Shown: positions 1-64,000 of the stretch, in pieces | Position numbering within the stretch: position 1 is the first letter of the stretch | Layout: every line of letters starts with the position of its first letter | Notes under the pieces: model-generated | Told to the model about the DNA's origin: nothing | The model's input: the letters and a program-made list of their open reading frames with translations, nothing else | Database searches by the model: none | Made by a program: the position numbers and the translations under genes | Source: Chloroflexota bacterium | Lineage (GTDB): Bacteria; Chloroflexota; Limnocylindria; Limnocylindrales; CSP1-4 | Direction: 5' to 3' | Assembly (NCBI GenBank): GCA_034436555.1 | Contig: DAOTUU010000033.1 | Span: 259,720 to 323,719 of the forward strand | Length of the DNA: 64,000 nt

Positions 1-259
1 TGCCGGCCCACGCAGCGCCCTTCAGCGCGAGGTTGACCGACTCCGTGCCGCCACCCGTGAACACGATCGCACGCGGCTCCGCACCGATCGCGCGGGCCAC
101 GCGCTCGTGCGCCTCGTCCAGGACGGCGCGTGCGGCGCGGCCCACCGAGTGCGCGGAGGAGGGGTTGCCCCATGCGACGGACTGGACGCGCGCCATCGCG
201 TCGAGCACCTCGGGGCGGGGCGGCGTCGTCGCCGCATGGTCCAGGTAGATGGGCGTCAC
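1..259 (-). CDS. Cysteine desulfurase / class V aminotransferase (NifS/IscS/CsdA-like), N-terminal part only; the gene continues past the window start
   Basis: Minus-strand translation of 1..259 gives (V)TPIYLDHAATTPPRPEVLDAMARVQSVAWGNPSSAHSVGRAARAVLDEAHERVARAIGAEPRAIVFTGGGTESVNLALKGAAWAG. This matches the canonical cysteine desulfurase N-terminus (IYLDxAATTP ... FTSGxTEsnNlAlkG). GTG start at 257-259; high GC3. Confidence 0.6.
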   Translation of the reverse strand, partial: MTPIYLDHAATTPPRPEVLDAMARVQSVAWGNPSSAHSVGRAARAVLDEAHERVARAIGAEPRAIVFTGGGTESVNLALKGAAWAG

Positions 260-284
260 CGCCCGATTGTAGGCGAGGGCGCCG

Positions 285-2762
285 TCAATCCCGCTCGGCC
301 CGAGACCCGCCGCGGATGCGCAGGCCGCGAGGGTCCCACAGGGGCTCGGCGGTGACGGTCGCGCCGACCCACGTCCCGAACAGGTCGACCTCGGCGCGCG
401 TGCCGATGGCCGCCCGGTCCGCAGGCAGGTAGGCGTACGCGATGGACCGCTCCACCGCGAAGCCGTAGCCGCCGCTCGTCACCCGGCCGACCACCGCGCC
501 ATCGAGGCGCACCGGCTCGTTGCCCAGGCAGACGCTGCGAGGGTCGTCCAGCACGAGGCAGCGCAGGCGACGGCGCGGCCCGGCGGCCCTCGCGGCTGTC
601 AGCGCGTCGCGAGCCATCGCCGGCGGCACCTTGTCCAGGGCGACCGCGAAGCCCAGCCCGGCCTCCCACGGGTCCTCGTCGGGCGTGACGTCCACGGACC
701 AGACGCGGTAGCCCTTCTCCAGCCGGAGCGCCTCGATGGCGCGGTAGCCGCCCGCGACCAGGCCATGCGCGCGTCCGGCGTCCCACAGCGCGTCCCACAG
801 GGCGCGCCCGTACTCCGACGAGGTGTACAGCTCCCAGCCCAGCTCCCCGACGTACGTCACCCGCAGCGCGAGCACCGGCACCGGCCCCACGCTCAGCTCC
901 TGCGCGGTCAGGTAGGGGAACGCCTCATCGGCGAGCGAGGTCCGCGTGAGCGGCTGGAGGATGTCGCGCGCCCGGGGCCCCCACAGGCCCAGGCACGCCC
1001 GCGCGCCCGTGACGTCGCGGATGGCCACATCCTCTCCGTCGGGGAGGTGGCCCCGCAGCCACGCGGCGTCGTGATTGCCGTACGCCGTGCCCGTGACGAG
1101 CAGGAACGTGTCGGGTCCGGCGCGGGTGATGGTCACGTCCCCCTGGATGCCGCCCCGGCGGTCCAGGAGCTGCGTGTACACGACCGACCCGACCGGACGG
1201 TCCAGGTCGTTGCCTGCGACGCGCTGGAGGAAGGCGAGGGCGCCCCGTCCCGAGATCTCCAGCTTCGCGAACGAGCTCTCGTCGAACAGCGCCGCGGCCT
1301 CGCGCGTGGCGAGCGCCTCGGCGGCGATGGAGGGCGACCAGTGACGGCCGGCCCATCCGTGCGGGCGCAGCCGCTCCAGGGACTCCCGACCCCCGAACCG
1401 CGGATCGTCGGCATTGGGCTCGAACCAGTTCGGTCGCTCCCATCCCGACTTCTCGCCGAAGACCGCGCCCAGTCCGGCCAGCCGCTCGTAGGTCGGCGCG
1501 GTGCGCAGGGGTCTGCCCGCCTGGCGCTCCTCGGCGGGATAGTGGATGTCGTAGTACGTGGCGTAGACCTCCGTGGTCCGCGCGAGCGTGTGCCGCCCAG
1601 AGCGGTACGCCGCTCCGAACCGGCGGATGTCCATCCTCCACAGGTCCAGCTCCGGCTCGCCGTCCACGATCCACGCGGCCATCTGCCGCCCGACACCCCC
1701 CGCCCCCGCGATGCCGTGCGCGCAGAACCCGGCGGCGACCCAGAAGCCGCGCACGTCGGTCTCACCCAGCAGGAACTCGTTGTCCGGCGTGAACGCCTCC
1801 GGGCCGTTGATGAACCGGCGCACGCCCGCATCCCGGACCGCCGGGACGCGTCGCACCGCGCCCTCCGCGATGGGCTCGAAGCGCGCGTGGTCCGGTGCCA
1901 GCAGGCGACCGTTGAAGTCGTCCGGCACGCCGTCCAGGGACCACGGGGCCGGATCGCGCTCGTAGCCGCCGAACAGGAGCCCGCCCAGGTCCTCCCGGAA
2001 GTAGACCAGGTTGTCCGGGTCGCGCAGCTGTGGCAGGCCGGCGTGGACGCCCCCGATCGCGTCCGTGAACAGGTACTGGTGGGCCATCGGGATGATGGGC
2101 ACGCTCACGCCCGCCAGCCGTCCGATGTCCGGCGCGTACATGCCGCCCGCGTTGACCACGACCTGCGTCGCGATTCGGCGACGCTCGCCCCCCTCCTCCA
2201 CCATCACGCCGGTGACGCGGCCGCGCGCCTGTTCCACGGCGACGACGCGCGCGTGCTGGCGGATCGTGGCACCGCCGGCGCGCGCGCCGGCCGCCAGCGA
2301 GAGGGCGAGGCCGCTGGGGTCGAGCCAGCCATCCGTGGGCAGCCAGACCGCACCCAGCACGCCGTCGGTGGTCATCAGCGGGAAGCGGTCCTGTGCCTCC
2401 CGCGCCGAGATGAGGTCCAACGGGAGACCGAACGAGCGCGCCCAGGCGACCTGGCGCCTCAGCTCCTCCAGCCGCTCCGGGGAGCTGGCGAGGCGCAGCG
2501 ACCCCACCTCGTGCCAGCCCGGATCCACCCCCGTCTCGGCCCCCAGGCGTCGGTACAGGTCGGCACCAGCCATCATCATCCGGGTCAGGCTCACGGAGCC
2601 GCGGAGCTGCCCGACCAGCCCGGCGGAATGGAACGTCGATCCGGAGGTCAGCTCCGCGCGGTCGAGCAGCACGATGTCCGACCAGCCCCGCTGCACGAGA
2701 TGGTAGGCGATCGAGGTCCCGCCGACCCCGCCCCCGGTGATGACGACGCGCGCATGGTCCAT
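285..2762 (-). CDS. Dimethylglycine/sarcosine dehydrogenase family protein (FAD-dependent oxidoreductase fused to a GcvT-like aminomethyltransferase domain)
   Basis: ORF 285..2861 minus. I place the start at ATG 2762 (MDHARVVITGGGVGGTSIAYHL, Rossmann FAD motif GxGxxG). About 825 aa with a C-terminal folate-binding GcvT-like region. Length and domain order match DMGDH/SardH. Confidence 0.85.
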   Translation of the reverse strand: MDHARVVITGGGVGGTSIAYHLVQRGWSDIVLLDRAELTSGSTFHSAGLVGQLRGSVSLTRMMMAGADLYRRLGAETGVDPGWHEVGSLRLASSPERLEELRRQVAWARSFGLPLDLISAREAQDRFPLMTTDGVLGAVWLPTDGWLDPSGLALSLAAGARAGGATIRQHARVVAVEQARGRVTGVMVEEGGERRRIATQVVVNAGGMYAPDIGRLAGVSVPIIPMAHQYLFTDAIGGVHAGLPQLRDPDNLVYFREDLGGLLFGGYERDPAPWSLDGVPDDFNGRLLAPDHARFEPIAEGAVRRVPAVRDAGVRRFINGPEAFTPDNEFLLGETDVRGFWVAAGFCAHGIAGAGGVGRQMAAWIVDGEPELDLWRMDIRRFGAAYRSGRHTLARTTEVYATYYDIHYPAEERQAGRPLRTAPTYERLAGLGAVFGEKSGWERPNWFEPNADDPRFGGRESLERLRPHGWAGRHWSPSIAAEALATREAAALFDESSFAKLEISGRGALAFLQRVAGNDLDRPVGSVVYTQLLDRRGGIQGDVTITRAGPDTFLLVTGTAYGNHDAAWLRGHLPDGEDVAIRDVTGARACLGLWGPRARDILQPLTRTSLADEAFPYLTAQELSVGPVPVLALRVTYVGELGWELYTSSEYGRALWDALWDAGRAHGLVAGGYRAIEALRLEKGYRVWSVDVTPDEDPWEAGLGFAVALDKVPPAMARDALTAARAAGPRRRLRCLVLDDPRSVCLGNEPVRLDGAVVGRVTSGGYGFAVERSIAYAYLPADRAAIGTRAEVDLFGTWVGATVTAEPLWDPRGLRIRGGSRAERD

Positions 2763-2772
2763 GACCGCCAGC

Positions 2773-3693
2773 CTACCCGCTGGCCGCCACCGCCCGCAGG
2801 GCCGCGGTGAACGCCGGGGTGGTCGCCCCGGCGAGCGCCCGCTCGAGGTGCCCGACGGCATAGCCCCGGAAGTCGACGTCGAGGATGCTGATCGCCTGCT
2901 GGAGCACGCCCCACATCCCCTCCCGGATGTCCGAGGCGACGCGCATCAGCGCGATCCGGGCGAGCTCGTGCGGCGCGGGCGCGCGGCCCAGGTAGCTGGT
3001 CGCCAGATGGGCGTCCTCGTCGGGCGTGAGCCCGTGGTTGATGGACAGGTTGCCCAGGTCGAACCACGGGTCGCCCATGCCCGCGTACTCCCAGTCCACG
3101 ATCCGGATGCGCCGCCCATCGTCGATGAGGTTCGCGCTCAGCAGGTCGTTGTGACAGGGCGCCAGGGGCTGGCGCGCGGCGAGACAGGCGCGCTCGATGT
3201 CCCGACCCACGGCCTCCGCGCGCGCCCAGGCGAGTGGCGGCTCGGTGCCCCGGGCGCGCGCGAGGGCCGCGTACAGCTCCGCGGTGCGCCGGGGCGCGAA
3301 CAGACCCGGCACCGGCGGCCCCCCGTGGACCCGCCGCAGCGAGTCCGCCACGCGCTCGAGCATGCCTCGGTCATGGAGCGCCTCGGGGCTCACGGGCGAG
3401 CCCGCGATGAAGCGGGTGACCAGGATCCCCTCGGCACGCAGGAACGCGACCACCTCCGGCCCGACGCCCGCGCCCGCTGCGGCCACCGTGGCCGCATGCT
3501 CCAGATCCCTGCTGATGCCCAGCAGGTGCGTGTCGTTCCCGGCGAGCCGGACGACGTACCGCTCGTCGGTCCCGCTCGCGGCCACCAGGAGGTTGCGGTT
3601 CGTGAGCCCGCCCGAGAGGGCCGTGAGGGTCAGTTCCCGGCCCGCCAGCCCAGGGACCCGTGCCAGCGCCGCCTCGACTCCGGGCTCGATCAC
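2773..3693 (-). CDS. Choline/ethanolamine kinase-like phosphotransferase (APH/ChoK family)
   Basis: 306 aa. Motifs LTNRNLLV (Brenner-like), CHNDLLSANLI (catalytic HxD...N) and IDWEYAGMGDPWFDLGN (DxE/choline kinase motif). Sits immediately upstream of the DMGDH-like gene. Confidence 0.7.
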   Translation of the reverse strand: MIEPGVEAALARVPGLAGRELTLTALSGGLTNRNLLVAASGTDERYVVRLAGNDTHLLGISRDLEHAATVAAAGAGVGPEVVAFLRAEGILVTRFIAGSPVSPEALHDRGMLERVADSLRRVHGGPPVPGLFAPRRTAELYAALARARGTEPPLAWARAEAVGRDIERACLAARQPLAPCHNDLLSANLIDDGRRIRIVDWEYAGMGDPWFDLGNLSINHGLTPDEDAHLATSYLGRAPAPHELARIALMRVASDIREGMWGVLQQAISILDVDFRGYAVGHLERALAGATTPAFTAALRAVAASG

Positions 3694-3699
3694 GGACGG

Positions 3700-4557
3700 C
3701 TACTTGCCGCCCGCGATGACCGTGAAGCCCTTGGGCAGCGTGACGGCGCAGCTGCTGATCGCGATGTCGCCGTCCGCGAGCCACCATCGGCAGGCCGTGC
3801 CGTCCGGGTTGTAGAACAGCAGCGAATCCGCGGTCCCGGCGATGATCGCCCAGGGTACGAACGCGGACGAGCTGTGGGACCCGAAGAAGGGCGGATCATG
3901 CTGGGCGTCCATGATCCCCCAGCCGCCGAACAGCCCGCCGGCCGTCTCCACCAGGAACATGTAGGAATCGCTGGTCGTGGCGAGGCGCGCGATCGACTCC
4001 GTCCCGACCGTGTTGACGGTGTTGCCTGGCCTGAGGTCCCCGCCGCCCATCGCGAAGGTCGTCACCGTTCCCAGGTCCACGCCGACATCCCAGAGCACCA
4101 GGGCATCGCAGGTCGCGGCGATGCGCTCGGCACCGGCGACCAGGAACCCCGACGACCGATTGCGGAACCGCCCGTTGATGAGGGTCCCCATGAGGTACCG
4201 ACCCGTGGTTCGGTTGTACAGCACGAGCGAATCGCAGCTCGCCGCGGCATGCGTGAACCCGGAGCGGACGGTCATGGACTCCACCGGCGCATAGGCGCCT
4301 CTGCGGAAGGTGCCCGTGCGCAGCCGCCCGGTCGACCGCGTGTAGAGCGCCAGGCTCGAGCGGCTCGCGGCAGCCAGGTCGACACCGCGCAGGGCGAAGC
4401 TGTCGACCTTCGTGTAGATCCGGTGCTTGAGCGTGCCCGTGACCGCCTTGCCCGGCTTCCACAGCAGGATGGAATGGTTGGGGCCGGCCGCAGCGCCCGG
4501 GGACGCGAGCGCGAGGAGCAGGACGACCAGGATCGGCAGCAGCAACGGACGCCACAT
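3700..4557 (-). CDS. Secreted hypothetical protein with four degenerate ~45-aa tandem repeats
   Basis: Start set at MWRPLLLPILVVLLLALASPGAAAG (signal peptide), ATG at 4555-4557. Repeats: SLALYTRSTGRLRTGTF / SLVLYNRTTGRYLMGTL / ALVLWDVGVDLGTVTTF / SLLFYNPDGTACRWWL. Confidence 0.55.
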   Translation of the reverse strand: MWRPLLLPILVVLLLALASPGAAAGPNHSILLWKPGKAVTGTLKHRIYTKVDSFALRGVDLAAASRSSLALYTRSTGRLRTGTFRRGAYAPVESMTVRSGFTHAAASCDSLVLYNRTTGRYLMGTLINGRFRNRSSGFLVAGAERIAATCDALVLWDVGVDLGTVTTFAMGGGDLRPGNTVNTVGTESIARLATTSDSYMFLVETAGGLFGGWGIMDAQHDPPFFGSHSSSAFVPWAIIAGTADSLLFYNPDGTACRWWLADGDIAISSCAVTLPKGFTVIAGGK

Positions 4558-4636
4558 GGTTCGGGAGCACCTCGGCCGCGGAGTGGACGGGAGGGACACT
4601 ACGCGCAACGGCCGAGGCTGTCACCCCGGAATCCGC

Positions 4637-6562
<1,926 letters not shown>

Positions 6563-6653
6563 GGGGAGCGTGATGGTCCCACATCCGGGCGGTGGACGCG
6601 CGCGGGTCGTATCCTCGTCGGGAACCGATGCCACAGGAGGCCACGTCCGCCAC

Positions 6654-7853
6654 GTGCTGACCCGACGACCGGAGCCGCGTCCCTGGGACGTGATCGCGCT
6701 CGAGGTGCTGCTGACCGTCGCCTGCGCCGTCCAGGTCGGCCTGCTGCTCTGGCTGGCGGTCGCGACGTGGGAGGAGCGGGGCGCGCCGGGCATGGTCATC
6801 GGCGTGCTGGTCATGGTGGCCATGGCGGTGGGCGCCGGCTGGTTCCTGTGGCTCACGGGCGTGAACGGCTGGCTGCTGGCGGGCGCCAGCGGCGTGGCCG
6901 GGATCGAGGTCGCGTTCCTGATGGTGCTGGGCGCGACCGGCCAGGTGCTCGGCGTCGGCGCCGGACCGCTGCTGCTCAGCCTGGGCGCCGCCGTCCTGGG
7001 CGTGTCATGCGGCATCTTCCTGCCGGCGCCGTCGGCGCGGCGATACGCGCCCACCCCGCGCGCCCGCGAGGTCGCGGGCGGCCCGCCCTCGGCACCCCCG
7101 ATCTCGCCGAGCGTCGCCGCGGCGGCCGACCGCTACGCCCGCCCGGTGGTCACGGGCGCGGTCGCGCTGACCGTCGCGGGCGCCCGCCGGATGCGTCGGA
7201 CCGGCGGTCCGTCCGCGGGCCCGGTCGAACCCTCGGTCGATGCCGCCCCCGACCCCGTGCTCCAGCCTCGCCCCGGCACCCCCATCCGGACCATGGCGCC
7301 CGCGGCGGGCACGGTGGACGGGCCGCCGACTGCCGTCGCGGGAAGCGCCTCCAAGGGCTCGACGGCCACCGTGCCGGCCCCGGCCGCGGGGACGCCGGCC
7401 GCGGGCGCGTCCATCGCCGCGAGCCCCGCCACCCCGGCCGCCGGGACGCCGGCCGCCGGGACGCCGGCCGCGGGCAGCGCCACCCGCTCCGGAACCGGGC
7501 GCACCCCCGGCGCGACCCCCGATCCGGGGGCCATCGCGCGCCAGGCGCGCGCCTCCATCGACGCGGAGTTGGCCAAGCCCCGTGGCGCCGGTCGAGGTGA
7601 CGCACCCGCCGGCACCGCGCCGGGATTCCGCCACGTCGACCCGCCCCCGCCCGCCACACGCGTCCCCGCACCATCCGGGGTCGAGCCCCGGTTCAGTCCA
7701 TCGGGTGGGTCGACCCCGCCCCGGCCGCCGACCGGCTCGCCGACGGCCCGCGCCGGGGACGCCCCGCAGCCGTCCGACCCCTCCTCGGTCACGCCGAGCC
7801 TCCGGCAGGTGCCGCCGGCCGATGGCGGCGACGGCACAGGGGTCGGACGGTGA
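6654..7853 (+). CDS. Membrane protein with four predicted TM helices and a long Pro/Ala/Thr/Gly-rich low-complexity C-terminal tail
   Basis: GTG 6654 preceded by AGGAGG at 6635-6640. N-terminal hydrophobic segments ([51 protein letters not shown] ...). Very high GC3. Stop overlaps the next start (GTGA). Confidence 0.5.
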
Positions 7854-8542
7854 CGGTCGCGGCGGTCATCCTCGCCACGCCGCCGGATCTCGGGCCCGGC
7901 GACCCGTCGGCGCGTGCCGGGGTCCGGCGCGCCGTGGAGACGGCCTGGGCCGGCGGCGCGATGCCCATCGTCGTGGTCGCAGCGGATCCCGACGGGCTCC
8001 TCGCGGGGGCGCTGGCGGGCAGCCAGGCCACGCTCGTGACGCCCGCCCCTCTCGACACCGGCCCGATGGCGCACCTCGCGCGCGGGATGCGCGTCGCCGT
8101 CGACCTCGTCTCCGGGACCGATGCGGTCCTGGCCTGGCCTGCGCGGTTCGCGTGGGTCGGCCCGGAGACCGTCACCAGCCTGCTCCAGGCGCACGGCCTG
8201 GATCCGGACACGCCGCTGCGACCCCGCTGGCAGGGCGAGGACGGCTGGCCGGTGCTCGTCCCGGTCCCGTGGCTTGCATCCCGCGAGCCCCGCCGGGCCG
8301 GACCATCCCGGGATGACCTGGCCAGCGAACTCCTGGACGCCGACACACCCACCCGATCGCTGGACCTGGGCGATCCGGGCAGCGTCATCGACCGCACAAC
8401 GCCCATCGACGCGCTGCCGCCGTACCAGGGTCCGTCAGAGCCCCCGGTCACGCCTCCCGACTGGGGCGCGTCGGTTCCCGACGCCATCGAGGAGCTGCCC
8501 GCCCGGCCCATCGTCCGGATCGACGCGGGCCACGACGCCTGA
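7850..8542 (+). CDS. Nucleotidyltransferase-like (MobA/CofC-like NTP-transferase fold) protein, putative
   Basis: GTG start overlapping the upstream stop (GTGA). N-terminus [16 protein letters not shown] resembles the NTP-transferase glycine-rich loop. The assignment is weak. Confidence 0.4.
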
Positions 8543-8729
8543 CGGCGAGCCGGGGACGTCGGACGGCCGCTTACCGCGGACGGCGGATCAGACCGTCGGC
8601 AGCGACTCCCGCCCGCTAGCATGGCACCAGGTCCCGGCCCGCGGTGACCCTGTCGGGTCCACGGGACGATGGCCGATCGGAGAGGACCGGCGGGCGTCGT
8701 CCGCCGGCGCAGTGCACGGAGGAGCATCC

Positions 8730-9788
8730 ATGCGACGACGACTCGCGACCCTGCTGGCCGCAGGGACCGCCCTGGCGTCCGCCACCGGGGTGAGCGCCCA
8801 GGACCCGAACCCCTCGCCCACGCCACCGCCCGATGCCCAGGCCGTCCTCGCCACCGTCCAGGCGCGGGGGCATCTCGTGTGCGGCGTCAACGGCAGCCTG
8901 CCCGGCTTCTCGGTCCTGGACGAGGCGACCGGCGCCTACTCCGGCTTCGACGCCGACTTCTGCCGCGCGGTGGCCGCCGCCGTCCTGGGCGACCCGACCA
9001 AGGTGGAGTTCCGACCCCTGACCGCGGCACAGCGCGGCCCCGCGCTGCAGACCGGCGAGGTGGACGTGCTCATCCGGAACACGACCTGGACCATCAGCCG
9101 CGACAACACGTGGGGCGAGTTCGCGCCCACCACGTTCTATGACGGCCAGGGCCTGATGGTCCGCGGCGACCTCGGGGTGTCGAGCCTGGAGGACCTCGCG
9201 GGCGCCACCATCTGCGTCCAGTCGGGCACCACCACCGAGCTCAACATCACCGACGCGTTCCGGGCCCGTGGGCTGGAGTTCACGCCGCTCGTGTTCGCCG
9301 AGATCGACCCCACGTATGCGGCCTATGACGAGGGCCGCTGCGACGCGGTCACCAGCGACCGGTCCCAGCTGGCCGGGCGGCGCACCACGTTCGCGGATCC
9401 CGCGGCCCACGTCATCCTGGACGACGTGCTGTCCAAGGAGCCGCTCGGCCCGGTCGTGCCCATGGGCGACCCCCAGTGGTTCGACATCGTGAAGTGGGTC
9501 GTGTTCGCGACGTTCGAGGCCGAGGAGCTGGGCATCACGAGCGAGAACGTCGCGTCCATGGTCGGCGGCGACGATCCCGTGGTGCGCCGGTTCCTGGGCG
9601 ACGAGGGCGACCTCGGCCAGGCGATGGCGCTGTCCAACGATTTCGTGGTCAAGGTCATCTCCGGGGTCGGCAACTACGGCGAGATCTTCGCGCGGAACCT
9701 GGGACCGGACACGCCGTTCGCGCTGGAGCGCGGCCTGAACGCCCTGTGGAAGGACGGCGGGCTGCTCTACTCGCCACCCTTCCGCTGA
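8730..9788 (+). CDS. aapJ: General L-amino acid ABC transporter, periplasmic substrate-binding protein (AapJ/BztA-like)
   Basis: ATG 8730 with GGAGG 8 nt upstream. Signal peptide MRRRLATLLAAGTALASATGVSAQ. SBP family 3 motifs (LVCGVNGSLPGFS, VDVLIRNTTWT). Followed by two permeases and an ATPase. Confidence 0.85.
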   Translation: MRRRLATLLAAGTALASATGVSAQDPNPSPTPPPDAQAVLATVQARGHLVCGVNGSLPGFSVLDEATGAYSGFDADFCRAVAAAVLGDPTKVEFRPLTAAQRGPALQTGEVDVLIRNTTWTISRDNTWGEFAPTTFYDGQGLMVRGDLGVSSLEDLAGATICVQSGTTTELNITDAFRARGLEFTPLVFAEIDPTYAAYDEGRCDAVTSDRSQLAGRRTTFADPAAHVILDDVLSKEPLGPVVPMGDPQWFDIVKWVVFATFEAEELGITSENVASMVGGDDPVVRRFLGDEGDLGQAMALSNDFVVKVISGVGNYGEIFARNLGPDTPFALERGLNALWKDGGLLYSPPFR

Positions 9789-9861
9789 TCGCCCGGCCAC
9801 CTGATCGACGCCCGGCCGGCACACGCCGCGCCGGGCGTCGCCTCACCCGAGGGCGCCCGGC

Positions 9862-11061
9862 ATGACCGACCGTCCGTCGACGCCATCGCGACCGTCCGTC
9901 GGCGCGGCCACGCCACCCTGGCGCGACGTGCGGGTCCTGGGTGCGCTCACCCAGGCGGCCGTGCTCGGCGCGGTCGGGGTCGTCGCGTGGTTCCTGGTGG
10001 GCAACCTCCTGGGCGGCATGTCGCTGCGCGGGCTGTCGTTCGCGCCCACGTTCCTGGGCACGACCGCCGGGTTCGAGATCGCCGAGACCACCATCTCCTA
10101 CACGCCCACGGACACCTACGCCCGGGCGCTCCTGGCCGGTCTCGCAAACACGCTGCTGGTGGCGGTCCTGGGCATCGTCCTGTCGACCATCCTGGGCGTC
10201 CTGGCGGGCGTCGCCCGGCTGTCGTCGAACTGGCTCCTGTCCCGCCTCACGGCAGGGTACGTGGAGCTGTTCCGGAACACGCCGCTGCTGGTGCAGCTGT
10301 TCCTGCTCTATTTCGTGGTGTTCCTCCAGCTGCCCGCCGTCCGAGACTCGATCGTGGTCGGGGACGCCGTGTACCTCAACCAGCGGGGCATCAGCCTGCC
10401 GCGTCCGATGCCGGCGGCCGGGGCCGAGGTGTTCCTGGTCGCGCTGGCGGCGGGCATCGGGCTCGCGGTGGCCGTCCGCCGATGGGCCTCCCGACCACGC
10501 GCGGACGTCCGGCGCCTGCCGGGTTCGGGCTGGCTTGCGCTCGCGGTCCTCGTCGCGCTGCCCGCGTTCGCCTGGCTCGTCCAGCCGGCTCCCCCGTTCG
10601 GCGTGGATGTCCCCGTGCGCGGCACGTTCAACGTGCGGGGCGGGCTGACCGTCACCCCCGAGTTCGCGGCGCTGCTGCTGAGCCTCGTGCTCTACACCTC
10701 CGCGTTCATCGCGGAGATCGTGCGGGGTGGCATCCAGGCGGTGCCCCGCGGCCAGATCGAGGCCGCCCATGCGCTCGGCCTGTCCGACGCGGTCGTGCTT
10801 CGGCGCGTGGTGCTGCCCCAGGCGATGCGCGTGATCGTGCCCCCGCTCACGAGCCAGTACCTCAACCTGCTCAAGAACTCCAGCCTGGCCATCGCCATCG
10901 GCTATCCCGACCTGTTCAACGTCAGCACGACGGTGGCCAACCAGACCGGCCAGCCGGTGGCCGTGATGGGCCTGGTCATGGTCACGTACCTGCTGCTCAG
11001 CCTCCTGGGCTCCGCGATCATGGGCGTCGTGAACCGGCGCGTGCAGCTGAGGGAGCGCTGA
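9862..11061 (+). CDS. aapQ: Amino acid ABC transporter permease (AapQ/BztB-like)
   Basis: 399 aa polytopic. EAA-like loop [23 protein letters not shown]. Confidence 0.85.
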
Positions 11062-11064
11062 CCC

Positions 11065-12276
11065 ATGAGCGCCGCCGGACTGACCATCCGCCCACCGGAG
11101 CCGCCTCCTCCCGCGGAGCGGCTGACGGCGTGGGGGTGGGCCCGTCGGAACCTGTTCGGAAGCCCTTCGAGCGCGATCGTCACGGTCGTCCTCGCCATCG
11201 CCCTCGCCTGGCTCGCGGTGCTGGTCGGGACCTGGGCCCTCACGGCCGCGCGATGGGGTGTCGTCACCGACAACCTGCGGCTGTTCCTGATCGGTCTGTA
11301 CCCGCCCGCGGAGGCATGGCGGCCGTGGCTGTGTCTCGCCCTCCTGTCCATCCTGGCGGGGCTCTCCGCCGGTGCCCGGGACGGTGCCGCGCGCACCGCG
11401 GCGACCTGGCTCGCGGCGGGACAGGCGGCGCTCGCGCTGCTGGTGCTCGCCTCGCCCATGGGCCTCGCGCCGGCGCTGGCGCTGGCCGCGAGCGGCGGAG
11501 CGGTGGTGGCGGCCCGTCTGGTCGCGGCCCGCCGGCCGGTCCGGGCGCGCTGGCTCCGCTGGGGCTGGCTGCTGGCGCTGCCAGCCGCGTGGCTGCTCCT
11601 CGGGGGCTGGTCCGGCGGGCCACTCGTGCGGGTGCCACCCGACTCCTGGGGCGGCCTGCTGCTGACGCTCGTGCTGGCGCTGGTGAGCATCCTGCTCTCG
11701 TTCCCGCTGGGCGTGCTGCTGGCGCTCGGTCGCCGGTCGTCGCTGCGTCTCGTGCGGCTGCTGTGCATCGCGCTCATCGAGTTGGTGCGAGGCGTCCCGC
11801 TGGTGACCATCATCTACCTCGCGGACATCCTGCTGCCCCTGCTGCTGGGCGACGTGCGCATCGACCGCGTGGTGCGTGCCATCGGCGGCCTGACCCTGTT
11901 CTGCGCGGCGTACGTCGCCGAGAACGTGCGGGGCGGACTCCAGGCCATCCCGCGCGGCCAGGTCGAGGCGGCCCACGCGCTGGGCATGGGCACCATCGCC
12001 ATCCATCGGTTCATCATCCTGCCGCAGGCGCTGCGGATGGTCATCCCCGCCAACGTGGGCCTGTTCCTGAGCCTGCTCAAGGACACCACCTTGGTCATCA
12101 TCGTGAGCCTGCTGGAGCTGCTGGGCATCGGCCGCGCCGTGCTCGCCCAGCCGGAGTGGCTGGGCACCCAGGTGGAGGTCTACGTGTTCGTCGCCGCGGT
12201 GTTCTTCGTGCTGTGCTGGACCATCGCACAGGCGAGCTATCGGCTGGAAGCCACGCTGGGGGTCGGCCGACGATGA
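11065..12276 (+). CDS. aapM: Amino acid ABC transporter permease (AapM/BztC-like)
   Basis: 403 aa polytopic. [23 protein letters not shown] loop. Confidence 0.85.
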
Positions 12277-13037
12277 CACAGTCGTCGTCGGCCCAGGCGA
12301 CCCATGGACCCATCATCGAGGTGGTCGAGGTCCACAAGTGGTTCGGCGACCATCACGTGCTGCGGGGCGTCTCGCTGGAGGTGATGCCCAGCGAGGTGGT
12401 GGTCATCTTCGGGCCGTCCGGGAGCGGCAAGAGCACCCTCATCCGGACCATCAACCGGCTCGAGACGCACCAGCGGGGCCGCATCGTGGTGGATGGCATC
12501 GAGCTCACGAACGACATCCGCAACATCGCCCAGGTGCGTCGCGAGATCGGCATGGTGTTCCAGCAGTTCAACCTGTTCCCGCACCTCACGGTGCTGGACA
12601 ACGTGACGCTCGCACCGGTCCAGGTGCGCGGCTGGAAGGCGGAGCGCGCACGGACCGTGGCGATGGAGCTGCTCACCCGCGTGGGCATCCCGGAGCAGGC
12701 GGGCAAGTACCCCGCCCAGCTGTCGGGCGGCCAGCAGCAGCGCGTGGCGATCGCGCGGGCGCTCGCGATGCAGCCGCGCATCATGCTGTTCGACGAGCCC
12801 ACCTCCGCGCTCGATCCGGAGATGATCAACGAGGTCCTGGAGGTGATGCGGGAGCTCGCCGCGAGCGGCATGACGATGCTGTGCGTGACCCACGAGATGG
12901 GGTTCGCGCGCGCCGTCGCGGACCGGATGGTGTTCATGGACGAGGGGTCGATCGTGGAGGTCGGCCCGCCGTCGCGCATCTTCGAGGCGCCCGCGGAGGA
13001 GCGCACCCGCCGGTTCCTCCAGCAGATCCGCCACTGA
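12273..13037 (+). CDS. aapP: Amino acid ABC transporter ATP-binding protein (AapP/GlnQ-like)
   Basis: ATG 12273 overlaps the permease stop (ATGA). Walker [10 protein letters not shown], signature [14 protein letters not shown], Walker [13 protein letters not shown]-loop CVTHEM. Confidence 0.9.
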
Positions 13038-13044
13038 CCGCCGG

Positions 13045-13245
13045 GGTCCGGCGCGAGGGCCACCGGCGCGTGGGCCACCGGCGCGTGGGCGCGTGGCCCT
13101 CCGCCCGTGCGTGGCCCGCCGCCCGTGCGTGGCGCGCTCCGCCCGTGCCACCACCGGTGGCGAATCTCCACGACTCGTGGAATCTCGCCACGCGTCGTGG
13201 AATCTGTCCACGACTCGTGGAGACCGTCCACGCGCGGCGTCGCTC
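13045..13245. repeat. Intergenic repeat array: 2x CCACCGGCGCGTGGG, 3x CCGCCCGTGCGTGGC, then about 4 tandem ~19-bp units each carrying the palindrome CCACGA-N-TCGTGG
   Basis: Read directly in the 244-bp gap between the convergent aapP and aspS genes. Confidence 0.6.
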
Positions 13246-13280
13246 CGCGACACACGGCGGGGATGGAGCCGTCCGGGGCG

Positions 13281-15131
13281 TCAGGCGGTCGGAGGCTCCC
13301 CATCGGGTGTCCTGGGCGCGAGCGCCAGGCCCAGCTCCGCCAGCTGCGCCATCTCGATCTCAGAGGGCGCGCCGAGCATCAGGTCGGATCCGGAGCTCGT
13401 CTTGGGGAACGCCATCACCTCCCGGATGTTCGTCTGGTCCGTGAGCAGGGCCGCCCAGCGGTCCACCCCCAGGGCGATCCCGCCGTGCGGTGGCGCGCCG
13501 TATTCGAACGCCTCGAGGATGCCGCTGAACTTGGCCTCCTGCTGTTCCGGGGAGTGACCCATCAGCGCGAACGAGCTGGACAGCCTCTCTCGCGTGTGGA
13601 ACCGCACCGAGCCGCCGCCCAGCTCCCAGCCGTTGAGCGCCAGGTCGTACTGCTGCGCGCGGGCACGACCGGCCGGATCATCGGGGCCGGGCCGGAAGGG
13701 ATCGCCGCTCGCGGTCACGAGCAACTCCTCGTCCTCCGGCAGCACACCGCTGAACGGGTTGTGGGTGGCGTCCCAGCGACCGTTGTCGGCGTCCCACTGG
13801 TACATCGGGAACTGATGCACCCAGACATACGCGAGCACCGCGGGATCGCCCAGGCCCAGGCGCGTCGCGACCTCGATGCGCACCTTGCCCAGCGCCTCCT
13901 GGGCATGCACGTCGCGGTCGGCGACGATGAGCGCAAGGTCACCCGGCAGCGCCCCGCAGGCCTCCGCGATCGCCCGGGCACGCCCGGCGCCCACGATCTT
14001 CACGATCGAGCCGCGCACCTCGGTCCCTGAATCCGCGGGCAGCGCGACCCACACGAGGCCGCGCGCACCGCCCTTCCGGGCGACCTCGGTCAGCTCATCG
14101 ATCTCCTTGCGGGTCGCGCCGCCCATGCCGGGCGCGGCGATGCCCATCACGCGGCCGCCGCCCGCGAGCGCGTCCTCGAACACGCCGAACCCCGACCCCC
14201 CGACCGCGGCGGCGAGGTCGTGCAGCTCCACGCCGTAGCGCAGGTCGGGCTTGTCGATGCCGAATCGGTCGATCGCCTCGCGCCACGTCAGTCGCGGGAA
14301 CGGGACCTGCGCGATGGGTCGCCCCGGGGTGACGGCCTGGCTGACCGCGATGGCCATCTCCTCCACCCAGGCCATCACGTCCTCCTCCCCGACGAAGCTC
14401 ATCTCCAGGTCCAGCTGGGTGAACTCCGGCTGGCGGTCTCCCCGCAGGTCCTCGTCACGGAAGCAGCGCGCGATCTGGAAGTAGCGGTCCATGCCCGCCA
14501 CCATCAGCAGCTGCTTGAGCTGCTGGGGCGACTGGGGCAGCGCGTACACGTTGCCCGGCTGGAGCCGCGACGGCACCACGAAATCCCGGGCACCCTCCGG
14601 CGTGGACTTGATGAGCAGCGGCGTCTCCACCTCCACGAATCCCGCGGCATGGTGCGCCTCGCGGATCGCCTGGACCAGGCGACCGCGCGCCAGGATGCGC
14701 TTCTGGAGCGGCTCGCGACGCAGATCCAGGTAGCGGTAGCGCAGCCGGATGGACTCGTCGACCGGGGCATCGGGGTCGTTGATCAGGAACGGCGTGTTGC
14801 GAGCGGTCGACAGGATCCGGATGCCGCTCGCGCGAAGCTCCACGTCCCCCGTGGCCAGCCTGGGATTGTGCGTCCCCTCCAGGCGCTCCGCGATCCGGCC
14901 GGTCACCTGGAGCACGAACTCCGAGCGCACCCCGGAGGCGACCGCGTGCGCCTCGGGCGCCTCCTCGGCGTCGAGCACCACCTGGGTGATGCCGTACCGG
15001 TCCCGCAGGTCGATGAAGATCAGCTGGCCCAGGTCTCGGCGACGGTGGACCCAGCCCGACAGGGAGACGGTGCGGCCGACGTGCTCGGGGCGCGCGTCGG
15101 CGCAGGTGAGATCGCGGTAGGAGGTCTTCAT
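13281..15131 (-). CDS. aspS: Aspartyl-tRNA synthetase
   Basis: MKTSYRDLTCADARPEHVGRTVSLSGWVHRRRDLGQLIFIDLRDRYGITQVV (OB anticodon-binding fold). Class II motifs FRDEDLRGDRQPEFTQLDLE and GGGSVRFH. ATG at 15131. Confidence 0.9.
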   Translation of the reverse strand: MKTSYRDLTCADARPEHVGRTVSLSGWVHRRRDLGQLIFIDLRDRYGITQVVLDAEEAPEAHAVASGVRSEFVLQVTGRIAERLEGTHNPRLATGDVELRASGIRILSTARNTPFLINDPDAPVDESIRLRYRYLDLRREPLQKRILARGRLVQAIREAHHAAGFVEVETPLLIKSTPEGARDFVVPSRLQPGNVYALPQSPQQLKQLLMVAGMDRYFQIARCFRDEDLRGDRQPEFTQLDLEMSFVGEEDVMAWVEEMAIAVSQAVTPGRPIAQVPFPRLTWREAIDRFGIDKPDLRYGVELHDLAAAVGGSGFGVFEDALAGGGRVMGIAAPGMGGATRKEIDELTEVARKGGARGLVWVALPADSGTEVRGSIVKIVGAGRARAIAEACGALPGDLALIVADRDVHAQEALGKVRIEVATRLGLGDPAVLAYVWVHQFPMYQWDADNGRWDATHNPFSGVLPEDEELLVTASGDPFRPGPDDPAGRARAQQYDLALNGWELGGGSVRFHTRERLSSSFALMGHSPEQQEAKFSGILEAFEYGAPPHGGIALGVDRWAALLTDQTNIREVMAFPKTSSGSDLMLGAPSEIEMAQLAELGLALAPRTPDGEPPTA

Positions 15132-15429
15132 GAGGTCCCCATGGTACGGGAGGTCGATGGGGCCCGATCGGCGACCCGGTGGTGGAAGTCGCGGCGGTCG
15201 AGCGTCGGAGACCGCCGCCGCACCGCGATCGAGTACCGTCGGCGATGGCGCGCAGCTCGGAGTCGCGGGCGCGCGTCCGCGATCAGGATGCGATCGTCGA
15301 GCGTGGCAACTCAGGGCGCACGGGATTCGTGGCGGGGTCGGCACTCCAACCCGCTGCGCAGCGAAGGTTGCGACGCTGCTCGACCCTGCGCCAAGGCATC
15401 CGTCCTATGTCACGGGGCGAGCCGAGCAA

Positions 15430-16113
15430 TCAGGGATAGTCGCCGGGCTGCCCCACCCTTCGCCGCGACACGGTAAGCCAGGCCAGGGCGAAAGAGGCCA
15501 CGAAGACTGCGCTCAACCTCCATAGAGTGTCGGGCCTCGATGTTTCGCGACCCCGGACGGTGGCCATAGCCGTCGGCGGTAGTTGGCCAGCGCCGACAAG
15601 AGACAGGGCATCCTGGAGGTCATGAACGTCCCACACGTCTGGATAGAGCCTTCGGGGTAGCTCGAACGCCACGAGTTCCACGCCATCCCCATCCAGCTCC
15701 CACGCGACCGTATTCCCGGCGTCAGGTGCCGCGAGATCAGCCGAGGAGACGAGGTACGTGCGACCTTCAACGAATGCGTTCAGCCCGTGGCAGGCGATGA
15801 CCTCGTATGTCACGGGGTCGTGCGCCACTGAACCGCGCACGACTCGCTCCACGCTCCAGCGGTGTTGCCGCGGGAAGGCGCCCGAATCATCCCCTTGGAA
15901 CGTGCCGATGAACGCATCGCCGGTGGCACTAGCGATGCGCATCGGCGCTCTGCGCTGGAGATCGCAGTCGGCGGCTACCGGCACCGAAAGGAGCATCACT
16001 CCGACCACCCCGCCCGCGACTGCTACCCACAGTGACCGAACGCTGCGAGGTGCGATCTTCACGAGCAGGCTACTGGGTGCACTGTGAGAGGCCTGAAACG
16101 CATACGTGGACAT
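15430..16113 (-). CDS. Hypothetical protein with an N-terminal signal/TM segment and a C-terminal TM anchor; lower GC than its surroundings
   Basis: ATG 16113 with GGGAG upstream (alternative GTG at 16062). KIAPRSVRSLWVAVAGGVVGVMLLSVPVAADCD signal-like. C-terminal LWRLSAVFVASFALAWLTV. The rest of ORF 15430..16800 overlaps the protease gene out of frame and was rejected. Confidence 0.5.
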   Translation of the reverse strand: MSTYAFQASHSAPSSLLVKIAPRSVRSLWVAVAGGVVGVMLLSVPVAADCDLQRRAPMRIASATGDAFIGTFQGDDSGAFPRQHRWSVERVVRGSVAHDPVTYEVIACHGLNAFVEGRTYLVSSADLAAPDAGNTVAWELDGDGVELVAFELPRRLYPDVWDVHDLQDALSLVGAGQLPPTAMATVRGRETSRPDTLWRLSAVFVASFALAWLTVSRRRVGQPGDYP

Positions 16114-17332
16114 CGAAGAGATCTCCCGTCCAGGATTGGTGGCGCGCATACCCCTCGTCCCCGGAGTGATCGCTCTCCCAGGGCTCGCAGTCATCGTCGT
16201 TCGGAATCGAGCGGCACCCAGACTGGATGCCGTAGATGGTGTGCCCGTAGAAGACAGGACCACCACTGTCACCGCCGGCCCACTGGTAGTAGCCCAACGC
16301 CTGTAGGTATAGCCAGACGTTTGTGGACTCGTTGAATGAGGCATACGTCGTGGTGATGACCTTGTCGGCGGCCCCGTAGCCGGTGGTCCTTCCGGACAGC
16401 CGGACTTTGGTCCCGGCGACTGCGCTTCCAACAGCGTCGATCGCCCACGCCTTCTCGTCGTTGCTGCGGTAGATCTTGTGTCCCTCCCACGCTTGGATGT
16501 CGCCCAAGCCGAGAATTGCGAAATCCGTGTAGCTGGTGGAGAAGTACGCATTCTTCTGCACACCTCCAAAGTCGTGGCCGTTCTGGTCGTGCCACTGGTC
16601 GCCGCCGGTGGCGTTGAAGCAGTGACCCGCGGACAGCATTCGAATCGCTCCGCCAGCTTTCCACGCGACAGCTCCCGTCGTGCAATCGTGGGAGCCGATG
16701 GTGAGCCCGCCTCTGGTCGGTGCTTGCCAGCAGTCATGTCGAGAGTTACATGCGGTATTCTGGGATCCTCTCCCCTCGACGACACGAACGAGACCGGCAT
16801 TGAACTCCGCCTCGGTCATCGCGCGGACAGCACCGATTTGGTTTCTGGGCGCCTCGACCTGGACGATGTTGTCCGCACCCCAGATCCCGAAGCCAACGAT
16901 GTCGGAGGCTCGCTGGTCCGACCGAGATGTCCAGTCCATCAACTTGCCCAGTACACCGTCAAGGGCTGCCTGGGAGTTTGGGACCACCTCGAACCTCGAC
17001 TCCACAAAGCCGGGAAGGGCGTCGCGAGCAGCGTCCCGCTGAGGCGCGGTAGTAGTCTCAAGAACCTGGATGACGACTCTGGGCGATGGTATGTCCTCGA
17101 TGTAGATACCGCCGTAGTCGCGCGGGGCAGACTCAATCAGCTCCACCAACGGACCGACTGAGTTCTGAACCTTTTCACGGAACAGCTCGTCATCTATCGA
17201 GCCGACCATCGTCTGAGCAATCCATTCTGCCGGTACCGCGGACGCGTCTCTGGCCCCCATGACCACGGATGCGCCGATCAGCAGGAGGCATGACGAAGCC
17301 GCGACCGCAAGTCCCGGCCGACGAGTTGCCAT
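16070..17332 (-). CDS. Secreted S1 family serine protease, alpha-lytic protease/streptogrisin-like, with N-terminal pro-region
   Basis: LSAGHC (His), GDSGGP (Ser), multiple Cys pairs. Signal peptide MATRRPGLAVAASSCLLLIGASVVMGARDASA. GGAGG 6 nt upstream of ATG 17332. GC3 is clearly lower than in flanking housekeeping genes. Confidence 0.8.
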   Translation of the reverse strand: MATRRPGLAVAASSCLLLIGASVVMGARDASAVPAEWIAQTMVGSIDDELFREKVQNSVGPLVELIESAPRDYGGIYIEDIPSPRVVIQVLETTTAPQRDAARDALPGFVESRFEVVPNSQAALDGVLGKLMDWTSRSDQRASDIVGFGIWGADNIVQVEAPRNQIGAVRAMTEAEFNAGLVRVVEGRGSQNTACNSRHDCWQAPTRGGLTIGSHDCTTGAVAWKAGGAIRMLSAGHCFNATGGDQWHDQNGHDFGGVQKNAYFSTSYTDFAILGLGDIQAWEGHKIYRSNDEKAWAIDAVGSAVAGTKVRLSGRTTGYGAADKVITTTYASFNESTNVWLYLQALGYYQWAGGDSGGPVFYGHTIYGIQSGCRSIPNDDDCEPWESDHSGDEGYARHQSWTGDLFDVHVCVSGLSQCTQ

Positions 17333-17705
17333 TGCTGCCCTCCTGTGTATGGAGCGTGCCCTCACGATTGGCTGCCCCGAACGATATCACCGTCGTTAAC
17401 GCACGGACAACGGCGAGGTCAAGGCGGCGCGGCAGGCAGTGGAGCACCGTTGGGACGCAGGTTGGCGTCGGGCGTGGCGCCTGCATGCAAAGAGGCCCAG
17501 GCGGCTCTCAGGTGACGGATCGGCTGCGATGAAATCTGCCGAGTCATCGACTTCGTTGCGGGGCGCACCTCGCATCACGGCCGATCCTGATTGGGTGCTG
17601 GTGAGCATCGATTCCTTGGCGCCTAGCGCTTCGGTCGCTCGCCGCAGCCGCCCTCCGGCGTCCCGTGTCGGAACCTGTCAAGTCGGATGAGACACGCGGT
17701 GTCGA

Positions 17706-18713
17706 TCAGGTCTGTGCAGGCGGCTCCTTCGGCGGGTTGATCCAGGCGGGTCCCGGCAGCCTCGGCGGCTCGGGGTGCCTGTTGACGAACCGCTCCGGAT
17801 GGGCGGCGTATGCGGCGTCCAGGACGAGGGCGCGCCGCTCGCGGACCAGGGTCGCTGTGCCGAGGTGGACCGAGGCGGGCGTGTGGTACCCGATGCCCGA
17901 GTGGCGATGCTCGTGGTTGTAGACGTCCATGAAGGGGCCCACGAACGCCCGCGCGTCCTCGATGCTCCCGAACCGCTCCGGGAAGCCGGGGCCGTGCTTG
18001 AGCGTCTTGAAGGCCGCCTCGCTGTAGGCGTTGTCGTTGGACACGCCCGGCCGACCGTGGGTGCGCCCGATGCGCAGGTCCGCCAGCAGCTGGGTCACGG
18101 GCTTGGAGGTCATCGGCGCGCCACGGTCGGCGTGGACCGTGAGGCGGCCGGGCTCGAAGGGTCCGTGGACCCGGACCAGGTCGGCGATCCAGCCGGCCAC
18201 GAGGTCGCCCCGCTCGTGGGGGACGACCATCCAGCCCGGGCAGTACCGGCTGTACAGGTCGAGCATCACGAACAGCCGGTACCAGACGCCCCTCCGGGGT
18301 CCGGGCAGCGCGGTCGCGTCGTAGGACCACACCCGGCACGGACCGTCGGCCACCAGCTCGGGGATCGTGCGGGGCGGATGGACCGCCTGGCGCCGGCGCT
18401 CGCGGACCCCGCCGTCGGCGCGCAGGATCCGGTACATCGTGGACTCGGACGCGAGGTACGTCCCCTCGTCGAGCAGCGTGGCCCACGCCTGGGCGGGCGC
18501 CCGGTCCACGAAGCGCTCCGAGCCGAGCACGTCCTTGACCGCCTCCCGCTCGTCCGGCGTCAGGGCGTTCGTCGGCGTCGGACGGGGGCGTGGCGGACCC
18601 TGGCGGGGCGGCAGGAGCCGGCGGTACCAGGTGGCGCGCGAGCGGCCCACCGCGGCACAGGCGCCCTTCGTGCCGACCAGCGGCAGGAGGTCGGCGAACG
18701 CGCTCTCGATCAC
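17706..18713 (-). CDS. IS3-family transposase OrfB (HTH_21 + DDE rve integrase core)
   Basis: CAAVGRSRATWYRRL (HTH_21), WSYDATAL (D), HADRGAPMTS (D), SNDNAYSEAAFKTLK (E). GTG 18713 with GGACGAGG upstream. The rest of ORF 17706..19490 overlaps the IS110 transposase gene and was rejected. Confidence 0.75.
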   Translation of the reverse strand: MIESAFADLLPLVGTKGACAAVGRSRATWYRRLLPPRQGPPRPRPTPTNALTPDEREAVKDVLGSERFVDRAPAQAWATLLDEGTYLASESTMYRILRADGGVRERRRQAVHPPRTIPELVADGPCRVWSYDATALPGPRRGVWYRLFVMLDLYSRYCPGWMVVPHERGDLVAGWIADLVRVHGPFEPGRLTVHADRGAPMTSKPVTQLLADLRIGRTHGRPGVSNDNAYSEAAFKTLKHGPGFPERFGSIEDARAFVGPFMDVYNHEHRHSGIGYHTPASVHLGTATLVRERRALVLDAAYAAHPERFVNRHPEPPRLPGPAWINPPKEPPAQT

Positions 18714-18779
18714 CGCGGCTGCCTCGTCCCCTCGTCGCCCTCGGCCAGCAGCCGCTCCAAGAGCTCCGATGCTAGCCTG

Positions 18780-20075
18780 AGAATCCCCAGGCTCGGCTCG
18801 ATCCCGATCAGGCGGCCTCGTCGAGGGTGACGTGGTAGCCAAGGGCCTCGAGGCGCTTGACCGTGCGCCGCACGGTCGCTGTCCGATCGCGCTGGTCGAA
18901 CCAGGTCGGGCCCAGCTCCTGGTACACGACACCGTCCCGGAGCAGGTGATACACGATGACCAGGATGGAGTGCCCGACCGCGACGGCCGCCCGGCCGGCG
19001 CCGCGCCGCGCGGCGATGCGCCGGTACTGGGCGGCGAGATAGGTGCCCTTCGTATGGGCGGCCGCGTGGGCCGCCTCGACGAGCGCGGTGCGGAGCCAGG
19101 CGTTGCCCGGGCCGGTCGCCCCGGATCGGCGCTTGCCGGCGCTCTCGTCGGTGCCAGGGCAGACCCGCGCCCAGGAGGCGAGGTGGGCTGCGGACGGGAA
19201 GCGGGACATGTCCGGGCCGATCTCCGCGAGGATGGCCTCAGCCGTCCGCAGCGCGACACCCGGGATGGAGTCGACGAGCGCCAGCGTGGCCCCGAAAGGG
19301 CGCATCCGCTCCGCCACCTCGGCCGACAGGGTCGCGATCTCAGCGTCCAGGAAGTCGATGTGCCGCAGCTGCGCCCCGAGCATCCGACGCTGGTGCTCGC
19401 CGAGCAGGCCGCGGAGCGCGGCCACGAGCCGGTCGTGCTTGGAGCGCAGTCGCCCGCGTGCGAGCCCCGCGAGCGCCTCGGCATCGTCACCCCCGGCCAC
19501 GATCGCCTCGAGCATCGCCCGCCCTGACACCCCCAGCAGGTCGGAGGCGACCGCGCCGAGCTTGATGTCGGCGCCCTCGAGGACCTTGTGCAGCCGCTGG
19601 ACCTCGCGGCCGCGCTCGTCGATCAGCCTGCGCCGGTGGCGCACGAGCTCGCGCTGGGCCCGGTCGGGGACGAAGCTGCCCCGCAGCAGGCCGTGGCGCA
19701 GCAGGTCGGCGACCCGCTCCGCGTCCCTCACGTCGGTCTTGCGTCCGGGCACCGCGCGCATGTGGCGGGCGTTCACGAGGAGCAGCTCGAGGCCGCCACC
19801 CTCGAGCAGGTTGTACACCGGCTTCCAGCAGACGCCGGTGCTCTCCATCGCGGCGTGGGTCACGCCCCGATCGGCGAGCCAGTCGGCCAGCTCGAGCAGG
19901 CCGGCGGTGACCGCACCGAACGTGCGCACCTCGCGGCCCTCGGGGGTGATGACGCAGGCGACCACCGTGTCCCGGTGGACGTCGAGCCCTGCGCAACGTT
20001 CGTGGAGCACCTCCATCGCGCACCTCCATCCGGTCTGGCGGTGGCGGGCTCGACGACCGGAGCGCGAGAATCTAG
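18780..20075 (-). mobile_element. IS110-family insertion sequence nested inside the IS3 element
   Basis: The transposase gene fills most of the element. Junctions carry TAGCCTG/AGAATC (18771-18784) and GAGAATC/TAGCCTG (20066-20079). Boundaries are approximate. Confidence 0.65.
18808..20016 (-). CDS. IS110-family transposase (DEDD N-terminal domain + C-terminal transposase_20 domain)
   Basis: MEVLHERCAGLDVHRDTVVACV (DEDD motif 1), ESTGVCWKP. C-terminal LRTALVEAAHAAAHTKGTYLAAQYRRIAARRG. GGAGGTG RBS 5 nt upstream of ATG 20016. Confidence 0.9.
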   Translation of the reverse strand: MEVLHERCAGLDVHRDTVVACVITPEGREVRTFGAVTAGLLELADWLADRGVTHAAMESTGVCWKPVYNLLEGGGLELLLVNARHMRAVPGRKTDVRDAERVADLLRHGLLRGSFVPDRAQRELVRHRRRLIDERGREVQRLHKVLEGADIKLGAVASDLLGVSGRAMLEAIVAGGDDAEALAGLARGRLRSKHDRLVAALRGLLGEHQRRMLGAQLRHIDFLDAEIATLSAEVAERMRPFGATLALVDSIPGVALRTAEAILAEIGPDMSRFPSAAHLASWARVCPGTDESAGKRRSGATGPGNAWLRTALVEAAHAAAHTKGTYLAAQYRRIAARRGAGRAAVAVGHSILVIVYHLLRDGVVYQELGPTWFDQRDRTATVRRTVKRLEALGYHVTLDEAA

Positions 20076-20181
20076 CCTGCGTGCTCCCCGGCGTGGGCCG
20101 GGGGCGACAATGGGTGGTGCCTGCGGTCGTCGGGGTCCAGACTTTTCACGGGCTGTCGGCACCAAGCGAGCACGGCCTCGA

Positions 20182-20568
20182 TCAACCCGCCACCGGCACC
20201 ATTCTCATCCACCGGGTGGTGCGGCGGAACGGCGCATCGATGACTTTTCCCTGGATGCCGATCACCAGGCGCGCCTTCGCCAGGTCCGCCTCGGCTCTCT
20301 CGGCCCTGCGGCGCAGTCGGGCCAGCTCGGCCTGCTCCGGGCTGGTCGCGCGAGGGCGGGGCCGCTGCCCCAGACCGGCGAGTGCGCCCGCGTCCCGGGC
20401 CCGGCGCCACTCCACGATGTGGGAGCTGTACAGGCCCTCGCGGCGCAGGAGCGAGCCCCGCGATCCGTCGGTCGGGGCGGCGTCGTACTCGGCCAGGATC
20501 GTCGCCTTGTACTCCGCGGTGAAGGTCCGGCGCACCGGGCGCTCGGGAGGGGTCGGGTCTCCGTCCAT
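20182..20568 (-). CDS. IS3-family transposase OrfA (HTH + leucine zipper)
   Basis: RRTFTAEYKATILAEY (IS3 OrfA HTH), LARLRRRAERAEADLAKARLVIGIQGK (zipper). Start uncertain (ATG at 20568, 20592 or 20613). Ends just after a GGGAAAA heptamer. Confidence 0.7.
   Translation of the reverse strand: MDGDPTPPERPVRRTFTAEYKATILAEYDAAPTDGSRGSLLRREGLYSSHIVEWRRARDAGALAGLGQRPRPRATSPEQAELARLRRRAERAEADLAKARLVIGIQGKVIDAPFRRTTRWMRMVPVAG
20245..20251 (-). other. Candidate -1 programmed ribosomal frameshift heptamer G GGA AAA (X XXY YYZ) at the 3' end of IS3 orfA
   Basis: Minus strand reads atc cag GGA AAA gtc in the orfA frame. The -1 frame continues open (…GLIEAVLAWCRQPVKSLDPDD…) until a TAG created at the IS110 junction. 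Confidence 0.45.
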
Positions 20569-20891
20569 GGCCGCATGATGCGCGCGCTCCATGGTCAGCG
20601 TCGTGATGCTCATGGTCGTCAGGCTGGTGTCCTTCTCGCCCTGTGGGATGACGGGTCGCTGCCCGTGTCTCACCCTATGCTGACAGACAGGGAAGCATGC
20701 AACCGCCGCTGGACAGAAGACTCCACCGCCAGCGTGTGCGATCGCGCCCTTCGCACGCTGCCCGCGCACCGCAAAGACCACGAGGCTGGCCTCGACCAGC
20801 GTCCGTCCCGGGCGCCGCCGAGGATTGCCGCGTCGCGCCGCTCCGCGCTGGTCGGGTGTGCCCCTTCGCGGCTTCGAACAGGTCGCCCCTG

Positions 20892-21155
20892 ATGGCACTA
20901 CATCATGCACAATGCAGCTATGGTGCATCGTGTGAGAACACCGTCGACCTTTCGCCCGCTGCGCGTGCATTGGAAGTCGCCGCAGCGCGGGGCATGTCGC
21001 TCTCGGCGACGATCGCGGACCTGACGTCACTGGGTCTGGAGCGCATGCGCGAACCGGTGACGCTGTCCATCGATGCGCAGTCTGGGTTCCCGGTGATGCG
21101 GTTCGGGTGGCGCATCACGAACGAGGATATCAGGGCCGCCCTGGACGACGAGTGA
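20892..21155 (+). CDS. Small ribbon-helix-helix-like protein, possible orphan antitoxin/regulator; low GC3
   Basis: VDLSPAARALEVAAARGMSLSATIADLTSLGLERMRE resembles RHH/CopG. Codon usage (gca cta cat cat gca caa tgc agc tat) is unlike the host genes. A weak call. Confidence 0.3.
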   Translation: MALHHAQCSYGASCENTVDLSPAARALEVAAARGMSLSATIADLTSLGLERMREPVTLSIDAQSGFPVMRFGWRITNEDIRAALDDE

Positions 21156-21300
21156 CCATGTGGTTCGCGGTCGGACGCCAAGATAGCGACGATCGATGCC
21201 GGTTTCGCACAGGCGCTGCCGGATCTGACATTCCTGGTCCCCGAGTGACAGCGGTGTGCGAACGGCGCGAGGAACGGCAGCCCGGACCGGAACGTGGCGC

Positions 21301-22413
21301 TCAGGTGGGTTCGGGGTCGTCAGGATCGCCGGTCGGGACGCCTTCGGCGGTCGCCGCGGACCGGCCATGCGGGTCGCCTGGGCGATGGACGTCGCGATAC
21401 CGCCAGCGCCGGTAGCGGTCACGGGCGGTCGCCCCCAGCCCCAGGACACGGGAGCCGACGGGAGCCAGCGTCAGGCGCCACGCTCCCACGTAGTCGACCT
21501 CGTGCCCGCCGAAGCCGCTCTTGAACTGCTCGATGCCCTCGCGCGGCAGGCCCCACAGGTCGTACTGCGTGTAGCCAGCCGCCTTCATGCGCCGCAGCGC
21601 CTCCCACTTGAGGAGGTAGTTCGCGCGACGCCGGGCGCCCTTCTCGGTGGTGCCGCCGTACAGGTCCGCGACCCGCCGGCCGCAGCCGACGAGGAGCACC
21701 GCCGCCACCGCCTCGCCCGTGTCCACGGCCTCCGCGAACAGCAGGTGGGCCTTGCCGCGCGGCGCCAGGTGGGTCCACATCTCCCGGAACGCCTCCTCGC
21801 TCCGGGGCGCGATGCCGGCCCGCTGCAGTGCCTCCGCGTGGATCGCGTGCAGCTCGCCGATGCGTGCCGCGTCGCCCGCGACCACGCACACTCCGAGCCG
21901 CTCCGACTTGGACACCGACTGGCGAGTCTTGCGGTGCATGCCCGCCAGGATCGCTGGCTCGTCCTGGGCCAGGTCGATGATGCGCGTGCGGTCGGGCTGG
22001 ACGTGGTCGGTGCGCCGCCATCCTGCGCGGATCAGCTCGCGCGCCAGCCGCCCGTCCCCCGCGTCCGCCTCGGGCTCCATCACGATCGTCGCTAGCCGGT
22101 GACGCCGCCCCGCCTCGCGCAGGCGCCGGGTGACGGCCAAGACCTGCGCCCGGCTCAGCGTCCCGTCCGCGGTGACGGGTCCGCGCGCGAGGTAGCCCAG
22201 CCCCCAGGGCAGGCCACGCGGACGCTGCACCAGCACCTGCGCCCCCACGAGGCCGCCGTCCGGGTCCGCGGCGACGCGGAACGAGGACCAGCCATTCGGC
22301 CGCTTGACCGCCGCCCAGGCGCTCGACTGGAGGTGGCAGGGCGCCGCGGACGCCGCCAGGAACGCCTCCCAGGCCACCTCGTCGACCTCCAGCCGGGCGG
22401 CGGCGTCGGTCAC
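21301..22413 (-). CDS. FemAB-family peptidoglycan aminoacyltransferase (tRNA-dependent lipid II peptidyltransferase-like)
   Basis: GTG 22413 overlaps the hisS stop (GTGA). WEAFLAASAAPCHLQSSAWAAVKRPNGW, YLLKWEALRRMKAAGYTQYDLWGLPREGIEQFKSGFGGHEV (Fem C-terminal signature). 370 aa. Confidence 0.8.
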   Translation of the reverse strand: MTDAAARLEVDEVAWEAFLAASAAPCHLQSSAWAAVKRPNGWSSFRVAADPDGGLVGAQVLVQRPRGLPWGLGYLARGPVTADGTLSRAQVLAVTRRLREAGRRHRLATIVMEPEADAGDGRLARELIRAGWRRTDHVQPDRTRIIDLAQDEPAILAGMHRKTRQSVSKSERLGVCVVAGDAARIGELHAIHAEALQRAGIAPRSEEAFREMWTHLAPRGKAHLLFAEAVDTGEAVAAVLLVGCGRRVADLYGGTTEKGARRRANYLLKWEALRRMKAAGYTQYDLWGLPREGIEQFKSGFGGHEVDYVGAWRLTLAPVGSRVLGLGATARDRYRRWRYRDVHRPGDPHGRSAATAEGVPTGDPDDPEPT

Positions 22414-23714
22414 GCGTCGCCGGTCCCGTGCTTGTGCTGCGCCTCGCCGCGCTGGAGGTCGCGGACAAGGTCGTCCAGGTCCACCCGGCGCTGGGTCCCT
22501 GCCTGGAGGTCCTTCACCTGGACCTGGCCCGCGGCGAGCTCATCTCCGCAGATGACCGCGAAGTGGGCGCCCTCCCGCGAGGCTCCCTCGAGCTGCTTGC
22601 CCAGCTTGCGCGGCGCCAGGTCCGCCCGCGCGGCGAGACCCCCGGCGCGCAGGAGCGTGGCGACCCGCAGGCGCGGCACGGTGTCCGCCGGATCGGCGCC
22701 CACCACCACGATGGCGGCGCGGGGTGGTGCGATCGGCTCCGCGCCCTGCTCCGCGAGCGCCAGCACCACCCGGTCAAGGCCCAGCCCGAAGCCGATGCCC
22801 GGCGTGGGCCGGCCGCCCAGCAGCTCCACCAGGCCGTCGTAGCGACCGCCGCCGCCGAGCGCCTGCTGCTGGCCCTCTGCCCCGGCGCGGTAGAACTCGA
22901 ACGCGGTGCGGGTGTAGTAGTCGAGGCCGCGCACCAGGCGGGGCGCGGGTCGGGGGCTGACGCCCAGCGCCGCGAGGTGCGCCCGGACGCCGTCATGGTG
23001 CGCCCGACAGGCGTCGCACAGGTGGTCCGTGATGGTGGGCGCGTCCGCGATGAGCGACTGCATCCGCTCGTCCTTGGAGTCCAGGAGCCGCAGCGGCGCC
23101 GTCTCCAGGCGCTGCCGCTCAAGCTCCGGCAGGTCATCCGCGAACCGTCGGAAGTGCGCCTGGAGCAGGGCCACGTACGCCGGGCGGCAGGCGCCATCGC
23201 CGATGGAGTTGAGCAGCACCTCGACACCCGACACGCCCGCCACGGCGTAGAACCGCAGCCCCAGCTCGACGATCTCGGCGTCGATGCCCGGGCCCGGGTC
23301 GCCGATCGCCTCCACGTCGAACTGCCAGAACTGGCGATACCGTCCCGCCTGGGGCCGGTCGTAGCGGAACATCGGCCCGGTCAGGGTCAGCTTCACGGGC
23401 TGGGGCAGCGTCTGCATGCCGTGCTGGATGTATGCCCGCACGAGTCCCGCGGTCGGCTCCGGACGGAGCGCCCAGCGCTCGCGCTCCTGGTCGCCGCGGC
23501 CGGCCTGGACCCGGAACAGCTCCTTCTCCACCACGTCCGTCACGGCGCCCACGCCCCGCTCGAACACCTCGCTCTGCTCGAACAGGGGCGTCTCGATGGG
23601 CTGGTACCCGTAGCGCGTCGCGAGGTCGCGGGCGATCGTCTCGAGACGCAGGAAGGCGGCCCGTTCGGGCGGCAGCAGGTCGCGGGTGCCCCGCGGGGCT
23701 TGGTACCTCGGCAC
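22410..23714 (-). CDS. hisS: Histidyl-tRNA synthetase
   Basis: Class II motifs 1/2/3 (RYQAPRGTRDLLP, FRYDRPQAGRYRQFWQ, GGGRYDGL). HisA/HisB anticodon-binding C-terminus. 434 aa. Confidence 0.9.
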   Translation of the reverse strand: MPRYQAPRGTRDLLPPERAAFLRLETIARDLATRYGYQPIETPLFEQSEVFERGVGAVTDVVEKELFRVQAGRGDQERERWALRPEPTAGLVRAYIQHGMQTLPQPVKLTLTGPMFRYDRPQAGRYRQFWQFDVEAIGDPGPGIDAEIVELGLRFYAVAGVSGVEVLLNSIGDGACRPAYVALLQAHFRRFADDLPELERQRLETAPLRLLDSKDERMQSLIADAPTITDHLCDACRAHHDGVRAHLAALGVSPRPAPRLVRGLDYYTRTAFEFYRAGAEGQQQALGGGGRYDGLVELLGGRPTPGIGFGLGLDRVVLALAEQGAEPIAPPRAAIVVVGADPADTVPRLRVATLLRAGGLAARADLAPRKLGKQLEGASREGAHFAVICGDELAAGQVQVKDLQAGTQRRVDLDDLVRDLQRGEAQHKHGTGDA

Positions 23715-23751
23715 GGCCGAAGGATAGCGGCGTGGCCTACGATGTGCCGCG

Positions 23752-24573
23752 ATGTCCGTGTCCGCGAACGACCGCCCGGCTGCCTCCTCCGGCGACCGCC
23801 TGGGCTATCTCATCGGCGTCTTCGGGTGCGCCTTCTCGATCACCGCGCTGTGGCTGTGCATGCGCGCCGTGTTGGACATCGGCGGCTCCTGCGGGTCGGG
23901 TGGGCCCTACGAGATCGCCGTGCCCTGCCCGCCAGGGGTCGACCTGCTGCTCGTGCTGGCGTTCCCGCTGGGGTTCGCCTCGGTCGGGCTGATGGTCTGG
24001 AAGGGAGCCCGCCTGGGCGCCGCCTGGGTGGCCCTGGCGGGGCTGGCGTGGCCCGCGGTGTTCCTGTCGCTGGGCTGGAACTTCATCGAGTACGGGCTCT
24101 GGCCGCCGGTCACCGGGGACCCCGGGCTGGGATTCCTCATCCCCGGGGTGGTCTTCCTGGTGATGGGCGGTGTGCCGCTCTGGTTCTGGTGGATCGGCCG
24201 CGGCGATGCCCCGGCCGTGCCGGGATCGCGAGGGACGCGTGCCCGGTCGGATCTGCGCCAGCTGCGCGACCTGCGGGATGCGATGGCGCACGCGGCGGTC
24301 GACGCGCGCCGCAGGGGTGGCCCGACGGCCGACCGGCTGACCGTGCGCCAGGCGATGTCCCTGCCGGGGTCGTCGGACTCGGCCCCGCCGCCATCCCCGG
24401 CGGTCGCGGTCGCGCCGGCCCCCGACGCCGGCGGCGAGGGGGACCGCAGCGAGGCGTTCGTGGCCCAGCTGGAACGCCTCGCGGTGCTCCACCGCGCGGG
24501 CGACCTGTCGCTGCTCGAGTTCCAGGCCGCCAAGGCCGCGCTCCTCGCGAACGCGGGCGGGGACCCGCGATGA
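23752..24573 (+). CDS. Membrane protein with C-terminal SHOCT domain
   Basis: Four or more TM helices, then LERLAVLHRAGDLSLLEFQAAKAALL (SHOCT-like short C-terminal motif). Confidence 0.6.
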   Translation: MSVSANDRPAASSGDRLGYLIGVFGCAFSITALWLCMRAVLDIGGSCGSGGPYEIAVPCPPGVDLLLVLAFPLGFASVGLMVWKGARLGAAWVALAGLAWPAVFLSLGWNFIEYGLWPPVTGDPGLGFLIPGVVFLVMGGVPLWFWWIGRGDAPAVPGSRGTRARSDLRQLRDLRDAMAHAAVDARRRGGPTADRLTVRQAMSLPGSSDSAPPPSPAVAVAPAPDAGGEGDRSEAFVAQLERLAVLHRAGDLSLLEFQAAKAALLANAGGDPR

Positions 24574-24680
24574 GCGGTTCGCCCGTGGGCCGCGGATTCC
24601 GCATCGCGGTGCTGTCCGTGATCGTGCTCGGGATCCTTGCGGCGATGTGGCTCGTGGAGCACCTGCTCGCGCCCGCCTGA
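24570..24680 (+). CDS. Possible 36-aa single-TM microprotein coupled (ATGA) to the SHOCT protein
   Basis: MSGSPVGRGFRIAVLSVIVLGILAAMWLVEHLLAPA. ATG overlaps the upstream stop. Supported only by coupling and hydrophobicity. Confidence 0.3.
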   Translation: MSGSPVGRGFRIAVLSVIVLGILAAMWLVEHLLAPA

Positions 24681-24759
24681 CGGTCCCGCGGTCGACTCCG
24701 GCGGAGCGCCCGGCGCGCCGCACCCTCGGTGGCCGCCGGCCACCCGGCGACGCGTCGGA

Positions 24760-25710
24760 TCAGCCGTCGACGTCGGCGATCCTGATGAACCGGCCGGCCT
24801 CGGGCGCCCACAGCACCGACGTGATGCGGGTGTCCGCAGGGACGTTGTAGCCCACGTATCCGGAGCTGCGGTCGTCCGGCGCGAGCACCTGGGCCTGGAG
24901 GTCCGGCACGATGTCCTCGGCGGGACGCGGCACACGGCTGGGCCGGATGAAGCGCCCGTTCTCGTCCTGGAGGACGATCTGCCAGGGATCGAAGCCCAGC
25001 TGCTGGTCGATGGCCGCCTGGAACACCACGGTCGCGAGGACATAGCGCGTTCCCTCGGCCGGGGGCTGCGCCGGATCGAACTCGGTGTAGGGATCGCGGA
25101 TCGCCCGCACCGTGACCGTCCCGTGCGAGACGCCCGCGGCGTCGGCGACCTCCACCTCCGTGCCCACTGGCCTGGGCTCGGCCTGGGTGAACGTGCTGAG
25201 CGTGATCATCCGCTCGCTCTCCGGCAGGTACAGCACCGCATCGCTCACGGCGCCCGTGGGCACCTTGAAGCCGATGGCACCCGACAGCCGGTCACCGGGC
25301 CCCATGGTCTGGCTCTGGAAGTCGGGCAGCGTCACCGGCTGGACACGCGGCAGGCTGGAGGACCATCGAAGGTAGCCCTCCGCGTCCTGGAGCACGATGG
25401 CGTAGGGGTCCGCCCAGAACGGCTGGTCGGCCGCGGCCTCGAACACCACGTCCAGCAGCACGTAGCGCTCACCCTCGGCGGGTGGGTAGGTCGGGTCGAA
25501 CTCCGTGTACGGATCGGCGACCGACCGGATGGTGACGGTGCCGTGGGTGACGCCATCGGCGTCGACGTACGGCGTGCCGCCCTCGGGCGATGTGACGGGC
25601 GGCGGCGAGTCGGCCGGTGATGGCGACGCATCCTGCGCCATGACCGGCAGGCCGCCCGCCAGCATGACGGTCGCCATGACGATGGAGCTGAACGACGATC
25701 GGTCGCGCAT
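24760..25710 (-). CDS. Secreted protein with two tandem DUF4352-like domains
   Basis: GAGGGGAG RBS before ATG 25710. Signal peptide MRDRSSFSSIVMATVMLAGGLPVMAQD. Two homologous halves (GTVTIRSVADPYTEFDPTYPPAEGERYVLLDVVFEAA / GTVTVRAIRDPYTEFDPAQPPAEGTRYVLATVVFQAA). Confidence 0.65.
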   Translation of the reverse strand: MRDRSSFSSIVMATVMLAGGLPVMAQDASPSPADSPPPVTSPEGGTPYVDADGVTHGTVTIRSVADPYTEFDPTYPPAEGERYVLLDVVFEAAADQPFWADPYAIVLQDAEGYLRWSSSLPRVQPVTLPDFQSQTMGPGDRLSGAIGFKVPTGAVSDAVLYLPESERMITLSTFTQAEPRPVGTEVEVADAAGVSHGTVTVRAIRDPYTEFDPAQPPAEGTRYVLATVVFQAAIDQQLGFDPWQIVLQDENGRFIRPSRVPRPAEDIVPDLQAQVLAPDDRSSGYVGYNVPADTRITSVLWAPEAGRFIRIADVDG

Positions 25711-25860
25711 CGGTGCGTCTCCCCTCATGTCCGTGCGATGGCCGCCCCAACGACCCGCGGCCAGCCTACACCAGGCGGAGGCTGCATCGCGAGAGCGTTC
25801 CGGCCCTGCCGCCGATGGGCCGATCGGCATCGCCCGGGGAGCGCGCCCGCCGGCCCGCGG

Positions 25861-28179
25861 TCAGGCCTGGTCGCGCTGGACCGAGATGATGTCGCGCAGC
25901 TGCTCCAGGCGTGACATGACCTTGGCGAGCTGGGCCACGGAGGTCACCTGGAGGGTGGCCTGGATCGTGGCGCGGTGGCCGTCCTGGACCATGACGTGCG
26001 CCGACACGATGCTGATCTTGTGCTCCGCGACGATGCTCGTGACATCCGCGAGGAGCCCGGTGCGGTCATAGCCGTCGAGGCGGACGGCGATGGGGTACGT
26101 CTGCTGGAGCGCCGCCTCCCACTCCACGTCGATGAGTCGCTCGATGTCCCGCTCGTTGACGATCGTGGCGCAGGTCGCGAGGTGCACGGTGACGCCGCGG
26201 CCGCGCGAGATGAAGCCCGTGATGGGATCGCCGGGAATCGGGTGGCAGCACTTCGCGAAGCGCACGAGCAGGTCGCCCACGCCCTTGACCCGGACACCGC
26301 CGGTGCGCGGCGGCGGTGGCGGCGCGACCTGGGGCAGCACCGCCTGGTTGGCATCATCGGCGACGCCCAGGCGCATGACCACGGTCTGTGCGGAGATCGC
26401 GCCGTAGCCGATGGCGGCGAAGAAGTCGTCCAGGCTCCCGAATCGGTCGCGATCCACCTGCTCCTGGAGCAGGTCCTGGGGGATCCGGTCGATGGACGTG
26501 CGGGCCAGGCGGTGCAGCTCCCGGTCCAGCGCGGCCTTGCCGTGGGCGATGTTCTCATCCCGCTGCTGGCGCTTGAACCATTGCCGGATCTTCTCCTTGG
26601 CATGGCTCGTGGTGACCACGCCGAGCCAGTCGCGCGACGGGCCGTGGGCGGCGCGCGTGGTCACGATCTCCACGATGTCGCCGTTCTTGAGCCGGTAGTC
26701 CAGAGCCACGAGCCGGTTGTTCACCTTCGCGCCGATGCAGGCATGGCCCACGTCGGTATGGATGCGGTATGCGAAGTCCAGGGGGGTGGCGCCGGCTGGC
26801 AGATCCTTGACGTCTCCCCGGGGCGTGAACACGAACACCTGGTCGCGGAAGATGTCGACCTTGACGCCCTCGACGAACTCCGTCGCGTCCGACACCTCGC
26901 GCTGCCAGTCCACCAGCTGGCGCAGCCAGGCGAGCTTCGCGTCGTAGGCGCGGTCGGAGCGCGACCCCTCCTTGTAGCGCCAGTGCGCCGCGACGCCCAT
27001 CTCCGACACGCGGTGCATGTCGTACGTCCGGATCTGGACCTCCAGCGGCTTTCCGTCGAGCGCGACCACGGCCGTGTGGAGCGACTGATAGCCGTTCGTC
27101 TTGGGCACCGCGATGTAGTCGTCGAACTGGCCCGGGATCGGGCGCCACAGGGTGTGGACGACGCCCAGGGCACCGTAGCAGTCCCGGGTGTCCTCCACGA
27201 GCACCCGCAGCGCGTGCAGGTCGTAGATCTCCTCGAGGCGCGCCTGCTTGCGCTGCATCTTCCGGTGGATGCTGTAGATGTGCTTGGGCCGGCCCGAGAT
27301 GTCCGCGTGGACGCCGGCATCCACGAGCGCCGCGTCCAGCACCACCATGGCGCGCTTGACGTACGCCTCGCGGAACCGGCGGTGGCTCTCGAGCTGCCGG
27401 GCCAGCTGGCGGTAGGCCTCGGGATCGAGGATCTTGAACGCGAGGTCCTCCAGCTCCCACTTGATCTGCCAGATGCCCAGGCGCTCCGCGAGGGGCGCGT
27501 AGATCTCCATCGTCTGGCGCGCGATGCGCTGCTGCTTCTCGATGGGCAATGCCGCGAGGGTGCGCATGTTGTGGAGCCGGTCGGCAAGCTTGATGAGGAC
27601 GACGCGGATGTCCTCCGCCATCGCCAGGAACATCTTGCGGATGTTCTCCGCCTGCTGCTCCTCGTGCGTTCGGGCGCTGAACTTGGACAGCTTGGTGACG
27701 CCGTCCACCAGGCGGGCGACCTCGGCGCCGAACCGCTCCTCCACGTCCGCGAGCGAGGCGTCCGTGTCCTCCGGCACGTCGTGGAGCAGCGCCGCCTGGA
27801 CGGTCACCACGTCCAGACCCAGCTCCGCGAGCGTCTGCGCCACCGCCAGCGGATGCACGATGTACTGCTCCCCGCTGGCCCGGCGCTGCGGCGCATGGGC
27901 CTCGAGCGCGAACCGGTACGCGGCCTCCACCTCGGCCGGATCCGCCGCGGGATAGCGCTCGTGGATCTCCGACTCGAGCCGCTTCTCCGCGGCATCGAGC
28001 TGCGCCTGCGAGGTGAGCGCCGGGGGTGAACCCTGCCCGTCCGGTCGTGCCGCAGCGAGAGGGGTCTGCATCCCGGCGGGCGTCCCGGCGATGGCCGCGG
28101 CGGGGGCCGCGGCGGCGCGCTCCGACTCGCCGCCGCGAGTGTCGAGGAGGTCGGCCGCAGTCGGGTCGCTGATGGACAT
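25861..28179 (-). CDS. relA: Bifunctional (p)ppGpp synthetase/hydrolase RelA/SpoT (Rel)
   Basis: HD domain (HPLAVAQTLAELGLDVVTVQAALLHDVPEDT), synthetase domain (GRPKHIYSIHRKM, ALRVLV), TGS and ACT regions. Start ATG at 28179 (MSISDPTAADLLD), about 773 aa. Confidence 0.9.
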   Translation of the reverse strand: MSISDPTAADLLDTRGGESERAAAAPAAAIAGTPAGMQTPLAAARPDGQGSPPALTSQAQLDAAEKRLESEIHERYPAADPAEVEAAYRFALEAHAPQRRASGEQYIVHPLAVAQTLAELGLDVVTVQAALLHDVPEDTDASLADVEERFGAEVARLVDGVTKLSKFSARTHEEQQAENIRKMFLAMAEDIRVVLIKLADRLHNMRTLAALPIEKQQRIARQTMEIYAPLAERLGIWQIKWELEDLAFKILDPEAYRQLARQLESHRRFREAYVKRAMVVLDAALVDAGVHADISGRPKHIYSIHRKMQRKQARLEEIYDLHALRVLVEDTRDCYGALGVVHTLWRPIPGQFDDYIAVPKTNGYQSLHTAVVALDGKPLEVQIRTYDMHRVSEMGVAAHWRYKEGSRSDRAYDAKLAWLRQLVDWQREVSDATEFVEGVKVDIFRDQVFVFTPRGDVKDLPAGATPLDFAYRIHTDVGHACIGAKVNNRLVALDYRLKNGDIVEIVTTRAAHGPSRDWLGVVTTSHAKEKIRQWFKRQQRDENIAHGKAALDRELHRLARTSIDRIPQDLLQEQVDRDRFGSLDDFFAAIGYGAISAQTVVMRLGVADDANQAVLPQVAPPPPPRTGGVRVKGVGDLLVRFAKCCHPIPGDPITGFISRGRGVTVHLATCATIVNERDIERLIDVEWEAALQQTYPIAVRLDGYDRTGLLADVTSIVAEHKISIVSAHVMVQDGHRATIQATLQVTSVAQLAKVMSRLEQLRDIISVQRDQA

Positions 28180-28217
28180 GGGCCGTCCAGTGTACCGTCT
28201 GCCGTTGGAGGCCCCCG

Positions 28218-29552
28218 ATGATGACCCGACCGCAGATGCCCGCGCGCCCCCGCCACGCACCGCTCGTGATGCTGCTGGTCGCCCTGCTGCTGGGGGGCGT
28301 CGGCGGCATGGCGGCTCGGACGCCCGCCGCATCCGCGGGCGGTCGCGTCCACGTCGGCCCGCTCGCGCTGGCCCAGGCGTCCCCGTCGGCGTCGCCGGGT
28401 CCCCTCGCCTCCCCGCTCGCATCGATCGTGCCGGCGCCGTTCGATGCGGCGCTCGCCGAGGCGCTCCAGCGGGTCGTCGACGCGTCGTGGAGGCGCATCC
28501 CGGCACCCGGCATCTCGGTGGCGGTGCGATTGGCCGACGGGCGCATCTGGACCGGCGTGGCCGGCGACCGCCGCCTGTCGCCGCCCGAGCCGGTCGACCC
28601 GGACACCGTGTTCGCCATCGCGAGCATCACCAAGACGTTCGTGACCGCGGTCGTGCTCCAGCTCGTCGATGAGGGGCGGCTCTCCCTGGATGACCCGCTG
28701 GGCCGCTTCCTGCCCCGCTTCCCGCGCGCCCGGGACATCACCATCCGACAGCTCCTGGGTCACACCAGCGGCGTGGCCGACTACTTCGGGAGCCCGAGCT
28801 ATGCGAGCAGGGTGTTCAGCCGTCCGGGCCGCACCTGGACCCGGGCCCAGATCCTGCGCCTCGTGGGCGCGTCCTACTGCGACCCTGGCGACTGCTTCCG
28901 CTACTCCAACACGAACTTCGTGCTGCTCGGCCTGGTGGTCGAACAGGTGACCGGGAAGGACCTGTCGACGGTCATCCGGCGGCGCCTGCTCGATCCGCTG
29001 GGCCTCGACCGCACCGTGTTCCAGCCCGACGAGCGCACGCCGCGAGACGCCGCGCACGGACACCTGTGGGGCGGCGGTGACACGTTCTACGACCAGACGG
29101 GCAGCAGCCGGGTGCTGCCGCATCGCTCGGCATCCACGGTGGCCTGGGCGGCGGGCGCCATGGCTTCCACGGCCGGCGACCTGGCGCGCTGGGCGGCGGC
29201 GCTGTACGGCGGCGACGTGCTGTCGGATGCGGCACGAGCGGAGATGCTCACCTTCCGCCGCAGGGATGCGTACGGGCTGGGGACGCGCACCCGCCAGTTC
29301 GGCGGACACCGCGCTATCGGCCATCTGGGAGGCATCCGGGGCTACGAGCTCGCGATGTGGTACTTCCCGGACGCTGGCGCGTCCGTGGTCGTGCTCACGA
29401 ACCGCGGCCTGTTCAGCACCGACCGGACCGTGAAGCTGCTCACGAAGGCGCTGTTCCGCCACCTCGACGGGGATTCGACGCTCTCCCCGGCGCCATCACC
29501 GAGCGCCTCCGGCGCCCCGCTCCCCTCCCCGTCGGCCGCGCCCCCGGCCTGA
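28218..29552 (+). CDS. Serine hydrolase of the beta-lactamase / penicillin-binding protein fold (class C-like, possible DD-peptidase)
   Basis: SITKTF (SxxK), YSNTNF (YxN), HLGGIRG near the C-terminus. Signal peptide and Ser/Pro-rich tail. Confidence 0.8.
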   Translation: MMTRPQMPARPRHAPLVMLLVALLLGGVGGMAARTPAASAGGRVHVGPLALAQASPSASPGPLASPLASIVPAPFDAALAEALQRVVDASWRRIPAPGISVAVRLADGRIWTGVAGDRRLSPPEPVDPDTVFAIASITKTFVTAVVLQLVDEGRLSLDDPLGRFLPRFPRARDITIRQLLGHTSGVADYFGSPSYASRVFSRPGRTWTRAQILRLVGASYCDPGDCFRYSNTNFVLLGLVVEQVTGKDLSTVIRRRLLDPLGLDRTVFQPDERTPRDAAHGHLWGGGDTFYDQTGSSRVLPHRSASTVAWAAGAMASTAGDLARWAAALYGGDVLSDAARAEMLTFRRRDAYGLGTRTRQFGGHRAIGHLGGIRGYELAMWYFPDAGASVVVLTNRGLFSTDRTVKLLTKALFRHLDGDSTLSPAPSPSASGAPLPSPSAAPPA

Positions 29553-29568
29553 TCCGCGGGCGCCCCGG

Positions 29569-30741
29569 TCAGCCGTCGGCGGCTGTGGGCGCCCCGGTCG
29601 ATCGTCGGCGATCGCCCAGGCGCCACGCGGTCCGCACCATCCCGCCCCGCAGGCGAGACGGCGCGACCTCATGGGCCCCCACGAACGACACGGGTCGGGC
29701 ACCCCACTGGAGCTTGAAGCGATACAGGTTCCACAGCGGATGGGAGTCGTCCTGGGGCAGGCCCGCGGCCGCGTGCGTGTCCACGCCACCCAGGTCATAG
29801 GTCGTGAAGCCCGCCTCCGCCGCCCAGCGGATGATCGTCCACTGCAGCAGGAAGTTGCCGGGCACCCGCCCCTGCTCGGTGTCTCCCTCGCCCGCCTGGA
29901 ACAGGATCGCCCTCGCACCCGCGTGGTGGACGAGCGTGTGGGCGATGTCCCGTCCGTCCAGCCGCGCGAACCACAGCGAGGCCGCTCCCGCCTCGATGAG
30001 GACCCGCGAGGCGGCCGAGTGGTATGCCTCGGGGCGAGGCGTGAACCCGGTCCGGTCCCCGGTCCGGGCAAGCATCCGGTAGGCCGCCTCGAGCGCCGGA
30101 GCCAGCTCCGCGGGGTCGCTGTGGCGGTCCAGGCGCACGATCTCCACGCCCGCCCTGCGAGCCTTCTCCACGTTCCTGCGGGTGTTCTCGTTGACGAGCG
30201 CCCGCTGGGCCGCCTCATCGCGATGAAGCGGCAGCAGCATGCCCGTGCGGGACACCTGGATCTGCCTGCGGGCGGGCGTGAACCCGGCACCCAGCAGCGC
30301 GATCTCGAGCGGCGTGCCCGACTCCCAGGCCGGGTCGAGGACCAGCAGCGCCGCGCGGCGTGACCGCGCGATGCGCACCAGGCCCGCCAGCGCTCCGCGC
30401 ACCGCAGCCGGATCGTCACGCAGCAGCACCGGACCGAACGGCGCGTACAGGAACCGCCCCGGCAGCGCGGTCACGCGTCCGATGCGCGGCCCCCTCGGCA
30501 GGCGGCGAGCCAGCGGACCCGCCACGAGCCGCTCCTGGATCGAGACGACCGCGACGGGTCCGTCCGCGTCCTCGATGCGATAGCGCCCCACGTCCCAGCC
30601 GGCGGCGCCCTTGAACGCCCCCCAGGCGTGCGACTGGAGCGCCTCGCCCCGCGGTGAACGGACCGCGAGCGCATCCCAGGCGTCCGGTGCGGGCGCCGCC
30701 AGCGTCACGACCCGGACGCCGGGCCCGCGGTCGTCGCTCAC
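29569..30741 (-). CDS. FemAB-family peptidoglycan aminoacyltransferase
   Basis: GTG 30741 overlaps the murE stop (GTGA). DAWDALAVRSPRGEALQSHAWGAFKGAAGWDVGRYRIE ... NFLLQWTIIRWAAEAGFTTYDLGGVD ... NLYRFKLQWGARP. Confidence 0.8.
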   Translation of the reverse strand: MSDDRGPGVRVVTLAAPAPDAWDALAVRSPRGEALQSHAWGAFKGAAGWDVGRYRIEDADGPVAVVSIQERLVAGPLARRLPRGPRIGRVTALPGRFLYAPFGPVLLRDDPAAVRGALAGLVRIARSRRAALLVLDPAWESGTPLEIALLGAGFTPARRQIQVSRTGMLLPLHRDEAAQRALVNENTRRNVEKARRAGVEIVRLDRHSDPAELAPALEAAYRMLARTGDRTGFTPRPEAYHSAASRVLIEAGAASLWFARLDGRDIAHTLVHHAGARAILFQAGEGDTEQGRVPGNFLLQWTIIRWAAEAGFTTYDLGGVDTHAAAGLPQDDSHPLWNLYRFKLQWGARPVSFVGAHEVAPSRLRGGMVRTAWRLGDRRRSTGAPTAADG

Positions 30742-32330
30742 GATGACGTCCCGGTCGCCGTCCAGCCCAGGCCCGCCAGCACCTCGCGCGCCACGGTCGC
30801 CTCGTCCCAGGCCAGCGTCCCCGATGCCCGCTCGATGGTCTGCTCGTGGCCCTTGCCGGCGAGCAGCACGACATCGCCGGGCCTCGCGCGGGCCATCGCC
30901 TGTTCGATGGCGGCACGCCGGTCGGCGATGAGGAGGAGCGACCGGCCGCGGATGCCGCCACCCTGCTCGGCACCCTCGGCGATCTCCTCGAGGATCGCCT
31001 CGGGATCCTCCGAGCGGCCATCCTCGTCGGTGAGCACGACCAGCCGGCAGCGCTCCGCGGCCACGCGGCCCATCTCCGGTCGCTTCGTGCGGTCACGGTC
31101 GCCCGCGGAGCCGAACACCGCGACGAGCCCGCCCCCGTCGGCCGCCGCCGCCGGCGCGAGGTTGTCCAGCACCTTCGCCAGCGAGTCGGCGGTGTGGGCA
31201 TAGTCCACGATGACGCCGAAGGGCTGTCCCCGGTCGATCCGCTGCATCCGTCCGGGCACGCTCTCCACGGCCCCGATGCCGGCGCGCATGGCGGCCGGAT
31301 CCAGGCGCAGCGCCTCTCCCACCCCGATCGCGGCGAGCGCGTTGTGGGCGTTGAAGCGGCCCGCCAGCCGCAGCGCCAGGTCGTCCTCCCAGCGGGGCGT
31401 GCGGACGCGCAGTCGCATCCCGGTCGCGTCCTCTCGCAGACTGAGCGTCCGGATGTCGGCGGTCGGGCCCGCGCCATAGCCGTGGACGGTCGCGCCCGCC
31501 GCGCGCGCGGCGGCGCCGAACGCGCCCGCGACGGGATCGTCCAGGTTGACGACGGCGTGCTTGCCGTGGCCCTTCTCGGGGTTGGCGGGACCGCTCGCGA
31601 GCCACTCGAACAGGCGTCGCTTGGCCGCGATGTACGCGTCGCGGGTGCCGTGGAACTCGAGGTGCTCGGAGGTGACGTTGGTGAGCACGCCGACGTCGTA
31701 GGCGACCTCCGCGACACGGTCCTGGGCGAGGCCGTGGGAGGTGGACTCGACGACGGCCCAGCGATCTCCGGCATCGCGCATCGCGGCCAGCTGGGCCTGG
31801 AGCTCGGGCGCCTCGGGCGTGGTCGCCCGGGCCGGGTTGCCCCGGCTGCGCCCGCCCACGATGACATCGATGGTGCCGGTCAGGCCGGTCTGGAGGCCGC
31901 ACGCCTCGAGCATCGCCCGCACCAGCCACGCGGTGGTCGTCTTGCCGTCCGTGCCGGTGATGCCGACCACGCCCAGGTCGCGGCTCGGCTGATCGTGGAT
32001 CCAGGCCGCGGCCAGCGCGAGGGCCCGCCGCCCCTGGGTCACCAGCAGCTGCGGCACCGGCAGACCGGGCGTCGCTCGCTCCGCCACGACCGCCACCGCG
32101 CCCGAGGCCACCGCCGCCGGGACATGGTCGTGGCCGTCGGCGTGCCGGCCCCCGATGGCCACGAACAGGTCGCCCGGCGCCACGCGTCGGGAGTCCATCG
32201 CGACGGCGCGCACGAGGAGGTGCGCCGCCGGCTCCGCGTTCACCGCGAGGATGGCGCGCAGCAGCCCGCGCGCCGCGAGCAGGCCAACGAGACGGCCGAG
32301 CATCCGGCTCCGGTCGTCGGCCCGCGTCAT
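30738..32330 (-). CDS. murE: UDP-N-acetylmuramoyl-L-alanyl-D-glutamate--diamino acid ligase (MurE)
   Basis: MTRADDRSRMLG ... VVGITGTDGKTTTAWLV (Mur ligase P-loop), VVESTSHGL, DYAHTADSL, VFGSAGDRD. 530 aa. Start overlaps the upstream Fem stop (ATGA). Confidence 0.85.
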   Translation of the reverse strand: MTRADDRSRMLGRLVGLLAARGLLRAILAVNAEPAAHLLVRAVAMDSRRVAPGDLFVAIGGRHADGHDHVPAAVASGAVAVVAERATPGLPVPQLLVTQGRRALALAAAWIHDQPSRDLGVVGITGTDGKTTTAWLVRAMLEACGLQTGLTGTIDVIVGGRSRGNPARATTPEAPELQAQLAAMRDAGDRWAVVESTSHGLAQDRVAEVAYDVGVLTNVTSEHLEFHGTRDAYIAAKRRLFEWLASGPANPEKGHGKHAVVNLDDPVAGAFGAAARAAGATVHGYGAGPTADIRTLSLREDATGMRLRVRTPRWEDDLALRLAGRFNAHNALAAIGVGEALRLDPAAMRAGIGAVESVPGRMQRIDRGQPFGVIVDYAHTADSLAKVLDNLAPAAAADGGGLVAVFGSAGDRDRTKRPEMGRVAAERCRLVVLTDEDGRSEDPEAILEEIAEGAEQGGGIRGRSLLLIADRRAAIEQAMARARPGDVVLLAGKGHEQTIERASGTLAWDEATVAREVLAGLGWTATGTSS

Positions 32331-33424
32331 GCGCCCGCCCCCCCGGCGGTCGAGGCCATGGGCCCGGTGGTGCCGCGGAGGCGGAGCCGCCGGACACCCC
32401 GGACCCACAGGCGCCGACCCAGGACCATCGCGTCCCGCAGGATGGGCAGGGTCACCAGGTCGAGCGCGCCGACGTAGCGGACCTCGTGGCCGCCGAACCC
32501 CGCCTTGAACTGCTCGATGCCCGGGTGCGCCAGGCCCCACATGTCGTAGGTGTCGCAGCCCGCCGCGATCGACCGGCGCAACGCCTCCCACTTCAGCAGG
32601 TAGTTGGCCCGGGAGTCGGCGCCCGCCTGCGTCATGCCGCCATACGGCTCGGCCATCCGGTCGCCGCAGCGCACCAGGAACAGGGCCGCGACCGGGACCC
32701 CGTCGGACGTGTGCGCCAGCAGCAGCGATGCCTGGCCCGTCGGCAGGAAGGCATCCCACACCGCCTCGTAGGAGGCCAGGGACCGATGGAAGAAGCCCGT
32801 GCGCGCGGCGGTGTCGGCGAGGATGGCGTGGAACGCCGGCAGGTCCGCGCGGCCGCCCTCCCGGACCGCCACGCCAGAGCGCGTGGCCCGGCCCACGTAT
32901 TGCCGCCACTTGGAGCGCAGGCCCGCCCACACGGCGGCCTCGCCGGGCGCGAGGTCCACCACCCGGCTGCGGTCGTGCTGGACGGCGTCCGCATCCCGCC
33001 ACCCGCAGTGCCGCAGCAGCAGCGCCGCCGACACGTCCTCCCTGCCGGGATCCACCGTCACGTGGGTCAGGCGGTGGCGCCAGGCCGCCCTGCGCAGCGC
33101 GGCGGTGAACGCCGCGACCGACGGCTCGTCCCAGGTCGTGGCGATCGGACCGCGCGGCGCATAGCCCATCGCGAACGGTCCGGGACCCAGCCTGCGGACG
33201 AGGACCTGGGCGCCGATCGGACCGCTGCCGCCGTCGGCGACGACTCGTGTCGAGGTCCAGCCGTTGGGCCGCTTGCTGATGGCCCAGGCGGTTTGCTGGA
33301 GATGGTTCGGCGTGGCGCTCGCGGCGACGAAGGCATCCCATGTCGCGTCGTCTCGTCGGAGGGCGGCGAGCGAGGGACCGGCCTCGACCGCCCGGCCCGT
33401 CGGGATGCCGGGAGTGGTGGTCAT
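32327..33424 (-). CDS. FemAB-family peptidoglycan aminoacyltransferase
   Basis: ATG 33424 overlaps the upstream stop (ATGA). ATWDAFVAASATPNHLQQTAWAISKRPNGW ... NYLLKWEALRRSIAAGCDTYDMWGLAHPGIEQFKAGFGGHEV. Confidence 0.8.
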   Translation of the reverse strand: MTTTPGIPTGRAVEAGPSLAALRRDDATWDAFVAASATPNHLQQTAWAISKRPNGWTSTRVVADGGSGPIGAQVLVRRLGPGPFAMGYAPRGPIATTWDEPSVAAFTAALRRAAWRHRLTHVTVDPGREDVSAALLLRHCGWRDADAVQHDRSRVVDLAPGEAAVWAGLRSKWRQYVGRATRSGVAVREGGRADLPAFHAILADTAARTGFFHRSLASYEAVWDAFLPTGQASLLLAHTSDGVPVAALFLVRCGDRMAEPYGGMTQAGADSRANYLLKWEALRRSIAAGCDTYDMWGLAHPGIEQFKAGFGGHEVRYVGALDLVTLPILRDAMVLGRRLWVRGVRRLRLRGTTGPMASTAGGAGA

Positions 33425-35592
33425 GGGCCCGCCCGGAGCCTGCGCACGGCGCCCACCGACCGACGCGAGACGCGCCCCGCCCGATCGGCCCAGGGACGCA
33501 GAACGATGCGGCGCGCGGGCTCCCGGTCCACCCACACCGCCCCGAAGCCCGCCTTGTGCTCGTAGAGTCCGTGGTTCGGATCGCCCGGTCGTGGCGGCTC
33601 ACGACGACCGGGCAGGTCCACGCCGCCCAGATCGACATGACGCGCTCCCTCCAGCAGCGCGTCCGCCAGGAGCGTCGATCGCACCAGGTGCATGGTGCCC
33701 GGCAGCTCCCGCCGCCGGGTCGCGTCATCGGCGGAGTACGCCGTGGCGAACGCACCCCCCTGGAGGAACACCAGCACGCCGCCGAGCACCGCACCCTCGC
33801 GCTCGGCGACGTACAGGCGTGCCTGACCTGCCGCGATGAGCCGGGCCCAGAAGGCGAGATAGCCCAGCTCCGGGCGCATCGGGATGCCCAGGTCCTCCGC
33901 CCGCGCCACGAGCAGCTCGCCGAAGCGAGCGAGACGATCGCCCGCGGCGTCCACGCGGACCGAGACGCCCGACCTCTCGGCGCCCCGGATGCGCTGGCGC
34001 GTGCTCTTGGAGTAGGAGCCGAACAGCGCATCGACGTCCCGACCACCGGGCAGGACCAGGCGCATGACGTGGATGCTCGGCTGGACCTCCGCGGTGACCC
34101 CGAAGCCCGAGCGCTCCAGCGCCGCCGCCCAGGCCGGGTCGGCATCCCGCTCGGGATCGAGGAACAGCTCCGTGGCGCCCGCGTCGCGGGCCACACCCGC
34201 CAGCCGGACCACCCGATCGACGACGACCTCCACCGGGTCGCCGGCGTGCGCGGGACCCTTGCGACAGGTGGCGATGACGCCCGGCACGAGGCGCTGGCGG
34301 CGCAGCACGAGCAGGGCGCCCCGATCGTCCCCCAGGTCGACGAACCGAGGGTCCGCGCCCTGGGACCGGCGATGGTCCGCCCATGCCGTCCCCTGCATCA
34401 CGTGACCCCCCGGCACATCCACGGTCCGGGCGTTCCAGCCGTCGGGAGGAGCGACGGGCGGCCCGGGGGGCGCGTCCGACCGACCGGTCACGCCGTGACG
34501 GACGGTCCGGACGAGCCGGAGGCCAGCCGAGCGGCCCCGCTCTGCGACGGTCACGAGGGAGGCGGCCCGCGGGTCGGTCAGTAGGCGCCATGCGGCGACG
34601 TACCGCCGCTCCGTGCCACCGAACCCGGCCTTGAACGTCGCGACGCCGTCCGCGTCGGTGCCCCACATGTCGTAGCGCGCCATGCCCCGCTCGGCGGATC
34701 GGCGGATGGCCTCCCACTTCAGGAGGTGGTTCGCGCGACCGTGGGCGCCCTCCTGCGAGGAGGCGCCGTAGAGCTCGATGACCCGGTCCCCGCAGTCCAG
34801 CAGGAGCAGCGTCGCGACGGCCGCTCCGCCCGGCGCCCGCGCGATGAGCAGCCGCGCTCCGCCGCGCCGGGCCCACGCCGCATGCACGGCCCGGAACGCG
34901 GCGCCCGGTTCGAAGCCGACGCGCCGTGCCGTCTCGCGATACAGCGCCTCGAAATCGTCGAGGCCCTCCGCCCCCGCCTCGGCCACCAGGAATCCCGAGC
35001 GCCGCGCCTTGTTGACCGACCAGCGCGCGCTGGAGCGCAGGTCCCCCCACAGTTCGACCTCGGGCCGTCGCAGGTCGATGATCCGGGTGCGGTTGATCTG
35101 GATCTCGCCCGCGGGCTCCCATCCCGCCGCGGACAGCCAGCCCGCGGCCGGACCCTCGGCGTCGAGCTCCGGGTCGATCGTGACGTGGATCAGCCGCTCC
35201 TCCGCGGCGACGGCGCGCACCGCGCGGGTGAACGCGATGACGCCCGGCCCGTCGACCGTGGCGGCCACCGGGCCCCGAGGCGCATAGGCACGCGCCCACG
35301 GACCCGGCCGCAGCGATCGGATGAGCATCTGCGCCCCGATCGGTCGCCCATCCGACTCGGCGATCACCCGGCGCGTCCGCCAGCCCCTCGTGGCGTTCGC
35401 CTCCGCCCATGCGGTCAGCTGGGGGAACGATCCGTTCGGCGATGCCGCGACGAACGCGTCCCAGGCATCCGGGTCCTGGCGCAGCCGGTCCGCCAGGCGC
35501 GGCGTCGGGACATCCGACTGGACGCGGGTCTGGGCGCCCCTCCGGTCAACAGCGTCCGTGGCCGTCGCTGGAGCGGCGGTCACGTCGGTCAT
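33421..35592 (-). CDS. Tandem double FemAB-domain protein (two complete Fem aminoacyltransferase modules in one ~723-aa polypeptide)
   Basis: Module 1: PDAWDAFVAASPNGSFPQLTAWAEANATRGW ... NHLLKWEAIRRSAERGMARYDMWGTDADGVATFKAGFGGTER. Module 2: HVMQGTAWADHRRSQGADPRF ... YEHKAGFGAVWVD. ATG 35592 overlaps the murJ stop. Confidence 0.75.
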   Translation of the reverse strand: MTDVTAAPATATDAVDRRGAQTRVQSDVPTPRLADRLRQDPDAWDAFVAASPNGSFPQLTAWAEANATRGWRTRRVIAESDGRPIGAQMLIRSLRPGPWARAYAPRGPVAATVDGPGVIAFTRAVRAVAAEERLIHVTIDPELDAEGPAAGWLSAAGWEPAGEIQINRTRIIDLRRPEVELWGDLRSSARWSVNKARRSGFLVAEAGAEGLDDFEALYRETARRVGFEPGAAFRAVHAAWARRGGARLLIARAPGGAAVATLLLLDCGDRVIELYGASSQEGAHGRANHLLKWEAIRRSAERGMARYDMWGTDADGVATFKAGFGGTERRYVAAWRLLTDPRAASLVTVAERGRSAGLRLVRTVRHGVTGRSDAPPGPPVAPPDGWNARTVDVPGGHVMQGTAWADHRRSQGADPRFVDLGDDRGALLVLRRQRLVPGVIATCRKGPAHAGDPVEVVVDRVVRLAGVARDAGATELFLDPERDADPAWAAALERSGFGVTAEVQPSIHVMRLVLPGGRDVDALFGSYSKSTRQRIRGAERSGVSVRVDAAGDRLARFGELLVARAEDLGIPMRPELGYLAFWARLIAAGQARLYVAEREGAVLGGVLVFLQGGAFATAYSADDATRRRELPGTMHLVRSTLLADALLEGARHVDLGGVDLPGRREPPRPGDPNHGLYEHKAGFGAVWVDREPARRIVLRPWADRAGRVSRRSVGAVRRLRAGP

Positions 35593-37151
35593 CCGCGACC
35601 GACGGCCGAGCGCGTCAGGTGGACGGCCCTGGACAGTTCGGGAGTGCGCACGAGGCGACTGTACAGCAGGTACACGAGGAGAGCGGCGCCGCCGCCGACG
35701 ACCACCTGGAGGAGCGCGGCCACCCAGGGCGTGCCGCCGACTCCGGCGCCGGCCAGCCAGCCGCCCACGAGCGCCGCCGTGCCGGCCGCGAGCAGCGCCC
35801 CGACGACGAACGACGCGGCCCTCGCGAACGGGCGGAGCCCGAAGGCCGGGACGCGTCGATGGAGCAGCAGCGTGAGCGCGACCGCCTCGAACCAGCCACC
35901 GAGCGCGATGCCCAGCGCCAGGCCCTGGAGCCCGAGGGTCTGCCACGTGAGCAGCGACACCGCCACGTTGATGCCCACCGAGGCGACCGCCACGGTCACC
36001 GGGGTGCGCGTGTCGCGCCCGGCGTAGAAGCCGCGCGCGAGGATGACGTTCGCCGCATGGGCCGGCAGCCCCAGCAGGAAGACCGCCAGCGTGGCCGCGG
36101 TCGCCTCGACGGCGGCCTCGTCGAATCCCGGGAACAGCAGCTCGATGGATTGCACCCGGAACACGATGCCCACGGCCATGAGCAGCATCGTCATCCACAG
36201 CAGGAGCCGGACCGCCTCGCCCGTGAGCGTCGCGAACGTCGCCTGGTCATCCGACCCGCGCGACCGCGACATCGCAGGCAGGAGCACCATCCCCACCGGC
36301 ACCGCCACGACGCCCAGCGGGATCTGGAGCACGTTGAAGGCGATGTTGTAGACCGTGACCGCCGCCGCGCCGCCGAGCGCGAGCACCGTCACGGAGCTCG
36401 CCAGGGTGGTGTTCACGATGAACGTGACCTGGCTCGCACCCAGGCCGATGGCGCGAGGCACCATCAGGACGAGCGCCTCGCGCGCCTGGGGGTCACCGCC
36501 CCGGATGACGGGCGTCCAGGCGAAGCGGCCGCGCAGCGCCGGCAGCTGGACCGCGAAGTGGAGCACCGACCCGATCACGACGCCCAGCGCCGCCGCCGTC
36601 ACGCCCAGCAGCGGCGCGAGCGCGATCGCGACCACGAGGATCGCGGCGTTGTAGGTCACCGGTGCCATCGCCGCCGCCCCGAACCGGTTGTCCGCGTTCA
36701 GGATGGCGGACACGATCGCGCCCAGCGCGAGGAAGACCGGCGAGAGCAGCATCAGTCGCGTGAGCTCGACCGTCTGGCGCACCTGCTCGGCGTCGAATCC
36801 GGACACGATGGCGGGCACGATCTGCGGGGCGAACAGGAACATCAGCACCGCGAACGCGAGCAGCGCCAGGAGCACCGTGTTCGCGACGGCCGAGGCGACG
36901 CGCCACGCGCGGTGCTCCTCGCCGCGCGACAGCAGCTGGCTGAGCACCGGGATGAGCGCCGAGCCGAGCGCCCCGGCCGCCACGAGCTGGTACACCAGGT
37001 CGGGGATGCGGAAGGCGGCGTAGAACGGACCCAGCTCTTCGGGCGTCCAGAGGTTGCCCAGGACCACGACGCGGCCCCAGCCGAGGACGCGCGACGCGAG
37101 GAAGAACGCGAAGACCGTGAACCCGGCCCGCGCGAGATCCTGACGGGTCAC
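35589..37151 (-). CDS. murJ: Lipid II flippase MurJ (MviN)
   Basis: 520 aa, 14 predicted TM segments. MurJ motifs (LASRVLGWGRVVVLGNLW, FYAAFRIPDLVYQLVAAGALGSALIPVLS). ATG overlaps the xer stop (ATGA). Confidence 0.85.
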   Translation of the reverse strand: MTRQDLARAGFTVFAFFLASRVLGWGRVVVLGNLWTPEELGPFYAAFRIPDLVYQLVAAGALGSALIPVLSQLLSRGEEHRAWRVASAVANTVLLALLAFAVLMFLFAPQIVPAIVSGFDAEQVRQTVELTRLMLLSPVFLALGAIVSAILNADNRFGAAAMAPVTYNAAILVVAIALAPLLGVTAAALGVVIGSVLHFAVQLPALRGRFAWTPVIRGGDPQAREALVLMVPRAIGLGASQVTFIVNTTLASSVTVLALGGAAAVTVYNIAFNVLQIPLGVVAVPVGMVLLPAMSRSRGSDDQATFATLTGEAVRLLLWMTMLLMAVGIVFRVQSIELLFPGFDEAAVEATAATLAVFLLGLPAHAANVILARGFYAGRDTRTPVTVAVASVGINVAVSLLTWQTLGLQGLALGIALGGWFEAVALTLLLHRRVPAFGLRPFARAASFVVGALLAAGTAALVGGWLAGAGVGGTPWVAALLQVVVGGGAALLVYLLYSRLVRTPELSRAVHLTRSAVGRG

Positions 37152-38143
37152 GCGTCCCTGTCGGCGTCGATCCGATCGTCCGCACCCGCCGGGACGGTGA
37201 CCCGCGCGCCGCCGCCCGCCGACCGGGCGCGCGGATGGGCCGAGCGGTACGTGGTGCGCAGCCGAACCGGCGAGACGTGGGTGTAGACCTGCGTCGTGGC
37301 GAGGCTCGCGTGGCCCAGCAGCTCCTGGACGATGCGCAGATCCGCCCCGCCGTCCAGCAGGTGGCTCGCGAACGAGTGGCGCAGGGTGTGCGGCGAGACG
37401 CCCTCCGGGAGCCCGGCACGGGCGGCGAGCCGGTCGACCCGCTCACGCATGCCCCGCACACCCAGGGGCGCCCCGAAGCGGTTGAGGAAGACGGTCCCGT
37501 CGTCCGGGGCGTGGGCCGTGGCCCTGAGCTGCGGCCGACCTCTGGCGAGCCACGTCTCCAGAGCGTCGCGCGCCGGACCGCCCAGGAGGGTCACCCGCTC
37601 CTTGCGGCCCTTGCCCAGCACCCGCACCTCGCCGCGGCGCAGGTCCAGGTCGCCGACCGTGAGCGCGGCGAGCTCGCTGATGCGCAACCCGGCGGCATAG
37701 GCCAGCTCCACGATCGCGCGATCGCGCAGCTCCAGGGACGCAGCGGTGGAGGGTGCCTGCGCGGATCCCTCGACGGCGTCCAGCAGGCGCTCCACGTCCT
37801 CCACCTCGAGCACCGTCGGCAGTCGGCCCGGCTGGCGTGGCGTGACGACCGCGGCCCAGGGGTCTCCCGCCACCCAGCCCTCGCGGCGACCGTGGCGATA
37901 GAACGAGCGGAGTGCCGCGAGCCGTGCGGCGATGGAGCGGCGCGCGAGTCCCTCCCCGGCCAGCGTCGCCAGGTAGGCGCGCAGCTGGCGCCGGCCGGGA
38001 CGGGTCCAGTCGACGCCCGCGGGACCCGCGGCCCAGCGCAGGAAGTGGCCCACCGCGCCCTCGTACGCCCGCCGCGTGTGAGGCGACGCGTCCCGGGCGT
38101 CCAGGGCCCGCAGCCAGGCGAGCAGCGCCGACTCGCCGGTCAT
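37148..38143 (-). CDS. xerC: Tyrosine site-specific recombinase XerC/XerD family (CodV/XerC-like by synteny with topA)
   Basis: Core-binding N-domain (HTRRAYEGAVGHFLRW), catalytic R...HxxR...Y (LRISELAALTVGDL, HTLRHSFASHLLDGGADLRIVQELLGHASLATTQVYTHV). ATG at 38143. Confidence 0.85.
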   Translation of the reverse strand: MTGESALLAWLRALDARDASPHTRRAYEGAVGHFLRWAAGPAGVDWTRPGRRQLRAYLATLAGEGLARRSIAARLAALRSFYRHGRREGWVAGDPWAAVVTPRQPGRLPTVLEVEDVERLLDAVEGSAQAPSTAASLELRDRAIVELAYAAGLRISELAALTVGDLDLRRGEVRVLGKGRKERVTLLGGPARDALETWLARGRPQLRATAHAPDDGTVFLNRFGAPLGVRGMRERVDRLAARAGLPEGVSPHTLRHSFASHLLDGGADLRIVQELLGHASLATTQVYTHVSPVRLRTTYRSAHPRARSAGGGARVTVPAGADDRIDADRDA

Positions 38144-38177
38144 CAGGCCGGCCACGCCCCGGACGCGGCGCGTCCCA

Positions 38178-40610
38178 TCAGGACGTGGACTTCGTGGTCC
38201 GCGTCCGGCGGGTGCGAGCCGCCCCGGTCGCGGTTCGGCCTCGCGCGCCACCCGATCCACGGCGGGGCTTCGCGGCGATGGCCTCGGGATCCGGGGGGCC
38301 GCCAGGGAGCTGCGACCCGACGACGACCGGCTCGGGCAGCTCCACGGGCGCACCGCAGCGCAGGCACAGCCCGACCCCGTCCGCCTTGCGCGCCACCGGG
38401 CCGCCGTCGGCATCGTGGGTCGCGCCGACCGGTTCATGGTTCGTGGTGAAGGCGCAGCGCGGGTAGCGGGAGCAGCCGTGGAACACGTTGCCCGTGCGGC
38501 GCGCCCGGCGCGCCGTGAGCGTGCCCTCGCTGCACAGCGGGCAGGTGACCGTGAACGGCAGCGGCGGCGGGGGCGGCGGCCCCGTCCGGTGGATGTACGT
38601 GCAGTCCGGGTAGCGGGAACAGCCCGCGAACACGCCGAACCGACCGCGCTTGGCGACGAGCGTGCCCTGGCCGCACTCCGGGCAGGCCTCGCCCACGCCC
38701 TCGGCGGTGATCGCCTCCGGCTCCTCGCCCGGCAGCGGCCGGGACTCCCTGTGCTCGGGATAGAGCGAGCAGGCGAGGAACCGCCCGTTGCGGCCCAGCC
38801 GGATGACCATCGGGTGCCCCTCGGAGCAGACCTCGTCGGTCTCCTCGGTGGTGAAGTCGCGCCGGCGCAGCTCCTTGCGCTTCTCGTCCACGAGCGAGCG
38901 CAGCGGGCCGTAGAAGTCGCGCAGCAGCGGCACCCATTCCCGCTCGCCGCTGGCGATCTCGTCCAGGCGCTCCTCCATGCGCGCCGTGAACTCGAGGTCC
39001 ACGAACTCCGTGAAGTGCTCCACGAGCAGGTCCGTGACGATGCCCGCGACCTCGGTGGGGTGGAGCCGCCTGTCGGTGACCGTGACGTAGCCCCGGTCCA
39101 CGATCGTGCTGATCGTGGCGGCATACGTGGACGGCCGGCCGATGCCCCGCTCCTCCAGGGCCTTGATGAGCGTCGCCTCCGAGTAGCGCGGCGGCGGCTC
39201 CGTGAAGTGCTGGGTGCTCTCCACGTCCACCACGGACGTGCGGTCGCCCTCCGCGAGCGACGGCAGCGCGCCGTCCGCCTCGTCCTCGGCGCCGTCGTCG
39301 CGGCCTTCGGTGTAGACCCGGGTGAAGCCGTCGAAGAGCGTCCTGCTGGCGCTCGCCCGCAGGCCGTAGGGGCCCGCGGTCAGCTCGACGGTGGTGGTCT
39401 CGATGCGCTTGTCGGCCATCTGGGACGCCAGCGCGCGCTGCCAGATGAGCCGATACAGGTTCAGCTCGTCCTTGCCCAGCCAGCGGCGCAGCGAATCGGG
39501 GTCGCGCTCGAAGCTGGTGGGTCGGATCGCCTCGTGGGCCTCCTGGGCGCCCTTGACCTTGCCGAAGAGGCGGCCCTTGGGCATCGTGTACGCGTCGCCG
39601 TAGCGCTTCGCGATGACGCCCCGCGCCTCCCCCATGGCCACGCCCGCCATCGCGGTCGAGTCGGTGCGCATGTAGGTGATGAGGCCCACGGGCTCGCCGT
39701 CGATCTCGATGCCCTCGTACAGCCGCTGGGCGACCGACATCGTGCGCTTGGGGCTGAAGCCCAGCTTCCGGCTGGCCTCCTGCTGGAGGGTGCTGGTGAT
39801 GAACGGCGGGCGGGGACTGCTCTTGCTCTGGCGGACGCCGATGCTGTCGACGACGGGCGCGAGCGCCCTGAGCCTGGCGGCGTGGTCCTGGGCGGCCCGC
39901 TCCGCCTGGATCGAGGTCTCCTTCCTGGACAGCTCGCCGCCGCGGTTGAGCGGGACGCCGTCCAGCTTCACCACATCCGCGTGGAAGCGCTCGCCGCGCA
40001 CCGTCTCCAGGAGCGCCCGCAGCGTCCAGTACTCGCGTGGCGTGAAGGCCGCGATCTCGCGCTCGCGTTCCACCACGAGGCGCACGGCGACGGACTGCAC
40101 CCGGCCCGCCGAGAGGCCGGCCCGGACCTTGCGCGAGAGGAGCGGGCTGAGCGTGTAGCCCACCATCCGATCCACGATGCGCCGGGTCTGCTGCGCGTCG
40201 ACCAGGTTCATGTCGATGCCGCGCGGGTGCTGGAACGCGTCCCGGATGGCACCCTCGGTGATCTCCGAGAATGTGACGCGGCGGGTCTTCGCGTCCGGGA
40301 TCTCGGCGGCCTGGGCCACGTGCCACGCGATCGCCTCGCCCTCGCGATCCAGGTCGGTGGCGAGGTAGACGGTCGTGGCGCGCCCGGCCTCCCTGCCGAT
40401 CTGCGTGACCTGCTTGCGCCGGTCGTCGCTGATGACGTACTCGGGCGCGAAGTCATGGTCAACGTCCACGCCCAGCTTGCCCTTGCCCGGGTTCTCCGGC
40501 AGGTCCCGGACATGGCCGTACGAGGCGAGCACCTTGTAGTCGTCCCCGAGGTAGCGCTCGATGGTGCGGGCCTTGGCGGGTGATTCCACGATCACCAGGT
40601 TCTTCGTCAT
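38178..40610 (-). CDS. topA: DNA topoisomerase I
   Basis: TOPRIM (MTKNLVIVESPAKARTIERYLG), active-site region (GLITYMRTDS), three C4 zinc ribbons (CPECG...CSRYPDC), basic C-terminal tail. ATG at 40610. Confidence 0.9.
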   Translation of the reverse strand: MTKNLVIVESPAKARTIERYLGDDYKVLASYGHVRDLPENPGKGKLGVDVDHDFAPEYVISDDRRKQVTQIGREAGRATTVYLATDLDREGEAIAWHVAQAAEIPDAKTRRVTFSEITEGAIRDAFQHPRGIDMNLVDAQQTRRIVDRMVGYTLSPLLSRKVRAGLSAGRVQSVAVRLVVEREREIAAFTPREYWTLRALLETVRGERFHADVVKLDGVPLNRGGELSRKETSIQAERAAQDHAARLRALAPVVDSIGVRQSKSSPRPPFITSTLQQEASRKLGFSPKRTMSVAQRLYEGIEIDGEPVGLITYMRTDSTAMAGVAMGEARGVIAKRYGDAYTMPKGRLFGKVKGAQEAHEAIRPTSFERDPDSLRRWLGKDELNLYRLIWQRALASQMADKRIETTTVELTAGPYGLRASASRTLFDGFTRVYTEGRDDGAEDEADGALPSLAEGDRTSVVDVESTQHFTEPPPRYSEATLIKALEERGIGRPSTYAATISTIVDRGYVTVTDRRLHPTEVAGIVTDLLVEHFTEFVDLEFTARMEERLDEIASGEREWVPLLRDFYGPLRSLVDEKRKELRRRDFTTEETDEVCSEGHPMVIRLGRNGRFLACSLYPEHRESRPLPGEEPEAITAEGVGEACPECGQGTLVAKRGRFGVFAGCSRYPDCTYIHRTGPPPPPPLPFTVTCPLCSEGTLTARRARRTGNVFHGCSRYPRCAFTTNHEPVGATHDADGGPVARKADGVGLCLRCGAPVELPEPVVVGSQLPGGPPDPEAIAAKPRRGSGGARGRTATGAARTRRTRTTKSTS

Positions 40611-40698
40611 CGCGGCGGAGGATAGCACGGGGTCCTCGCCGGACCGCCCCCGGGCGGGGTGCCCGCCCGGGGGCCCACGCACGCTCCCCGAGTCGCGC

Positions 40699-41076
40699 TC
40701 AGGCCTGGCGCATCCGCTGCAGCAGCTCCTCGGCGTGCGCCGCCTCCTCGGCATCGTCGACATCCGACAGGTCGTCGTCCGGCACCGCGAGCGATCGACC
40801 CGCGTCGGATTCATCGTCCCGCTCCAGCGGCTCGCCCGCGGGCAGCGCCGGGAGGTCGGAGGCCGCCATCGCCGCCTGCGGGATCTCGATGAAGCGGATG
40901 TGGACGAGCGGATAGAGGAACCACGACTCCGTGTGGTCGATGAACCCGGGCTTTCGTCCGTCGAGGAACCGCAGGTTCGTGACGGTGATGCACACGTCCG
41001 CCGCGGTGGGCAGCGCGCGCAGGTCGCACACCAGCGGCTGTTCCGAGGCGAAGTGAAGGACGGCTCCCTGGATCAT
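40699..41076 (-). CDS. Hypothetical protein with acidic C-terminal tail
   Basis: 125 aa, balanced composition, then DDDLSDVDDAEEAAHAEELLQRMRQA. Lies between dprA and topA. Confidence 0.45.
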   Translation of the reverse strand: MIQGAVLHFASEQPLVCDLRALPTAADVCITVTNLRFLDGRKPGFIDHTESWFLYPLVHIRFIEIPQAAMAASDLPALPAGEPLERDDESDAGRSLAVPDDDLSDVDDAEEAAHAEELLQRMRQA

Positions 41077-41216
41077 CGCTCGATGCTATCCGCCCGGGAG
41101 CGGCGCGCGCGACGGTACGGAGGTCCCGGACCCCGCGCCGCTCCGGGACGCGACGGCTCACCGGTCCGGGACGCGCCGGCGCCCCGAGTCGCGCCGGCGC
41201 CCGGGGACGCGCCCGC

Positions 41217-42425
41217 TCACCCGTCCGGACCGGACGCACCCGTGGGCGAGGCGGCGGCCAGGAGCGGTCCGGAGGGCAGATGCATCGCGCCGATCGGCGA
41301 GGTCCAGCCTCGCAGCTGGAGGAGCGTCAGCGCGCCCGCCACGACCGGCGCGGGCAGCCCCGTCCGGACGATCAGGGCATCCGACGTGGTGGGCCCCTCA
41401 TGGAGCTGCTCGGCGACCGCCCGCTCGACCGACCCGAGCATCGCCAGCGCCGCGCGGTAGCCCAGGCGTGGCACGGCGCCCTCGCCCCTGACGGTCGGCG
41501 CCGCGTCGAGGCCCAGGTCCACCACGAGCTCGTCGAGGCCCACGAGCGGCCGCGCGGGCGTCTCGCGCAGCAGCGCGAGGCAGCCCGCCGCCGCGAGGTC
41601 CCCCGGGCGGCCCGGGGCGACCAGGAGCCGTCGCCCCTGCTCGAGGGCGTGGCGCGCCGTGATGAGGGCGCCGCTGCGCGCGGGCGCCTCCACCACGATC
41701 GTGCCCAGGGAGAGGGCGCTGATGATGCGGTTGCGGCGCGGGAACGTGCCGCGCGTGGGCGCGACGTGCGGTGCGTGCTCGCTGAGGATGGCCCCGCCGC
41801 CCTCCACGATGGCGCGCCCCAGCCGGTCGTGGGCGCGCGGACCCGGATGCTCGAATCCGCCGCCGATGACGGCCACCGTGCGCCCGCCCGCCTCGACCGC
41901 CGCGGCGTGGGCCGCCCCGTCGATGCCCACCGCCAGTCCGGACACGACGACCGCGCCGGCCTCGACGAGCCGCCGCGCCACGCGCGTCGCGAGCGCCCTG
42001 CCGGACGGCGTGGGATGGCGCGTGCCCACCACCGCGACGCTTCGCGGCTCTCTGACCGCGTCGGCGGAACCGAGCCCGAAGACGGCCACCGGAGGAGGAT
42101 CGAGGTCGCGCAGACGGGCTGGATAGTCGGCGTCCAGCGGCGTGAGCGCCCAGGCATCCCAGGTGCGGAGGCGGCGCTGCGTGGCGCGTGGGTCCAGGGC
42201 GCTGGCACGGATGCGGCTCGCGGTGAGCAGCGTCAGTCGTCCGGGCGCCGCATCCAGCAGCCGGCCGATGGCCCTGTCCGCGTCCGGTCCGGCGGCCGCC
42301 TCCAGCGTCGCGCGCCCGCTCCCGAAGTGGCGCACGAAGCGCCCGAGCATGCCCTCGCCCACGCCGTCCACGCTCACCAGCGCGAGCCACGCGTCACGCT
42401 CCGAGACATCCGAGCGGCCGGTCAT
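41217..42425 (-). CDS. dprA: DNA processing protein DprA (Smf)
   Basis: Rossmann-like DprA core (VAVVGTRHPTPSGRALATRVARRLVEAGAVVVSGLAVGIDGAAHAAAVEAGGRTVAVIGGG). ATG overlaps the comM stop. Confidence 0.85.
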   Translation of the reverse strand: MTGRSDVSERDAWLALVSVDGVGEGMLGRFVRHFGSGRATLEAAAGPDADRAIGRLLDAAPGRLTLLTASRIRASALDPRATQRRLRTWDAWALTPLDADYPARLRDLDPPPVAVFGLGSADAVREPRSVAVVGTRHPTPSGRALATRVARRLVEAGAVVVSGLAVGIDGAAHAAAVEAGGRTVAVIGGGFEHPGPRAHDRLGRAIVEGGGAILSEHAPHVAPTRGTFPRRNRIISALSLGTIVVEAPARSGALITARHALEQGRRLLVAPGRPGDLAAAGCLALLRETPARPLVGLDELVVDLGLDAAPTVRGEGAVPRLGYRAALAMLGSVERAVAEQLHEGPTTSDALIVRTGLPAPVVAGALTLLQLRGWTSPIGAMHLPSGPLLAAASPTGASGPDG

Positions 42426-43999
42426 GCGGCGAGACCGCGCGCCATCACGTCCTGGCGCAGTGACAGTGCTGCGAGCACGTCCGGCTCGTCCACGGGCATC
42501 CGCCCGGCCAGATCCGCCACGGTGCGCGCGACCCGCAGCACACGATGGATGGCGCGGGCGCTCAGGTTCTCGGAGGCCGCGACCTCGCGCAGCCGCCGGT
42601 TCGCCGTCGGGCTGAGCGCAGCCGCGCGCAGCAGGTCCGAGCCGGGCAGCCCCGCGTTCGGCAGCCCACCGTTGCGGGTCAGACCCGCCGAGCGCGCCTC
42701 GGCGATGCGTCGCGCCACGACCGACGACGGCTCCGGATCCGGTCCGACCAGGAGCTCCGCGGGGTCCACCCGCGACAGCCGGACCTGGAGGTCGATGCGG
42801 TCCAGCAGTGGACCGCTCATCTTGCGCCGGTACCGCTCGACGTCCGCGGGCCGGCAGGTGCACCGGCGCTCGGCATCGCCCAGCCAGCCGCACCGGCAGG
42901 GGTTCGTGGCGGCGATGAGCTGGAGCTTCGCCGGATATCGAACCGACCCGGTGGCCCGGACGATCTCCACCGTCCCATCCTCCAGCGGCTGTCGCAGGGC
43001 GTCCAGCACGTCGCGGTCGAACTCGGCCAGCTCGTCGAGGAACAGGATGCCGTGGTGCGCCATCGTCACCAGGCCGGGCCCGAGCACGGGCCCACCACCC
43101 ACCATCGCGGCGTACGAGGTCGTGTGATGGGGGCTGCGGAACGGTCGCTGGCGGCCCGCCATCCCGGAGCCCACGCCCGCGACGCTCCGGATGACCGCCA
43201 CCTCCTGCGCCTCCGCCTCGCTCAGGGGCGTGAGGAGTCCCGGGATGCACCGCGCCAGGAGCGTCTTGCCGGCGCCGGGCGGCCCGCTCAGCAGCAGGTT
43301 GTGGCCCCCCGCGAGGGCGACCTCGAGCGCCCATCGGGCGTGCGCCTGTCCGCGCACGTCCGCGAGGTCGGCGGGCGCGAGCGACCCGGGATCGCGCTGG
43401 GCGCCATGTGCGGCCGCAGGACCCGCGGCCCCCTCCCCGCTGCCCGACACGGCCAGGGGCGGCCTGCGCACCGCGGCGCCCGCGGTTCGGCCGCGCGGAC
43501 CTGCGACCAGCCTCGCGGCGTCGTCCAGGCCATCCACGCCGACCAGCTCCACGCCGTCCACGAGGGACGCCTCCGCGAGGTCCGCCGCGGGCAGGGCGAT
43601 GCGCCGGTGACCCGCGCGTGCCAGGGTGGCGACCATCGGCAGCACGCCGGGCACCTGAAGCACCGTGCCCGCGAGCGACAGCTCCCCGAGGAGCGCCCAC
43701 GGCTGGCGCGCCGCGACCTGCCCGGACGCGACGAGGATGCCGACCGCGATGGCCAGGTCGTACGCCGCCCCGCGCTTCCGCCGATCGGCGGGTGCCAGGT
43801 TGACCGTGATGCGGCTCAGGGGATACTCGAACCCCGCGTTCCGCAGCGCCCCGCGCACCCGTTCCCGCGCCTCGGAGAGCGCCGTGTCCGGCAGTCCCAC
43901 GATGTGGCACACGGGCAGGCCGGGCGCGACATCCACCTCCACGTGGACCAGCTCGCCCCGCAACCCTGAGGTGACCGCCGTGACCAATGTCGCCAACAT
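42422..43999 (-). CDS. comM: Mg-chelatase-like AAA+ ATPase ComM/YifB
   Basis: N-terminal Lon-like domain (VHVEVDVAPGLPVCHIVGLPDTALSEARERVRGALRN), Walker A LLSGPPGAGKTLLAR, GILFLDELAEF, C-terminal ChlI region. Confidence 0.85.
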   Translation of the reverse strand: MLATLVTAVTSGLRGELVHVEVDVAPGLPVCHIVGLPDTALSEARERVRGALRNAGFEYPLSRITVNLAPADRRKRGAAYDLAIAVGILVASGQVAARQPWALLGELSLAGTVLQVPGVLPMVATLARAGHRRIALPAADLAEASLVDGVELVGVDGLDDAARLVAGPRGRTAGAAVRRPPLAVSGSGEGAAGPAAAHGAQRDPGSLAPADLADVRGQAHARWALEVALAGGHNLLLSGPPGAGKTLLARCIPGLLTPLSEAEAQEVAVIRSVAGVGSGMAGRQRPFRSPHHTTSYAAMVGGGPVLGPGLVTMAHHGILFLDELAEFDRDVLDALRQPLEDGTVEIVRATGSVRYPAKLQLIAATNPCRCGWLGDAERRCTCRPADVERYRRKMSGPLLDRIDLQVRLSRVDPAELLVGPDPEPSSVVARRIAEARSAGLTRNGGLPNAGLPGSDLLRAAALSPTANRRLREVAASENLSARAIHRVLRVARTVADLAGRMPVDEPDVLAALSLRQDVMARGLAA

Positions 44000-44215
44000 G
44001 GGCAGAGCATGCCGGGCGCCACTTCACCGGGACTCATCCCCGGCTGCACCGTGGATCATCCCCGACTGCACCGGGGCTCATCGGGGTCGGACCGCGGGTC
44101 CGTGGATGAGGACGGCGGCACGGTCCTGTGCCGGGATGGAACAGCCGGCGCCCCTTCGCCAGTCAGACTCTGTGGACGCGATCCTCGCATCACGTCACAC
44201 CGAGGAAGGGGCAGC

Positions 44216-44773
44216 GTGGACCAGAGGGGACTCGTCGAGCGGGCCAGCCGGGGCGATCATGACGCCTTCGGCGCGCTCATCGGCGCGCACCTCGGGCGAA
44301 TGGACAGCGCCGCCCGCCTCATCCTCCGGGACGCCGAGCTCGCCCGCGACGCGATCCAGGAGGCGACGATCCGCGCCTGGCGGAACCTGCCCGGCCTTCG
44401 GGACCCGGGCAGGTTCGAGGCCTGGCTCCATCGCCTGCTCGTCAACGCCTGCCTCGACCTCGCGCGAGGTCGGCGTCGGCTCGCCGAGGTGGAGCTCAGC
44501 GAGGTCCACGACACGCCCGTCGCAGATGCATCCGCGCGCGTGGACGATGCCGACCTCGTGATGCGCATGCTCCTCCGCCTCGAGCCGCCCCAGAGAGCCG
44601 TGGTGGTGCTGCACTACCACCTCGACCTGTCCATCGACCAGACCGCAGCGGCGCTGGGCATCCCGCCCGGCACCGCCAAGTCCCGCCTGAACCGCGCGCT
44701 CGAGGCGATGCGCATCAGCGTCGCGCACGAGATGCCGCGACCGGTTCCCGGACACACGGAGTCCGTCGCATGA
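44216..44773 (+). CDS. ECF-type RNA polymerase sigma factor (sigma-70 regions 2 and 4)
   Basis: GTG 44216 with GAGGAAGGGG upstream. LVERASRGDHDAFGALIGAHLGRM, EAWLHRLLVNACLDLAR (region 2). C-terminal LSIDQTAAALGIPPGTAKSRLNRAL (region 4 HTH). Confidence 0.75.
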   Translation: MDQRGLVERASRGDHDAFGALIGAHLGRMDSAARLILRDAELARDAIQEATIRAWRNLPGLRDPGRFEAWLHRLLVNACLDLARGRRRLAEVELSEVHDTPVADASARVDDADLVMRMLLRLEPPQRAVVVLHYHLDLSIDQTAAALGIPPGTAKSRLNRALEAMRISVAHEMPRPVPGHTESVA

Positions 44774-46173
44774 TCCCGGCGCCCGACCATCGACCGCTCG
44801 ACCCTCAGCGGCTCCGCGCCGCCCTCGACGAGGGCGCGGGACCCGGTCGGACCGACCAGCTCGCGGACCTCGTCGCGCTGGCCAGCCGCACGCGGCAGCG
44901 GCCAGCGTGGACATTCCCCGAAAGGTGGCTTCCCATGACGGTCGCTCTCCAGCCCGCGGTGGTCCCGCGGGCGCACCTGGCGCTGCTCGCCGCGGCGCTG
45001 CTCTCGCTGATCTCCCTCGCCGCACTCCTCGCGGGCCAGGGGAGCCCGGCGCCGATGTCGCTCGGGCGGGCGCACAACGGTCTCATCGCCTTCGACTCGG
45101 GTGACGGGAACATCTACGTCGCGGATCCCGACGGCGGTCGACCACGCCTGTTCCTGGACCGCGAGGCTGAGCTGCGGTGGCCCGCGTGGGCCCCGGACGG
45201 CGCTCACCTCGCGTACTTCGAGATGGTCTCGACCGGCCCCGAGCGCACCGATGACCGGGCGCTCGTCCGCGTGGTGGATGCTGACGGGAAGGGTGACACC
45301 GACCTGACCGGGGGTCAGGCGCTGACACCGTCCATCTCGTCGCACTGGAGGACCGATGCGTCTCCCGCGGGACTGGCGTGGTCTCCCGACTCCCGATGGC
45401 TGGCCCTGTCCGTGCTCGTCGCACAGCCGCCGGGCTCCGCGGCGGTCCATCCCGCGATCGTGGTCATCGCCGCGGACGGATCGGGGGTCACCCCGCTGCC
45501 CCTCCCGCTCGACGCCTACGATCCGGCGTGGTCTCCGTCGGGTGACCGGCTCGCCTTCCATGCGCAGACGCCCTTCGAGGACTCGACCACGGGCGTCTGG
45601 ACGTCGAAGGCCGACGGGAGCGGCGCGACGCTCGTGCTGTCTGCCGATGGGACCGGACCCCATGACCTCGAGACGGACTACTCGTTCTCGGGTCCGCGGT
45701 GGGACCCCACCGGGCAGTGGATCATCACCTTCGTCTCCGACGACACCTCCGAGTCCGATCACGACATCTGGGTCGTGGGCGCCGAGGGCGAGTCTCCCCA
45801 CCGGCTGCTCGACGACCCGACGCCGGAGTGGTACCCGTCCTGGTCGCCCGACGGCGGGCTCGTGGGGTACCAGGGCTTCGACGCCGAGGGCGCCCTGGGG
45901 CTGCGCACGGTCCACGCCGATGGCACCGGACCCGCGGTCCTCCAGACCGGAAGCGGCAACGACGGGAACGGCCCGCTCGTGTGGGCGCCCGACGGGGACG
46001 CCATGCTGACGTACACCGGCGAGTCGACGTCCGACGGTCGGCAGATGACCCACCCGACCATCGTCCACATCGACCCATCGGTGCCACCCACGATCATCAG
46101 CGATCCCGGCGGCCCCCGGCCGACGGACTGGAGCGAGTGGATGGGACTGACCTGGCAGCCGCTCGGCGGCTGA
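44770..46173 (+). CDS. Putative anti-sigma factor: one TM segment followed by a TolB/PD40-like beta-propeller
   Basis: ATG overlaps the sigma stop (ATGA). TM AHLALLAAALLSLISLAALLAG. Repeated WxPDG blades (WAPDGAHLAY, WSPDSRWLAL, WSPSGDRLAF, WDPTGQWIIT, WSPDGGLVGY, WAPDGDAMLT). Confidence 0.65.
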   Translation: MIPAPDHRPLDPQRLRAALDEGAGPGRTDQLADLVALASRTRQRPAWTFPERWLPMTVALQPAVVPRAHLALLAAALLSLISLAALLAGQGSPAPMSLGRAHNGLIAFDSGDGNIYVADPDGGRPRLFLDREAELRWPAWAPDGAHLAYFEMVSTGPERTDDRALVRVVDADGKGDTDLTGGQALTPSISSHWRTDASPAGLAWSPDSRWLALSVLVAQPPGSAAVHPAIVVIAADGSGVTPLPLPLDAYDPAWSPSGDRLAFHAQTPFEDSTTGVWTSKADGSGATLVLSADGTGPHDLETDYSFSGPRWDPTGQWIITFVSDDTSESDHDIWVVGAEGESPHRLLDDPTPEWYPSWSPDGGLVGYQGFDAEGALGLRTVHADGTGPAVLQTGSGNDGNGPLVWAPDGDAMLTYTGESTSDGRQMTHPTIVHIDPSVPPTIISDPGGPRPTDWSEWMGLTWQPLGG

Positions 46174-46245
46174 GCTCCGCGGGGTGCGGGTCGTGTCGTC
46201 CGCGCAGGTCACCGCGGGCGACACGGCCGCTGGCCGGCGACCGAC

Positions 46246-47490
46246 CTATCGACCGCCCGCGGTGATCGCGCGCAGGCGCTGGGGAGCCGGCGCGGGCGCC
46301 GGTGCCGCCGGGGCCCGGATCTCGCCGACGGCCCCGTCGAGTCGGCGCGCCATCTCCGCGATCGACGCGGCGATGCCGGCCTCCACGCGACCCGCCTGGA
46401 ACGGACGGCCCGTGTTCAGCCCGGTGATGGCGGCTCGATAGTCATTGACCACCAGATGCGCGATCTCGCGCTTGAGCACGCTCTCGACGCTCTTGAGCGA
46501 GACGCCGGTCATCGCGTTGGAGCGGTTCATGACCAGCGACAGCCGTTCCTTCGGCACGCCCACCTGGCTCAGCGTCTCCATCACGAGGCGCACGTTCTTG
46601 ATGCACGAGAGGTCGGCGTTGAGCACGATCATCACGCGGTCCGCGATGCCCAGGACGTCCAGCGCGTGGTCATCCAGGCGCTGGTCCAGGTCGAGCACCA
46701 CGAAGTCGTGGAGCGTCCGGAGCACCTGTGTGGCCTGGAGCAGATGGTGCCGCTCCGCGCTCACCAGGTCCGCCGTCTCGGGGGTCGGTGGCGCCAGCAG
46801 CAGGTCGATGCCGCTCGCATGCCGCACGAGCACGGAACCGACCAGTTCCGCGTCGATGCCCGGGGCGTCCACCAGGTCCACGATGGAGCGCCTGTCCAGG
46901 CCCACATCCAGGAACACGCGGTGGTCCCCGAACTGGAGGTTGGCATCCACGAGGGCGACGCGCCGACCCTGCTGGCGGTGCAGGCCGATGGCGGTGTTGA
47001 CCGCGAGCGTGGTGGTCCCCACGCCTCCCTTGGCCCCGTAGAACGCGAGCACCTGGCCCAGTGCCGGCCCGGGCGACGCCACCCGCTGGGGGTCGGATGC
47101 CGGTCCCTCCCGGCGCGCAGGCGAGCGGGCGAGGAAGCGGCGCACGCGTGCGCTCAGCTCGGCCGGATGGACGGGCATCGCCAGGTAGTCGTCCGCCCCG
47201 GACCGGAGGGCGCGCAGCTTCACGCGCGGATCCGCGCCGCCGACGAGCACCACGGGCGTGCGCGGCCCCGGCGACTCGCTGCGGCGGAGCTGCTCCACGA
47301 ACTGGGTGCCGTCGATGCCCGCGAGATCGGTGTCAGCGACGATGACCGCGGGGCGTTCCGCCGCCCATCCCCGCATCGCCTCCCCCGCCGAGGTGGCCAG
47401 GAGCAGGTCCAGCCCCCCTCCAGACAGCGCGGTGCCGAGAAGATCCTGGACGGAGGCGTCGTCGGCGACGACGAGGATGCGCGGATTCAC
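46246..47490 (-). CDS. Response-regulator receiver domain fused to a MinD/ParA-type ATPase (CpaE/TadZ-like)
   Basis: REC-like N-terminus (RILVVADDASVQDLL ... VIVADTDLAGIDG ... DDYLAMPVHPAEL). Deviant Walker A FYGAKGGVGTTTLAVN. Confidence 0.75.
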   Translation of the reverse strand: MNPRILVVADDASVQDLLGTALSGGGLDLLLATSAGEAMRGWAAERPAVIVADTDLAGIDGTQFVEQLRRSESPGPRTPVVLVGGADPRVKLRALRSGADDYLAMPVHPAELSARVRRFLARSPARREGPASDPQRVASPGPALGQVLAFYGAKGGVGTTTLAVNTAIGLHRQQGRRVALVDANLQFGDHRVFLDVGLDRRSIVDLVDAPGIDAELVGSVLVRHASGIDLLLAPPTPETADLVSAERHHLLQATQVLRTLHDFVVLDLDQRLDDHALDVLGIADRVMIVLNADLSCIKNVRLVMETLSQVGVPKERLSLVMNRSNAMTGVSLKSVESVLKREIAHLVVNDYRAAITGLNTGRPFQAGRVEAGIAASIAEMARRLDGAVGEIRAPAAPAPAPAPQRLRAITAGGR

Positions 47491-47561
47491 ATCGCTGAGG
47501 CTATCCCCACCCCACCGGACCGCTCACCGGCCGATGGTCCCACCGGGCCGCGCCGGACGGG

Positions 47562-48545
47562 CTACCCGACGGGCGGCACCGGCGGCTCCGGGGCGGGCGC
47601 CTGGGGGGCGGGCGGGTCGATGCGCCGGACACCGGCGACCGCCGGCGCGCCCGGACCATCGCCGACCGGATCGTCGAATCCGCGATCCACGAACCGACCG
47701 ACCTTCTGGGCGAGCTCGGTGAGCTCCAGCGGCAGCACGTACTTGGTGGACGGGCTGGCGCCCAGCTGCTTGAGCGTGTCCAGGTACTGGAGCACCATCG
47801 TCCGCTCGTCGACCACGCGCGCCGCCGAGAAGATGCGCTCGAGCGCCTGGCTGAAGCCCTCCGCCTCCAGGATCGCCGACTGGCGCTGACCCTCGGCGCG
47901 CAGGATGGCCGCCTGCTTCTCGCCCTCGGCCACGTTGATGTTCGACTGGCGCGCGCCCTCGGACTCGGTGATCACCGCGCGCCGGTTGCGCTCCGCGGAG
48001 AGCATCCGGTTCATCGCGTCCTGGACGTCGCGCGGCGGGATGATCTCGCGGATCTCCACGATCGTCACCTTGCCGCCCCAGCGCTCGGTCTGCTCGTCCA
48101 GCTTCGTGCGCAGCACCTCGTTGATCTGCTCGCGCTTGGACAGCACGTCGTCGATGAGGATGTCGCCGATGACCGCGCGGAGCGTGGTCGTGGCGATGCC
48201 CTGGAGGGCACCCGCGAAGTACGCCACGTTCACGATCGAGGACAGCGGGTCGGTGATGCGCCAGTAGATGAGGAAGTCGATGTTGATGGGCGCGTTGTCC
48301 TTGGTAATCGCGCTCTGGCTGGGGATCTCGATGAACTGCTCCCGCAGGTCCACCTTCACGGGACGGTCGATGAACGGGATGATGAGCACGAGCCCCGGGC
48401 CCTTGACCTTGTCGGGGCCGGTGCGGCCCAGTCGGAACACGACCAGCCGGTCGTACTCGTTGACGATCCGGACCGTCAGCACGACGAGCACGAGGATGAC
48501 CACCACCACCAGGACCAGGGCGGCGATGGTGATCGAGTCGAACAT
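47562..48545 (-). CDS. SPFH/band 7 (stomatin/prohibitin-like) membrane protein
   Basis: N-terminal TM, then RLVVFRLGRTGPDKVKGPGLVLIIPFIDRPVKVDLREQ. Coiled-coil AEGEKQAAILRAEGQRQSAILEAEG. Confidence 0.85.
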   Translation of the reverse strand: MFDSITIAALVLVVVVILVLVVLTVRIVNEYDRLVVFRLGRTGPDKVKGPGLVLIIPFIDRPVKVDLREQFIEIPSQSAITKDNAPINIDFLIYWRITDPLSSIVNVAYFAGALQGIATTTLRAVIGDILIDDVLSKREQINEVLRTKLDEQTERWGGKVTIVEIREIIPPRDVQDAMNRMLSAERNRRAVITESEGARQSNINVAEGEKQAAILRAEGQRQSAILEAEGFSQALERIFSAARVVDERTMVLQYLDTLKQLGASPSTKYVLPLELTELAQKVGRFVDRGFDDPVGDGPGAPAVAGVRRIDPPAPQAPAPEPPVPPVG

Positions 48546-49942
48546 CAGGAGGCGCTCCTCTCGAGCCGCTCCAGCCGGGTGGGCCCGGTGGAGCCGGCGA
48601 TGACGGGTTCCACGATGAGCACGAGGCCATCCTGACCCACGACCCGCACCGCGGTGTCACGGCCCAGGGGTCTTCCGTCCAGGCTTCGGGCGCTCCACTC
48701 CTCGCCTGCGGCGCGGATGGAGCCGACCGGGTCCAGGGTCCGGCGGACGGATGCGGCGGTGCCCGGGGCCAGCAGGTGACGCTGGCGATCCACCACGCCG
48801 ATGTTCATGCGGGGCATCCGCCGAGCGCGCACGGCGGCCCACAGCACCACCCCGACGAAGCCCGCGGTGAGCGTCGTCATCACCGCGATGACCGGCAGGG
48901 CGACCTCGACGGCCGGGCCCACGGGCGAGCCGGGCTCCGTGTACAGCGCCGACGCGCCCAGCACGAACGCCACGAGCCCGCCCATGGCGAGCAGGCCATG
49001 ACTGGTGATGGTCAGCTCCAGCACGAACAGCACGACCGCGAGCGCGATGAGCAGCAGCCCGGCCACGTTCAGCGGCAGACTGCCGAAGCCGATGAACGCG
49101 AGCAGCAGCGCGAAGGCGCCCAGCACCCCCGTCACGAGGTTCGGGTTCTGGAGCTCGAACAGCAGCCCGTAGAAGCCGAGCGTGAACAGGATGAACGCGA
49201 TGTTCGGGTCCGCCAGCAGATGCAGGAAGGACTGGAGCGGGTTCATCGCCTCGTCCACCACCGGCGCCTCCGCCAGGTCCAGGGTGACCGGACCGGACGC
49301 GGTCGTCACGACCCGTCCGTCGACACCCGCGAGCAGCGTCTCCAGGGTCGCCGCCTTGAGGTCGATGGCACCCGCCGCGAGCGCCGCATCCACGGTGTGG
49401 GAGGTGGCGTCGGTCACGGTGTCCACGGCCCAGTCCACCGGGCGCCCGCGCGTCTCCGCGAGGGCGGTCACCCAGGCGACCGTGTCGTTGCGCACCTTCT
49501 CGCCGAGCGCCCCGTCGATGTCCTCTCCCTGGGCGCCCACCGGCGTGGCCGCCCCGATGTTGGTGCCGGGCGCCATGGCCGCGACGTGCGCCGCGAGCGT
49601 GATGAACGTGCCGGCGCTCGCGGCGCGCGCCCCCGACGGCCCCACCCACACGATGATCGGCACGCGTGATGACAGGAACGCCTGCACGATCGTCCGCGTC
49701 GCCTCGAGCGAGCCGCCCGGGGTGTCGAGCCTGACCACGAGGGCCGCCGCGCCGTCGCGCTCCGCGCGCGTGACGCCGTCGGCGAGATAGTTGGCCATCA
49801 CCTGGTCCACCACGCCGTCCGCGGTCAGCACGCGCACGGGCGGCGCGTCCTCGCCCGCTGCCGCGGCGCCGAGCATCATCAGCAGGCCCAGTGCCAGAGG
49901 CAGGGCGCGGAGCAGGAGGCGGACGCGAAGGCTCATCGTCAT
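48545..49942 (-). CDS. NfeD-like membrane-bound ClpP-class serine protease (SPFH partner)
   Basis: Signal peptide, ClpP-like domain (LDTPGGSLEATRTIVQAFLSSRVPIIVWVGPSGARAASAGTFITLAAHVAAMAPGTNIGAATP), TM helices, C-terminal OB-fold. Start at ATG (MTMSLRV). Confidence 0.8.
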   Translation of the reverse strand: MTMSLRVRLLLRALPLALGLLMMLGAAAAGEDAPPVRVLTADGVVDQVMANYLADGVTRAERDGAAALVVRLDTPGGSLEATRTIVQAFLSSRVPIIVWVGPSGARAASAGTFITLAAHVAAMAPGTNIGAATPVGAQGEDIDGALGEKVRNDTVAWVTALAETRGRPVDWAVDTVTDATSHTVDAALAAGAIDLKAATLETLLAGVDGRVVTTASGPVTLDLAEAPVVDEAMNPLQSFLHLLADPNIAFILFTLGFYGLLFELQNPNLVTGVLGAFALLLAFIGFGSLPLNVAGLLLIALAVVLFVLELTITSHGLLAMGGLVAFVLGASALYTEPGSPVGPAVEVALPVIAVMTTLTAGFVGVVLWAAVRARRMPRMNIGVVDRQRHLLAPGTAASVRRTLDPVGSIRAAGEEWSARSLDGRPLGRDTAVRVVGQDGLVLIVEPVIAGSTGPTRLERLERSAS

Positions 49943-49961
49943 CAGGCGGTGCCTGACGCGA

Positions 49962-50582
49962 TTATCCCATCCTCGGAGACGTCTGCCCCGCGCGGACCGA
50001 GGCGGACCCCGGGAACAGGTGGTCGAACACGAGCGACGACCAGGTCTCCATCCGGTCCTGCACGCCGCGGCACTCGGCGGGCGTCGCGAAGGCACCCTCG
50101 AGCTTGTGGGTCTCGCGCACCGCAACCGGCCGACCCTCCGCCTCCACCAGGTAGACCAGGCCGACGTGCACCCGGCCGACGGGCGTGGAGTCGTCGTTGA
50201 GCAGTCCCACCAGCACCGGCTCGGGCTCCCACGGCGCGTCGAGCTCCTCCGCCCACTCCCGGGCGATGCCGCCCGCGACCCCGCCATCCTCGGGGTTCAC
50301 GTGGCCGCCGACCCCGATCGACCAGCGGTCGTGGAGCCGCGCGTCCCCGCCCGCGCGGGTGCGCCGCATCAGGAACACCGAGCCGCGGTCGATGACCACG
50401 AGGTACGGGATGACCTGCTTCCAGGCGGGGTCGGTCTCGCACGCACCCCGCCGGCGATGGCTGCCGTGCCGCTCGACGAGCGCGAGGCGCCCGGCGAGGT
50501 CGCCGTGGAGCACGCCCTGCCACCCGCCGTCGGCCATGAGCACGTCGCGGGGCAGCCCGAGGACCAGTTCGTCGTCTGCCAT
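49962..50582 (-). CDS. NUDIX hydrolase
   Basis: GGHVNPEDGGVAGGIAREWAEELDA matches the Nudix box GX5EX7REUXEEXGU. Confidence 0.75.
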   Translation of the reverse strand: MADDELVLGLPRDVLMADGGWQGVLHGDLAGRLALVERHGSHRRRGACETDPAWKQVIPYLVVIDRGSVFLMRRTRAGGDARLHDRWSIGVGGHVNPEDGGVAGGIAREWAEELDAPWEPEPVLVGLLNDDSTPVGRVHVGLVYLVEAEGRPVAVRETHKLEGAFATPAECRGVQDRMETWSSLVFDHLFPGSASVRAGQTSPRMG

Positions 50583-50641
50583 GCGGTGATGCTACCGGCG
50601 CGCGGGGCGACCCGGCGCCGACCCGGGTACCCTTCGCGGAC

Positions 50642-51748
50642 GTGAGACCCGTGCGACGTCCCCGGCTCCCGCTCGCCTGCCTGGTGGCGGCACTCGCGAG
50701 CGTGATCCTCGGCGCCCTGCCCGCGGGTGCGTCGTCACCCTCGGACGAGCGCCACCTCCACCTCCGGCGGGTCATCGGCGGCGCCATCGCGCCGAAGTCC
50801 GTGGTCGCCACGGGCACCGGCGAGGTCTGGGCCCAGAACGAGGTGTTCCGCCACACGGTCACGGTGTACGGCCCCGGGGGCGGTCTGCGTGCGACCATCA
50901 GCGATCGCGTGCGGCTGTCGCGGTTCGGATTCGAGCGGTGGGACCGGCCGGTCCAGGGCGGGCCCGTGGAGGCCGCGGTGTCACCCGACGGCCGCACGAT
51001 GTACGTCTCCCAGCGGTCCATGTACGGTCCCGGGTTCCGGCATCCGGCGCCGCTGGACCCCGCCTGCCATCCATCTGACGGCATCGATCGCAGCTTCGTG
51101 TATGCCATCGACCGGGTGACCCGCCGCATCCGGGACGTGTACCGCGTGGGCATGACCCCCAAGTTCCTGGCGGTGACCCCCGACGGTCGTCGGCTGCTGG
51201 TGGCCAACTGGTGCGGCTACGACCTGTCGGTGGTGGACCTGGCGCAGGGCCGCGAGGTGCGCCGCATCAGGCTCGGCCCCTATCCCCGGGGCATCGTCGT
51301 GACGCCCGACGGGCGTGCGGCGTGGGTGGCCGTGATGGGGTCACCCGACCTCGCCCGAATCGACCTGGCGACCTACCGGGTGCGCTGGCTCCGGGATGTC
51401 GGCTGGAACCCGCGTCACCTGCTGCTCAGCCCGGATGGGCGGTTCCTGTACGTGACGCTCGACTGGCGCGACGAGGTCGCGAAGATCGACCTGGCCCGTC
51501 GCAGGGTCGTCCGGCGCGTCCACACGGGCCCCGAACCCAGGAGCATGGCCATCAGCGAGGACGGCCGGTCGCTGTACGTGGGCAACTACGAGGGCGACTC
51601 GCTGGTGAAGCTGCGCGCCCGCGACCTGCGCATCCTCCAGCGCGTGTCCGTCCCGGGCGACCCGATCGGCGTCGCCTACGAGCCGGTCAGCGACACCGTC
51701 TGGGTGTCGTCATACCAGGGCACGATCCGCATCTTCGACGAGCGCTGA
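50642..51748 (+). CDS. Secreted YVTN-family beta-propeller repeat protein
   Basis: GTG 50642. Signal peptide. Repeated ~40-aa units (AVSPDGRTMYVSQ, AVTPDGRRLLVAN, VVTPDGRAAWVAV, LLSPDGRFLYVTL, AISEDGRSLYVGN). Confidence 0.7.
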   Translation: MRPVRRPRLPLACLVAALASVILGALPAGASSPSDERHLHLRRVIGGAIAPKSVVATGTGEVWAQNEVFRHTVTVYGPGGGLRATISDRVRLSRFGFERWDRPVQGGPVEAAVSPDGRTMYVSQRSMYGPGFRHPAPLDPACHPSDGIDRSFVYAIDRVTRRIRDVYRVGMTPKFLAVTPDGRRLLVANWCGYDLSVVDLAQGREVRRIRLGPYPRGIVVTPDGRAAWVAVMGSPDLARIDLATYRVRWLRDVGWNPRHLLLSPDGRFLYVTLDWRDEVAKIDLARRRVVRRVHTGPEPRSMAISEDGRSLYVGNYEGDSLVKLRARDLRILQRVSVPGDPIGVAYEPVSDTVWVSSYQGTIRIFDER

Positions 51749-51801
51749 ATCGCGACACCCCGGTGCGGGCCGGGGTGTCGCGGGCGGCCGATGGGCGCCG
51801 G

Positions 51802-53157
51802 TCAGACGGTGGGCACCGTCTCGAGCGCCACGCGGATCCGCTCCTGGGGCAGCTCGAAGTCCTCCAGGCTGCCGTTCAGGTAGCGCTCGTAGGCACTCAG
51901 GTCGAAGTGCCCGTGGCCGCACAGGTTGAACAGGATGACCGGGCTGGTGCCCTCGTCGCGCGCTCGGAGCGCCTCGTCGATGACCGCGCTGACGGCGTGG
52001 GCCGGCTCCGGCGCGGGCAGGATGCCCTCTGCTCGCGCGAAGCGGACACCCGCCTCGAACGTCTTGCGCTGGTGGACCGCACGCGCCTCGATAAGGCCCA
52101 GCTCCTTGGCCAGGCTCACCTGCGGCGACATGCCGTGATAGCGCAGCCCACCCGCGTGGATGGGATCGGGGATGAAGTCATGACCCAGCGTGTGCATCTT
52201 GACCATGGGCGCCATCCTGCCGGTGTCACCGAAGTCGTAGCGATACACGCCGCGCGTCAGCGACGGAGCCGCCTCCGGCTCCACCGCGATGATCCGATAG
52301 TCGGCCTCGCCGCGCAGCTTCTGGCCCAGGAACGGGAAGGTCAGGCCTGCGAAGTTCGAACCGCCACCGGTGCACCCCACGAGGATGTCCGGCTTGTCGC
52401 CGGCCATCGCCATCTGCTCCATCGCCTCCAGGCCGATGACCGTCTGGTGGAGCAGCACGTGGTTGAGCACGGAACCCAGGGCGTACTTGGTGTCGTCCCG
52501 GGTGGCGGCGTCCTCCACGGCCTCGCTGATCGCGATGCCCAGGGAGCCTGGCGAGTCCGGATGCTCCGCGAGGACCGCCCGGCCGTAGTTCGTGGTGGGG
52601 CTGGGGCTCGCCACGACCTCCGCCCCGTACACCTCCATGAGGTTGCGCCGATAGGGCTTCTGGTCGTACGAGGCGCGCACCATGTAGACCTTGACCTCGA
52701 GCCCGAAGATCGCGCCCGCGAGCGCCAGCGAGGTGCCCCACTGGCCAGCCCCGGTCTCCGTGGCGAGGCGCGTCACGCCCTCGGCCTTGTTGAAGAACGC
52801 CTGGGGGATGGCGGTGTTCGGCTTGTGGCTTCCGGCCGGGCTGACGCCCTCGTACTTGTAATAGATGCGGGCGGTGGTGCCCAGCGCGGCCTCCAGGCGG
52901 TGCGCCCGGAACAGCGGCGAGGGGCGGTACATCGAGTACGCCTCGCGGACCGGCTCGGGGATCTCGATCTCCCGTTCCTGGGAGACCTCCTGGAGGATGA
53001 GGCCCATCGGGAACAGCGGCGCGAGGTCGGCGGGGCCGATCGGCTGCCCGGTGCCCGGGTGGAGCGGCGGCGACTGACCGGCCAGGTCCGCGTTGATGTT
53101 GTACCAGGCCTTGGGGATGCGGTCCTCGGGCAGGATGAACTTGGTCTGCTTCGCCAT
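51802..53157 (-). CDS. trpB: Tryptophan synthase beta chain, TrpB2 (long/archaeal-like) type, orphan
   Basis: [21 protein letters not shown] (TrpB2 N-terminal extension), PLP lysine region [38 protein letters not shown] before ATG 53157. No trpA adjacent. Confidence 0.9.
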
Positions 53158-53289
53158 GGGTCTCCTCGACGGGTCGGGCCGGCGTGCGCGGCGCGCCTCG
53201 GCGCGAGTGTACGGACCGCGCCGACGGAGCGTCAAACGCGAACGCGCCCCGGCGACCCGCGTGACGACCGCGCGGCTCAGAGGCTGTGA

Positions 53290-53790
53290 ACAGACCGGCC
53301 GCCGGCCGGGTCCGGCCCGCCCCGGAGTCGCGCCTCGGTGCGCCCCGCGCCGCCCTGCCCGCCGGGTCCGGCCCGCCCCGGAGTCGCGCCTCGGTGTCCG
53401 CCCCGCGCCGCCCTGCCCGGAGTCGCGCCGGGTGTCCGCCCAGCGGCCATGACCGACGCGTCCGGACCCGATCCCGTGGGACGGGCCGCCGAGGGGCCCA
53501 TCCGGACACGCCCGGTCCGATGCGGGCCGCTGAGGGGCCCATCCGGACACGCCCGGTCCGATCCGGTCCGATGAGCGGCCCGGATCGGACGCGCCGGCCC
53601 GGGGCACGTCGGTCGTGTCCGCTCGGCGGCCGGGCGCCCGATGCCCGGCGGCCGGGCGCCCGATGCTCGGCGGGCCGGCCTCGGACATCTGCCGGCGGCT
53701 CCCACCCGCCGCCGACGGCCCGGCCGCCACATACGGCCCCGAGCCCCGTCCCGCGGCGGCTCCCACCCGCCGCCGACGGCGCGGGCGTCA
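53290..53790. repeat. Mosaic of four different tandem duplications in the trpB2 / ABC permease intergenic region
   Basis: ~58-bp unit GGGTCCGGCCCGCCCCGGAGTCGCGCCTCGGTG..CGCCCCGCGCCGCCCTGCCC x2 plus a partial third. GAGGGGCCCATCCGGACACGCCCGGTCCGAT x2. GGCCGGGCGCCCGATGC(C/T)CGGCG x2. CGGCGGCTCCCACCCGCCGCCGACGGC x2. Confidence 0.65.
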
Positions 53791-53847
53791 CATCCGGCCT
53801 GGAGTGCGGGGGCGTCGGTCGGCTCGCCAGCCGCCTTCAGCTCAGAC

Positions 53848-54711
53848 TCAGACCTCGCGGCGCCGGAACAGCACGATCGCGAGCAGCAGGCAGACCGCGA
53901 TCCAGGCCAGCGACCAGATCACCTGTCCCAGCGGGGGCGGCGCGTCCGCGAAGAAGGGGTTCGCGCTCTGTGCCCCTCCCAGGCTCCACGCGGCCATGAT
54001 GGCGAGTGGCGGCTCCAGCGCGAAGATGACGCCCCGCCACAGCAGGTCGGTCGGGACCGCGTATCGCAGCAGGTCGGTGAGCGGCTTGATGGACTCCGCA
54101 TCGAAGGCGGCCGACAGGGACCCCAGCACGCCCCCGAACCAGGAGATCGCGAACAGCACCACGGTGACCGCGCCGGCCGCCACCGCGGGCAGCCGCACGC
54201 CCAGCATCAGCGCCAGCGTCAGCACGACCGCGGACTCCCCGGCGAGGTACGCGAGGGCCGCGACGGGCTCGCCGGGGAAATAGCCCGACACGGCCCGGAC
54301 GGCGAGCAGCGCGAGCACTCCCGAGAGCACGGTGTAGCCCACGATGACGACCATGAGGCCGATCCAGCGCCCCACCACGATGTCCGTGCGACTGGTGGGG
54401 CGGGCGAGCATCGCCAGGATGGTGCCTGACTCCAGGTCCGCCGCGACAGCCGGCGCCGCGAGGAACGCCGCGGACATCGCGAGCACGAAGCTGAACAGGA
54501 ACGCGATGAGGATGAGCACCTGCGACACGCCCAGGCGGATGCTGATCTCGTCGAGGCCGTTCTCGCGCGCGGTGGCCACGAGCTGATCCACGCCCCAGAA
54601 CACGATCGCGGTGCTGGCCAGCGCGAGCAGGAGCAACACGAGGAGCGTCCGCCGCCGGATGGTCTCGCCGATGGTGAGGCCCACGATGGCCCACACCTGC
54701 CGCACGCTCAC
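53848..54711 (-). CDS. ABC-2 type transporter permease
   Basis: GTG 54711 overlaps the ATPase stop (GTGA). Six TM segments. The long N-terminal part of ORF 53848..55035 is Gly/Arg-rich and was rejected. Confidence 0.7.
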   Translation of the reverse strand: MSVRQVWAIVGLTIGETIRRRTLLVLLLLALASTAIVFWGVDQLVATARENGLDEISIRLGVSQVLILIAFLFSFVLAMSAAFLAAPAVAADLESGTILAMLARPTSRTDIVVGRWIGLMVVIVGYTVLSGVLALLAVRAVSGYFPGEPVAALAYLAGESAVVLTLALMLGVRLPAVAAGAVTVVLFAISWFGGVLGSLSAAFDAESIKPLTDLLRYAVPTDLLWRGVIFALEPPLAIMAAWSLGGAQSANPFFADAPPPLGQVIWSLAWIAVCLLLAIVLFRRREV

Positions 54712-55649
54712 GCCCGACGCCCCGCGGCCCCGCCGCCCCGAACCAGGTCCAGGAACGCCTCCTCCAGGCTTCCCCGGACCTGCTCCACAAGATGCACCCT
54801 GCCGCCCGCCGCGACGACCGCCGCGACGACGTCCGGGACTCGCCCGGGGTCCAGGGGGCGGAGCAGGAGCGACCCGTCCTCGTCCTGCGTCACGTTCGGC
54901 GCGAACGCAGCGACCACGGCCGTCGGATCGGCCAGGCCGGTCACCCGGAGGCGCAGCGCCGACGCGCCCAGGAGGTCCGCCACCGGTCCGGACGCGATCG
55001 ACCGGCCGCGGTCGACGATCGTGACGCGGCCGCACAGGCGCTCCACCTCGCCCAGCAGGTGCGAGTTGAGGATGACCGTGATGCCCCGGGCGCCGGCGTC
55101 CCGGATGATGCCCCGGACCTCGTCCCGGCCCAGGGGGTCCAGCGCCGAGGTGGGCTCGTCGAGGATGACGACCTCGGGATCGCCCAGCAGCGCAACCCCC
55201 AGGCCCAGGCGCTGCTGCATGCCCTTCGAGAAGCCGCTCACCCGGTCCCGCCCGCGCGCGGTCAGGCCGACCCGGCCGAGCGCGGTCTCGACCTCGGTGG
55301 ACCAGGTCCGCCGCGGCAGCTCCGCCAGCTCGCAGTGGAGTCGGAGCACCTCCGTGGCCCGCAGCCAGTGGGGATAGCGGAACAGCTCCGGCAGGTAGCC
55401 CGTGCGACGGCGGGCCTCGCGGTCACCCATGGGCCGGCCCAGCAGCCGACCCTCGCCGCCGGTGGGCCGGGTCAGGCCGAGCAGCAGCTTGACCGTCGTC
55501 GTCTTCCCCGCGCCATTCGGGCCCAGCAGGCCGAACACCTCGCCGCGCTCCACGCGCAGGTCCAGCGCATCGAGCGCGACCGTCCGCCCGTACCGCTTGT
55601 GCAGCCCGCGCGTCTCGACCGCGGGTCCATCGCCGGGCGGGATGCCCAT
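54708..55649 (-). CDS. ABC transporter ATP-binding protein (ABC-2 / daunorubicin-resistance-like subfamily)
   Basis: Walker A GLLGPNGAGKTTT, signature FSKGMQQRLGLGVAL, Walker [17 protein letters not shown] 55649 shares a nucleotide with the LigT stop. Confidence 0.85.
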   Translation of the reverse strand: MGIPPGDGPAVETRGLHKRYGRTVALDALDLRVERGEVFGLLGPNGAGKTTTVKLLLGLTRPTGGEGRLLGRPMGDREARRRTGYLPELFRYPHWLRATEVLRLHCELAELPRRTWSTEVETALGRVGLTARGRDRVSGFSKGMQQRLGLGVALLGDPEVVILDEPTSALDPLGRDEVRGIIRDAGARGITVILNSHLLGEVERLCGRVTIVDRGRSIASGPVADLLGASALRLRVTGLADPTAVVAAFAPNVTQDEDGSLLLRPLDPGRVPDVVAAVVAAGGRVHLVEQVRGSLEEAFLDLVRGGGAAGRRA

Positions 55650-56176
55650 CACAGCGGTTCTCCGAGACGGGCCATGGAGAGCGTCCCGTGGCGTGCCCGG
55701 TCGGGACCCAGGTGAGAGCGCATCAGCACGATCCGATCGGCCGTCCACTCGGCGGCGAGGGCGCCGAGGCGGGCGCACTCGAGATCGTCCAGGGCCGCCC
55801 GGGTGACACCCCGGGCGATCGTCAGATGCGCGGCAGGAGCGCGCCGAGGGGCACGGTCGCCGGCGATCGCGCCGGTCGGGATGCGCGCCGCGAGGGCATC
55901 GCCCAGCAGGGCAACCTCACGCCCTCCGGCGTCCAGCCGCAGCCATGCCACGCCGTCCCCATGGCGCGCCGTGCCCCCCGCCGGACCCGTGCGCACGGCG
56001 AACGGCCGTCCGCGCCCGGCGATATCCCGAGCGACCGCAGCGAGGCGATCCGCCTGCACGGGGTCCACCGCACCCAGGAACAGGAGCGTCAGGTGGAGCG
56101 CGTCCGGTGCCGTCCACCGGACCGCGGGGTGTGCCGCTCGGTACGGCGCGAGCGCCGCTTCCAGGCCGCGCGCCAC
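55649..56176 (-). CDS. thpR: RNA 2',3'-cyclic phosphodiesterase (2H phosphoesterase, LigT/ThpR)
   Basis: Two HxT/SxR motifs, HLTLLFLG and HLTIARG. The GTG at 56176 is the first canonical start, but the conserved N-terminal strand RLFLALPVPPVV lies in-frame upstream without an ATG/GTG/TTG. The true start is unresolved. Confidence 0.65.
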   Translation of the reverse strand: MARGLEAALAPYRAAHPAVRWTAPDALHLTLLFLGAVDPVQADRLAAVARDIAGRGRPFAVRTGPAGGTARHGDGVAWLRLDAGGREVALLGDALAARIPTGAIAGDRAPRRAPAAHLTIARGVTRAALDDLECARLGALAAEWTADRIVLMRSHLGPDRARHGTLSMARLGEPL

Positions 56177-56295
56177 GACCGGCGGGACGGGCAGCGCCAG
56201 GAACAGCCGCCAGTGGACGCGACCCTCGCGCGGAGGCAGCTGCGGCGCCGGCGGCAGCCGGGGCTCATCCCCGATCGGCCGCCTGCCGGCCGAGC

Positions 56296-57057
56296 TCAGG
56301 GGACCCCCACGCCCGACGGGCGCGCGACTCCAAGAAGGTCGAGCAGGCCGAACAGGTCCGCCACCACCGGTGCCCCGTGATCGAGGCCCGCGGTCGTCGC
56401 TTGTTCGTGGGCGTGGGATCCGCGCGCGATGAGCACCGGCGCGATGCCCACCGCCCGGGCACCCTCCACATCCGCGCGCGGGGAGTCACCCACGTGGACG
56501 GCGTCCGCGGCGACCACGCCCATCCGCTCCAAGGCATGCTCGAAGATGCCTCGATGGGGCTTCTCGAAGCCCACCCGCGCGCTCGTCACGATGGCTTCGA
56601 GCTGGTCGACCAGCGCCAGGGTGTGGAGCAGCTCCGGCAGGCTCCACCCCCAGTTGCTGATGACGCACAGGCGGAGACCCGCGTCGCGGAGCGCCGCGAG
56701 GGCGGGCTGCGTGTCCGGGAACACCCACCAGGCATCCGCCTGGGCGAACTCCGCCTCGAGATCCCGGTAGAACGTCACCGGCTGCTCCGGATGACCCAGC
56801 TCCCCCAGCACGCGCGAGTCGAACGCCACGAGGCGCTGGAACGAGGCGGCCTGGGACGCCTCGAACGGACCCTCCAAGTCCGGGCGCGGCGAGCGAAAGA
56901 CCCGCTCGAGGGCGGTGCGCAACTCCGTCTCCTCGACGGCGACCCCGTGGGAGCGCAGGACGGGGAGGTACACCGCGGCCCACGAGGGATGGGCGCGGAT
57001 GAGCGTGTCGCCGACATCGAGGAACACGACCGAGGGGTGTGGCGGGGCCATCGCCAC
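56296..57057 (-). CDS. HAD-superfamily hydrolase (subfamily IA-like)
   Basis: Motif I VVFLDVGDTLI (DxD/T), motif II ISNWG, motifs III/IV KPHRGIFEHAL ... VHVGDSPRADVEGA. Confidence 0.8.
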   Translation of the reverse strand: MAMAPPHPSVVFLDVGDTLIRAHPSWAAVYLPVLRSHGVAVEETELRTALERVFRSPRPDLEGPFEASQAASFQRLVAFDSRVLGELGHPEQPVTFYRDLEAEFAQADAWWVFPDTQPALAALRDAGLRLCVISNWGWSLPELLHTLALVDQLEAIVTSARVGFEKPHRGIFEHALERMGVVAADAVHVGDSPRADVEGARAVGIAPVLIARGSHAHEQATTAGLDHGAPVVADLFGLLDLLGVARPSGVGVP

Positions 57058-57098
57058 AGGATACGGGGGCCCGGCGCAGCGCGCCGTCCGGGCCCGGG

Positions 57099-58901
57099 TC
57101 AGTCGGCGTAGAGGCGCTCCTCGATGAGCTTCTCCTGGACGGTCCGGCCGGCGGAGTCGAAGCAGGAGAACTCGAAGTGCTTCTCGTACTCCAGGTCCAC
57201 CGCGTTCTGGCCACCGCGGTTCTTCTCCACGGTCATGATCACCCAGTCCCGGAAGCGCTGCGCCTGGTACGGGTTGTACTCGATGCTGACCTTGGACACG
57301 ATGGAGTACTTCTCGTTGAGGATGAGGATGATGTCCGCCTCGTAGTTGATGGCGGACGACCCGCGCAGGTGATGGTTGCGCAGGCGAGCCGCCTTGAGGC
57401 CCTCCTTGTCCGCGGCGACGATGCTGATCATCGGCACGTCGTAGGCGAGTGCCACGTCCTTGAGGCCCTGCACCACGAAGGTGACCTTCTCCGTCTCGCT
57501 GGGCGGCTCCGGGATGACCGGCACCTTCTGCATGTAGTCGATGAACACGACCAGCCGCCGGTCACCCGACAGCTGCTTGTATCGCTCCACCAGCTGGCGG
57601 ATGTTCTCGACCGTGCTGGTCGTCTGCGAGCCGCGCAACAGGTACAGGTTCTGCCCGTACCGGCTGATCTTCTCCAGGGCGGGCCGCAGCCTGGGGTTGG
57701 CCCCCAGGTCGGCGCTCTCGCTGCCCTGGGCGAGCCATGTCCCGAGGATCTCCTTGCGCACGTCCGTGAGCTTCACGCCGCCCGTCTTGGCAGGCAGCTG
57801 GTCAAGCGCGGACTCCATCGCGATGACCCGGTTGAGCAGGTACTCCTCGTCATGCTCGAAGCAGATGTAGAGCACGCTCGCCTGTCCGCCCAGCACGATG
57901 TTGCGCGCCATCTGGACGGCCATCGTGGTCTTGCCCGTGCCCTGCGCCCCACCGATGAGCAGCAGCTCACCCGCACGCAGCCCGCCGCCGATGGTCTTGT
58001 CCAGGGGCGTGAAGCCAAGCGGAACCGGCTGGTACTGATCGACCGCACCCACAGCGACCTTCTGGGCGAGCGTCGCGAGGACCTCGCTGGCGCTGCGCGG
58101 TGAGACGAGCGCGGTGTTCGTCTCCACGGTCCAGGCACCCGGACCTGCCTGGACGTGGGGGCGAGCGGGGGCCTGCTGCCCCGTGGTGGGCGTCGGCGGG
58201 GTCGCGCCGTTCGATGCGGGCGCGTTCGATGCGAGCGGCGCCATCGGGTGCGATGCGGGCGCGTTCGATGCGAGCGGCGCCATCGGGTGCGATGCGGGCG
58301 GCGCCATCGGCTGCGGTGCGGGCGCCATCGGGCGCGATGCGGGCGGCGGCGGCTGGATCGACGAGGTGGTCGCCGGCAGCGTCCCGGGTGCGATCGGTCG
58401 GAGCGATGCGGGCGGAGGCGCGACGTCCGCGGCCGGCGACTCGGCCTGCATCGGCTCCGGCTGGCGGGCGGACATCGGCTGCGACGGCGCGGCCCCCTGC
58501 GTCGACGGCGTCGGAGCCTCGATCAGCGTCGGCGCCCCAGTGCCCGCGGCGGATCGAGGCGCGAGAGTCGCGGATGGCGGCGGCGGAGCAGCGGTGGCCG
58601 GCGCGACAGGCGCGACAGGCGCGACAGGCGCGAGCGGCGCCAGGACCGGAGGCTGCGGATTCCACGGACTCGCGGTCAGGACGTGGTCGGTGGTCGCCGA
58701 TGTTGACCCGGGCGGCACCAGGCGCCGCTCCAGGACGGACGGCTGCGGCTGCCCGTCCATCCCCGACGGATCCGGCCACGGATCGCCCGCCACGCCCAGG
58801 CTCGCCCAGTCGATGTCGGGTCCAGGCGCGTCCGGCGCCGGTGCGGACGGCATGACTGATTCCGGCGCGGTCGGCTGGCGTGACCAGCGGCTGATGTTCA
58901 C
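57099..58901 (-). CDS. RecA-superfamily ATPase (KaiC / DnaB-C-terminal-like single domain) with a long Pro/Ala-rich repetitive N-terminal region
   Basis: C-terminal 320 aa: Walker A LLLIGGAQGTGKTTMAVQMA, Walker B RLVVFIDYMQKV, KaiC/DnaB-C fold features. N-terminal 280 aa of low complexity with in-frame tandem repeats (PMAPLASNAPASH x2, LAPVAPVAPVAPA). Start uncertain (GTG 58901 with GGGGA upstream, or ATG 58853). Confidence 0.6.
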   Translation of the reverse strand: MNISRWSRQPTAPESVMPSAPAPDAPGPDIDWASLGVAGDPWPDPSGMDGQPQPSVLERRLVPPGSTSATTDHVLTASPWNPQPPVLAPLAPVAPVAPVAPATAAPPPPSATLAPRSAAGTGAPTLIEAPTPSTQGAAPSQPMSARQPEPMQAESPAADVAPPPASLRPIAPGTLPATTSSIQPPPPASRPMAPAPQPMAPPASHPMAPLASNAPASHPMAPLASNAPASNGATPPTPTTGQQAPARPHVQAGPGAWTVETNTALVSPRSASEVLATLAQKVAVGAVDQYQPVPLGFTPLDKTIGGGLRAGELLLIGGAQGTGKTTMAVQMARNIVLGGQASVLYICFEHDEEYLLNRVIAMESALDQLPAKTGGVKLTDVRKEILGTWLAQGSESADLGANPRLRPALEKISRYGQNLYLLRGSQTTSTVENIRQLVERYKQLSGDRRLVVFIDYMQKVPVIPEPPSETEKVTFVVQGLKDVALAYDVPMISIVAADKEGLKAARLRNHHLRGSSAINYEADIILILNEKYSIVSKVSIEYNPYQAQRFRDWVIMTVEKNRGGQNAVDLEYEKHFEFSCFDSAGRTVQEKLIEERLYAD

Positions 58902-59087
58902 GGCAGGTGATCCCCGGGTCGCCCGTGGTCGGGCGACCACGCTCGCGGGCAACCTATCAGCGGCCGCGCGGTGTCGGCAGCCTTCCGAACCTCCTACGAG
59001 CACTTCCCATCGGTACCAACCGCACGTCCGGACCCGGGTCCCGGGGGATCGCGACGGCGACGGTGCCCCGCATGGCCGCAGGCGTGC

Positions 59088-60473
59088 TCAGCGGGGCATG
59101 TCGGCGAGTGCCTGCCAGTAGCGCGCGATCGTGCGCAGGCCGCCCTCGTAGTTGGCGAGCACCATCTGCTCGTTGGGGGCGTGGGCCTGGTCGTCAGGAT
59201 TGGTGAAGCCAAGCAGCACCACCGGCGCCCCGAGCAGCGTCGCGAAGGACGCTGCGGCGGGGATCGACCCTCCCTCCCGGAGGTAGTACGGACGCTCCCC
59301 GAACACCTCCTCCAGGCAGCGTGCCGCCGCCTGCGTGGCGGGATGGTCGATGGGCGCGAGGGACCACATCCCGTGGTTGAGCGGCGTGACCTCCACCCGC
59401 ACGCCAGGTACCGGCACGGCGAGGATGGCATCCCGGACGCGCTCGAACGTGCGCTCCGGATCCATGTCCGGCACGAGGCGGCAGGAGATCTTGGCGTGGG
59501 CATGCGCCGGGATGATGGTCTTGGAGCCCTCGCCCTGGAACCCGCCCCAGATGCCGTTGACGTCGAGCGTGGGCCGGGCGCCGCGTCGCTCCAGGGGGAT
59601 GAAGTCGGCGTCCCCGAACAGCTCCGACACGCCCAGGCGCGCGACCAGCTCGTCCTCGTCGAGCGGGAGGCGTGCGAACTCGGCGCGCTCGGCGTCTGTC
59701 AGCACCCGCACCTCGTCCAGGAAGCCCGGGACCGTCACCCGGCCGGACGCGTCCTTGAGCGACGCGATGATGCGCGCGAGCGCGATCGCGGGGTTCTGGA
59801 CGTTGCCTCCATACGTGCCCGAGTGGAGGTCCAGGGACGGCCCCGTGACGTCGACCTGGGCGTACATCAGCCCGCGCAACCCGATCGTGATCGCGGGGTG
59901 GTTGCCCTCGAAGAAGCCCGTGTCGCTCACGACCACCACGTCCGCATCCAGGCGGTGCCGATTGGCGGCGAGCCAGGCGTCGAAGTTGACCGACCCCGAC
60001 TCCTCCTCGCCCTCGAACACGTAGCGGACGTTCACCGGCAGCCGACCGTGTGTCGCGAGCCAGGCCCGGGCGGCCCAGAGATGGAGGTGGACCTGACCCT
60101 TGTCATCTGCCGCTCCCCGGGCGAAGATGCGTCCGTCCTCGAGGCGCGGCTCGAACGGCGGTCGGACCCACAGGTCGAGAGGATCCACGGGCTGCACGTC
60201 GTAGTGGCCGTAGACCACCACGGTCGGGGCGCCCGGGGCATGCAGCCAGTCCGCGTAGACCACGGGGTGGCCCGCCGTGGGCGACACCTCCACGTGCTCC
60301 AGCCCCCAGTCCGACAGGCGTGTGGCCACGAACTCGGCGGCGGCGACCATGTCATCACGATGCTCGCTCAGCGCCGAGATGCTGGGGATGCGCAGGAAGT
60401 CAACGTAGTCGTCGAGGCGCTCCTGGGCGGTTGCGGTGAGATACGCCTCGATCGGCGCGAGGACGTCGGACAT
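59088..60473 (-). CDS. M20 family metallopeptidase (dipeptidase / ArgE-DapE-like)
   Basis: HYDVQPVDP, GAADDKGQ, EGEEESGS metal-binding motifs. 461 aa. Confidence 0.85.
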   Translation of the reverse strand: MSDVLAPIEAYLTATAQERLDDYVDFLRIPSISALSEHRDDMVAAAEFVATRLSDWGLEHVEVSPTAGHPVVYADWLHAPGAPTVVVYGHYDVQPVDPLDLWVRPPFEPRLEDGRIFARGAADDKGQVHLHLWAARAWLATHGRLPVNVRYVFEGEEESGSVNFDAWLAANRHRLDADVVVVSDTGFFEGNHPAITIGLRGLMYAQVDVTGPSLDLHSGTYGGNVQNPAIALARIIASLKDASGRVTVPGFLDEVRVLTDAERAEFARLPLDEDELVARLGVSELFGDADFIPLERRGARPTLDVNGIWGGFQGEGSKTIIPAHAHAKISCRLVPDMDPERTFERVRDAILAVPVPGVRVEVTPLNHGMWSLAPIDHPATQAAARCLEEVFGERPYYLREGGSIPAAASFATLLGAPVVLLGFTNPDDQAHAPNEQMVLANYEGGLRTIARYWQALADMPR

Positions 60474-60556
60474 GGATCACGCTCCGCTGGGACTGGACAT
60501 GCCATCGCCCGGCGCAGCCGCGCCGGGCGATGCGGTGATCGGGTGGTCGCCCTTGC

Positions 60557-62539
60557 TCAGGCAGGCGAGGGCGTCGGCGACGGTGCGCCGGCAGGGGGCG
60601 GTTCGGGGTGCTGGCGCGGCACCTGGGGGAGCGGTGTGGGAGTCACCGCGCTGCCCCCACCAGCGGCCCGTCGGCCATCCGGGAGGTCGGCGAACATCGC
60701 CTCGAACTCCTCGTGTTCGATGGTCTCCTCCGCGACCAGCCGTTCGGCGAGCTGTGTGAGTCGATCCCGGTGGGTCGACAGCACGTCCAACGCCCTGGAA
60801 TAGGCGCGATCGATGATGGCGCGGACCTCCTCGTCGATCTGCTTGGCCACATCGTCGGAGTAGTTGCGCTGCTCGCCGATCTCCCGTCCCAGGAACACCA
60901 GCTCGTCGCGCTTGCCGAAGGCCAGGGGGCCCAGCCGGTCACTCATGCCGAACTCGGTGACCATGCGGCGCGCCACGTTGGTCGCCTTCTCGATGTCGTT
61001 CGAGGACCCCGTGGTGGTGTCCCCGAAGATGAGGCGCTCCGCGGCGTTGCCGCCCAGCATGCCCGCGATCTTGTCCTCGAACTCCGCCTTGGACTGGAGG
61101 TAGCGATCCTCCGTCGGCAGGCCCATCGTGTACCCCAGGGCCATGCCGCGGCTGATGACCGAGACCTTCGCCACCGGGTCGCACTTGGGCAGGATGCGCT
61201 GGACCAGCGCGTGCCCGCCCTCGTGATACGCGATGATCGTCTTCTCAGCGTCCGAGATGACCCGGCTCTTGCGCTCCGGGCCGGCCACGACGCGCTCCAG
61301 CGCCTCGTTGAACTCGGAGGTCGTGATGACCTTCTTGTTGCGACGGGCGGCGAGGATCGCGGCCTCGTTGACGAGGTTCGCGAGGTCGGCGCCGGAGAAT
61401 CCCGGCGACTGCTTGGCGATGTGCGGCAGGTCGATCGCCTTGTCCAGCGGCTTGCCCTTGATGTGGACCTTGAGGATCTCCAGGCGCCCCTTCATGTCCG
61501 GGCGGTCCAGGATGACCTGACGATCGAATCGGCCCGGCCGCAGCAGCGCCGGATCCAGCACGTCCGGGCGGTTCGTGGCCGCGACCACGATCACGTTCGT
61601 GTTCGTGTCGAAGCCGTCCATCTCCACGAGGATCTGGTTGAGCGTCTGCTCGCGCTCATCGTGCGAACCGCCCAGCCCGGCACCGCGCTGCCGACCGACG
61701 GCATCGATCTCGTCCACGAACACGATGCAGGGGCTGTTGCGCTTCGCCTGGTCGAACAGGTCGCGGACGCGGCTGGCTCCGACGCCCACGAACATCTCCA
61801 CGAACTCGGAGCCGGAGATGCTGAAGAAGGGCACGCCCGCCTCGCCGGCGACGGCACGCGCGAGGAGCGTCTTGCCGGTGCCGGGAGGGCCCACCAGCAG
61901 CACGCCGCGCGGGATCCGGGCGCCGAGCGAGTTGAACTTCTCGGGGTACTTGAGGAACTCCACGACCTCCTGGAGCTCCGTCTTCGCCTCGTCAACTCCC
62001 GCGACATCCGAGAACGTCACGACGGTCTTGTTGCCCAGGAACATCCGGGCGCGGCTCTTGCCGAAGGACATCGCCTGGTTGTTGCTGCCCTGGGCCTGGC
62101 GGAACATGAAGTACAGGAAGACGCCGATCAGGAGCACCGGCATGAGCGCGCTGAGCAGGATGCCCAGCCACTGACCGCCGCTGTCCTCGGGCATGCCTTT
62201 GACGACGGGCACCTCCGCGCAGCCCGGCGCCTGGCACCAGGCCTGCATGTCCTCCAGGACGTTGGTCACGAACTGGTTCGGGACCTCCGTGGTCACGACC
62301 TCGTCCTTGCCACCCGCGTCCTGCGCCAGGAGTGTGATCTCCAGCCGAGGACCCTTCTGGATGACGCTCTGGACCTCGCCCGCGGCCACCCGCGACTGGA
62401 AGGACGTCGCGTCTCCCAGGCCGGAGTAGTTGATCGTCGTGGTGGGATTGTTGGGGAACAGGAACATGTACAGCAGCGCCGCGGTGCCCACGACGAGCAC
62501 GAGCGTGACGATGCCGTTTCGGAGGAAGCGGCTGTTCAA
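60557..62539 (-). CDS. ftsH: ATP-dependent zinc metalloprotease FtsH
   Basis: Two N-terminal TM segments. AAA Walker [25 protein letters not shown] region, zinc motif HEGGHAL. 660 aa. Confidence 0.9.
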
Positions 62540-62708
62540 GTGGGGGTTGCCTCCGGATCGAGGGGTCGCCCGGCCCGACCGGGTCGCGAGACGCCAGTAT
62601 AGGACCGCATGGACGATGGCCCCCGGAACGGGCCAGAAGTCCCGCCTGACGGCAGCGACAGGCTCCGGCCCGGACGGTGGCGGATCAAGGGAGGGCGCAT
62701 CGACGGGC

Positions 62709-62783
62709 TGGTAGCCGAGGGCGGATTTGAACCACCGACCAAGGGCTTATGAGTCCCCTGCTCTACCACTGAGCTACTCGGCC
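62709..62783 (-). tRNA. tRNA with CAU anticodon (tRNA-Met; the elongator vs tRNA-Ile2 lysidine type is not resolved), CCA encoded
   Basis: Minus strand GGCCGAGTAGCTCAGTGGTAGAGCAGGGGACTCATAAGCCCTTGGTCGGTGGTTCAAATCCGCCCTCGGCTACCA. 7-bp acceptor stem, D-arm GCTC/GAGC, anticodon loop CTCATAA, T-arm GGTGG-TTCAAAT-CCGCC. Ends +/-1. Confidence 0.8.
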
Positions 62784-62840
62784 GCGGGTGACAGCCTCGG
62801 AATGGTAGCGCACTCCCGCGCCGGTGCGCTGCCGGCGGCC

Positions 62841-63545
62841 CTACTCCACCGTCACCGTGAGCAGCAGCGTCCAGGTCGGCGCGGCGCTCTCGAAGGGTCG
62901 CGCGTACTGGAACGTGACCGTCGTCTCACCGGCGGCGAGGGCGTCGAATGCGAACGCCTGCGCACCGGGTGCGCCGGGCATCGGCGACGCTGCGGGGATG
63001 TCGCTGGTCCCGCTCAGCGCCGTGATGGTGAGGTCGGCGACCGACGGCTCGGCCCAGCTGAACCCGGTGCTCGGGTTGGAGCACAGCTCCACGATGTACC
63101 GACCACCCGCTGGCGCGCTGATCTGGGCCGTCTGCGAGGGCTGTGCCTCGAACGCCGCGCAGTCCAGGGCGATGGCGGCGGGCGCCGCGGAGGCGCTGGG
63201 TGAGGGCGCCTGGGTGGGCTCGGGCGTGACGACCGGCGCAGCCGTGGGCGTGACGACGGGCGTGGCCGTGGGCTCAGGCGTGGGCGCCTGGGTGGGCTCC
63301 GGCGTGGGCTCCGGCGTGGGCGCCTGGGTGGGCTCGGGGGTCGGCGCCTGCGTGGGCTCGGGGGTGACGACCGGAGCGGCCGTGGGCGCCTGGGTGGGCT
63401 CGGGGGTCGGCGCCTGGGTGGGCTCGGGGGTGACGACCGGCGCGGCCGTGGGCGTGACGACGGGCGTGGCAGCCGGCTTGCCCGAGCAGGCGACGAGCAG
63501 CAGCAGGCTCGCGGCGACGATCAGCCGCGAGAGATGGGAGCGCAT
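62841..63545 (-). CDS. Lipoprotein with a TPEPTQAP-repeat linker and a C-terminal chagasin-family (I42) protease-inhibitor domain
   Basis: Lipobox LLLLVAC SG after MRSHLSRLIVAAS. ~110-aa linker of (V)VTPEPTQAPTPEPTQAPTAAP repeats encoded by near-identical DNA tandem repeats 63230-63480. C-terminal NPSTGFSW motif (chagasin NPTTGY/FxW). Confidence 0.7.
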   Translation of the reverse strand: MRSHLSRLIVAASLLLLVACSGKPAATPVVTPTAAPVVTPEPTQAPTPEPTQAPTAAPVVTPEPTQAPTPEPTQAPTPEPTPEPTQAPTPEPTATPVVTPTAAPVVTPEPTQAPSPSASAAPAAIALDCAAFEAQPSQTAQISAPAGGRYIVELCSNPSTGFSWAEPSVADLTITALSGTSDIPAASPMPGAPGAQAFAFDALAAGETTVTFQYARPFESAAPTWTLLLTVTVE

Positions 63546-63876
63546 GGAACCTCCGAGCATGTGGGCGGATCGGGACGCCCACGGACGTCCGGCCCCTGGG
63601 CATGGGTCGACGCCGCACAGCATGCACGCTCGCACGCCGGTCTGCACGGCGCGCGAGGCGCCTCCGGACCGATCGGTCAGACCTGTCAGACTTCATGCGT
63701 GAGACTCATGGGCCACCTGCTCGGAACACTGGGATTCCGCTGGCAGATACGCAGACTGCGGCTCCTCGAGCGACTCCGTGACCTCATCACGCTGGCGCTC
63801 GTGATGGGCAGCGTGGGTGCCGCGATCGGCTACGCACTGGTGCGCCGCGGCGCCACGGAGTCGGACGTGGACGGAT

Positions 63877-64000
63877 GACCCAGCCGGAGCCACCGCACCC
63901 TGCGGACCGGTCGACGGCCATGGGCGCCGATGGTCCGGGCGCGCGACTTCGACCCCTGCCCGTCGGGGCCCTGCTCGAGGTCGGGTTCCGCGTGATGCGT
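63877..64000 (+). CDS. Start of an unidentified CDS running off the window end
   Basis: ATG 63877 in an ATGA overlap with the preceding small ORF. MTQPEPPHPADRSTAMGADGPGARLRPLPVGALLEVGFRVMR. Too short to classify. Confidence 0.3.

Follow-up and report, generated by a model that had tools for sequence, protein, structure and literature searches.

Gene content of the fem–aspS spacer

The window, the whole 64-kb stretch that we analysed, comes from a Chloroflexota bacterium with a high-GC genome (Limnocylindria-like lineage). Between a FemAB-family gene (fem) and aspS it holds a spacer of ~6.2 kb, in which the protease, membrane protein, IS3, nested IS110 and small RHH-labelled gene named in the original prediction were all borne out. 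The features are as follows.

13281–15131, minus: aspS (aspartyl-tRNA synthetase), native, left flank; Pfam tRNA-synt_2 (7e-103), GAD and OB anticodon domain
15132–21300: fem–aspS spacer, 6,169 bp
15132–15429: spacer between partner gene and aspS, GC 0.71
15139–15148, minus: conserved CGTACCATGG motif, 8–17 nt upstream of the aspS ATG
15430–16113, minus: protease partner gene, ORFan, 227 aa
16070–17332, minus: prepro S1E (streptogrisin/alpha-lytic type) serine protease, 420 aa
17333–17668: non-coding spacer upstream of the protease, GC 0.66
~17669–20682, minus: IS3-family element, whole, interrupted by IS110 at ~18774–20243
17669–18773, minus: IS3 3' part, with orfB (DDE/rve) at 17706–18713 and right inverted repeat at ~17669–17696
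18774–20243, minus: IS110-family element nested in IS3 (transposase 18808–20016, long left end 20017–20243, short right end 18774–18807)
20244–20682, minus: IS3 5' part, with orfA from the ATG at 20592 and left inverted repeat at ~20664–20682
20245–20251: IS3 slippery heptamer G_GGA_AAA (TTTTCCC on the plus strand)
20683–20919: spacer between IS3 and the vapB-like gene, GC ~0.72, without counterpart in the related genome L005
20892–21155, plus: vapB-like antitoxin gene (the RHH gene)
21156–21248, plus: vapC (PIN) toxin remnant, about the last 27 codons, no start codon
21301–22413, minus: FemAB-family (aminoacyl-tRNA-dependent transferase-like) gene, native; Pfam FemAB (8.1e-22) and Acetyltransf_6 (5e-17)
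22410–23714, minus: hisS (histidyl-tRNA synthetase), native, right flank; Pfam tRNA-synt_His (1.3e-36) and HGTP_anticodon

The spacer had been described as a single 6-kb island of lower GC and GC3, and this holds for part of it. GC3 was low in the protease (0.73), the partner (0.72) and the RHH gene (0.74, or 0.82 over the portion common with L005) relative to the flanking housekeeping genes (aspS 0.92, hisS 0.93, fem 0.925), but the ~3-kb IS3::IS110 block was host-like, with GC 0.73 and GC3 of 0.93 in the IS110 transposase, 0.95 in IS3 orfB and 0.90 in IS3 orfA. In 450-nt windows the highest codon-phase GC averaged 0.896 over the 64 kb (s.d. 0.064) and remained at 0.67–0.79 throughout 15001–17850, the longest low-GC3 run in the window and also the site of its lowest overall GC. 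Only two stretches were low, one over the protease and partner (15430–17332, or ~15.3–17.7 kb with spacers) and one around the RHH gene (~20.55–21.3 kb). The atypical DNA therefore covers ~2.4 kb plus ~0.7 kb of the spacer and excludes the IS block, so GC3 is neither uniform nor low throughout. No direct repeats, tRNA gene or integrase bounding the 6.2-kb block were found. The sequence 17333–17668 gave no coding signal (GC1/2/3 flat in all frames, also after in silico joining to 20683–20919), and neither did 20683–20919.

The hisS–aspS junction in related genomes

The hisS and aspS genes are co-oriented in 48 related Limnocylindria-type genomes, as had been expected, but they are rarely tightly adjacent: the gap ranges from 65 to 4,101 bp with differing genes between, and is below 150 bp in only 5 of the 48. 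At 7,278 bp, the gap in the window is the largest seen. Most of the closest relatives already have a FemAB-like gene after hisS, which contradicts the idea that an insertion split a tight hisS–aspS pair here. The fem start overlaps the hisS stop by 4 nt in the window, and homologues occupy the same position in L001, L002, L003, L005 and L069 (59–62% amino acid identity). Junction cargo in relatives includes methyltransferase, glyoxalase, DsrE, homocysteine methyltransferase, cupredoxin and macro domain genes, and almost every relative has different DNA immediately upstream of aspS. In a MAFFT alignment of upstream regions, the sole alignable part was the CGTACCATGG motif, present in the window, L002, L003, L005 and L069; nothing aligned with relatives beyond ~25 nt upstream of aspS. 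The motif might act as a −10-like box or leader, and aspS would then retain its own promoter just upstream of the gene.

None of the 48 relatives with hisS and aspS linked carries the protease, the partner or these IS elements. The best AspS match, L001 (79% amino acid identity), has only ~100 bp from fem to aspS, an arrangement that appears to be effectively an empty site; at this distance, no genome is close enough to display the exact one. The left edge of the foreign DNA falls between ~15160 and 15430, a bracket set by the 79% AspS identity of the closest relative and by intergenic DNA that cannot be aligned. Towards fem, the material not common with L005 ends at ~20893–20920, clipping the first codons of the vapB-like gene.

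A divergent S1E protease and its partner

Queried alone, the protease matched 1hpg (E 0.0016) with its AGHC and GDSGG motifs aligned, and had no Pfam or NCBIfam match. A profile of its family hit chains of streptogrisin and alpha-lytic protease (1e-31 to 1e-22) as well as 2pro, the pro-region of alpha-lytic protease (4e-5). In a 30-sequence alignment (A1), H237 and S356 do not vary, and D270 is nearly invariant (at least 90%) and fully so among the five closest sequences. Like the streptogrisin/alpha-lytic family (MEROPS S1E; SGPA, SGPB, SGPE, Lysobacter alpha-lytic protease), the protein combines a signal peptide and a long pro-region with a catalytic domain of ~190 aa that has the chymotrypsin fold and in which the His-Asp-Ser triad and cysteines are conserved, and it is predicted to be secreted. 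Unlike them, it is very divergent, with additional Cys-rich segments on either side of the catalytic core, and its gene overlaps a partner gene without annotated function, by 44 nt at the protease 3' end. This allele also lacks 10 residues of the conserved C-terminal segment, owing to a 30-nt in-frame deletion at ~16151 relative to contigs L091–L093.

At its N-terminus the partner, called on Logan contig L082, has a hydrophobic segment resembling a signal; it also carries an LPPTA motif and, by hydropathy, a hydrophobic C-terminal stretch with RRR after it. It is probably a small, signal-bearing protein that would be anchored in the membrane or wall. It had no match in Pfam, NCBIfam or PHROG, and a word-indexed search of 5.8e9 proteins recovered only itself. 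One homologue was detectable (37% over 171 aa, E 4e-24), encoded directly after the protease homologue P0008 on L084, which matches a predicted viral contig of IMG/VR at 99.9% identity and also carries a DDE transposase (DDE_Tnp_1) and a truncated phage-type DNA methyltransferase. The protease–partner link is this single homologous pair; other protease homologues have unrelated genes downstream.

The best non-self match of the protease among 1.84e9 representatives was 36% identical. The nearest homologues of both proteins (at most 36–37% identity) occur in different surroundings, next to transposase or phage genes, one (P0007) near a terminase fragment. Together with the absence of the pair from 48 of 48 linked relatives and a GC3 ~0.2 below that of the host, this sequence evidence supports foreign acquisition at the hisS–aspS junction. 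Horizontal acquisition, claimed for the whole block, thus stands for the protease pair and not for the remainder. The donor would have had ~60–65% GC, and the route may have been phage- or IS-associated.

Contigs from three other sequencing runs (L091–L093; SRR24928193, SRR35759026, SRR35759035) carry the cassette with 3 mismatches in 2,158 nt and contain the same partner–aspS spacer down to 15263, which indicates that the cassette is established in this species. The insertion had also been called recent; it is not datable, because the nearest genome is only 79% identical in AspS, and the cassette recurs in the three runs.

An IS110 element nested in an IS3 element

Domain matches and comparison with a Microbacterium plasmid IS3 (L090) confirmed the nested arrangement. 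OrfB matched Pfam rve (4.8e-15) and rve_3 (1.3e-12), and OrfA matched HTH_Tnp_1 (1.9e-4), with homologues on Actinomycetota plasmids. The IS3 end was set by alignment with L090, and the inverted-repeat pair is CTGTCA..GGATGAGACACG. When IS110 and one CT were removed in silico, frame 0 again read '...GKASELLERLLAEGDEGTRQPR*' and orfB lay in frame −1, spaced as in L090. The element resembles the actinobacterial group of IS3 (for example, the copy on Microbacterium sediminis plasmid NZ_CP038257.1) in its orfA (HTH) ahead of an orfB (rve DDE) read in the −1 frame, G_GGA_AAA slippery site, '...GKxxxLLE...PR*' OrfA end, imperfect terminal inverted repeats and ~1.54-kb length. It differs in being interrupted directly after the frameshift site and in having no recognisable target-site duplication. 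As no such duplication was found, IS3 may mark a rearrangement instead of a simple insertion.

The IS110 transposase matched Pfam DEDD_Tnp_IS110 (3.7e-30) and Transposase_20 (1.3e-20), and NCBIfam NF033542, 'IS110 family RNA-guided transposase', with 258 bits (cutoff 140). Its junctions were read from the sequence and then fixed by comparison with L090; CT on the plus strand flanks the element on both sides (18772–18773 and 20244–20245). It sits right after the IS3 frameshift site, which to our knowledge is not a described target preference of IS110. A search for a bridge RNA gave no Rfam match and a fold z-score of −0.93, demonstrating none. As in the IS110 group (IS621-like bridge-RNA recombinases), the element has DEDD and Tnp domains and no terminal inverted repeats, and its 227-nt left end, 34-nt right end and identical flanking dinucleotides give the long-LE, short-RE, core-flanked architecture typical of these elements (PMC11208160). 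The copy in the window is likewise inserted in a repeated element; among the works cited there, the targeting of transposon ends by IS1111 relatives offers a precedent (PMC11208160).

A vapB-like gene and a vapC remnant shared with L005

The RHH gene had been regarded as orphan cargo of the island. However, L005 carries a homologue at the same place and in the same orientation, divergent from aspS and overlapping the start of a PIN/VapC gene (PF01850, 1.4e-5; TIGR00028, 5.6e-20). The two antitoxin genes share 74% identity over 78 aa (tblastn) and 79.5% over 244 nt (blastn, L005 9577–9819). Homology starts at about codon 16, the N-terminus being replaced, and DNA similarity begins at 20920. The toxin remnant at 21162–21241 matches L005 9269–9190 (blastn, 76%), its translation DAKIATIDAGFAQALPDLTFLVPE aligning with DARVATIDEGFAQALPSLASLVPT of L005. 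Relative to L005, ~310 bp of vapC are deleted, which explains why the antitoxin gene looked like an orphan. L005 thus has the arrangement of VapBC type II toxin–antitoxin modules, a small antitoxin gene overlapping the start of a PIN-domain gene, and the window keeps the antitoxin and the C-terminal toxin codons. It departs from such modules in the toxin deletion, in the replaced antitoxin N-terminus and upstream region, and in an RHH fold that is putative, the vapB-like protein having no Pfam or PDB match. The vapBC genes of both genomes are slightly low in GC3 (0.81–0.85), so the module may itself have been acquired, at an earlier date.

Origin of the spacer

A mis-join at repeated IS elements could mimic an insertion: 18787–20893 is without an independent contig, and contigs from short reads stop at the edge of IS110. 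Against this, two Logan contigs are 100% identical to the window: L082, which breaks at 18787, is independent evidence that joins IS3 orfB to the protease, the partner and aspS, and L081, which ends at 20893, links hisS, fem and the RHH gene. As every close relative has hisS–fem next to aspS, joining both sides yields the expected arrangement, and an artefact is extremely improbable. That the whole 6.2 kb arrived as one recent island splitting hisS from aspS is very unlikely. All non-housekeeping genes, mobile elements included, do lie together between two native genes, and no relative has the entire block; yet the IS block is host-like in composition, most of the closest relatives already have fem between hisS and aspS, flanking repeats, tRNA gene and integrase are lacking, and the vapB gene and vapC remnant shared in position and orientation with L005 largely refute a single arrival.

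The protease pair might instead be native, its low GC3 reflecting gene-specific constraints (secretion, weak expression, unusual amino acids) combined with differential loss. High-GC soil bacteria commonly carry S1E proteases, and in other hosts, too, protease homologues have lower GC3 than the genes around them (0.83 versus 0.98 in L083). The 0.2 deficit, however, spans both genes and the non-coding flanks, absence from every linked relative would require many independent losses, and the best homologues are distant and lie beside transposase or phage genes; we regard native origin as quite improbable. Somewhat less improbable, though still unlikely, is that IS3 delivered or rearranged the cassette in a single event, through recombination between IS3 copies or as a decayed composite transposon arm. 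IS3 adjoins the upstream spacer of the cassette, its target-site duplication was not found, and the homologous cassette in L084 is also beside a transposase. That transposase, however, is from a different family (DDE_Tnp_1), there is a single IS3 copy with none on the aspS side, and composition differs sharply between IS3 and the cassette.

Overall, we favour (with a probability of roughly three in four) a mosaic built by several independent events, at least four by our count, at a junction that is plastic across the lineage, and thus ordinary genome plasticity. The spacer resembles small genomic islets at variable intergenic 'hot spots' in being atypical in composition, missing from relatives and accompanied by IS elements, at a locus whose cargo changes from lineage to lineage, but it is composite, not a single unit, and has no integrase, tRNA gene or att-like repeats.

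Under this mosaic reading, we infer an order of events from what can be read directly, namely gene identities, composition, absence from relatives, the vapB(C) genes in common with L005, the nesting of the two IS elements and the deletions. The ancestor would have had hisS–fem and aspS co-oriented and vapBC divergent from aspS, as in L005. A foreign, lower-GC protease–partner cassette would then have entered between vapB and aspS, in the orientation of aspS, and an IS3-family element would have inserted into non-coding DNA upstream of the protease. IS110 would next have entered IS3 at a CT core lying directly 3' of the frameshift heptamer, parting orfA from orfB and thereby disabling IS3. Decay would have removed ~310 bp of vapC and replaced the 5' end of vapB, and in this strain a 30-nt slippage deletion would have taken a conserved segment from the C-terminal part of the protease.

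Two atypical patches flank an insertion-sequence block of normal composition

The spacer between fem and aspS (15132-21300, 6169 bp) had been described in the original prediction as a single lower-GC island. The feature is real and its gene identifications were good: a protease, a membrane-type partner, an IS3-family element with a nested IS110, and a putative RHH gene.

Layout of the hisS-fem-aspS junction, with third-position GC (GC3) of the genes
15131, minus strand: start of aspS, left limit of 15132-21300; GC3 0.92
298 bp between the aspS start and the ORFan: aspS-side spacer
15430-16113, minus strand: partner ORFan, 227 aa, overlapping the protease gene by 44 nt; GC3 0.72
16070-17332, minus strand: protease gene, 420 aa; GC3 0.73
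336 bp between the protease gene and IS3: spacer
~17669-20682: IS3-family element carrying an IS110-family element; GC3 0.90 (orfA), 0.95 (orfB)
~18774-20243: IS110-family element nested inside IS3; GC3 of transposase 0.93
~210 bp between IS3 and the small gene: spacer
20892-21155, plus strand: small gene ('RHH'); GC3 0.74 whole, 0.82 over the part common to a relative
145 bp between the small gene and the fem stop: includes a toxin-gene remnant
21301-22413, minus strand: FemAB-family gene (fem), its stop the right limit of 15132-21300; GC3 0.925
22410-23714: hisS; GC3 0.93

The overall GC of the window is 72.7%. To compare composition independently of strand, we took the highest GC among the three codon phases in 450-nt windows, which over the 64 kb had a mean of 0.896 (sd 0.064). 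From 15001 to 17850 this value stayed at 0.67-0.79 throughout, the longest low-GC3 run of the window, which also includes its lowest overall GC. A second, shorter dip was seen at 20551-21600, and the IS block between both dips was normal. Atypical composition was thus found at 15.3-17.7 kb and, less strongly, at 20.55-21.3 kb, and was absent at 17.7-20.55 kb. Of the 6.2 kb, the predicted lower GC3 therefore applies to two separate patches with a total of ∼3 kb, but not to the IS block. Elsewhere in the window, GC falls to 0.66-0.68 at 57000-58000 and 61000-62500, which could be further atypical segments.

Rather than a single island, the block is better described as a mosaic, with an IS block of normal composition and an older vapB gene, and with no flanking repeats, tRNA gene or integrase. 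This case shows that unrelated events, stacked between housekeeping genes, can look by composition like one 'island'; treating this block as one unit would therefore misassign gene origins. Each of its components is of a known kind, and only the divergent protease-partner pair and the IS110-in-IS3 target are mildly unusual; current understanding is not overturned by any of these findings.

The hisS-aspS junction is variable across relatives

The highest identity of AspS was 79%, to proteins of Chloroflexota MAGs labelled Limnocylindria or Limnocylindrales. This places the source within that class, with no close sequenced relative among the species representatives searched; look-up of the exact AspS protein and of the exact 87-aa RHH protein returned no record. 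We fetched 80 loci around aspS homologues and searched them with the window's proteins. hisS lay upstream of aspS on the same strand in 48 Limnocylindria-type loci, with a gap of 65-4101 bp that was below 150 bp in only 5 of them; the gap in the window is 7278 bp. A fem orthologue (59-62% aa identity) follows hisS in five of the closest relatives (L001, L002, L003, L005 and L069), and a more distant FemAB-like gene (26-30%) does so in L004, L006, L007 and L008. The fem gene is of the aminoacyl-tRNA-dependent peptidoglycan-bridge transferase type; the closest relatives keep it between hisS and aspS, so that a tRNA-synthetase cluster here includes a transferase that uses tRNA. In the window, the fem start overlaps the hisS stop by 4 nt.

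The hisS-aspS gaps of other relatives hold methyltransferases (12 genomes), glyoxalase-fold proteins (8), DsrE-like proteins (5), homocysteine S-methyltransferases (5), and further a cupredoxin, a macro-domain protein, membrane proteins and others. Such varied contents and sizes indicate a lineage-wide variable spot, and hisS and aspS were no tight pair before the insertion. The view that the block had split a conserved hisS-aspS pair is not supported, since the junction was already variable and has fem within it. It is here recorded as a place where Limnocylindria-type Chloroflexota, a poorly studied group with mostly uncultured members, have repeatedly gained and lost genes. Another lineage-specific insert at this junction is a Kelch/delta-60-repeat beta-propeller protein of ~500-620 aa in the relative L005 (6946-8814), between fem and vapBC.

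The protease, its partner and the IS3/IS110 elements were missing in each of the 48 loci that have hisS and aspS linked; the RHH gene was found in one, L005. An alignment with relatives had been expected to reveal the empty site and the exact boundaries. It did so in part: the fem-aspS distance in L001 is only ~100 bp, effectively an empty site, but the exact boundaries were not recovered, as the aspS upstream regions of nine relatives were alignable over ~25 nt only.

The small gene is the antitoxin of a decayed vapBC module

The product of the small gene is 74% identical to that of an L005 gene with matching position and orientation, likewise divergent from aspS. The stop of this L005 antitoxin gene overlaps the start of a 132-aa PIN/VapC gene (PF01850, 1.4e-5; TIGR00028, 5.6e-20), and its position directly upstream of the toxin gene, overlapping it, fits the VapBC arrangement. 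Window 20920-21156 matches L005 DNA at 79.5%, and 21162-21241 matches the final codons of L005 vapC, the intervening ~310 bp of L005 being absent from the window. The PIN toxin gene, complete in L005, is thus not intact here: only ~27 C-terminal codons are left (21156-21248; translation DAKIATIDAGFAQALPDLTFLVPE vs DARVATIDEGFAQALPSLASLVPT in L005). Blastn of the whole block against the 80 loci matched L005 alone, at the RHH gene and vapC remnant.

The shared position, the identity and the toxin remnant argue that the small gene encodes the antitoxin of a vapBC module that is older than the insertion and has decayed. The 'orphan' of the original prediction does lack its toxin in this genome, but it became an orphan through a deletion of ~310 bp, with a homologous vapBC at the L005 junction. 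Similarity to L005 ends left of 20920, so the first ~15 codons and the upstream region were replaced; a Logan contig likewise ends at 20893. The protein gave no Pfam match at E values up to 5 and no PDB match at E values up to 10; its N-terminal pattern, TVDL... followed by two helix-like segments, is RHH-compatible by eye only.

An IS110-family element lies right after the IS3 frameshift site

The IS3 element encodes an orfB with a DDE transposase domain (rve PF00665, 4.8e-15; rve_3 PF13683, 1.3e-12) and an orfA with HTH_Tnp_1. Alignment with a related copy on a Microbacterium plasmid (L090) placed its ends at ~17669 and ~20682, with imperfect inverted repeats at 17675-17696 and 20664-20686; no target duplication of 3-5 bp was found at any plausible boundary. 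Disruption of a gene by IS3 was rejected, as the joined flanks (17333-17668 and 20683-20919) show no coding signal; the element is located in non-coding DNA.

The nested element encodes an IS110-type transposase (DEDD_Tnp_IS110 PF01548, 3.7e-30; Transposase_20 PF02371, 1.3e-20; NF033542, 258 bits vs a cutoff of 140). It lies directly 3' of the IS3 slippery heptamer (20245-20251; G_GGA_AAA on the minus strand). In-silico deletion of 18774-20245 restored CAGGGAAAAGCATCGGAGCTCTTGGAG, with the G_GGA_AAA heptamer and orfB in the -1 frame; the restored orfA ends ...GKASELLERLLAEGDEGTRQPR*, 24 codons past the heptamer, the same spacing as in the Microbacterium element. This indicates that IS110 integrated right after the IS3 frameshift site, splitting orfA from orfB. 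A junction with a 5-nt CATCG duplication was rejected: IS3 orfA would then lose register with its Microbacterium homologue, whereas a CT-core model restores the canonical spacing. Elements of the IS110 group have no terminal inverted repeats; their left end is long, their right end short, and a short core flanks them on either side (PMC11208160). The architecture of the window element fits this group, with no terminal inverted repeats, a left end of 227 nt, a right end of 34 nt, and CT on both flanks (18772-73 and 20244-45).

IS110 may target the conserved frameshift window of IS3 elements. The search for a bridge RNA gave no Rfam match (13000-24000) and an unremarkable fold z-score of -0.93. 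In the IS110 left end (20017-20243, minus strand), CAGGCTAG and then ATTCTC repeat the right-end terminus GATTCTCAGGCTAG in permuted order, a match that is not significant alone; a guide-like single 8-mer match was equalled by 518 of 2000 shuffles. CAGGCTAG and ATTCTC could be the donor guide of a bridge RNA. No further IS3 or IS110 copies were found within the window, and look-ups gave no record for the exact IS110 transposase and only its own contig for IS3 orfB.

A divergent S1E protease and its partner

As a single sequence, the protease had no Pfam or NCBIfam match; its match was to the Streptomyces Glu-specific protease 1hpg (E 0.0016), with AGHC and GDSGG aligning with 1hpg and 1sgc. 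Among 1.84 billion representatives, an exhaustive HMMER search detected 279 relatives, of which the closest was only 36% identical. A family profile built from the window protease and 29 homologues (30 sequences) matched 2sfa (1.4e-31), 1hpg (4.6e-29), SGPB (1.8e-27) and alpha-lytic protease (~1e-22), and its positions 94-210 matched the alpha-lytic pro-region 2pro (3.9e-5), whose counterpart here would be a candidate folding chaperone; PF02983 was carried by one protease match, itself weak. The catalytic His-Asp-Ser triad is present in chymotrypsin-fold order, with H237 and S356 invariant across the 30 sequences and D270 conserved in at least 90% of them and in all of the five closest. Several cysteines are nearly invariant and the N-terminus is hydrophobic and signal-like. 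The protein is accordingly a serine protease of the S1E (streptogrisin/alpha-lytic) type, with a putative prepro organisation.

The mature domain is not intact. The window allele, also present in run DRR075734, is missing 30 nt at ~16151 between two GAGGGGTAT repeats and thereby 10 residues (EGYFSQLDLL) that align with a conserved C-terminal segment of the family and are present in the alleles of three other runs. This loss may impair the protease of this strain. The exact sequence of the partner occurs in the same three runs (SRR24928193, SRR35759026 and SRR35759035), whose contigs match window 17434-15263 with at most 3 mismatches plus the 30 extra nt, indicating that the protease pair and the aspS-side spacer are established in this species.

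The partner protein is hydrophobic at its N-terminus and contains an LPPTA motif; in its C-terminal part, RRR comes after a hydrophobic stretch, an arrangement resembling a sortase sorting signal. A word-indexed search of 5.8 billion proteins found no homologue, and an AlphaFold model from the single sequence was unusable (mean pLDDT 38). It is, however, 37% identical (E 4e-24) to the gene directly downstream of protease homologue P0008 in locus L084. This sole homologue (3747-4346) shares an LP(P/D)T(A/S) motif ~40 residues from the C-terminus. An IMG/VR viral contig is 99.9% identical to L084, in which the pair is flanked by a truncated phage-type DNA methyltransferase and a DDE transposase. 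Viral and metagenome scans with the protease family yielded essentially one extra element (L086 = L087), itself ~99.9% identical to L084. Protease homologue P0007 lies near a terminase fragment. Other homologues precede unrelated secreted proteins, an RTX-like repeat protein (L083) and a lipoprotein-like gene (L094), so the protease-partner pairing is not universal.

Together, the homologue contexts, composition and absence from relatives support horizontal acquisition of the protease pair. The original prediction of horizontal acquisition thus stands for this pair but not for the RHH gene, which with the vapBC remnant is common to L005. A more far-reaching proposal, that protease and partner form an undescribed mobile two-gene module and, separately, that IS110 is RNA-guided to the IS3 frameshift window, seems to us unlikely to be right. 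If it were, the module would consist of a deeply divergent prepro S1E protease and a dedicated secreted partner with a conserved LPxT(A/S) motif, which could act as an anchor, as an inhibitor or immunity protein, or as a maturation factor, and the module would travel among high-GC bacteria on phages and IS-flanked segments; IS110 would be a specific parasite of another insertion sequence, which it inactivates. The S1E protease, rare, very divergent and linked to an ORFan partner, could merit expression.

Boundaries and order of events

On the left, foreign DNA starts between ~15160 and 15430; on the right, the material not common to L005 ends at ~20893-20920. When the four spacers were aligned locally in pairs, in either orientation, no score was above that of shuffled controls, and no flanking repeats of the protease pair or of the block were found. 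There is no tRNA gene near the block, the sole one of the window being at 62709, and no integrase among nine ORFs scanned with Pfam. Logan contigs of run DRR075734 match window 22937-20893 and 18787-14610 at 100% identity. The most economical history would begin with an ancestral hisS-fem ... vapCB / aspS arrangement, into which the protease pair would have been gained between vapB and aspS. IS3 would then have inserted, possibly in the course of a rearrangement and with the order of these two steps being provisional, followed by IS110 into IS3. Finally, parts of vapC and, in this strain, of the protease gene would have been deleted.

Scans of 13000-24000 found no Rfam family, and promoter and terminator scans gave no signal above chance. 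A CGTACCATGG motif at 15139-15148, 8-17 nt upstream of the aspS start codon, is kept in several relatives, in contrast to the remaining upstream region; it may act as a promoter or leader element and so allow aspS to tolerate upstream insertions. Just 3' of aspS, the intergenic region at 13048-13232 holds three adjacent short tandem arrays with periods of 15, 18 and 20 nt and ~3 copies each.

Follow-up and report, generated by a model that had tools for sequence, protein, structure and literature searches.

A divergent S1E-type protease gene and its coupled, membrane-anchored candidate inhibitor with a TIMP/NTR-like predicted fold in a Chloroflexota genome

The window analyzed here, a stretch of 64,000 nucleotides from the genome of a Chloroflexota bacterium, contains a cassette of two minus-strand genes, the first encoding a protease and the second a smaller partner protein, and both open reading frames were recovered where the first-pass annotation had placed them (Table 1). 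The pair sits between aspS and femAB/hisS and adjoins IS3- and IS110-type transposases. With a GC content of 61–65% versus a background of 73% the locus is compositionally foreign-looking, and a contig that is 100% identical to the window (L002) shows the same arrangement of IS3-type transposase and cassette. The pair had been described as cargo of a mobile island. Its foreign GC content and its IS neighbors agree with mobility, but the term island is an overstatement for an IS-associated insert of approximately 6 kb that has no integrase, tRNA or flanking repeats. A composite transposon was ruled out because the window contains neither flanking direct or inverted repeats nor a second IS copy, and a classical integrative island is unsupported, as no tRNA or integrase was found adjoining the pair. 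Searches of plasmids and phages by tblastn, with the protease and with the partner, gave no match to either, and the IS region had no megablast match among plasmids. A scan for promoter- and terminator-like consensus sites, which is poorly suited to DNA of 70% GC, detected none around the pair. For the assumption that the two genes were horizontally acquired as a bicistronic cassette we see a chance slightly below even, a grading that applies jointly to this step and to the functional model presented below.

Table 1. Features of the protease/partner cassette and the flanking transposase genes (positions in the window).
Feature	Position	Strand	Basis
Prepro S1E-type serine protease CDS, 420 aa plus stop	16070..17332	-	Open reading frame, GC3 frame support, SGPE/SGPA matches, family profile, homologues P0003 and L019 protease
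Shine-Dalgarno AGGAGG, 5 nt before protease ATG (17332)	17339..17344	-	Read from sequence
Protease signal peptide, aa 1–~33: RR n-region, hydrophobic core, predicted cleavage ASA/VP	17234..17332	-	Sequence
Protease pro-region, aa ~34–193, with DYGGIYIED block common to P0003 and L019 protease	16754..17233	-	Alignments
Protease catalytic domain and Cys-rich C-terminal extension, aa 194–420, 8 Cys	16073..16753	-	Alignments, sequence
Protease His237 in AGHC	16619-16630	-	Sequence/alignment
Protease Asp270 in YTDFAIL	16511-16531	-	Aligned to triad Asp of S. griseus proteases
Protease Ser356 in GDSGGP	16256-16273	-	Sequence/alignment
Partner CDS, 227 aa plus stop; alternative start GTG 16062; GGGAG Shine-Dalgarno at 16123-16127	15430..16113	-	Open reading frame, GC3, independent gene calls, homologues
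Partner N-terminal signal peptide/TM, helix aa 23–41, ends VAA/DC	15967..16113	-	AF2 helix; family A-x-A-(D)-C alignment
Partner extracytoplasmic OB-fold domain (predicted), aa 50–175, TIMP/NTR-like, C50 and C108	15589..15966	-	AF2, Foldseek, conservation
Partner LPPTA, local form of family LPxT(D/S/A) motif	15568..15582	-	Family alignment
Partner C-terminal TM anchor (predicted), aa 196–218, then RRR cytoplasmic tail	15460..15528	-	AF2 helix; family hydrophobicity and basic tail
IS3-type transposase (rve, rve_3, HTH_32), flanks cassette	17709..18713	-	Pfam
IS110-family transposase (DEDD_Tnp_IS110 and Transposase_20)	18811..20016	-	Pfam

According to its sequence, the protease is of the streptogrisin/alpha-lytic (S1E) type, and proteolytic activity is predicted. 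The motifs MLSAGHC (aa 232–238) and GDSGGP (aa 354–359) supply the His and Ser that had been reported as an intact catalytic set; both are present, and D270 completes a triad (H237 in SAGHC, D270 in YTDFAIL, S356 in GDSGGP) that follows the chymotrypsin order and aligns to the triads of 1hpg and 1sgc. As a single query the sequence matched SGPE and SGPA in the PDB (E = 1.6e-3 to 1hpg). A profile of the protease and its relatives matched S1E structures with overall E-values of 9e-16 to 1e-8 (2sfa, 8.7e-16; SGPB, 4e-13; alpha-lytic protease, 1e-11), and also SGPA, SGPE, TFPA and Lysobacter endopeptidases, in agreement with the earlier label alpha-lytic-type, whereas trypsins reached only 0.04–0.1. 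The gathering scores of Pfam Trypsin and Trypsin_2 were missed (16.6 and 13.8 bits vs. 27.6 and 20.6), which we attribute to divergence and not to absence of the fold. A scan of the genome collection with the protease alignment found nothing, and a word-indexed protein search retrieved only one distant relative. An antisense 227-aa open reading frame (16478..17161, plus strand) was dismissed as a high-GC artefact.

The closest characterized enzymes are those of MEROPS S1E (SGPA, SGPB, SGPE, the S. fradiae protease, the Lysobacter alpha-lytic protease and L1/L5 lytic endopeptidases, and T. fusca TFPA), which share with the window protease the order of the triad, the Cys pair of the AGHC loop (C217–C238) and the prepro architecture. 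The window enzyme is, however, very divergent, falls below the Pfam thresholds and has an extra ACNSRxDCW junction motif and a Cys-rich C-terminal tail of about 45 aa, both common only to its few relatives. Approximately 160 aa precede the start of the alignment to mature S1E structures (profile positions 187–195; aa ~195), which fits the pro-region proposed in the first-pass annotation, and P0003 and the L019 protease have this conserved extension too; unlike known S1E pro-regions it has no Pfam match to PF02983 (alpha-lytic pro-region), and no pro-region chain was matched in the PDB. Likewise, the strong Shine-Dalgarno sequence and the clean signal peptide described previously were recovered, the latter consisting of the RR pair, a hydrophobic stretch and a predicted cleavage site.

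The partner gene encodes a genuine protein with a membrane anchor, the latter predicted from the model and the family alignment. GC3 periodicity shifts from the protease frame to the partner frame at about position 16100, and the same 227-aa protein was called by independent gene callers in four other assemblies; a 456-aa extension of the frame was rejected as a high-GC artefact. The size of the gene overlap hinges on the choice of start codon. ATG 16113, with GGGAG 9 nt upstream, yields an overlap of 44 nt and so preserves the figure of about 14 codons given earlier, whereas the in-frame GTG 16062, which has no Shine-Dalgarno sequence, leaves a 7-nt gap instead. Because homologues align only from about aa 19–30 onward, the start chosen here is provisional. 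The AF2 model contains helices at aa 23–41 and 196–218, corresponding to the N-terminal signal/TM segment and the C-terminal TM helix that had been recognized before. C50 and C108 are the only Cys of the protein, are near-invariant in its family and plausibly form a disulfide that connects the N-terminus to the barrel. A lipoprotein was excluded, as the sequence V-A-A-D-C does not contain the lipobox [LVI][ASTVI][GAS]C and Asp at -1 is the family norm. A canonical sortase (LPXTG) substrate was rejected as well, on the basis of LPPTA in the query, LPPTD as family consensus and a spacer of 10–25 aa before the TM helix; the LPXTG-anchor HMM did not match the partner, though a TM helix and a basic tail are present.

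The earlier statement that the partner has no recognizable domain holds for sequence searches of Pfam, NCBIfam and the PDB, none of which gave a domain match, but no longer for its family and its predicted fold. An exhaustive HMMER search placed it in an unnamed family of at least 76 representative clusters at 50% identity, seen almost only in metagenomes. A word-indexed protein search with the partner returned only the query itself and, when repeated with the family profile, added just two short-contig members; with a narrow alignment, the scan of the genome collection yielded four loci, three from metagenomes and one from a Chloroflexota MAG. The signal-peptide junction, where cleavage is predicted, has the consensus A-x-A-D-C (A-x-A-C in about a fifth of the members); the N-terminal Cys adjoins this site, and the segment following it is variable across the family. 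L178, P179, and T181 are kept in at least 90% of the sequences, and in about 55 of the 76 representatives the motif LPxT(D/S/A) lies 40–55 aa before the C-terminal end; it is succeeded by a linker of low pLDDT. The domain also exists in secreted, anchor-less tandem forms and is found fused to or beside Kelch/BNR propellers.

In the AF2 model the partner has a beta domain of approximately 125 aa with pLDDT above 90. Its best Foldseek matches are the C345C domains of C4, C5 and C3, the NTR domain of PCOLCE and the inhibitory domain of TIMP-1 in protease complexes (probability 0.95–1.0), which outrank generic OB folds; these matches are weak (E-values of 7e-3 to 0.2, TM-scores of 0.47–0.51 on the target). 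PF00965 and PF01759 matched neither the query nor any of 50 family members, a PDB profile search with the partner family matched no TIMP or NTR chain, and Foldseek against viral structures returned only generic low-probability OB matches. As modeled, the fold would weakly resemble the TIMP/NTR protease-inhibitor modules of animals. With the TIMP/NTR group (netrin, C345C, PCOLCE) it would, by prediction, have in common an OB-type barrel with a helix behind it and a first Cys that is located at, or directly beside, the N-terminus of the mature protein and pairs with a barrel Cys. It differs in having two Cys instead of six (three disulfides) and in being membrane-tethered. TIMPs inhibit metalloproteases via the free amino group of Cys1. 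The protease linked to the partner is a serine and not a metallo-enzyme and the predicted mature N-terminus of the partner is mostly Asp-Cys, unlike in the TIMP mechanism, and both features speak against an inhibitor model.

Homologous pairs, whose co-occurrence the first-pass annotation had proposed to examine, were found at other loci. L019 encodes a protease homologue (30% identity, E = 6e-49) and, after an 11-nt gap, a partner homologue (35%, E = 4e-24). In L007, an S1-type prepro-protease whose detectable homology to the protease of the window is confined to the active site is followed 12–39 nt downstream by the family member P0016. L016/L015 contain a C-terminal remnant of a protease and, 13 nt further, an intact partner, an arrangement reminiscent of an orphaned immunity gene. 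Altogether, 4 of approximately 10 evaluable family contexts, a small sample in which most contigs are short, have an S1 protease gene or its remnant immediately upstream on the same strand, and no S1 motif was found elsewhere on the contigs of protease-linked partners. In the protease-free contexts (about 6 of 10) the partner gene is located between ruvA and ruvB, by DeoC, by an oxidoreductase, near Kelch/BNR propellers or next to paralogues. Absence of the partner had been named as an argument against the pairing: it is retained in L019, L007, and L016, but P0003, the one other protease homologue, has none downstream, and the protease-free members likewise count against it. By sequence, the partner gene abuts or overlaps the gene of a predicted secreted peptidase in the window, L019, and L007, and abuts a peptidase remnant in L016. 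The pairing thus returns among distant relatives, which makes a joint function of the two genes very probable.

Two described systems have a comparable layout and serve as precedents for the model proposed below. The potempins of Tannerella forsythia are co-transcribed, membrane-anchored inhibitors of the secreted, prodomain-bearing KLIKK peptidases; PotA, PotC, and PotD have an OB fold, the stop and start codons of the gene pairs overlap or nearly abut, some potempins inhibit serine peptidases, and orphan copies exist (PMC9890683). As in the window, the gene of a small anchored beta-barrel protein is coupled to that of a secreted prodomain peptidase. Potempins, however, are encoded upstream, have 98–132 aa and are lipid-anchored on a Gram-negative outer membrane (PMC9890683), whereas the partner is encoded downstream in a high-GC genome and has a C-terminal TM anchor; the two have no detectable sequence relation, and inhibition by the partner is conjectural. 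In Listeria monocytogenes, the gene of the secreted protease Mtz is followed, with no promoter between, by that of Tim, an anchored predicted TIMP-like protein, at a locus of mobile-element origin, and no further TIMP-like protein from bacteria was known to the authors (PMC8235301). The gene order and the mobile-element-type setting are those of the window. In contrast to the window pair, Mtz is a metzincin, Tim is a lipoprotein with the lipobox LTAC, and Mtz cleaves and releases Tim instead of being inhibited by it (PMC8235301); the likeness of Tim to the partner family is one of description. A literature search for an S1E enzyme with a co-encoded tethered partner found none.

To our knowledge, no such S1E enzyme has been described. 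We tentatively propose, giving it nearly even chances, that the cassette encodes an S1E protease together with a tethered cognate inhibitor or self-protection protein. The first gene would yield a secreted prepro serine endopeptidase, presumably folded by its own N-terminal pro-region. The second gene, tightly or translationally coupled to the first and probably co-transcribed with it, would encode a type-I membrane protein in which removal of the signal peptide may leave an (Asp-)Cys N-terminus. Its OB-fold domain, which a single disulfide probably staples, would be fixed to the outside of the cytoplasmic membrane through the flexible linker, the C-terminal TM helix and the basic tail. There it may bind the co-expressed protease and either keep it inactive at the envelope of the producing cell or keep it away from there. 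The Cys beside the predicted cleavage site and the variable segment behind it also speak for this model. The first-pass annotation had left the choice between an inhibitor or immunity protein and a maturation chaperone; the TIMP/NTR-like predicted fold would favor the former, for which inhibition itself is assumed, and the pro-region of the protease further argues against a chaperone.

NTR modules of animals are often binding or enhancer modules and not inhibitors, as exemplified by PCOLCE. The partner might accordingly be a non-inhibitory dock that keeps the protease at the cell surface, or a maturation factor that aids its folding or activation. Tight gene coupling, conserved synteny, the tethered topology and the presence of PCOLCE among the structural matches would fit such a role, and binding and inhibition look the same in the present data; but an N-terminal pro-region is the usual foldase of S1E enzymes and the window protease has a conserved one, and we rate a dock or maturation factor as quite improbable. 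Somewhat better, though still unlikely, is that the partner is a substrate or pro-effector of the protease, which would cut the linker, possibly at or near LPxT(D/A), and release the domain to act elsewhere, as Mtz does with Tim. Besides the layout common to both loci, the near-invariant linear motif at the boundary to the low-pLDDT linker and the anchor-less secreted tandem forms are in line with cleavage. Motif and anchor are, however, equally conserved in members without a nearby protease, which makes a housekeeping enzyme or a structural role likelier for the motif, and the L016 partner persists despite its degraded protease.

The protease-free contexts, the association with Kelch/BNR propellers and the tripartite, sorting-signal-like C-terminus could also mean that protease and partner serve unrelated functions, the latter being a general envelope OB-fold protein, possibly sorted by a sortase-type or other system, that in some genomes happens to lie downstream of a protease gene. 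This has only a small chance of being correct: an S1 protease or remnant at most 40 nt upstream on the same strand at four independent, very divergent loci is far above chance for a rare gene class, and both genes have co-diverged to 30–35% identity with order and spacing kept.

If the partner inhibits the protease as proposed, it would represent a new structural class among bacterial inhibitors of chymotrypsin-fold enzymes and show how a monoderm-type high-GC bacterium could shield its envelope from a secreted protease that may be bacteriolytic. It would also provide a function for the unnamed family, add to the very few TIMP/NTR-like proteins listed for bacteria, with a bearing on the origin of this animal protease-control module, and offer a matched protease/inhibitor pair as a useful reagent. 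Whether the partner founds an unrecognized bacterial family of TIMP/NTR-fold tethered inhibitors of S1E serine (not metallo-) proteases is doubtful; such a family would carry a conserved LPxTD-linker-TM-basic signal of its own for sorting or processing, with many of its orphan copies defending against the proteases of other organisms. If true, this would for the first time connect the NTR fold with serine protease control in bacteria.

Pro-regions of S1E enzymes are tight inhibitors of the mature enzyme. In the case of P0003, the protease homologue with no partner downstream, a free-standing partial duplicate of the pro-region (45% identity, E = 4e-12) precedes the protease instead, which we count in favor of the inhibitor model.

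Judging by its sequence, the protease adds a new and divergent member to the S1E group, the streptogrisin/alpha-lytic-type serine proteases. As a single sequence it gave sub-threshold matches to Pfam Trypsin_2 and Trypsin, PDB matches to 1hpg (E 1.6e-3) and SGPA (0.11) and, in a word-indexed search of 5.8 billion proteins, itself and one relative only (P0003, 26% identity). On another contig, L019, a closer relative that is 30% identical over 374 aa (E 6e-49) adjoins a partner homologue. A profile of the protease and its relatives matched solved S1E enzymes, namely S. fradiae protease (8.7e-16), SGPB (4e-13), alpha-lytic protease (about 1e-11), SGPA, SGPE, T. fusca TFPA and Lysobacter lytic endopeptidases; trypsins reached only 0.04-0.1. 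The first-pass annotation had described a strong Shine-Dalgarno sequence, an intact His/Ser set and a pro-region, and all three are borne out: AGGAGG lies 5 nt 5' of the ATG, His237 (MLSAGHC) and Ser356 (GDSGGP) are in place together with Asp270 (YTDFAIL), and mature S1E enzymes align from about residue 195 onward, so that the ~160 residues following the signal peptide constitute a pro-region. This region is kept among relatives (DYGGIYIED block) and gave no match to PF02983. The members of this small clade further share an ACNSRxDCW motif where the pro-region meets the mature enzyme, as well as a Cys-rich C-terminal tail that ends in VCxSGxxxC. AF2 yielded no confident model of the protease (pLDDT 31). 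Its signal peptide starts with MATRRPGLAV, a weak twin-arginine-like motif; the RR pair is missing in the L019 homologue, and Sec export is therefore likelier.

Third-position GC tracks the protease frame from ~17300 to ~16100 and then shifts to that of the partner. Four other assemblies, annotated with independent gene callers, carry the same 227-aa call for the partner; one of them (L002) is 100% identical to the window and thus the same strain. Whether the two genes overlap, as first proposed, depends on the partner's start: ATG 16113, with GGGAG 9 nt 5' of it, gives an overlap of 44 nt, whereas the in-frame GTG 16062, which lacks a Shine-Dalgarno sequence, leaves a gap of 7 nt instead. Homologues align from about residue 19-30 only and so favor neither start.

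Features of the window around the protease/partner pair and elsewhere
Feature	Coordinates	Strand	Remarks
aspS	13284-15092		one flank of the pair's interval
Partner ORF	15430..16113	-	227 aa; third-position GC frame
LPPTA, partner's LPxT(D/S/A) motif	15568-15582		sequence
Protease ORF	16070..17332	-	420 aa, counted from first-pass ATG
Start of protease signal peptide (MATRRPGLAV)	17320-17332	-	
IS3-type transposase (rve gene)	17709-18713	-	same interval as pair
IS110-type transposase	18811-20016	-	same interval as pair
Abutting IS3-type and IS110-type genes	17706-20016	-	
ORF past IS110 element	20652-21155	+	167 aa
FemAB-family gene and hisS	21304-23804		other flank of the pair's interval
FemAB-family genes	21304-22539; 32327-33535	-	
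Third FemAB-related DNA copy	~34591-34820		
MurJ flippase	35592-37151	-	
Repeat arrays	7378-7500; 53301-53804; 58213-58365; 63174-63478		

The partner had been described as having no recognisable domain. This holds for sequence searches against Pfam, NCBIfam and the PDB, none of which gave a match, and a word-indexed protein search returned only the partner itself; it does not hold for an exhaustive HMMER search of 1.84 billion representatives, which recovered a family of 76 proteins at E<=1e-3 (21 at E<=1e-10), nor for the predicted fold. Most members are about 200 aa long, align end to end and are annotated, where at all, as 'hypothetical protein'. Alignment and motif counts delineate a signal peptide ending A-x-A-(D)-C and a domain of ~125 aa that contains the blocks GTxFxGT, WxVERVYAG, C, GxRYL[VF]ST and N[ST]xAW and whose two near-invariant Cys are the sole Cys of the window partner. 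The LPxT(D/S/A) motif, itself near-invariant, keeps a fixed distance of 40-55 aa to the C-terminus; after it come a linker of 10-25 aa, a hydrophobic helix and a tail of Arg/Lys, a layout implying a tethered extracytoplasmic domain. This layout is reminiscent of sortase signals or of other sorting signals at the C-terminus, although it matched no known model; as a canonical LPXTG signal it was rejected, and a lipoprotein was dismissed for want of a lipobox. One member (P0007) carries LPDTG.

AF2 modeled residues 50-175 of the partner, with the family alignment, at pLDDT above 90. The top Foldseek ranks in the PDB were the C345C/NTR domains of complement C4, C5 and C3, the NTR domain of PCOLCE and the inhibitory domain of TIMP-1 in MMP complexes, with probabilities of 0.95-1.0 and ahead of generic OB folds, at modest E (7e-3 to 0.2) and TM of about 0.5 on the target. 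The modeled fold is thus TIMP/NTR-like, membership in TIMP/NTR not being established because the partner has two Cys where TIMP/NTR modules have six and the family gave no signal against TIMP/NTR sequence profiles.

The pairing does recur elsewhere. In about ten contexts, all that could be obtained for partner-family genes, an S1 protease or its remnant lies directly upstream on the same strand in four, a frequency that far exceeds chance for genes of so rare a class. Besides the window, L019 carries true homologues of both genes (30-35% identity, 11-nt gap), order and spacing being kept. On L007, a prepro S1-type protease, its homology to the window protease undetectable outside the active site, precedes the partner-family gene P0016 by 12-39 nt, and on L016/L015 a 94-aa C-terminal protease remnant (GGDSGAPV...KVCVVGGSSEC) is followed after 13 nt by an intact partner. 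The other contexts lack a protease and show an upstream paralogue with a phage-type integrase on the contig (L010-L012), a divergent DeoC gene (L013), a BNR-like repeat protein (L014), an oxidoreductase (L017), a position between ruvA and ruvB (L018) or tandem two-domain secreted forms (L006 and L009). No other S1 gene came up in a motif scan of all these contigs. Downstream of P0003 (L001:800-1999) there is no partner; the gene upstream (L001:435-788, +) encodes a 117-aa protein with a signal/lipoprotein-like N-terminus that duplicates, as a separate protein, the second half of the P0003 pro-region (45% identity over 65 aa, E 4e-12). Pro-regions of S1E proteases inhibit the mature enzyme tightly, and this protein may be a separate tethered pro-domain-type inhibitor in place of the OB-fold partner.

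Tentatively, and at a little under even chances, we propose as the best fit to the evidence that a secreted S1E protease would be co-produced with a cognate binding protein tethered to the membrane, which would most likely serve as its inhibitor or in self-protection. The proposal, in which inhibition is an inference, draws on the inhibitor-like fold, the outward-facing tether, the tight coupling of the genes, the persistence of the L016 partner after protease decay, the many 'orphan' family copies and the different candidate tethered inhibitor at P0003. Direct precedents are the potempins of Tannerella, anchored, co-transcribed OB-fold inhibitors, some of them against serine peptidases (PMC9890683), and the Listeria Mtz-Tim pair of a secreted protease and an anchored TIMP-like protein; the authors of the Listeria study were aware of no further TIMP-like proteins in bacteria (PMC8235301). 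As in Mtz-Tim, the partner could instead be a cleavable substrate or pro-effector, which we consider unlikely; a non-inhibitory dock or helper appears less probable still, as does, to the same degree, functional independence of the two proteins. Proteases encoded together with an anchored inhibitor are known in principle; the partner family has not been described before, and a literature search found no S1E enzyme with a tethered partner.

Variants of the partner domain occur as tandem two-domain secreted forms (P0012, P0027, P0028, L006:343-1380, L009:1333-2370), which lack a TM and end ...(S/G)ADRTPG, and fused to a Kelch-like propeller in P0053; BNR-like or Kelch propeller genes also adjoin family genes (L014:2-1144; L016:1163-2410). 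These forms suggest that the domain serves generally for binding, also outside the protease setting. L007 further encodes a 270-aa protein (5379-6191, -) whose signal peptide ends in AADC. The protein weakly resembles the protease pro-region (E 0.055), and its C-terminus is built of LPDSS, linker, TM and basic tail as in the partner family, which suggests that these organisms use the C-terminal module as a common signal for sorting or anchoring.

The pair had been placed on a mobile island. Its foreign composition (61.4% and 64.8% GC, against 71.5% for aspS and 74.2% for hisS, in a window of 72.7% G+C where the third-position GC of host genes runs at about 0.9) and its IS neighbors support this in part, but no integrase or adjacent tRNA was found around it and no flanking repeats or second IS copy within the window. 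The pair makes up a small insert of foreign composition associated with IS elements, and not an island of the classical kind. Homologous pairs have similar GC (61-65%) on their own contigs, and plasmid and phage searches gave no homologues. The IS110-type gene abuts the 5' side of the rve gene, no IS3 orfA being evident, and the IS110 element may have inserted into an IS3-type element. The 167-aa ORF just beyond gave no Pfam match, has a third-position GC of 0.71, which is atypically low, and may be another foreign gene of the same insert. Other family loci also lie near mobile genes, a phage-type integrase (L010:1-593) and a DDE transposase (L015:1273-2598), which fits frequent horizontal movement of the family.

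FemAB-type cross-bridge enzymes are immunity factors against lytic peptidases in staphylococci. The window holds MurJ and two or more FemAB-family genes, with a related stretch of DNA as a third copy; all have host-like GC and more likely represent ordinary cell-wall biosynthesis than a link to a possibly lytic protease. Short G+C-rich tandem/direct repeat arrays with 24-54-nt periods are presumably repetitive coding or intergenic sequence.

Follow-up and report, generated by a model that had tools for sequence, protein, structure and literature searches.

An IS110-family element with a predicted bridge RNA very probably interrupts an IS3-family element at its frameshift signal in a Chloroflexota genome

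We observed two nested transposable elements in the window, that is, the 64,000-nucleotide stretch of DNA from a Chloroflexota bacterium that was analysed here. Comparison with intact relatives indicates that a 1472-bp IS110-family element is sitting inside an IS3-family element in the same orientation, with all the features on the minus strand. Taking the evidence as a whole, it is very likely that this IS110 element, equipped with a bridge RNA (seekRNA), inserted on the -1 frameshift heptamer of the IS3 element and thereby split orfA from orfB. The two elements have the following limits.

17669..20692, minus strand: IS3-family element together with the IS110 insert, the IS3 part alone being 1552 bp; copies in seven contexts (L081-L091 and the window) stop being alike at these ends
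18772..20243, minus strand: IS110-family element, 1472 bp; its virtual excision gives ATCCAGGGAAAAGCATCGGAGCTC, identical to the intact relative L081

The limits of the insert could be read from intact IS3 relatives, whose OrfA is about 85% identical. Their junction is ATCCAGGGAAAAG|CATCGGAGCTC, and deletion of 18772-20243 from the window recreates exactly this; the DNA that is left is collinear with that of the intact relatives L081-L083. At the protein level, the 143-aa OrfA homologues end IQGKASELL(G/E)RLLAEGDE..RQPR, and the window OrfA departs from them right after IQGK. The boundary is uncertain by 2 nt, as AG is present at both junctions (20245-20244 and 18773-18772). One copy of AG remains after virtual excision, and neither a further target duplication nor terminal inverted repeats of the IS110 element were seen. 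An IS110 element between orfA and orfB had been proposed in the preliminary description. The DEDD transposase gene (20016-18808) is indeed there, and the native orfA-orfB arrangement of the intact IS3 relatives lacks the insert, which favours nesting; the size given, 1.3 kb, was however too small. It had also been stated that no excision model restores the -1 frame. Since the removal of 18772-20243 recreates the junction of the relatives, the -1 frame runs into orfB and is restored exactly. A CATCG repeat was considered as the insertion duplication (target GGGAAAAGTCATCGG, with an in-frame orfA-orfB fusion), and was rejected as the intact relatives read GGGAAAAGCATCGG. Self-comparison of the window gave no second copy of either element, megablast gave no plasmid match to the whole region, and the exact DNA pattern around the target guide had no metagenome match. 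In exact-protein look-ups, the window orfA and the transposase were both singletons in the protein collection, with no contig on record.

The IS3 element could be described from its conservation across contexts and from its reading frames.

20664..20692, minus strand: left imperfect inverted repeat of the IS3 element, CCCTGTCTGTCAGCATAGGGTGAGACACG, shared by all relatives despite different flanks; its inner 9 nt are TGAGACACG
17669..17696, minus strand: right imperfect inverted repeat, CGTGTCTCATCCGACTTGACAGGTTCCG, from conservation across contexts
20244..20613, minus strand: native part of orfA, 123 codons ending ...IQGK, from alignment with the 143-aa OrfA homologues
20245..20251, minus strand: -1 slippery heptamer G GGA AAA, correctly phased with the 0 frame (CAG GGA AAA)
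17706..18771, minus strand: IS3 DNA downstream of the insert, with the last 20 orfA codons and all of orfB (rve, DD(35)E) and no stops

The motif TGAGACACG, earlier taken as the IS3 terminus, does occur exactly twice in the window and in inverted orientation (17688-17696, plus strand; 20672-20664, minus strand). It does not mark the termini, as conservation across seven independent contexts reaches out to 20692 (CCCTGTCTGTCAG...) and to 17669 (...CTTGACAGGTTCCG). The repeats are imperfect, about 28 bp long, and the conserved termini are CCCTG... and ...TTCCG. IS3-family elements are known for terminal inverted repeats ending TG...CA and for direct repeats of 3-5 bp. IS3, IS911 and IS150 have such TG...CA ends, unlike the element described here. 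No direct repeat flanks the window copy, where the left side reads CTT and the right side ACA, and among the four IS3 copies with both flanks only L086 had one, the 4-bp CCTC.

The downstream ORF (18776-17706) encodes an rve/rve_3 integrase (PF00665, 4.9e-15; PF13683). Its DDE triad, as noted earlier, can be read from the sequence as WSYD, HADRG and, 36 residues beyond the second aspartate, a glutamate. The HTH_21 domain previously assigned to orfB gave no match; only HTH_32 and HTH_Tnp_1 appeared, both below threshold. The slippery heptamer, on the other hand, was correctly identified: G GGA AAA lies at 20251-20245 of orfA, and its counterpart GGGAAA(A/G) is kept in L081-L091, where the 70 nt of overlap around it hardly vary. 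Once the insert is removed, orfA and orfB are in the 0 and -1 frames with the slippery heptamer in place, an arrangement predicted to give OrfAB. The restored -1 fusion of 478 aa matches positions 1-369 of 369 of the NCBIfam IS3 model NF033516 (173.7 bits, cut-off 160). IS3, IS911 and IS150, which use programmed -1 frameshifting, likewise have an orfA with an HTH, an orfB that overlaps it and encodes a DD(35)E rve domain, and an X XXY YYZ heptamer in the overlap; their heptamer is A AAA AAG, whereas that of the window element and its relatives is G GGA AAA/G.

It might be argued that orfB is instead made by translational coupling, with the orfA stop overlapping a GTG start (GTGA). In that case the heptamer would be there by coincidence, and the only consequence of the insertion that counts would be the parting of the two genes. 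Gene callers do start orfB at this GTG in all the relatives. Against this, GGA-AAA/G codons are found in every relative despite 73% G+C, both frames are open across the nearly invariant 70-nt overlap, the -1 fusion fits the OrfAB model as one continuous stretch, and IS3-family elements as a rule make an OrfAB fusion. We therefore consider coupling unlikely, and take the heptamer as the probable frameshift signal.

The IS110 element itself consists of a transposase gene between two non-coding ends of unequal length.

18808..20016, minus strand: IS110-family RNA-guided transposase, 402 aa, intact, as assigned from Pfam, NCBIfam and alignment with IS621
20017..20243, minus strand: left end, 227 nt, non-coding, aligned with 15 relatives
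18772..18807, minus strand: right end, 36 nt, with ATTCTCA (18784-18778) and then left-donor AGGCT and core AG (18778-18772)

The transposase matched PF01548 DEDD_Tnp_IS110 (3.7e-30), PF02371 Transposase_20 (1.3e-20) and NCBIfam NF033542 (258 bits, cut-off 140), and its residues D12, E58, D95, D98 and S292 fall opposite the catalytic D11, E60, D102, D105 and S241 of IS621 (PDB 8wt6). The left end contains a conserved hairpin (20237-20220) with compensatory changes. It also contains a subterminal repeat, TGAGAAT (20207-20201), that co-varies with the right-end motif; the two form an inverted repeat of 7 bp, set back by 7 nt at the right end and by 36 nt at the left. The right ends of the relatives finish with (A)TTTTC, 5 nt and the core. 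A scan of the integrated element gave no sigma-70-like promoter, and no convincing -35/-10 pair was seen by eye at the reconstructed right-end/left-end junction.

The left boundary of the IS110 element had been placed at about 20079. As the true left end is at 20243, about 165 nt had been cut off, and IS110 non-coding DNA was consequently read as an orfA-orfB linker. One could still suppose that the element is about 1.3 kb long, with the two copies of the 8-bp direct repeat CAGGCTAG (20079-20072 and 18779-18772) as its borders and the 165 nt as a native linker of an IS3 element already defective or unusual in its orfA-orfB arrangement. This repeat exists and resembles a target duplication, and the disrupted orfA happens to be 143 aa, the native OrfA length. 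However, no intact IS3 relative has the 165 nt; this stretch shows homology to the left ends seen in IS110 relatives and contains most of the conserved RNA described below; and the upstream CAGGCTAG occupies the conserved position of the donor guide, which in every relative comes right behind AGCACG. The short version of the element is thus extremely improbable, and we keep the limits at 18772 and 20243. Permuted copies of CAGGCTAG and ATTCTC had been reported at both junctions. They are found in permuted order at 20079-20066 and 18784-18772, although the upstream copy lies within the IS110 element, 164 nt in from its left end, and they are not junction signatures: CAGGCTAG is the donor guide (20079-20072) and the right end that it matches (18779-18772), and ATTCTC is an RNA stem strand and the right-end subterminal inverted repeat. 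An IS110-type element has no inverted repeats and carries a guide that copies its own right end, so a search for direct repeats at the junctions will pick the guide and cut off the RNA gene.

We further examined the left end for a structured RNA. A covariance model built from the relatives (R1) found a single match in the window (99.4 bits, E 1.6e-24). Of 80 genome loci searched with it, most have the RNA ahead of the transposase gene, for a total of 80 hits that counts a few loci twice. The predicted RNA and its loops are as follows.

20048..20180, minus strand: bridge/seek RNA core with seven helices; 29 of the 31 consensus pairs form in the window copy
20165..20173, minus strand: right-target guide region, GUGCUCGCU, forming the 5' strand of the target-binding loop, from homologous positions in relatives
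20140..20149, minus strand: left-target guide GUGAAAAGUC; GAAA and AG match the target GGGAAAAG, and UC equals the first two bases of the element
20112..20120, minus strand: 5' strand of the donor-binding loop, GCACCACCC, in the same sense as left-end 20222-20214, with same-sense co-variation across relatives
20072..20079, minus strand: left-donor guide CAGGCUAG, equal to the last 8 nt of the IS110 element

Compensatory changes were seen in 24 of the 31 pairs, with a covariation score of 0.51 compared to 0.07-0.13 in slid controls. Pairing was found in 93.3% of the alignment cells (33-52% for slid controls), a figure favoured by the alignment having been fitted to the model. The fold energy of the single left-end sequence was like that of shuffles (z = -0.71), a measure that is uninformative in G+C-rich DNA, and when 17400-21000 was scanned against Rfam 15 with E values up to 10, no bridge RNA family came up, the only two hits being at chance level.

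When the guides were compared with the flanks of their own elements, the agreement was strong across the relatives. A 7-nt left-target guide was present in the element's own flank in 29 of 46 relatives (1.2% for mismatched pairs), and in 25 of these 29 it ran 2-3 nt into the first bases of the element. A 7-nt donor guide was present in the own right end in 32 of 42 (0.8% for mismatched pairs), and the core was identical in both guides in 51 of 54 elements. Positions of the right-target region were complementary to the core and right flank in 100 of 180 cases (52.5 +/- 6 in permutations). In the window copy this right-target pairing is weak, covering the core and 1-2 nt, or the core and 1 nt in the homologous register; UGCU (20172-20169) is reverse-complementary to AGCA, which consists of the core and 2 nt of the right flank. 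The AUUCUC following the donor guide (20071-20066) is the 3' strand of helix 4. A k-mer search of the RNA gave no recurrent right-donor guide complementary to the core and left-end start.

Another explanation would be that the nesting and boundaries are as given, but that the left-end RNA is a leader or regulatory structure, the insertion at the heptamer being due to chance or directed by protein. The left junction of the window does match by only 6 contiguous bases and 2 element-derived bases, and the weak right-flank match also speaks for this. The concordance of guide and flank in the relatives is, however, far above permuted controls for target and donor alike, and one core dinucleotide is written into both loops. 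Relatives that are 77-86% identical keep the donor guide CAGGCUAG and differ in their target guides, and in the three that have a left flank on the contig (L093, L095 and L099) each target guide matches its own flank. The RNA-guided mechanism has moreover been demonstrated for members of the IS110 family (PMC11208160, PMC11187229). A mere leader RNA is hence very improbable, and we favour a guide function for it.

By homology with IS621 and ISEc21 (PMC11208160, PMC11208158, PMC11187229, PMC13626964), we infer RNA-guided recombination, circular intermediates and precise excision for the window element. One RNA loop would match the left flank of the target with the AG core, and the second loop the element's own right end with the AG core. 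The recombinase, of the DEDD/Ser type, would use the RNA to pair the circularised element with the target, and recombination would take place at AG. The insertion point is directly after the last G of GGGAAAAG, and the IS110 element begins right after the heptamer G GGA AAA, of which the last two bases (AG) are also the IS110 core dinucleotide. The restored window (62.5 kb, 73% G+C) has only two GAAAAG sites, and the element would have landed at the A-rich slippery site because it is one of these two. The other site (17178-17171, GTGAAAAG) fits the left guide even better, yet it is unoccupied.

The element shares several features with IS621 (PMC11208160, PMC11208158): a DEDD RuvC-like domain and a Ser-containing Tnp domain with the five catalytic residues aligned, a long non-coding left end and a short right end, the absence of terminal inverted repeats, a structured RNA with a target loop and a donor loop, left guides in the top-strand sense (i.e. 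pairing with the bottom strand), and the core dinucleotide in both loops and at both junctions. The two proteins are distant (phmmer E 4e-13), and the core is AG rather than CT. Unlike in IS621, 2-3 extra nucleotides of the left-target guide match the element start and not the target, the subterminal inverted repeat is 7 bp instead of 2-3 bp, and no right-donor guide complementary to the left-end start was found. Both loops begin 5' with the right-side strand, and the left guide follows on the 3' side, an order opposite to that of IS621. The RNA of the IS110 group carries the bottom-strand (left) guide first and the top-strand complement after it (PMC11208160, PMC11187229). Here the right-target region (20173-20165) is 5' of the left-target guide (20149-20140), and in the donor loop, too, the guide occupies the 3' side; this is the order reported for the IS1111 type.

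With the IS1111-type elements (ISEc11, ISKpn4, ISPa11 and IS4321/IS5075; PMC11187229), the window element has in common the subterminal inverted repeats, the top-strand complement ahead of the bottom-strand guide, and the habit of landing in other mobile elements; IS4321/IS5075 target the ends of the Tn21 family (as cited in PMC11208160). It differs from them in having its non-coding region upstream of the transposase gene (227 nt, against 36 nt downstream), as in the IS110 group, and not downstream. The repeats of the IS1111 type are also longer (11-13 bp, 3 and 7 bp from the right and left ends), and the window element lacks the combination of 11-13 bp repeats, 7-bp/3-bp extensions and downstream non-coding region expected of the IS1111 group. 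A tblastn search against plasmids for its placement between IS110 and IS1111 returned only generic 'IS110 family transposase' labels. We suggest, tentatively, that the window element, together with its relatives (over 50 distinct guide pairs, in many phyla), could possibly represent a bridge-RNA architecture undescribed as such, combining a left-end non-coding region (IS110-like) with an IS1111-like guide order, a co-varying 7-bp subterminal repeat, the 2-3-nt guide extension and a second donor contact. The guide extension may then be a 'handshake' of the bottom-strand guide or a recognition of the post-insertion junction. The second donor contact may be the 5' strand of the donor loop, co-varying in the same sense with left-end +22 to +30, beside the subterminal repeat.

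As for the IS3 element, its disrupted orfA (20613-20182) continues into IS110 DNA up to a stop at 20184-20182 and now closes with 20 foreign codons, while the native OrfA tail ASELLERLLAEGDEGTRQPR is encoded from 18771 downstream. A distance of 1.47 kb now separates the heptamer from orfB and from the conserved sequence further downstream. With this foreign end and the heptamer parted from orfB, no OrfAB transposase can be made. The IS3 copy had been called an inactivated fossil: it is disabled by the insert, but 'fossil' overstates the decay, as its frames and both ends are intact and it is collinear with its relatives. Both elements otherwise look intact, and the IS3 element appears interrupted rather than decayed. 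The event is therefore probably recent and probably reversible by precise excision; excision of the IS621 type would restore a complete IS3 element. These are two known kinds of element, and the known picture of neither family changes. The close relatives amount to a natural reprogramming of the target guide with the donor guide fixed, and the window offers a tidy natural case in which one transposon, which would be RNA-guided, has disabled another at the most A-rich of the latter's functional signals.

The nesting proposed in the preliminary description, an IS110-family element inside an IS3-family element, is real; its boundaries are corrected here, and the puzzle over the reading frame is resolved. 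The raw observations behind it (two transposase ORFs, orfA, the heptamer, and TGAGACACG, present as two inverted occurrences at 17688 and 20672) were largely real on re-examination. All features of the nested pair lie on the minus strand, and the coding features are as follows.

20613 to 20184-20182, minus strand: orfA as it stands, from its ATG to its stop (reading frame)
20251-20245, minus strand: heptamer G GGA AAA, in the correct frame in orfA (frame check)
20016-18808, minus strand: IS110-family transposase ORF, 402 aa (Pfam DEDD_Tnp_IS110, 3.7e-30; Transposase_20, 1.3e-20)
18776-17706, minus strand: open reading frame that holds orfB; integrase domains rve and rve_3 (Pfam)

The window transposase scored 258 bits against the NCBIfam model 'IS110 family RNA-guided transposase' (cut-off 140).

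We rebuilt OrfA on the assumption that the insert begins right after GGGAAAAG and ends just before CATCGGAGC, and used it as a search query. Thousands of homologues were retrieved, the best intact ones being exactly 143 aa long and about 85% identical, with the full query covered. The window's own orfA product aligned with these homologues only up to residue 123. The intact C-terminus reads IQGKASELL(G/E)RLLAEGDE..RQPR in all copies of the alignment; the window OrfA departs from it after IQGK, reading VIDAPFRRTTRWMRMVPVAG instead. When the window minus 18772-20243 was aligned to three intact IS3 copies, it was collinear with them end to end, and the restored junction, ATCCAGGGAAAAGCATCGGAGCTCTTGG, was identical in one of them (L081). 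The -1 product of the restored IS3 is 478 aa long, covers all 369 positions of the NCBIfam IS3 model and scores above the cut-off. On the strength of the OrfA alignment, the collinear intact copies and this restored fusion, we place the IS110 element at 20243 to 18772 (1472 bp), with AG at both junctions (20245-20244 and 18773-18772). It had been stated earlier that none of the simple excision models tried restores the frame. Those models failed because the left end had been put near 20079; the intact IS3 relatives put it at 20243, and deleting 18772-20243 restores the -1 frame. A circularised IS110 would be predicted to join its right end, ...ATTCTCAGGCTAG, to its left end, TCATCGATGCG, and precise excision would leave IS3 sequence reading GGGAAAAGCATCGG.

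IS3 copies from seven different contexts share sequence as far as CCCTGTCTGTCAG... at the left end and ...CTTGACAGGTTCCG at the right end. Since similarity stops there, the comparison sets the IS3 ends at 20692 and 17669, and TGAGACACG, formerly taken as the terminus, is the inner portion of imperfect repeats that span about 28 bp. No direct repeat flanks the window copy at 17664-17668 and 20693-20697 (CTT left, ACA right), and one of the four IS3 copies with both flanks has such a repeat (4-bp CCTC, L086). Its absence in the window hints at later rearrangement or at transposition without duplication. The composite element is flanked by two minus-strand ORFs. The one at 16070-17365 has a GDSGGP motif and is a probable secreted trypsin-like serine protease; the other, at 21301-22413 (370 aa), was taken as FemAB-like on reading its translation alone. 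The host genome, at 73% G+C, is presumably actinobacterial.

We further examined 80 loci encoding transposase relatives (42-67% identity), whose upstream regions share conserved blocks with the 227-nt left end of the window element (20243-20017). From 16 diverse sequences RNAalifold derived a structure of several helices, with double changes preserving 23 of its 36 pairs. A covariance model of the RNA core gave 80 matches across these loci (two in a few of them), and most loci have a match upstream of their transposase gene. Its sole match in the 64-kb window was 20180-20048 (99.4 bits, E 1.6e-24), and 29 of the 31 consensus pairs are formed in this copy. Across 62 distinct RNA sequences, in an alignment that is model-fitted and so flatters the structure (the slid control has the same bias), 93.3% of cells pair, compensatory change is seen at 24 of 31 pairs, and the covariation score is 0.51 as against 0.07-0.13 with partners slid by 1-3 columns. 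Second matches adjoining the first element were also seen (L005:3805-3933, L038:3991-4122, L029:3945-4086 and L028:415-548). These are IS110-type elements within or next to other IS110-type elements, and in L005 the right flank is the left end of another such element.

In IS621, an IS110-group element with a bridge RNA, it is the bottom strand that the left guides pair with, so their sequence is that of the top strand of the left target and the left donor, including the core (PMC11208160). In the relatives, the target guide, 8-11 nt following a conserved GAGCCCG motif, equals the left-junction sequence, about 215-250 nt upstream of the gene. The donor guide, 7-8 nt following a conserved AGCACG motif, equals in every relative the last 7-8 nt of the element, and these terminal bases come after a conserved (A)TTTTC. 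A 7-nt target guide was present in its own left flank in 29/46 cases (mismatched pairs in the permuted control, 1.2%), a 9-nt one including two element-derived bases in 25/46 (0.05%), and a 7-nt donor guide in its own right end in 32/42 (0.8%). Both guides carried the same core in 51 of 54 elements (AG 31, AA 9, TG 11). Seven copies in Alicyclobacillus fastidiosus have different flanks, yet all share a left-hand CATAAG and a right end with CACGGTAG. The corresponding guides in the window are these.

20149-20140, minus strand: target guide GUGAAAAGUC; GAAA + AG matches the target GGGAAAAG, and UC the element's first two bases
20140-20141, minus strand: overrun of the target guide
20079-20072, minus strand: donor guide CAGGCUAG, identical to 18779-18772

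Of the 29 relatives that have a 7-nt match, 25 carry a target guide overrunning the core by 2-3 nt, which match the element's first bases and not the target's right flank. This extension may be a handshake-like contact or a recognition of the post-insertion junction; it recalls the handshake guides of IS621, although those sit on the other strand's guide (PMC11208158).

The permuted motifs reported earlier at both junctions read, on the minus strand, CAGGCTAG-ATTCTC at 20079-20066 and ATTCTC-AGGCTAG at 18784-18772. The motifs are present, but the upstream copy lies inside the RNA region and is no junction. It comprises the donor guide and then the 3' strand of helix 4, pairing with AGG at 20122-20120; the downstream copy consists of the right subterminal repeat, then left-donor sequence and core. 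The subterminal repeat ATTCTCA is complementary to TGAGAAT at 20207-20201, and in the relatives both sides vary jointly (ATTTTCA/TGAAAAT, GTTTCA/TGAAAC or CTTTC/GAAAG). The recurrence of ATTCTC in the helix-4 strand of the window copy is largely coincidental; the relatives have AATTCC, ACTCTG and other sequences in this strand.

The window protein aligned with IS621 (8wt6) in both domains, D12, E58, D95, D98 and S292 standing opposite D11, E60, D102, D105 and S241. A long left end combined with a short right one is the IS110-type layout. The guide order of the window clade, and its possession of a subterminal repeat, are as Siddiquee et al. report for IS1111-type seekRNAs; the same authors describe exceptions as to where the non-coding region lies (PMC11187229). 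Donor guide and target guide both occupy the 3' side of their loops. The segment complementary to core and right flank precedes the left-target guide on its 5' side, and 100 of the 180 positions compared in relatives are paired (52.5 +/- 6 in permutations). A search of the window element and its relatives for a guide that could pair with the beginning of the left end found none. The donor-loop 5' strand instead shows same-sense covariation with left-end positions +22 to +30 (mean longest shared word 5.04 vs 3.77 +/- 0.16 in permutations).

20110-20120 and 20212-20222, minus strand: donor-loop 5' strand GCACCACCC and the same-sense left-end segment (+22 to +30), which immediately precedes the left subterminal repeat

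The two segments vary jointly across the 80 loci (e.g. GCACACTG in L054 and GCATCACCG in L028). The same-sense match does not fit the top-strand pairing expected of a right-donor guide.

When we examined target choice in the virtually excised window, GAAAAG occurred twice in 62.5 kb of 73% G+C DNA, with about six expected. One site is the IS3 heptamer. The other, GTGAAAAG (17178-17171, minus strand), lies inside ORF 16070-17365, about 500 bp from the IS3; it matches the left-target guide perfectly and fits better than the occupied site, yet it is empty. Its right flank is GTTC, as against CATC at the occupied site. At the IS3 site the RNA matches the right flank weakly (UGCU at 20172-20169 complements AGCA), and in the register homologous to relatives, pairing there is limited to the core and one base.

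After insertion, orfA ends in 20 foreign codons, and 1.47 kb separates the heptamer from orfB and the overlap window; OrfAB therefore cannot be made. The 70-nt overlap window, from heptamer to orfA stop, is almost invariant DNA and holds a possible GCGGCUGC/GCAGCCGC stem; the coding DNA next to it reaches only about 85% identity. G GGA AAG replaces G GGA AAA in some intact IS3 relatives (L082/L083), and either sequence is a slippery heptamer. To call the IS3 a fossil, as was done earlier, is too strong, since orfB, both IS3 ends and the entire IS110 element are intact. Precise excision by its own ribonucleoprotein has been shown for IS621 (PMC13626964), and by analogy the ribonucleoprotein of the window IS110, excising that element precisely, would restore the IS3. 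A sigma-70-like promoter scan of the integrated IS110 element found none. The two elements share orientation, which is what strand-specific guiding requires, and read-through from orfA could thus, speculatively, supply the bridge RNA.

Both elements are new sequence variants; at 90% identity the window IS110 protein clusters with no other protein (a singleton), and its best relative is 86% identical. The nested insertion in the window is genuine and joins two known kinds of element, and the mechanism is the established one. Five metagenome relatives with 77-86% identical transposases (L092, L093, L095, L099 and L103) keep CAGGCUAG as donor guide, together with the same right end, and none of them sits in an IS3. 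Their target guides differ (CGUUAG, UCUUAG or AGUUAG); L093, L095 and L099 are the three with a left flank present on the contig, and in each of them the guide matches that flank. Such a change of target guide with a fixed donor guide in close relatives is natural reprogramming.

Follow-up and report, generated by a model that had tools for sequence, protein, structure and literature searches.

The gene that follows hisS in an uncultured Chloroflexota bacterium, here called femH, probably encodes an active FemX-like transferase that acts on a peptidoglycan precursor and was relocated from a murJ–murE cluster, while its linkage to hisS does not name the amino acid that it transfers; we hold this reading as a whole with fair confidence. 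FemH would most likely add one residue to the side chain of the precursor and thereby build an interpeptide branch, acting alongside the four other Fem domains of a nearby murJ-fem1/2-fem3-murE-fem4 cluster. The window considered here, that is, the whole stretch of DNA that was analysed, comprises 64,000 nt of the assembly GCA_034436555.1 (Limnocylindrales; CSP1-4; contig DAOTUU010000033.1, positions 259,720 to 323,719 of the forward strand), and all positions below are counted from its first letter.

The hisS–femH junction

Both genes lie on the minus strand. The first, hisS (22410–23714; 434 aa, GTG start), encodes histidine–tRNA ligase, scores 411 bits against TIGR00442 (cut-off 286.75) with further matches to PF13393 and the HGTP anticodon-binding domain PF03129, and its product is 68–86 % identical to its counterparts across at least 80 Limnocylindrales loci. 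The second, femH (21301–22413; 370 aa), encodes a member of the FemABX family of tandem-GNAT aminoacyl-tRNA transferases, with 78 bits against PF02388 (FemAB; cut-off 24) and 62.8 bits against PF13480 (cut-off 22). These scores bear out the gene calls of an earlier note on this DNA, which had named a hisS and a FemAB-family gene, and GC3 values of 0.92 (hisS) and 0.87 (femH) in a window of 72.7 % GC likewise indicate that both genes are real.

Read on the minus strand, the junction runs ...GAC GCG TGA, and the GTGA at 22413–22410 is common to both genes, its TGA being the stop of hisS and its GTG the start of femH, which are separate ORFs in different frames. The overlap, also described in the earlier note, is real, and an NTGA overlap is kept in 11 of the 13 complete type-A loci (type A denotes loci with a femH-clade Fem between hisS and aspS, type B those with a second Fem clade there). 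Since it is conserved across species-level genomes, sequence comparison indicates that the overlap is more than chance. In kind it is unremarkable, because NTGA overlaps also join six other gene pairs in the window, namely murJ/fem1 (35589), fem2/fem3 (33421), fem3/murE (32327), murE/fem4 (30738), and two further pairs.

As judged from the homologue alignment, the GTG within the overlap is a credible start of femH, because the sole other candidate, an in-frame GTG at 22377 that lies 32 nt past the hisS stop, would cost the conserved residues 5–12, including L8, which is present in at least 90 % of the aligned sequences. It could conceivably be this second GTG from which translation starts, in which case the overlap would be an annotation artefact, coupling would not occur, and femH would merely lie next to hisS; a strong Shine–Dalgarno sequence is indeed not evident upstream of GTGA, and in one relative, L002, the annotation of the homologue places its start at an ATG further downstream. 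However, tblastn alignments begin at residues 4–8, four loci (L010, L015, L024, and L034) have no start besides NTGA upstream of the conserved N-terminus, and the NTGA is retained in the 11 loci despite varying surrounding sequence. We regard an artefact as unlikely.

With the overlap both real and conserved, co-transcription of hisS and femH is a reasonable assumption from the geometry of the genes, and translational coupling of femH to hisS is probable. Upstream, the hisS start is separated by 37 nt from a divergent, plus-strand gene of unknown function (23752–24573; GC3 0.92), which is conserved, with counterparts in the relatives L001 and L002, and has no Pfam or NCBIfam match. A scan for the sigma-70 consensus returned no promoter, and a terminator scan yielded one weak terminator-like site, which lies inside the IS region described below.

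Fold and family of FemH

The AF2 model of FemH (pLDDT 92.6, pTM 0.88) adopts the tandem GNAT fold, and its top Foldseek matches are 6snr, 1ne9/4ii9, and 1lrz at a probability of 1.00 and TM scores of 0.70–0.78 (E values of 1.9e-25 for FemX, 6snr, and of ~1e-21 for FemX_Wv, 1ne9/4ii9, with FemA, 1lrz, also matched). The core of the protein comprises residues 1–340, followed by about 30 disordered C-terminal residues. In a profile alignment with 1ne9, the FemH residues K37, R198, R204, F297, and K298, all of them invariant in 49 homologues, align with K36, R205, R211, F304, and K305 of FemX_Wv, among which we take K36 and R211 to be the Lys and Arg that bind the precursor (UDP-MurNAc-pentapeptide) and F304–K305 to be a Phe–Lys pair with a catalytic role. 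The PDB titles of FemX_Wv mutants (K36M, 1xe4; Y254F, 1xf8) show just K36 of these residues as a target of mutagenesis.

FemX of W. viridescens, a UDP-MurNAc-pentapeptide:L-alanine transferase (1NE9, 4II9), resembles FemH in its fold, with two GNAT domains and no coiled-coil arm (TM on the target 0.78), and is of similar size (335 aa as compared to ~340 core residues). However, the two proteins are only 22 % identical, FemH has Glu113 and Asp250 where FemX_Wv has Asp108 and Tyr254, and femH is set in a hisS–aspS operon of a Chloroflexota genome. The best match is FemX/FmhB of S. aureus, a lipid II:glycine glycyltransferase (6SNR; phmmer 1.2e-11, profile 2.7e-37, in addition to the Foldseek value above), which differs by a 60-residue coiled-coil arm at residues 235–297; in the profile alignment the FemH query runs continuously over residues 240–297, which PMC8280954 assigns to the coiled coil, and the identity to the S. 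aureus proteins is 13–18 %. Taken from sequence and model, FemH is predicted to be an aminoacyl-tRNA transferase of FemX-like, tandem-GNAT type that lacks a coiled coil.

Identity of FemH to characterised Fem enzymes amounts to only 18–22 %, and every NCBIfam equivalog cut-off lies far above its scores, for example 500 as compared to 32.8 bits for NF047883 (W. viridescens type, L-Ala donor). Since no equivalog cut-off is approached and identity to the relatives in the PDB does not exceed 22 %, calling the donor from sequence was tried and rejected.

The hisS–aspS slot and the murJ–murE clusters

Downstream of femH, about 6.2 kb of foreign DNA, made up of IS elements nested in one another and of low-GC sequence, separate it from aspS (aspartate–tRNA ligase; minus strand, 13281 to ~15150; PF00152 with 344 bits, GAD and OB-fold domains). 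The aspS ORF is open to 15344, its true start lying near 15130–15150 according to the blastn match to the closest relative, L001, the aspS of which is 87 % identical in nucleotides from 15150 downwards. The inserted DNA (15350–21300) was delimited by Pfam matches, its composition profile, and the lack of a blastn counterpart in L001. Pfam matches place in it the orfA of an IS3-type element (20182–21030), an IS110-type transposase that splits this element (18808–20016), an rve integrase part of an ORF (17706–19490), and, together with the composition profile, a protease-like ORF (16070–17365) in a segment of 61–65 % GC. No convincing pair of terminal repeats was found at the IS and island boundaries. 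L001 has an EamA gene between fem and aspS, and tblastn of the window gave no remnant matching it. In many relatives (L005, L007, L010, L014, L017, L024, L039, L047, and others) the fem–aspS gap is at most 100 nt; together with the absence of the insert from L001, this agrees with the earlier proposal that aspS was ancestrally the next gene downstream before the island arrived.

On the other side of hisS, beyond the divergent gene, lies a (p)ppGpp synthetase/hydrolase gene of the relA/spoT family (25861–28506, minus strand; HD_4, RelA_SpoT, TGS, and ACT domains), and almost every related locus likewise has relA on the upstream side of hisS. Bacillus and other Firmicutes have hisS and aspS arranged in this way too, with relA as the gene that precedes the pair. 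There, hisS–aspS has been described as an operon (PMC4342826) that is regulated by a T-box (PMC7927825), but in Bacillus no Fem lies between the two synthetase genes, whereas the Limnocylindrales locus gave no detectable T-box leader.

Some 80 Limnocylindrales loci were compared, 78 of which are non-redundant and were counted for the content of the slot. hisS occupies its position in relA-hisS-aspS in all 80 relatives, whether a Fem is present or not. Type A accounts for 15 of the 78 loci and type B for 16, and the remaining 47 have relA-hisS-aspS without a Fem, with hisS and aspS less than 170 nt apart in 18 of these; relatives in which the two synthetase genes adjoin without a Fem, which the earlier note had named as evidence against a meaningful coupling, are thus common. 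Altogether, the hisS–aspS gap spans 45 to 8680 nt and holds cargo including EamA, PIN, AAA_16, and IS genes. Within type A, the Fem proteins have diverged to ~50 % identity while the order hisS-fem-aspS and the NTGA overlap persist. The type-B clade, which is 27 % identical to type A, fills this gap in the sister lineage, and the two group together in 0 of 50 bootstraps of an NJ tree. As chance relocation alone would hardly predict two unrelated Fem clades in one slot, this hints that the position is selected for or that recombination is unusually frequent there.

FemH is one of five Fem-type cell-wall enzymes or domains in the window, the four others being located 7–14 kb away in a cluster on the same strand. 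It begins with murJ (lipid II flippase; 35589–37151; PF03023, 251 bits), followed by fem1-fem2 (33421–35592), a single ORF that lacks an internal stop and encodes a fused protein of 723 aa with two Fem domains and NF047883-like matches. Next come fem3 (32327–33424; PF02388, 105.6 bits), which is 46 % identical to the femH clade, murE (UDP-MurNAc-tripeptide synthetase; 30738–32330; TIGR01085 with 469.5 bits, cut-off 257.3), and fem4 (29569–30741), which overlaps murE by 4 nt and is recognised by PF13480 (63.5 bits), PF02388 (48.7 bits), and a phmmer domain match. Several paralogues are likewise present in S. aureus (the lipid II:glycine glycyltransferases FemX/FmhB, FemA, and FemB; 6SNR, 1LRZ), which suggests stepwise bridge synthesis in both organisms. 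The S. aureus fem genes, unlike femH, lie outside synthetase operons.

In other genomes, members of the femH clade sit in murJ-fem-fem-fem-murE clusters away from hisS (L006, L052, and L088), and a bootstrapped NJ analysis groups the clade with the third Fem of those in L006 and L052 in 49 of 50 replicates. The nearest representative of the 50 %-identity clusters, P0121 (49 % identical), is the third Fem of the murJ–murE cluster in L088, and P0130 (47 % identical to FemH) lies directly 3’ of murJ. Because the NJ analysis used plain distances and rooted the trees at the midpoint, it is mainly these outgroup contexts that indicate a move from cluster to slot. They suggest that femH probably left the cluster by a short-range relocation into the variable gap of an ancient relA-hisS-aspS unit, and that this probably happened in the ancestor of one Limnocylindrales lineage. 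femH would then have joined the hisS transcript, and ribosomes terminating on hisS would translate it by way of the NTGA overlap, which may provide steady, growth-linked expression.

Donor, acceptor, and implications

The position of its closest relatives between murJ and murE indirectly supports a peptidoglycan precursor as the presumed acceptor of FemH. Some Fem-fold enzymes do aminoacylate other acceptors, and FemH might accordingly be imagined to act on some other kind of acceptor, for instance a protein, a lipid, a small-molecule natural product, or a compound related to exopolysaccharides: the acceptor is not legible from sequence, Foldseek also retrieved MprF domains and two peptide synthases of natural-product pathways, Sba18 and Sbb17, and FemH weakly resembles TIGR03019, the FemAB family associated with PEP-CTERM. 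The latter score (40.7 bits) is, however, far under the cut-off of 260, the best fold matches are peptidoglycan Fem enzymes, the residues that correspond to K36 and R211 of FemX_Wv are invariant, and biosynthetic-cluster genes were not found nearby. Together with the murJ–murE setting of the relatives, this renders a non-peptidoglycan acceptor decidedly improbable.

As for the donor, FemH most likely uses Gly, L-Ala, or L-Ser. The earlier note had asked whether the linkage to hisS and aspS points to histidine or aspartate instead. On that view, the Fem would take L-His or L-Asp from the respective charged tRNA, His-tRNA(His) or Asp-tRNA(Asp), and transfer it to the peptidoglycan precursor, while the operon would keep the output of the synthetase in step with this extra demand. 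In favour of this, one may cite the persistence of hisS-fem-aspS and of NTGA in spite of such divergence among the Fem proteins of the clade, the two unrelated Fem clades in one slot, and precedents in which a synthetase linked to a GNAT-fold transferase names the donor. Mycobacterial LysX, a LysRS–MprF fusion, and the VlmL/VlmA pair are such synthetase-coupled transferases. Another is the fungal ErdS, a fusion of AspRS and DUF2156 that uses Asp-tRNA (PMC7334510). Like the femH locus, these systems physically link a synthetase to a GNAT-fold consumer of aminoacyl-tRNA, but their synthetases are fused or are duplicated and dedicated, and the link is obligatory, whereas the femH slot is free of Fem in most relatives and hisS and aspS stand in their housekeeping position.

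Further observations argue in the same direction. In the window, neither a fusion nor a dedicated hisS paralogue was found, and the survey shows that co-occurrence is not obligatory. No HisRS–Fem fusion was found among the best 150 of 7384 library matches, and a Pfam check of long library proteins revealed Fem–Fem tandems or an added UbiE methyltransferase, GNAT acetyltransferase, or metallo-beta-lactamase fold, and no synthetase. Between positions 12000 and 30000, Rfam gave no match at E ≤ 1 to a T-box or other leader RNA through which the operon could respond to the charging of tRNA. Nor were any dedicated or unusual tRNA genes found near hisS, the sole tRNA gene in the window being a tRNA-Met (62709–62783). 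This differs from S. aureus, where a T-box of glyS, together with tRNA-Gly species dedicated to the purpose, is reported to coordinate the Gly supply (PMC4574755, PMC7826273); the femH locus showed no counterpart to either.

What is established for Fem enzymes is the use of Gly- and L-aminoacyl-tRNAs, D-Asp and D-Glu being added by ATP-grasp ligases (PMC2655667). Among cultured Chloroflexota, the Ktedonobacteria have a peptidoglycan in which Orn, Ala, Glu, Ser, Gly, and beta-Ala occur (PMC3236041, PMC12453558). For cell walls of Limnocylindria, a literature search found nothing beyond genome statistics. Histidine has reportedly been seen in some Ktedonobacteria cell walls, which we do not count as evidence, and we know of no His or L-Asp bridge residue that is made by a Fem enzyme.

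Overall, the notion that the hisS linkage tells which amino acid the Fem transfers was not supported: 47 of the 78 loci do without the Fem, the same clade operates from murJ–murE clusters in other genomes, four more Fem domains lie in such a cluster nearby, the cargo of the hisS–aspS gap varies, overlaps of 4 nt are routine in the operons of this genome, and hisS keeps its housekeeping position with or without a Fem, being neither a dedicated paralogue nor part of a fusion. A His or Asp donor is thus very improbable, and we are just as sceptical of substrate channelling, by which type-A and perhaps type-B Fem proteins would put L-His or L-Asp on the stem, with the repeated capture of different Fem clades by the slot as a signature of selection for the coupling. 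If a His or Asp donor were true, Limnocylindria would possess a bridge with histidine or L-aspartate that is made in a tRNA-dependent manner, a donor specificity new for Fem enzymes, and more would be possible, for peptidoglycan bridges and Fem enzymes alike, than the chemistry known so far.

The preferred reading, a FemX-like enzyme with an ordinary donor that was relocated next to hisS, would add little to mechanism if true. It cautions against inferring the donor from a neighbouring housekeeping synthetase, which says little about it, and it portrays the ancient hisS–aspS gap as a landing site for Fem genes. Limnocylindria would moreover possess an unusually rich and mobile Fem set, each locus encoding two to five domains, in part as fusions, which implies that their peptidoglycan is branched and that its bridges differ from lineage to lineage. 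Such knowledge may be useful for predicting the cell-wall chemistry of Chloroflexota or when donors of Fem enzymes are guessed from genomic context.

Gene order around hisS and aspS

The window has a G+C content of 72.7 %, and gene calling relied on third-position GC and on matches to families, not on ORF length. The minus strand carries topA (38178-40814), murJ (35589-37151), a fused fem1-fem2 reading frame (33421-35592), fem3 (32327-33424), murE (30738-32330; TIGR01085, 469.5 bits), fem4 (29569-30741), relA (25861-28506), a DUF4352 gene (24760-25830), hisS (22410-23714), the FemAB-family gene femH (21301-22413) and, beyond some 6.2 kb of IS elements and low-GC DNA, aspS (13281 to about 15150). 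On the plus strand, a serine beta-lactamase/PBP-like gene (PF00144, 28218-29552) lies between fem4 and relA and, being placed alike in the related loci L001 and L004, seems to be part of the cell-wall neighborhood. A conserved gene of 273 residues (23752-24573, plus strand, GC3 0.92) has no match in Pfam or NCBIfam, but counterparts in L001 and L002; it diverges from hisS across a gap of 37 nt, which, together with a TATCCT motif lying 7 nt before the GTG of hisS, suggests a very short or absent hisS 5' leader. The aspS reading frame (13281-15344, minus strand) stays open for about 65-70 codons upstream of the point where homologues begin to align; as alignments to all of these begin only at query residue ~72, translation probably starts around 15130-15150, with the extra N-terminal stretch an artefact of high GC.

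The overlap of the hisS stop with the Fem start, described in the earlier note, is borne out by the sequence, with GTGA at 22413-22410 common to both genes, and is retained in relatives. No start codon precedes the GTG at 22413 in the open frame of femH, and translation from the next one, at 22377, would cost residues 5-12, a stretch that is conserved across 49 homologues (L8 is kept in at least 90 % of them and W15 is invariant). An NTGA overlap is kept in 11 of the 13 complete loci of the femH clade, and in L010 (ATGA), L015 (TTGA), L024 and L034 (both GTGA) the overlapping codon is the sole start before the conserved N-terminus. Given this conservation, it is reasonable to infer that femH may be translationally coupled to hisS. 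The overlap is nevertheless no special feature, because the same 4-nt arrangement joins six other gene pairs of the window (murJ/fem1, fem2/fem3, fem3/murE, murE/fem4 and two more).

Downstream of femH, nested insertion sequences occupy 17706-21030. An IS3-type element, with an HTH_Tnp_1 orfA (20182-21030) and an rve integrase domain inside the ORF 17706-19490, seems to have been interrupted by a transposase gene of the IS110 family (18808-20016); the nested elements showed no clear terminal repeats. The segment adjoining aspS (15500-17500; 61-65 % GC vs 73 % in the genome) is probably of foreign origin, acquired together with the IS elements or beside them, and its ORF at 16070-17365 (minus strand) shows a signal-peptide-like N-terminus, a GDSGGP serine-protease motif and a weak Trypsin_2 match (E 0.012).

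The FemH protein

FemH matches Pfam FemAB with 78 bits (cut-off 24) as well as Acetyltransf_6, but is not an equivalog of any curated family (NF047883, 32.8 bits vs a cut-off of 500). Its AlphaFold2 model, made from 49 homologues, has a mean pLDDT of 92.6 and a disordered tail (352-370). The best PDB match of the model is Staphylococcus aureus FemX (6snr, E 1.9e-25); FemX of W. viridescens (FemX_Wv; 1ne9, 4ii9 and others; E ~1e-21, TM 0.78 on the target) and FemA (1lrz) are also among the best, followed by the tRNA-dependent peptide synthases Sba18 and Sbb17 and MprF domains. In a profile alignment to 1ne9, the invariant K37, R198, R204 and F297-K298 align with K36, R205, R211 and F304-K305 of FemX_Wv, residues to which work on that enzyme ascribes functional roles; Glu113 takes the place of its Asp108. 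Unlike S. aureus FemX, FemH has no counterpart of residues 240-297, the coiled-coil arm (PMC8280954), over which the alignment passes, and this predicts a compact, FemX_Wv-like enzyme. FemH is a new, uncharacterised member of the FemABX family and most likely a peptidoglycan branch transferase.

The hisS-aspS gap in relatives and the origin of femH

The homologues come from Chloroflexota MAGs. Scanning species-representative genomes with HisS yielded 80 loci (HisS 68-80 % identical), nearly all labeled Candidatus Limnocylindrales/Limnocylindria or unclassified Chloroflexota; Limnocylindria are essentially uncultured and have small genomes of ~69 % GC (PMC10608941). When HisS, Fem, AspS and RelA were run by tblastn against all loci, relA-hisS-aspS emerged as the constant core. 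Over 78 informative non-redundant loci, three states of the gap were counted: a femH orthologue (50-71 % identical) in 15 (type A), another Fem in the same place (27-30 % identical to femH) in 16 (type B), and no Fem-family gene in 47, with the synthetase genes less than 170 nt apart in 18 of these. Relatives of the last kind make up the first half of the counter-evidence that the earlier note had named. The type B Fem (L013, L014, L017-L023, L027, L029, L030, L032, L033, L035, L038) begins about 13-160 nt past hisS, usually at an ATG that follows the hisS stop by 19 nt.

The distance between hisS and aspS ranges from 45 to 8680 nt, and the cargo differs by genome: an EamA transporter, PIN-domain genes, an opposite-strand AAA_16 gene, unknown genes or, in the window, nested IS elements and foreign DNA. 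That an island separates femH from aspS is supported by the closest relative, L001 (nucleotide identity 80 % over hisS plus fem, 87 % over aspS), which has EamA in place of the 6.2-kb insert.

In a neighbor-joining tree of 103 Fem domains from the window and the loci (50 bootstrap replicates), type A formed a clade in 50/50 replicates and grouped with the third Fem of murJ-fem-fem-fem-murE clusters (L006, L052) in 49/50. Type B was a separate clade (50/50), grouped with the third Fem of another such cluster (L051; 50/50), and the two types never grouped together (0/50). An HMMER search run exhaustively over 1.84 billion cluster representatives returned 7384 relatives; P0121 (49 % identical), the nearest that is not part of the clade, again holds the third Fem position, in murJ-fem-fem-fem-murE-x-relA (L088), and P0130 (47 %) directly follows murJ. 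In related genomes, the murJ/murE cluster lies only 2-10 kb upstream of relA-hisS. The simplest history is a short-range relocation, in which one Fem gene left the cell-wall cluster for the hisS-aspS gap, and the place of femH in the operon is best read as hitch-hiking after this putative move. On the HisS tree, the main type A and type B groups are sister lineages with the no-Fem genomes L008, L009, L028 and L031 nested among them, which look like secondary losses, and a large no-Fem clade is separate. Type A loci L047, L005 and L007 branch elsewhere, which suggests, on a weakly rooted tree, that type A may be the older occupant of the slot.

Linkage, donor and Fem diversity

The earlier note had asked which amino acid this Fem transfers, His or Asp being new as donors. 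Conservation of the hisS-fem-aspS operon speaks for a functional tie, and so, more strikingly, does the occupation of the same slot by two unrelated Fem clades. However, hisS and aspS are housekeeping copies that keep their position with or without a Fem, most relatives lack the linkage, the femH clade also works from a murJ-murE cluster elsewhere, and the slot takes unrelated cargo. Neither a T-box or other RNA element (with just 37 nt between hisS and its divergent neighbor) nor an extra tRNA gene nearby was found. Among the 150 best of the 7384 representatives there was no HisRS-Fem fusion; the long ones checked were Fem-Fem tandems or carried unrelated extra domains, for example, a UbiE methyltransferase. 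Where a synthetase is known to identify the donor used by a GNAT-fold aminoacyl-tRNA transferase, the synthetase is fused or a dedicated paralogue, as with LysX and VlmL/VlmA. ErdS, an AspRS-DUF2156 fusion, is another such case (PMC7334510). According to the literature, Fem enzymes transfer Gly and L-amino acids, D-Asp and D-Glu being added by ATP-grasp ligases (PMC2655667), and in another class of Chloroflexota, cultured members have peptidoglycan of the Orn type that contains Gly, Ser, Ala and beta-Ala (PMC3236041, PMC12453558). The evidence against a donor meaning of the linkage is broader than that for it and, taken with these published donors and wall compositions, makes His or Asp very improbable. 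What deserves to be kept in mind is that this one slot has captured Fem genes of two clades, the single observation for which the above account offers no explanation.

The fem1-fem2 frame (33421-35592, minus strand) is a single ORF of 723 aa, uninterrupted by any stop, that encodes two complete Fem domains; we know of no earlier description of such fused double Fem transferases. The in-frame arrangement recurs in L026 and L015, and representatives of 700-790 aa with at least two Fem matches include P0124, P0125, P0127, P0128, P0144, P0208 and P0215. Other architectures, unrelated to the hisS-femH arrangement, are an N-terminal UbiE/COQ5-type methyltransferase fused to a Fem domain (P0182, P0220; ~610 aa) and a Fem domain joined at its C-terminal side to a domain of the metallo-beta-lactamase fold (P0227). 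Around murJ/murE, two to five Fem genes occur in an order that varies among close relatives (window 29569-37151, L006, L012, L013, L026, L051, L088); fem3, for example, is extra in the window and missing from L012, L026 and L015. This variation in number and order implies a fast-changing bridge composition within Limnocylindrales.
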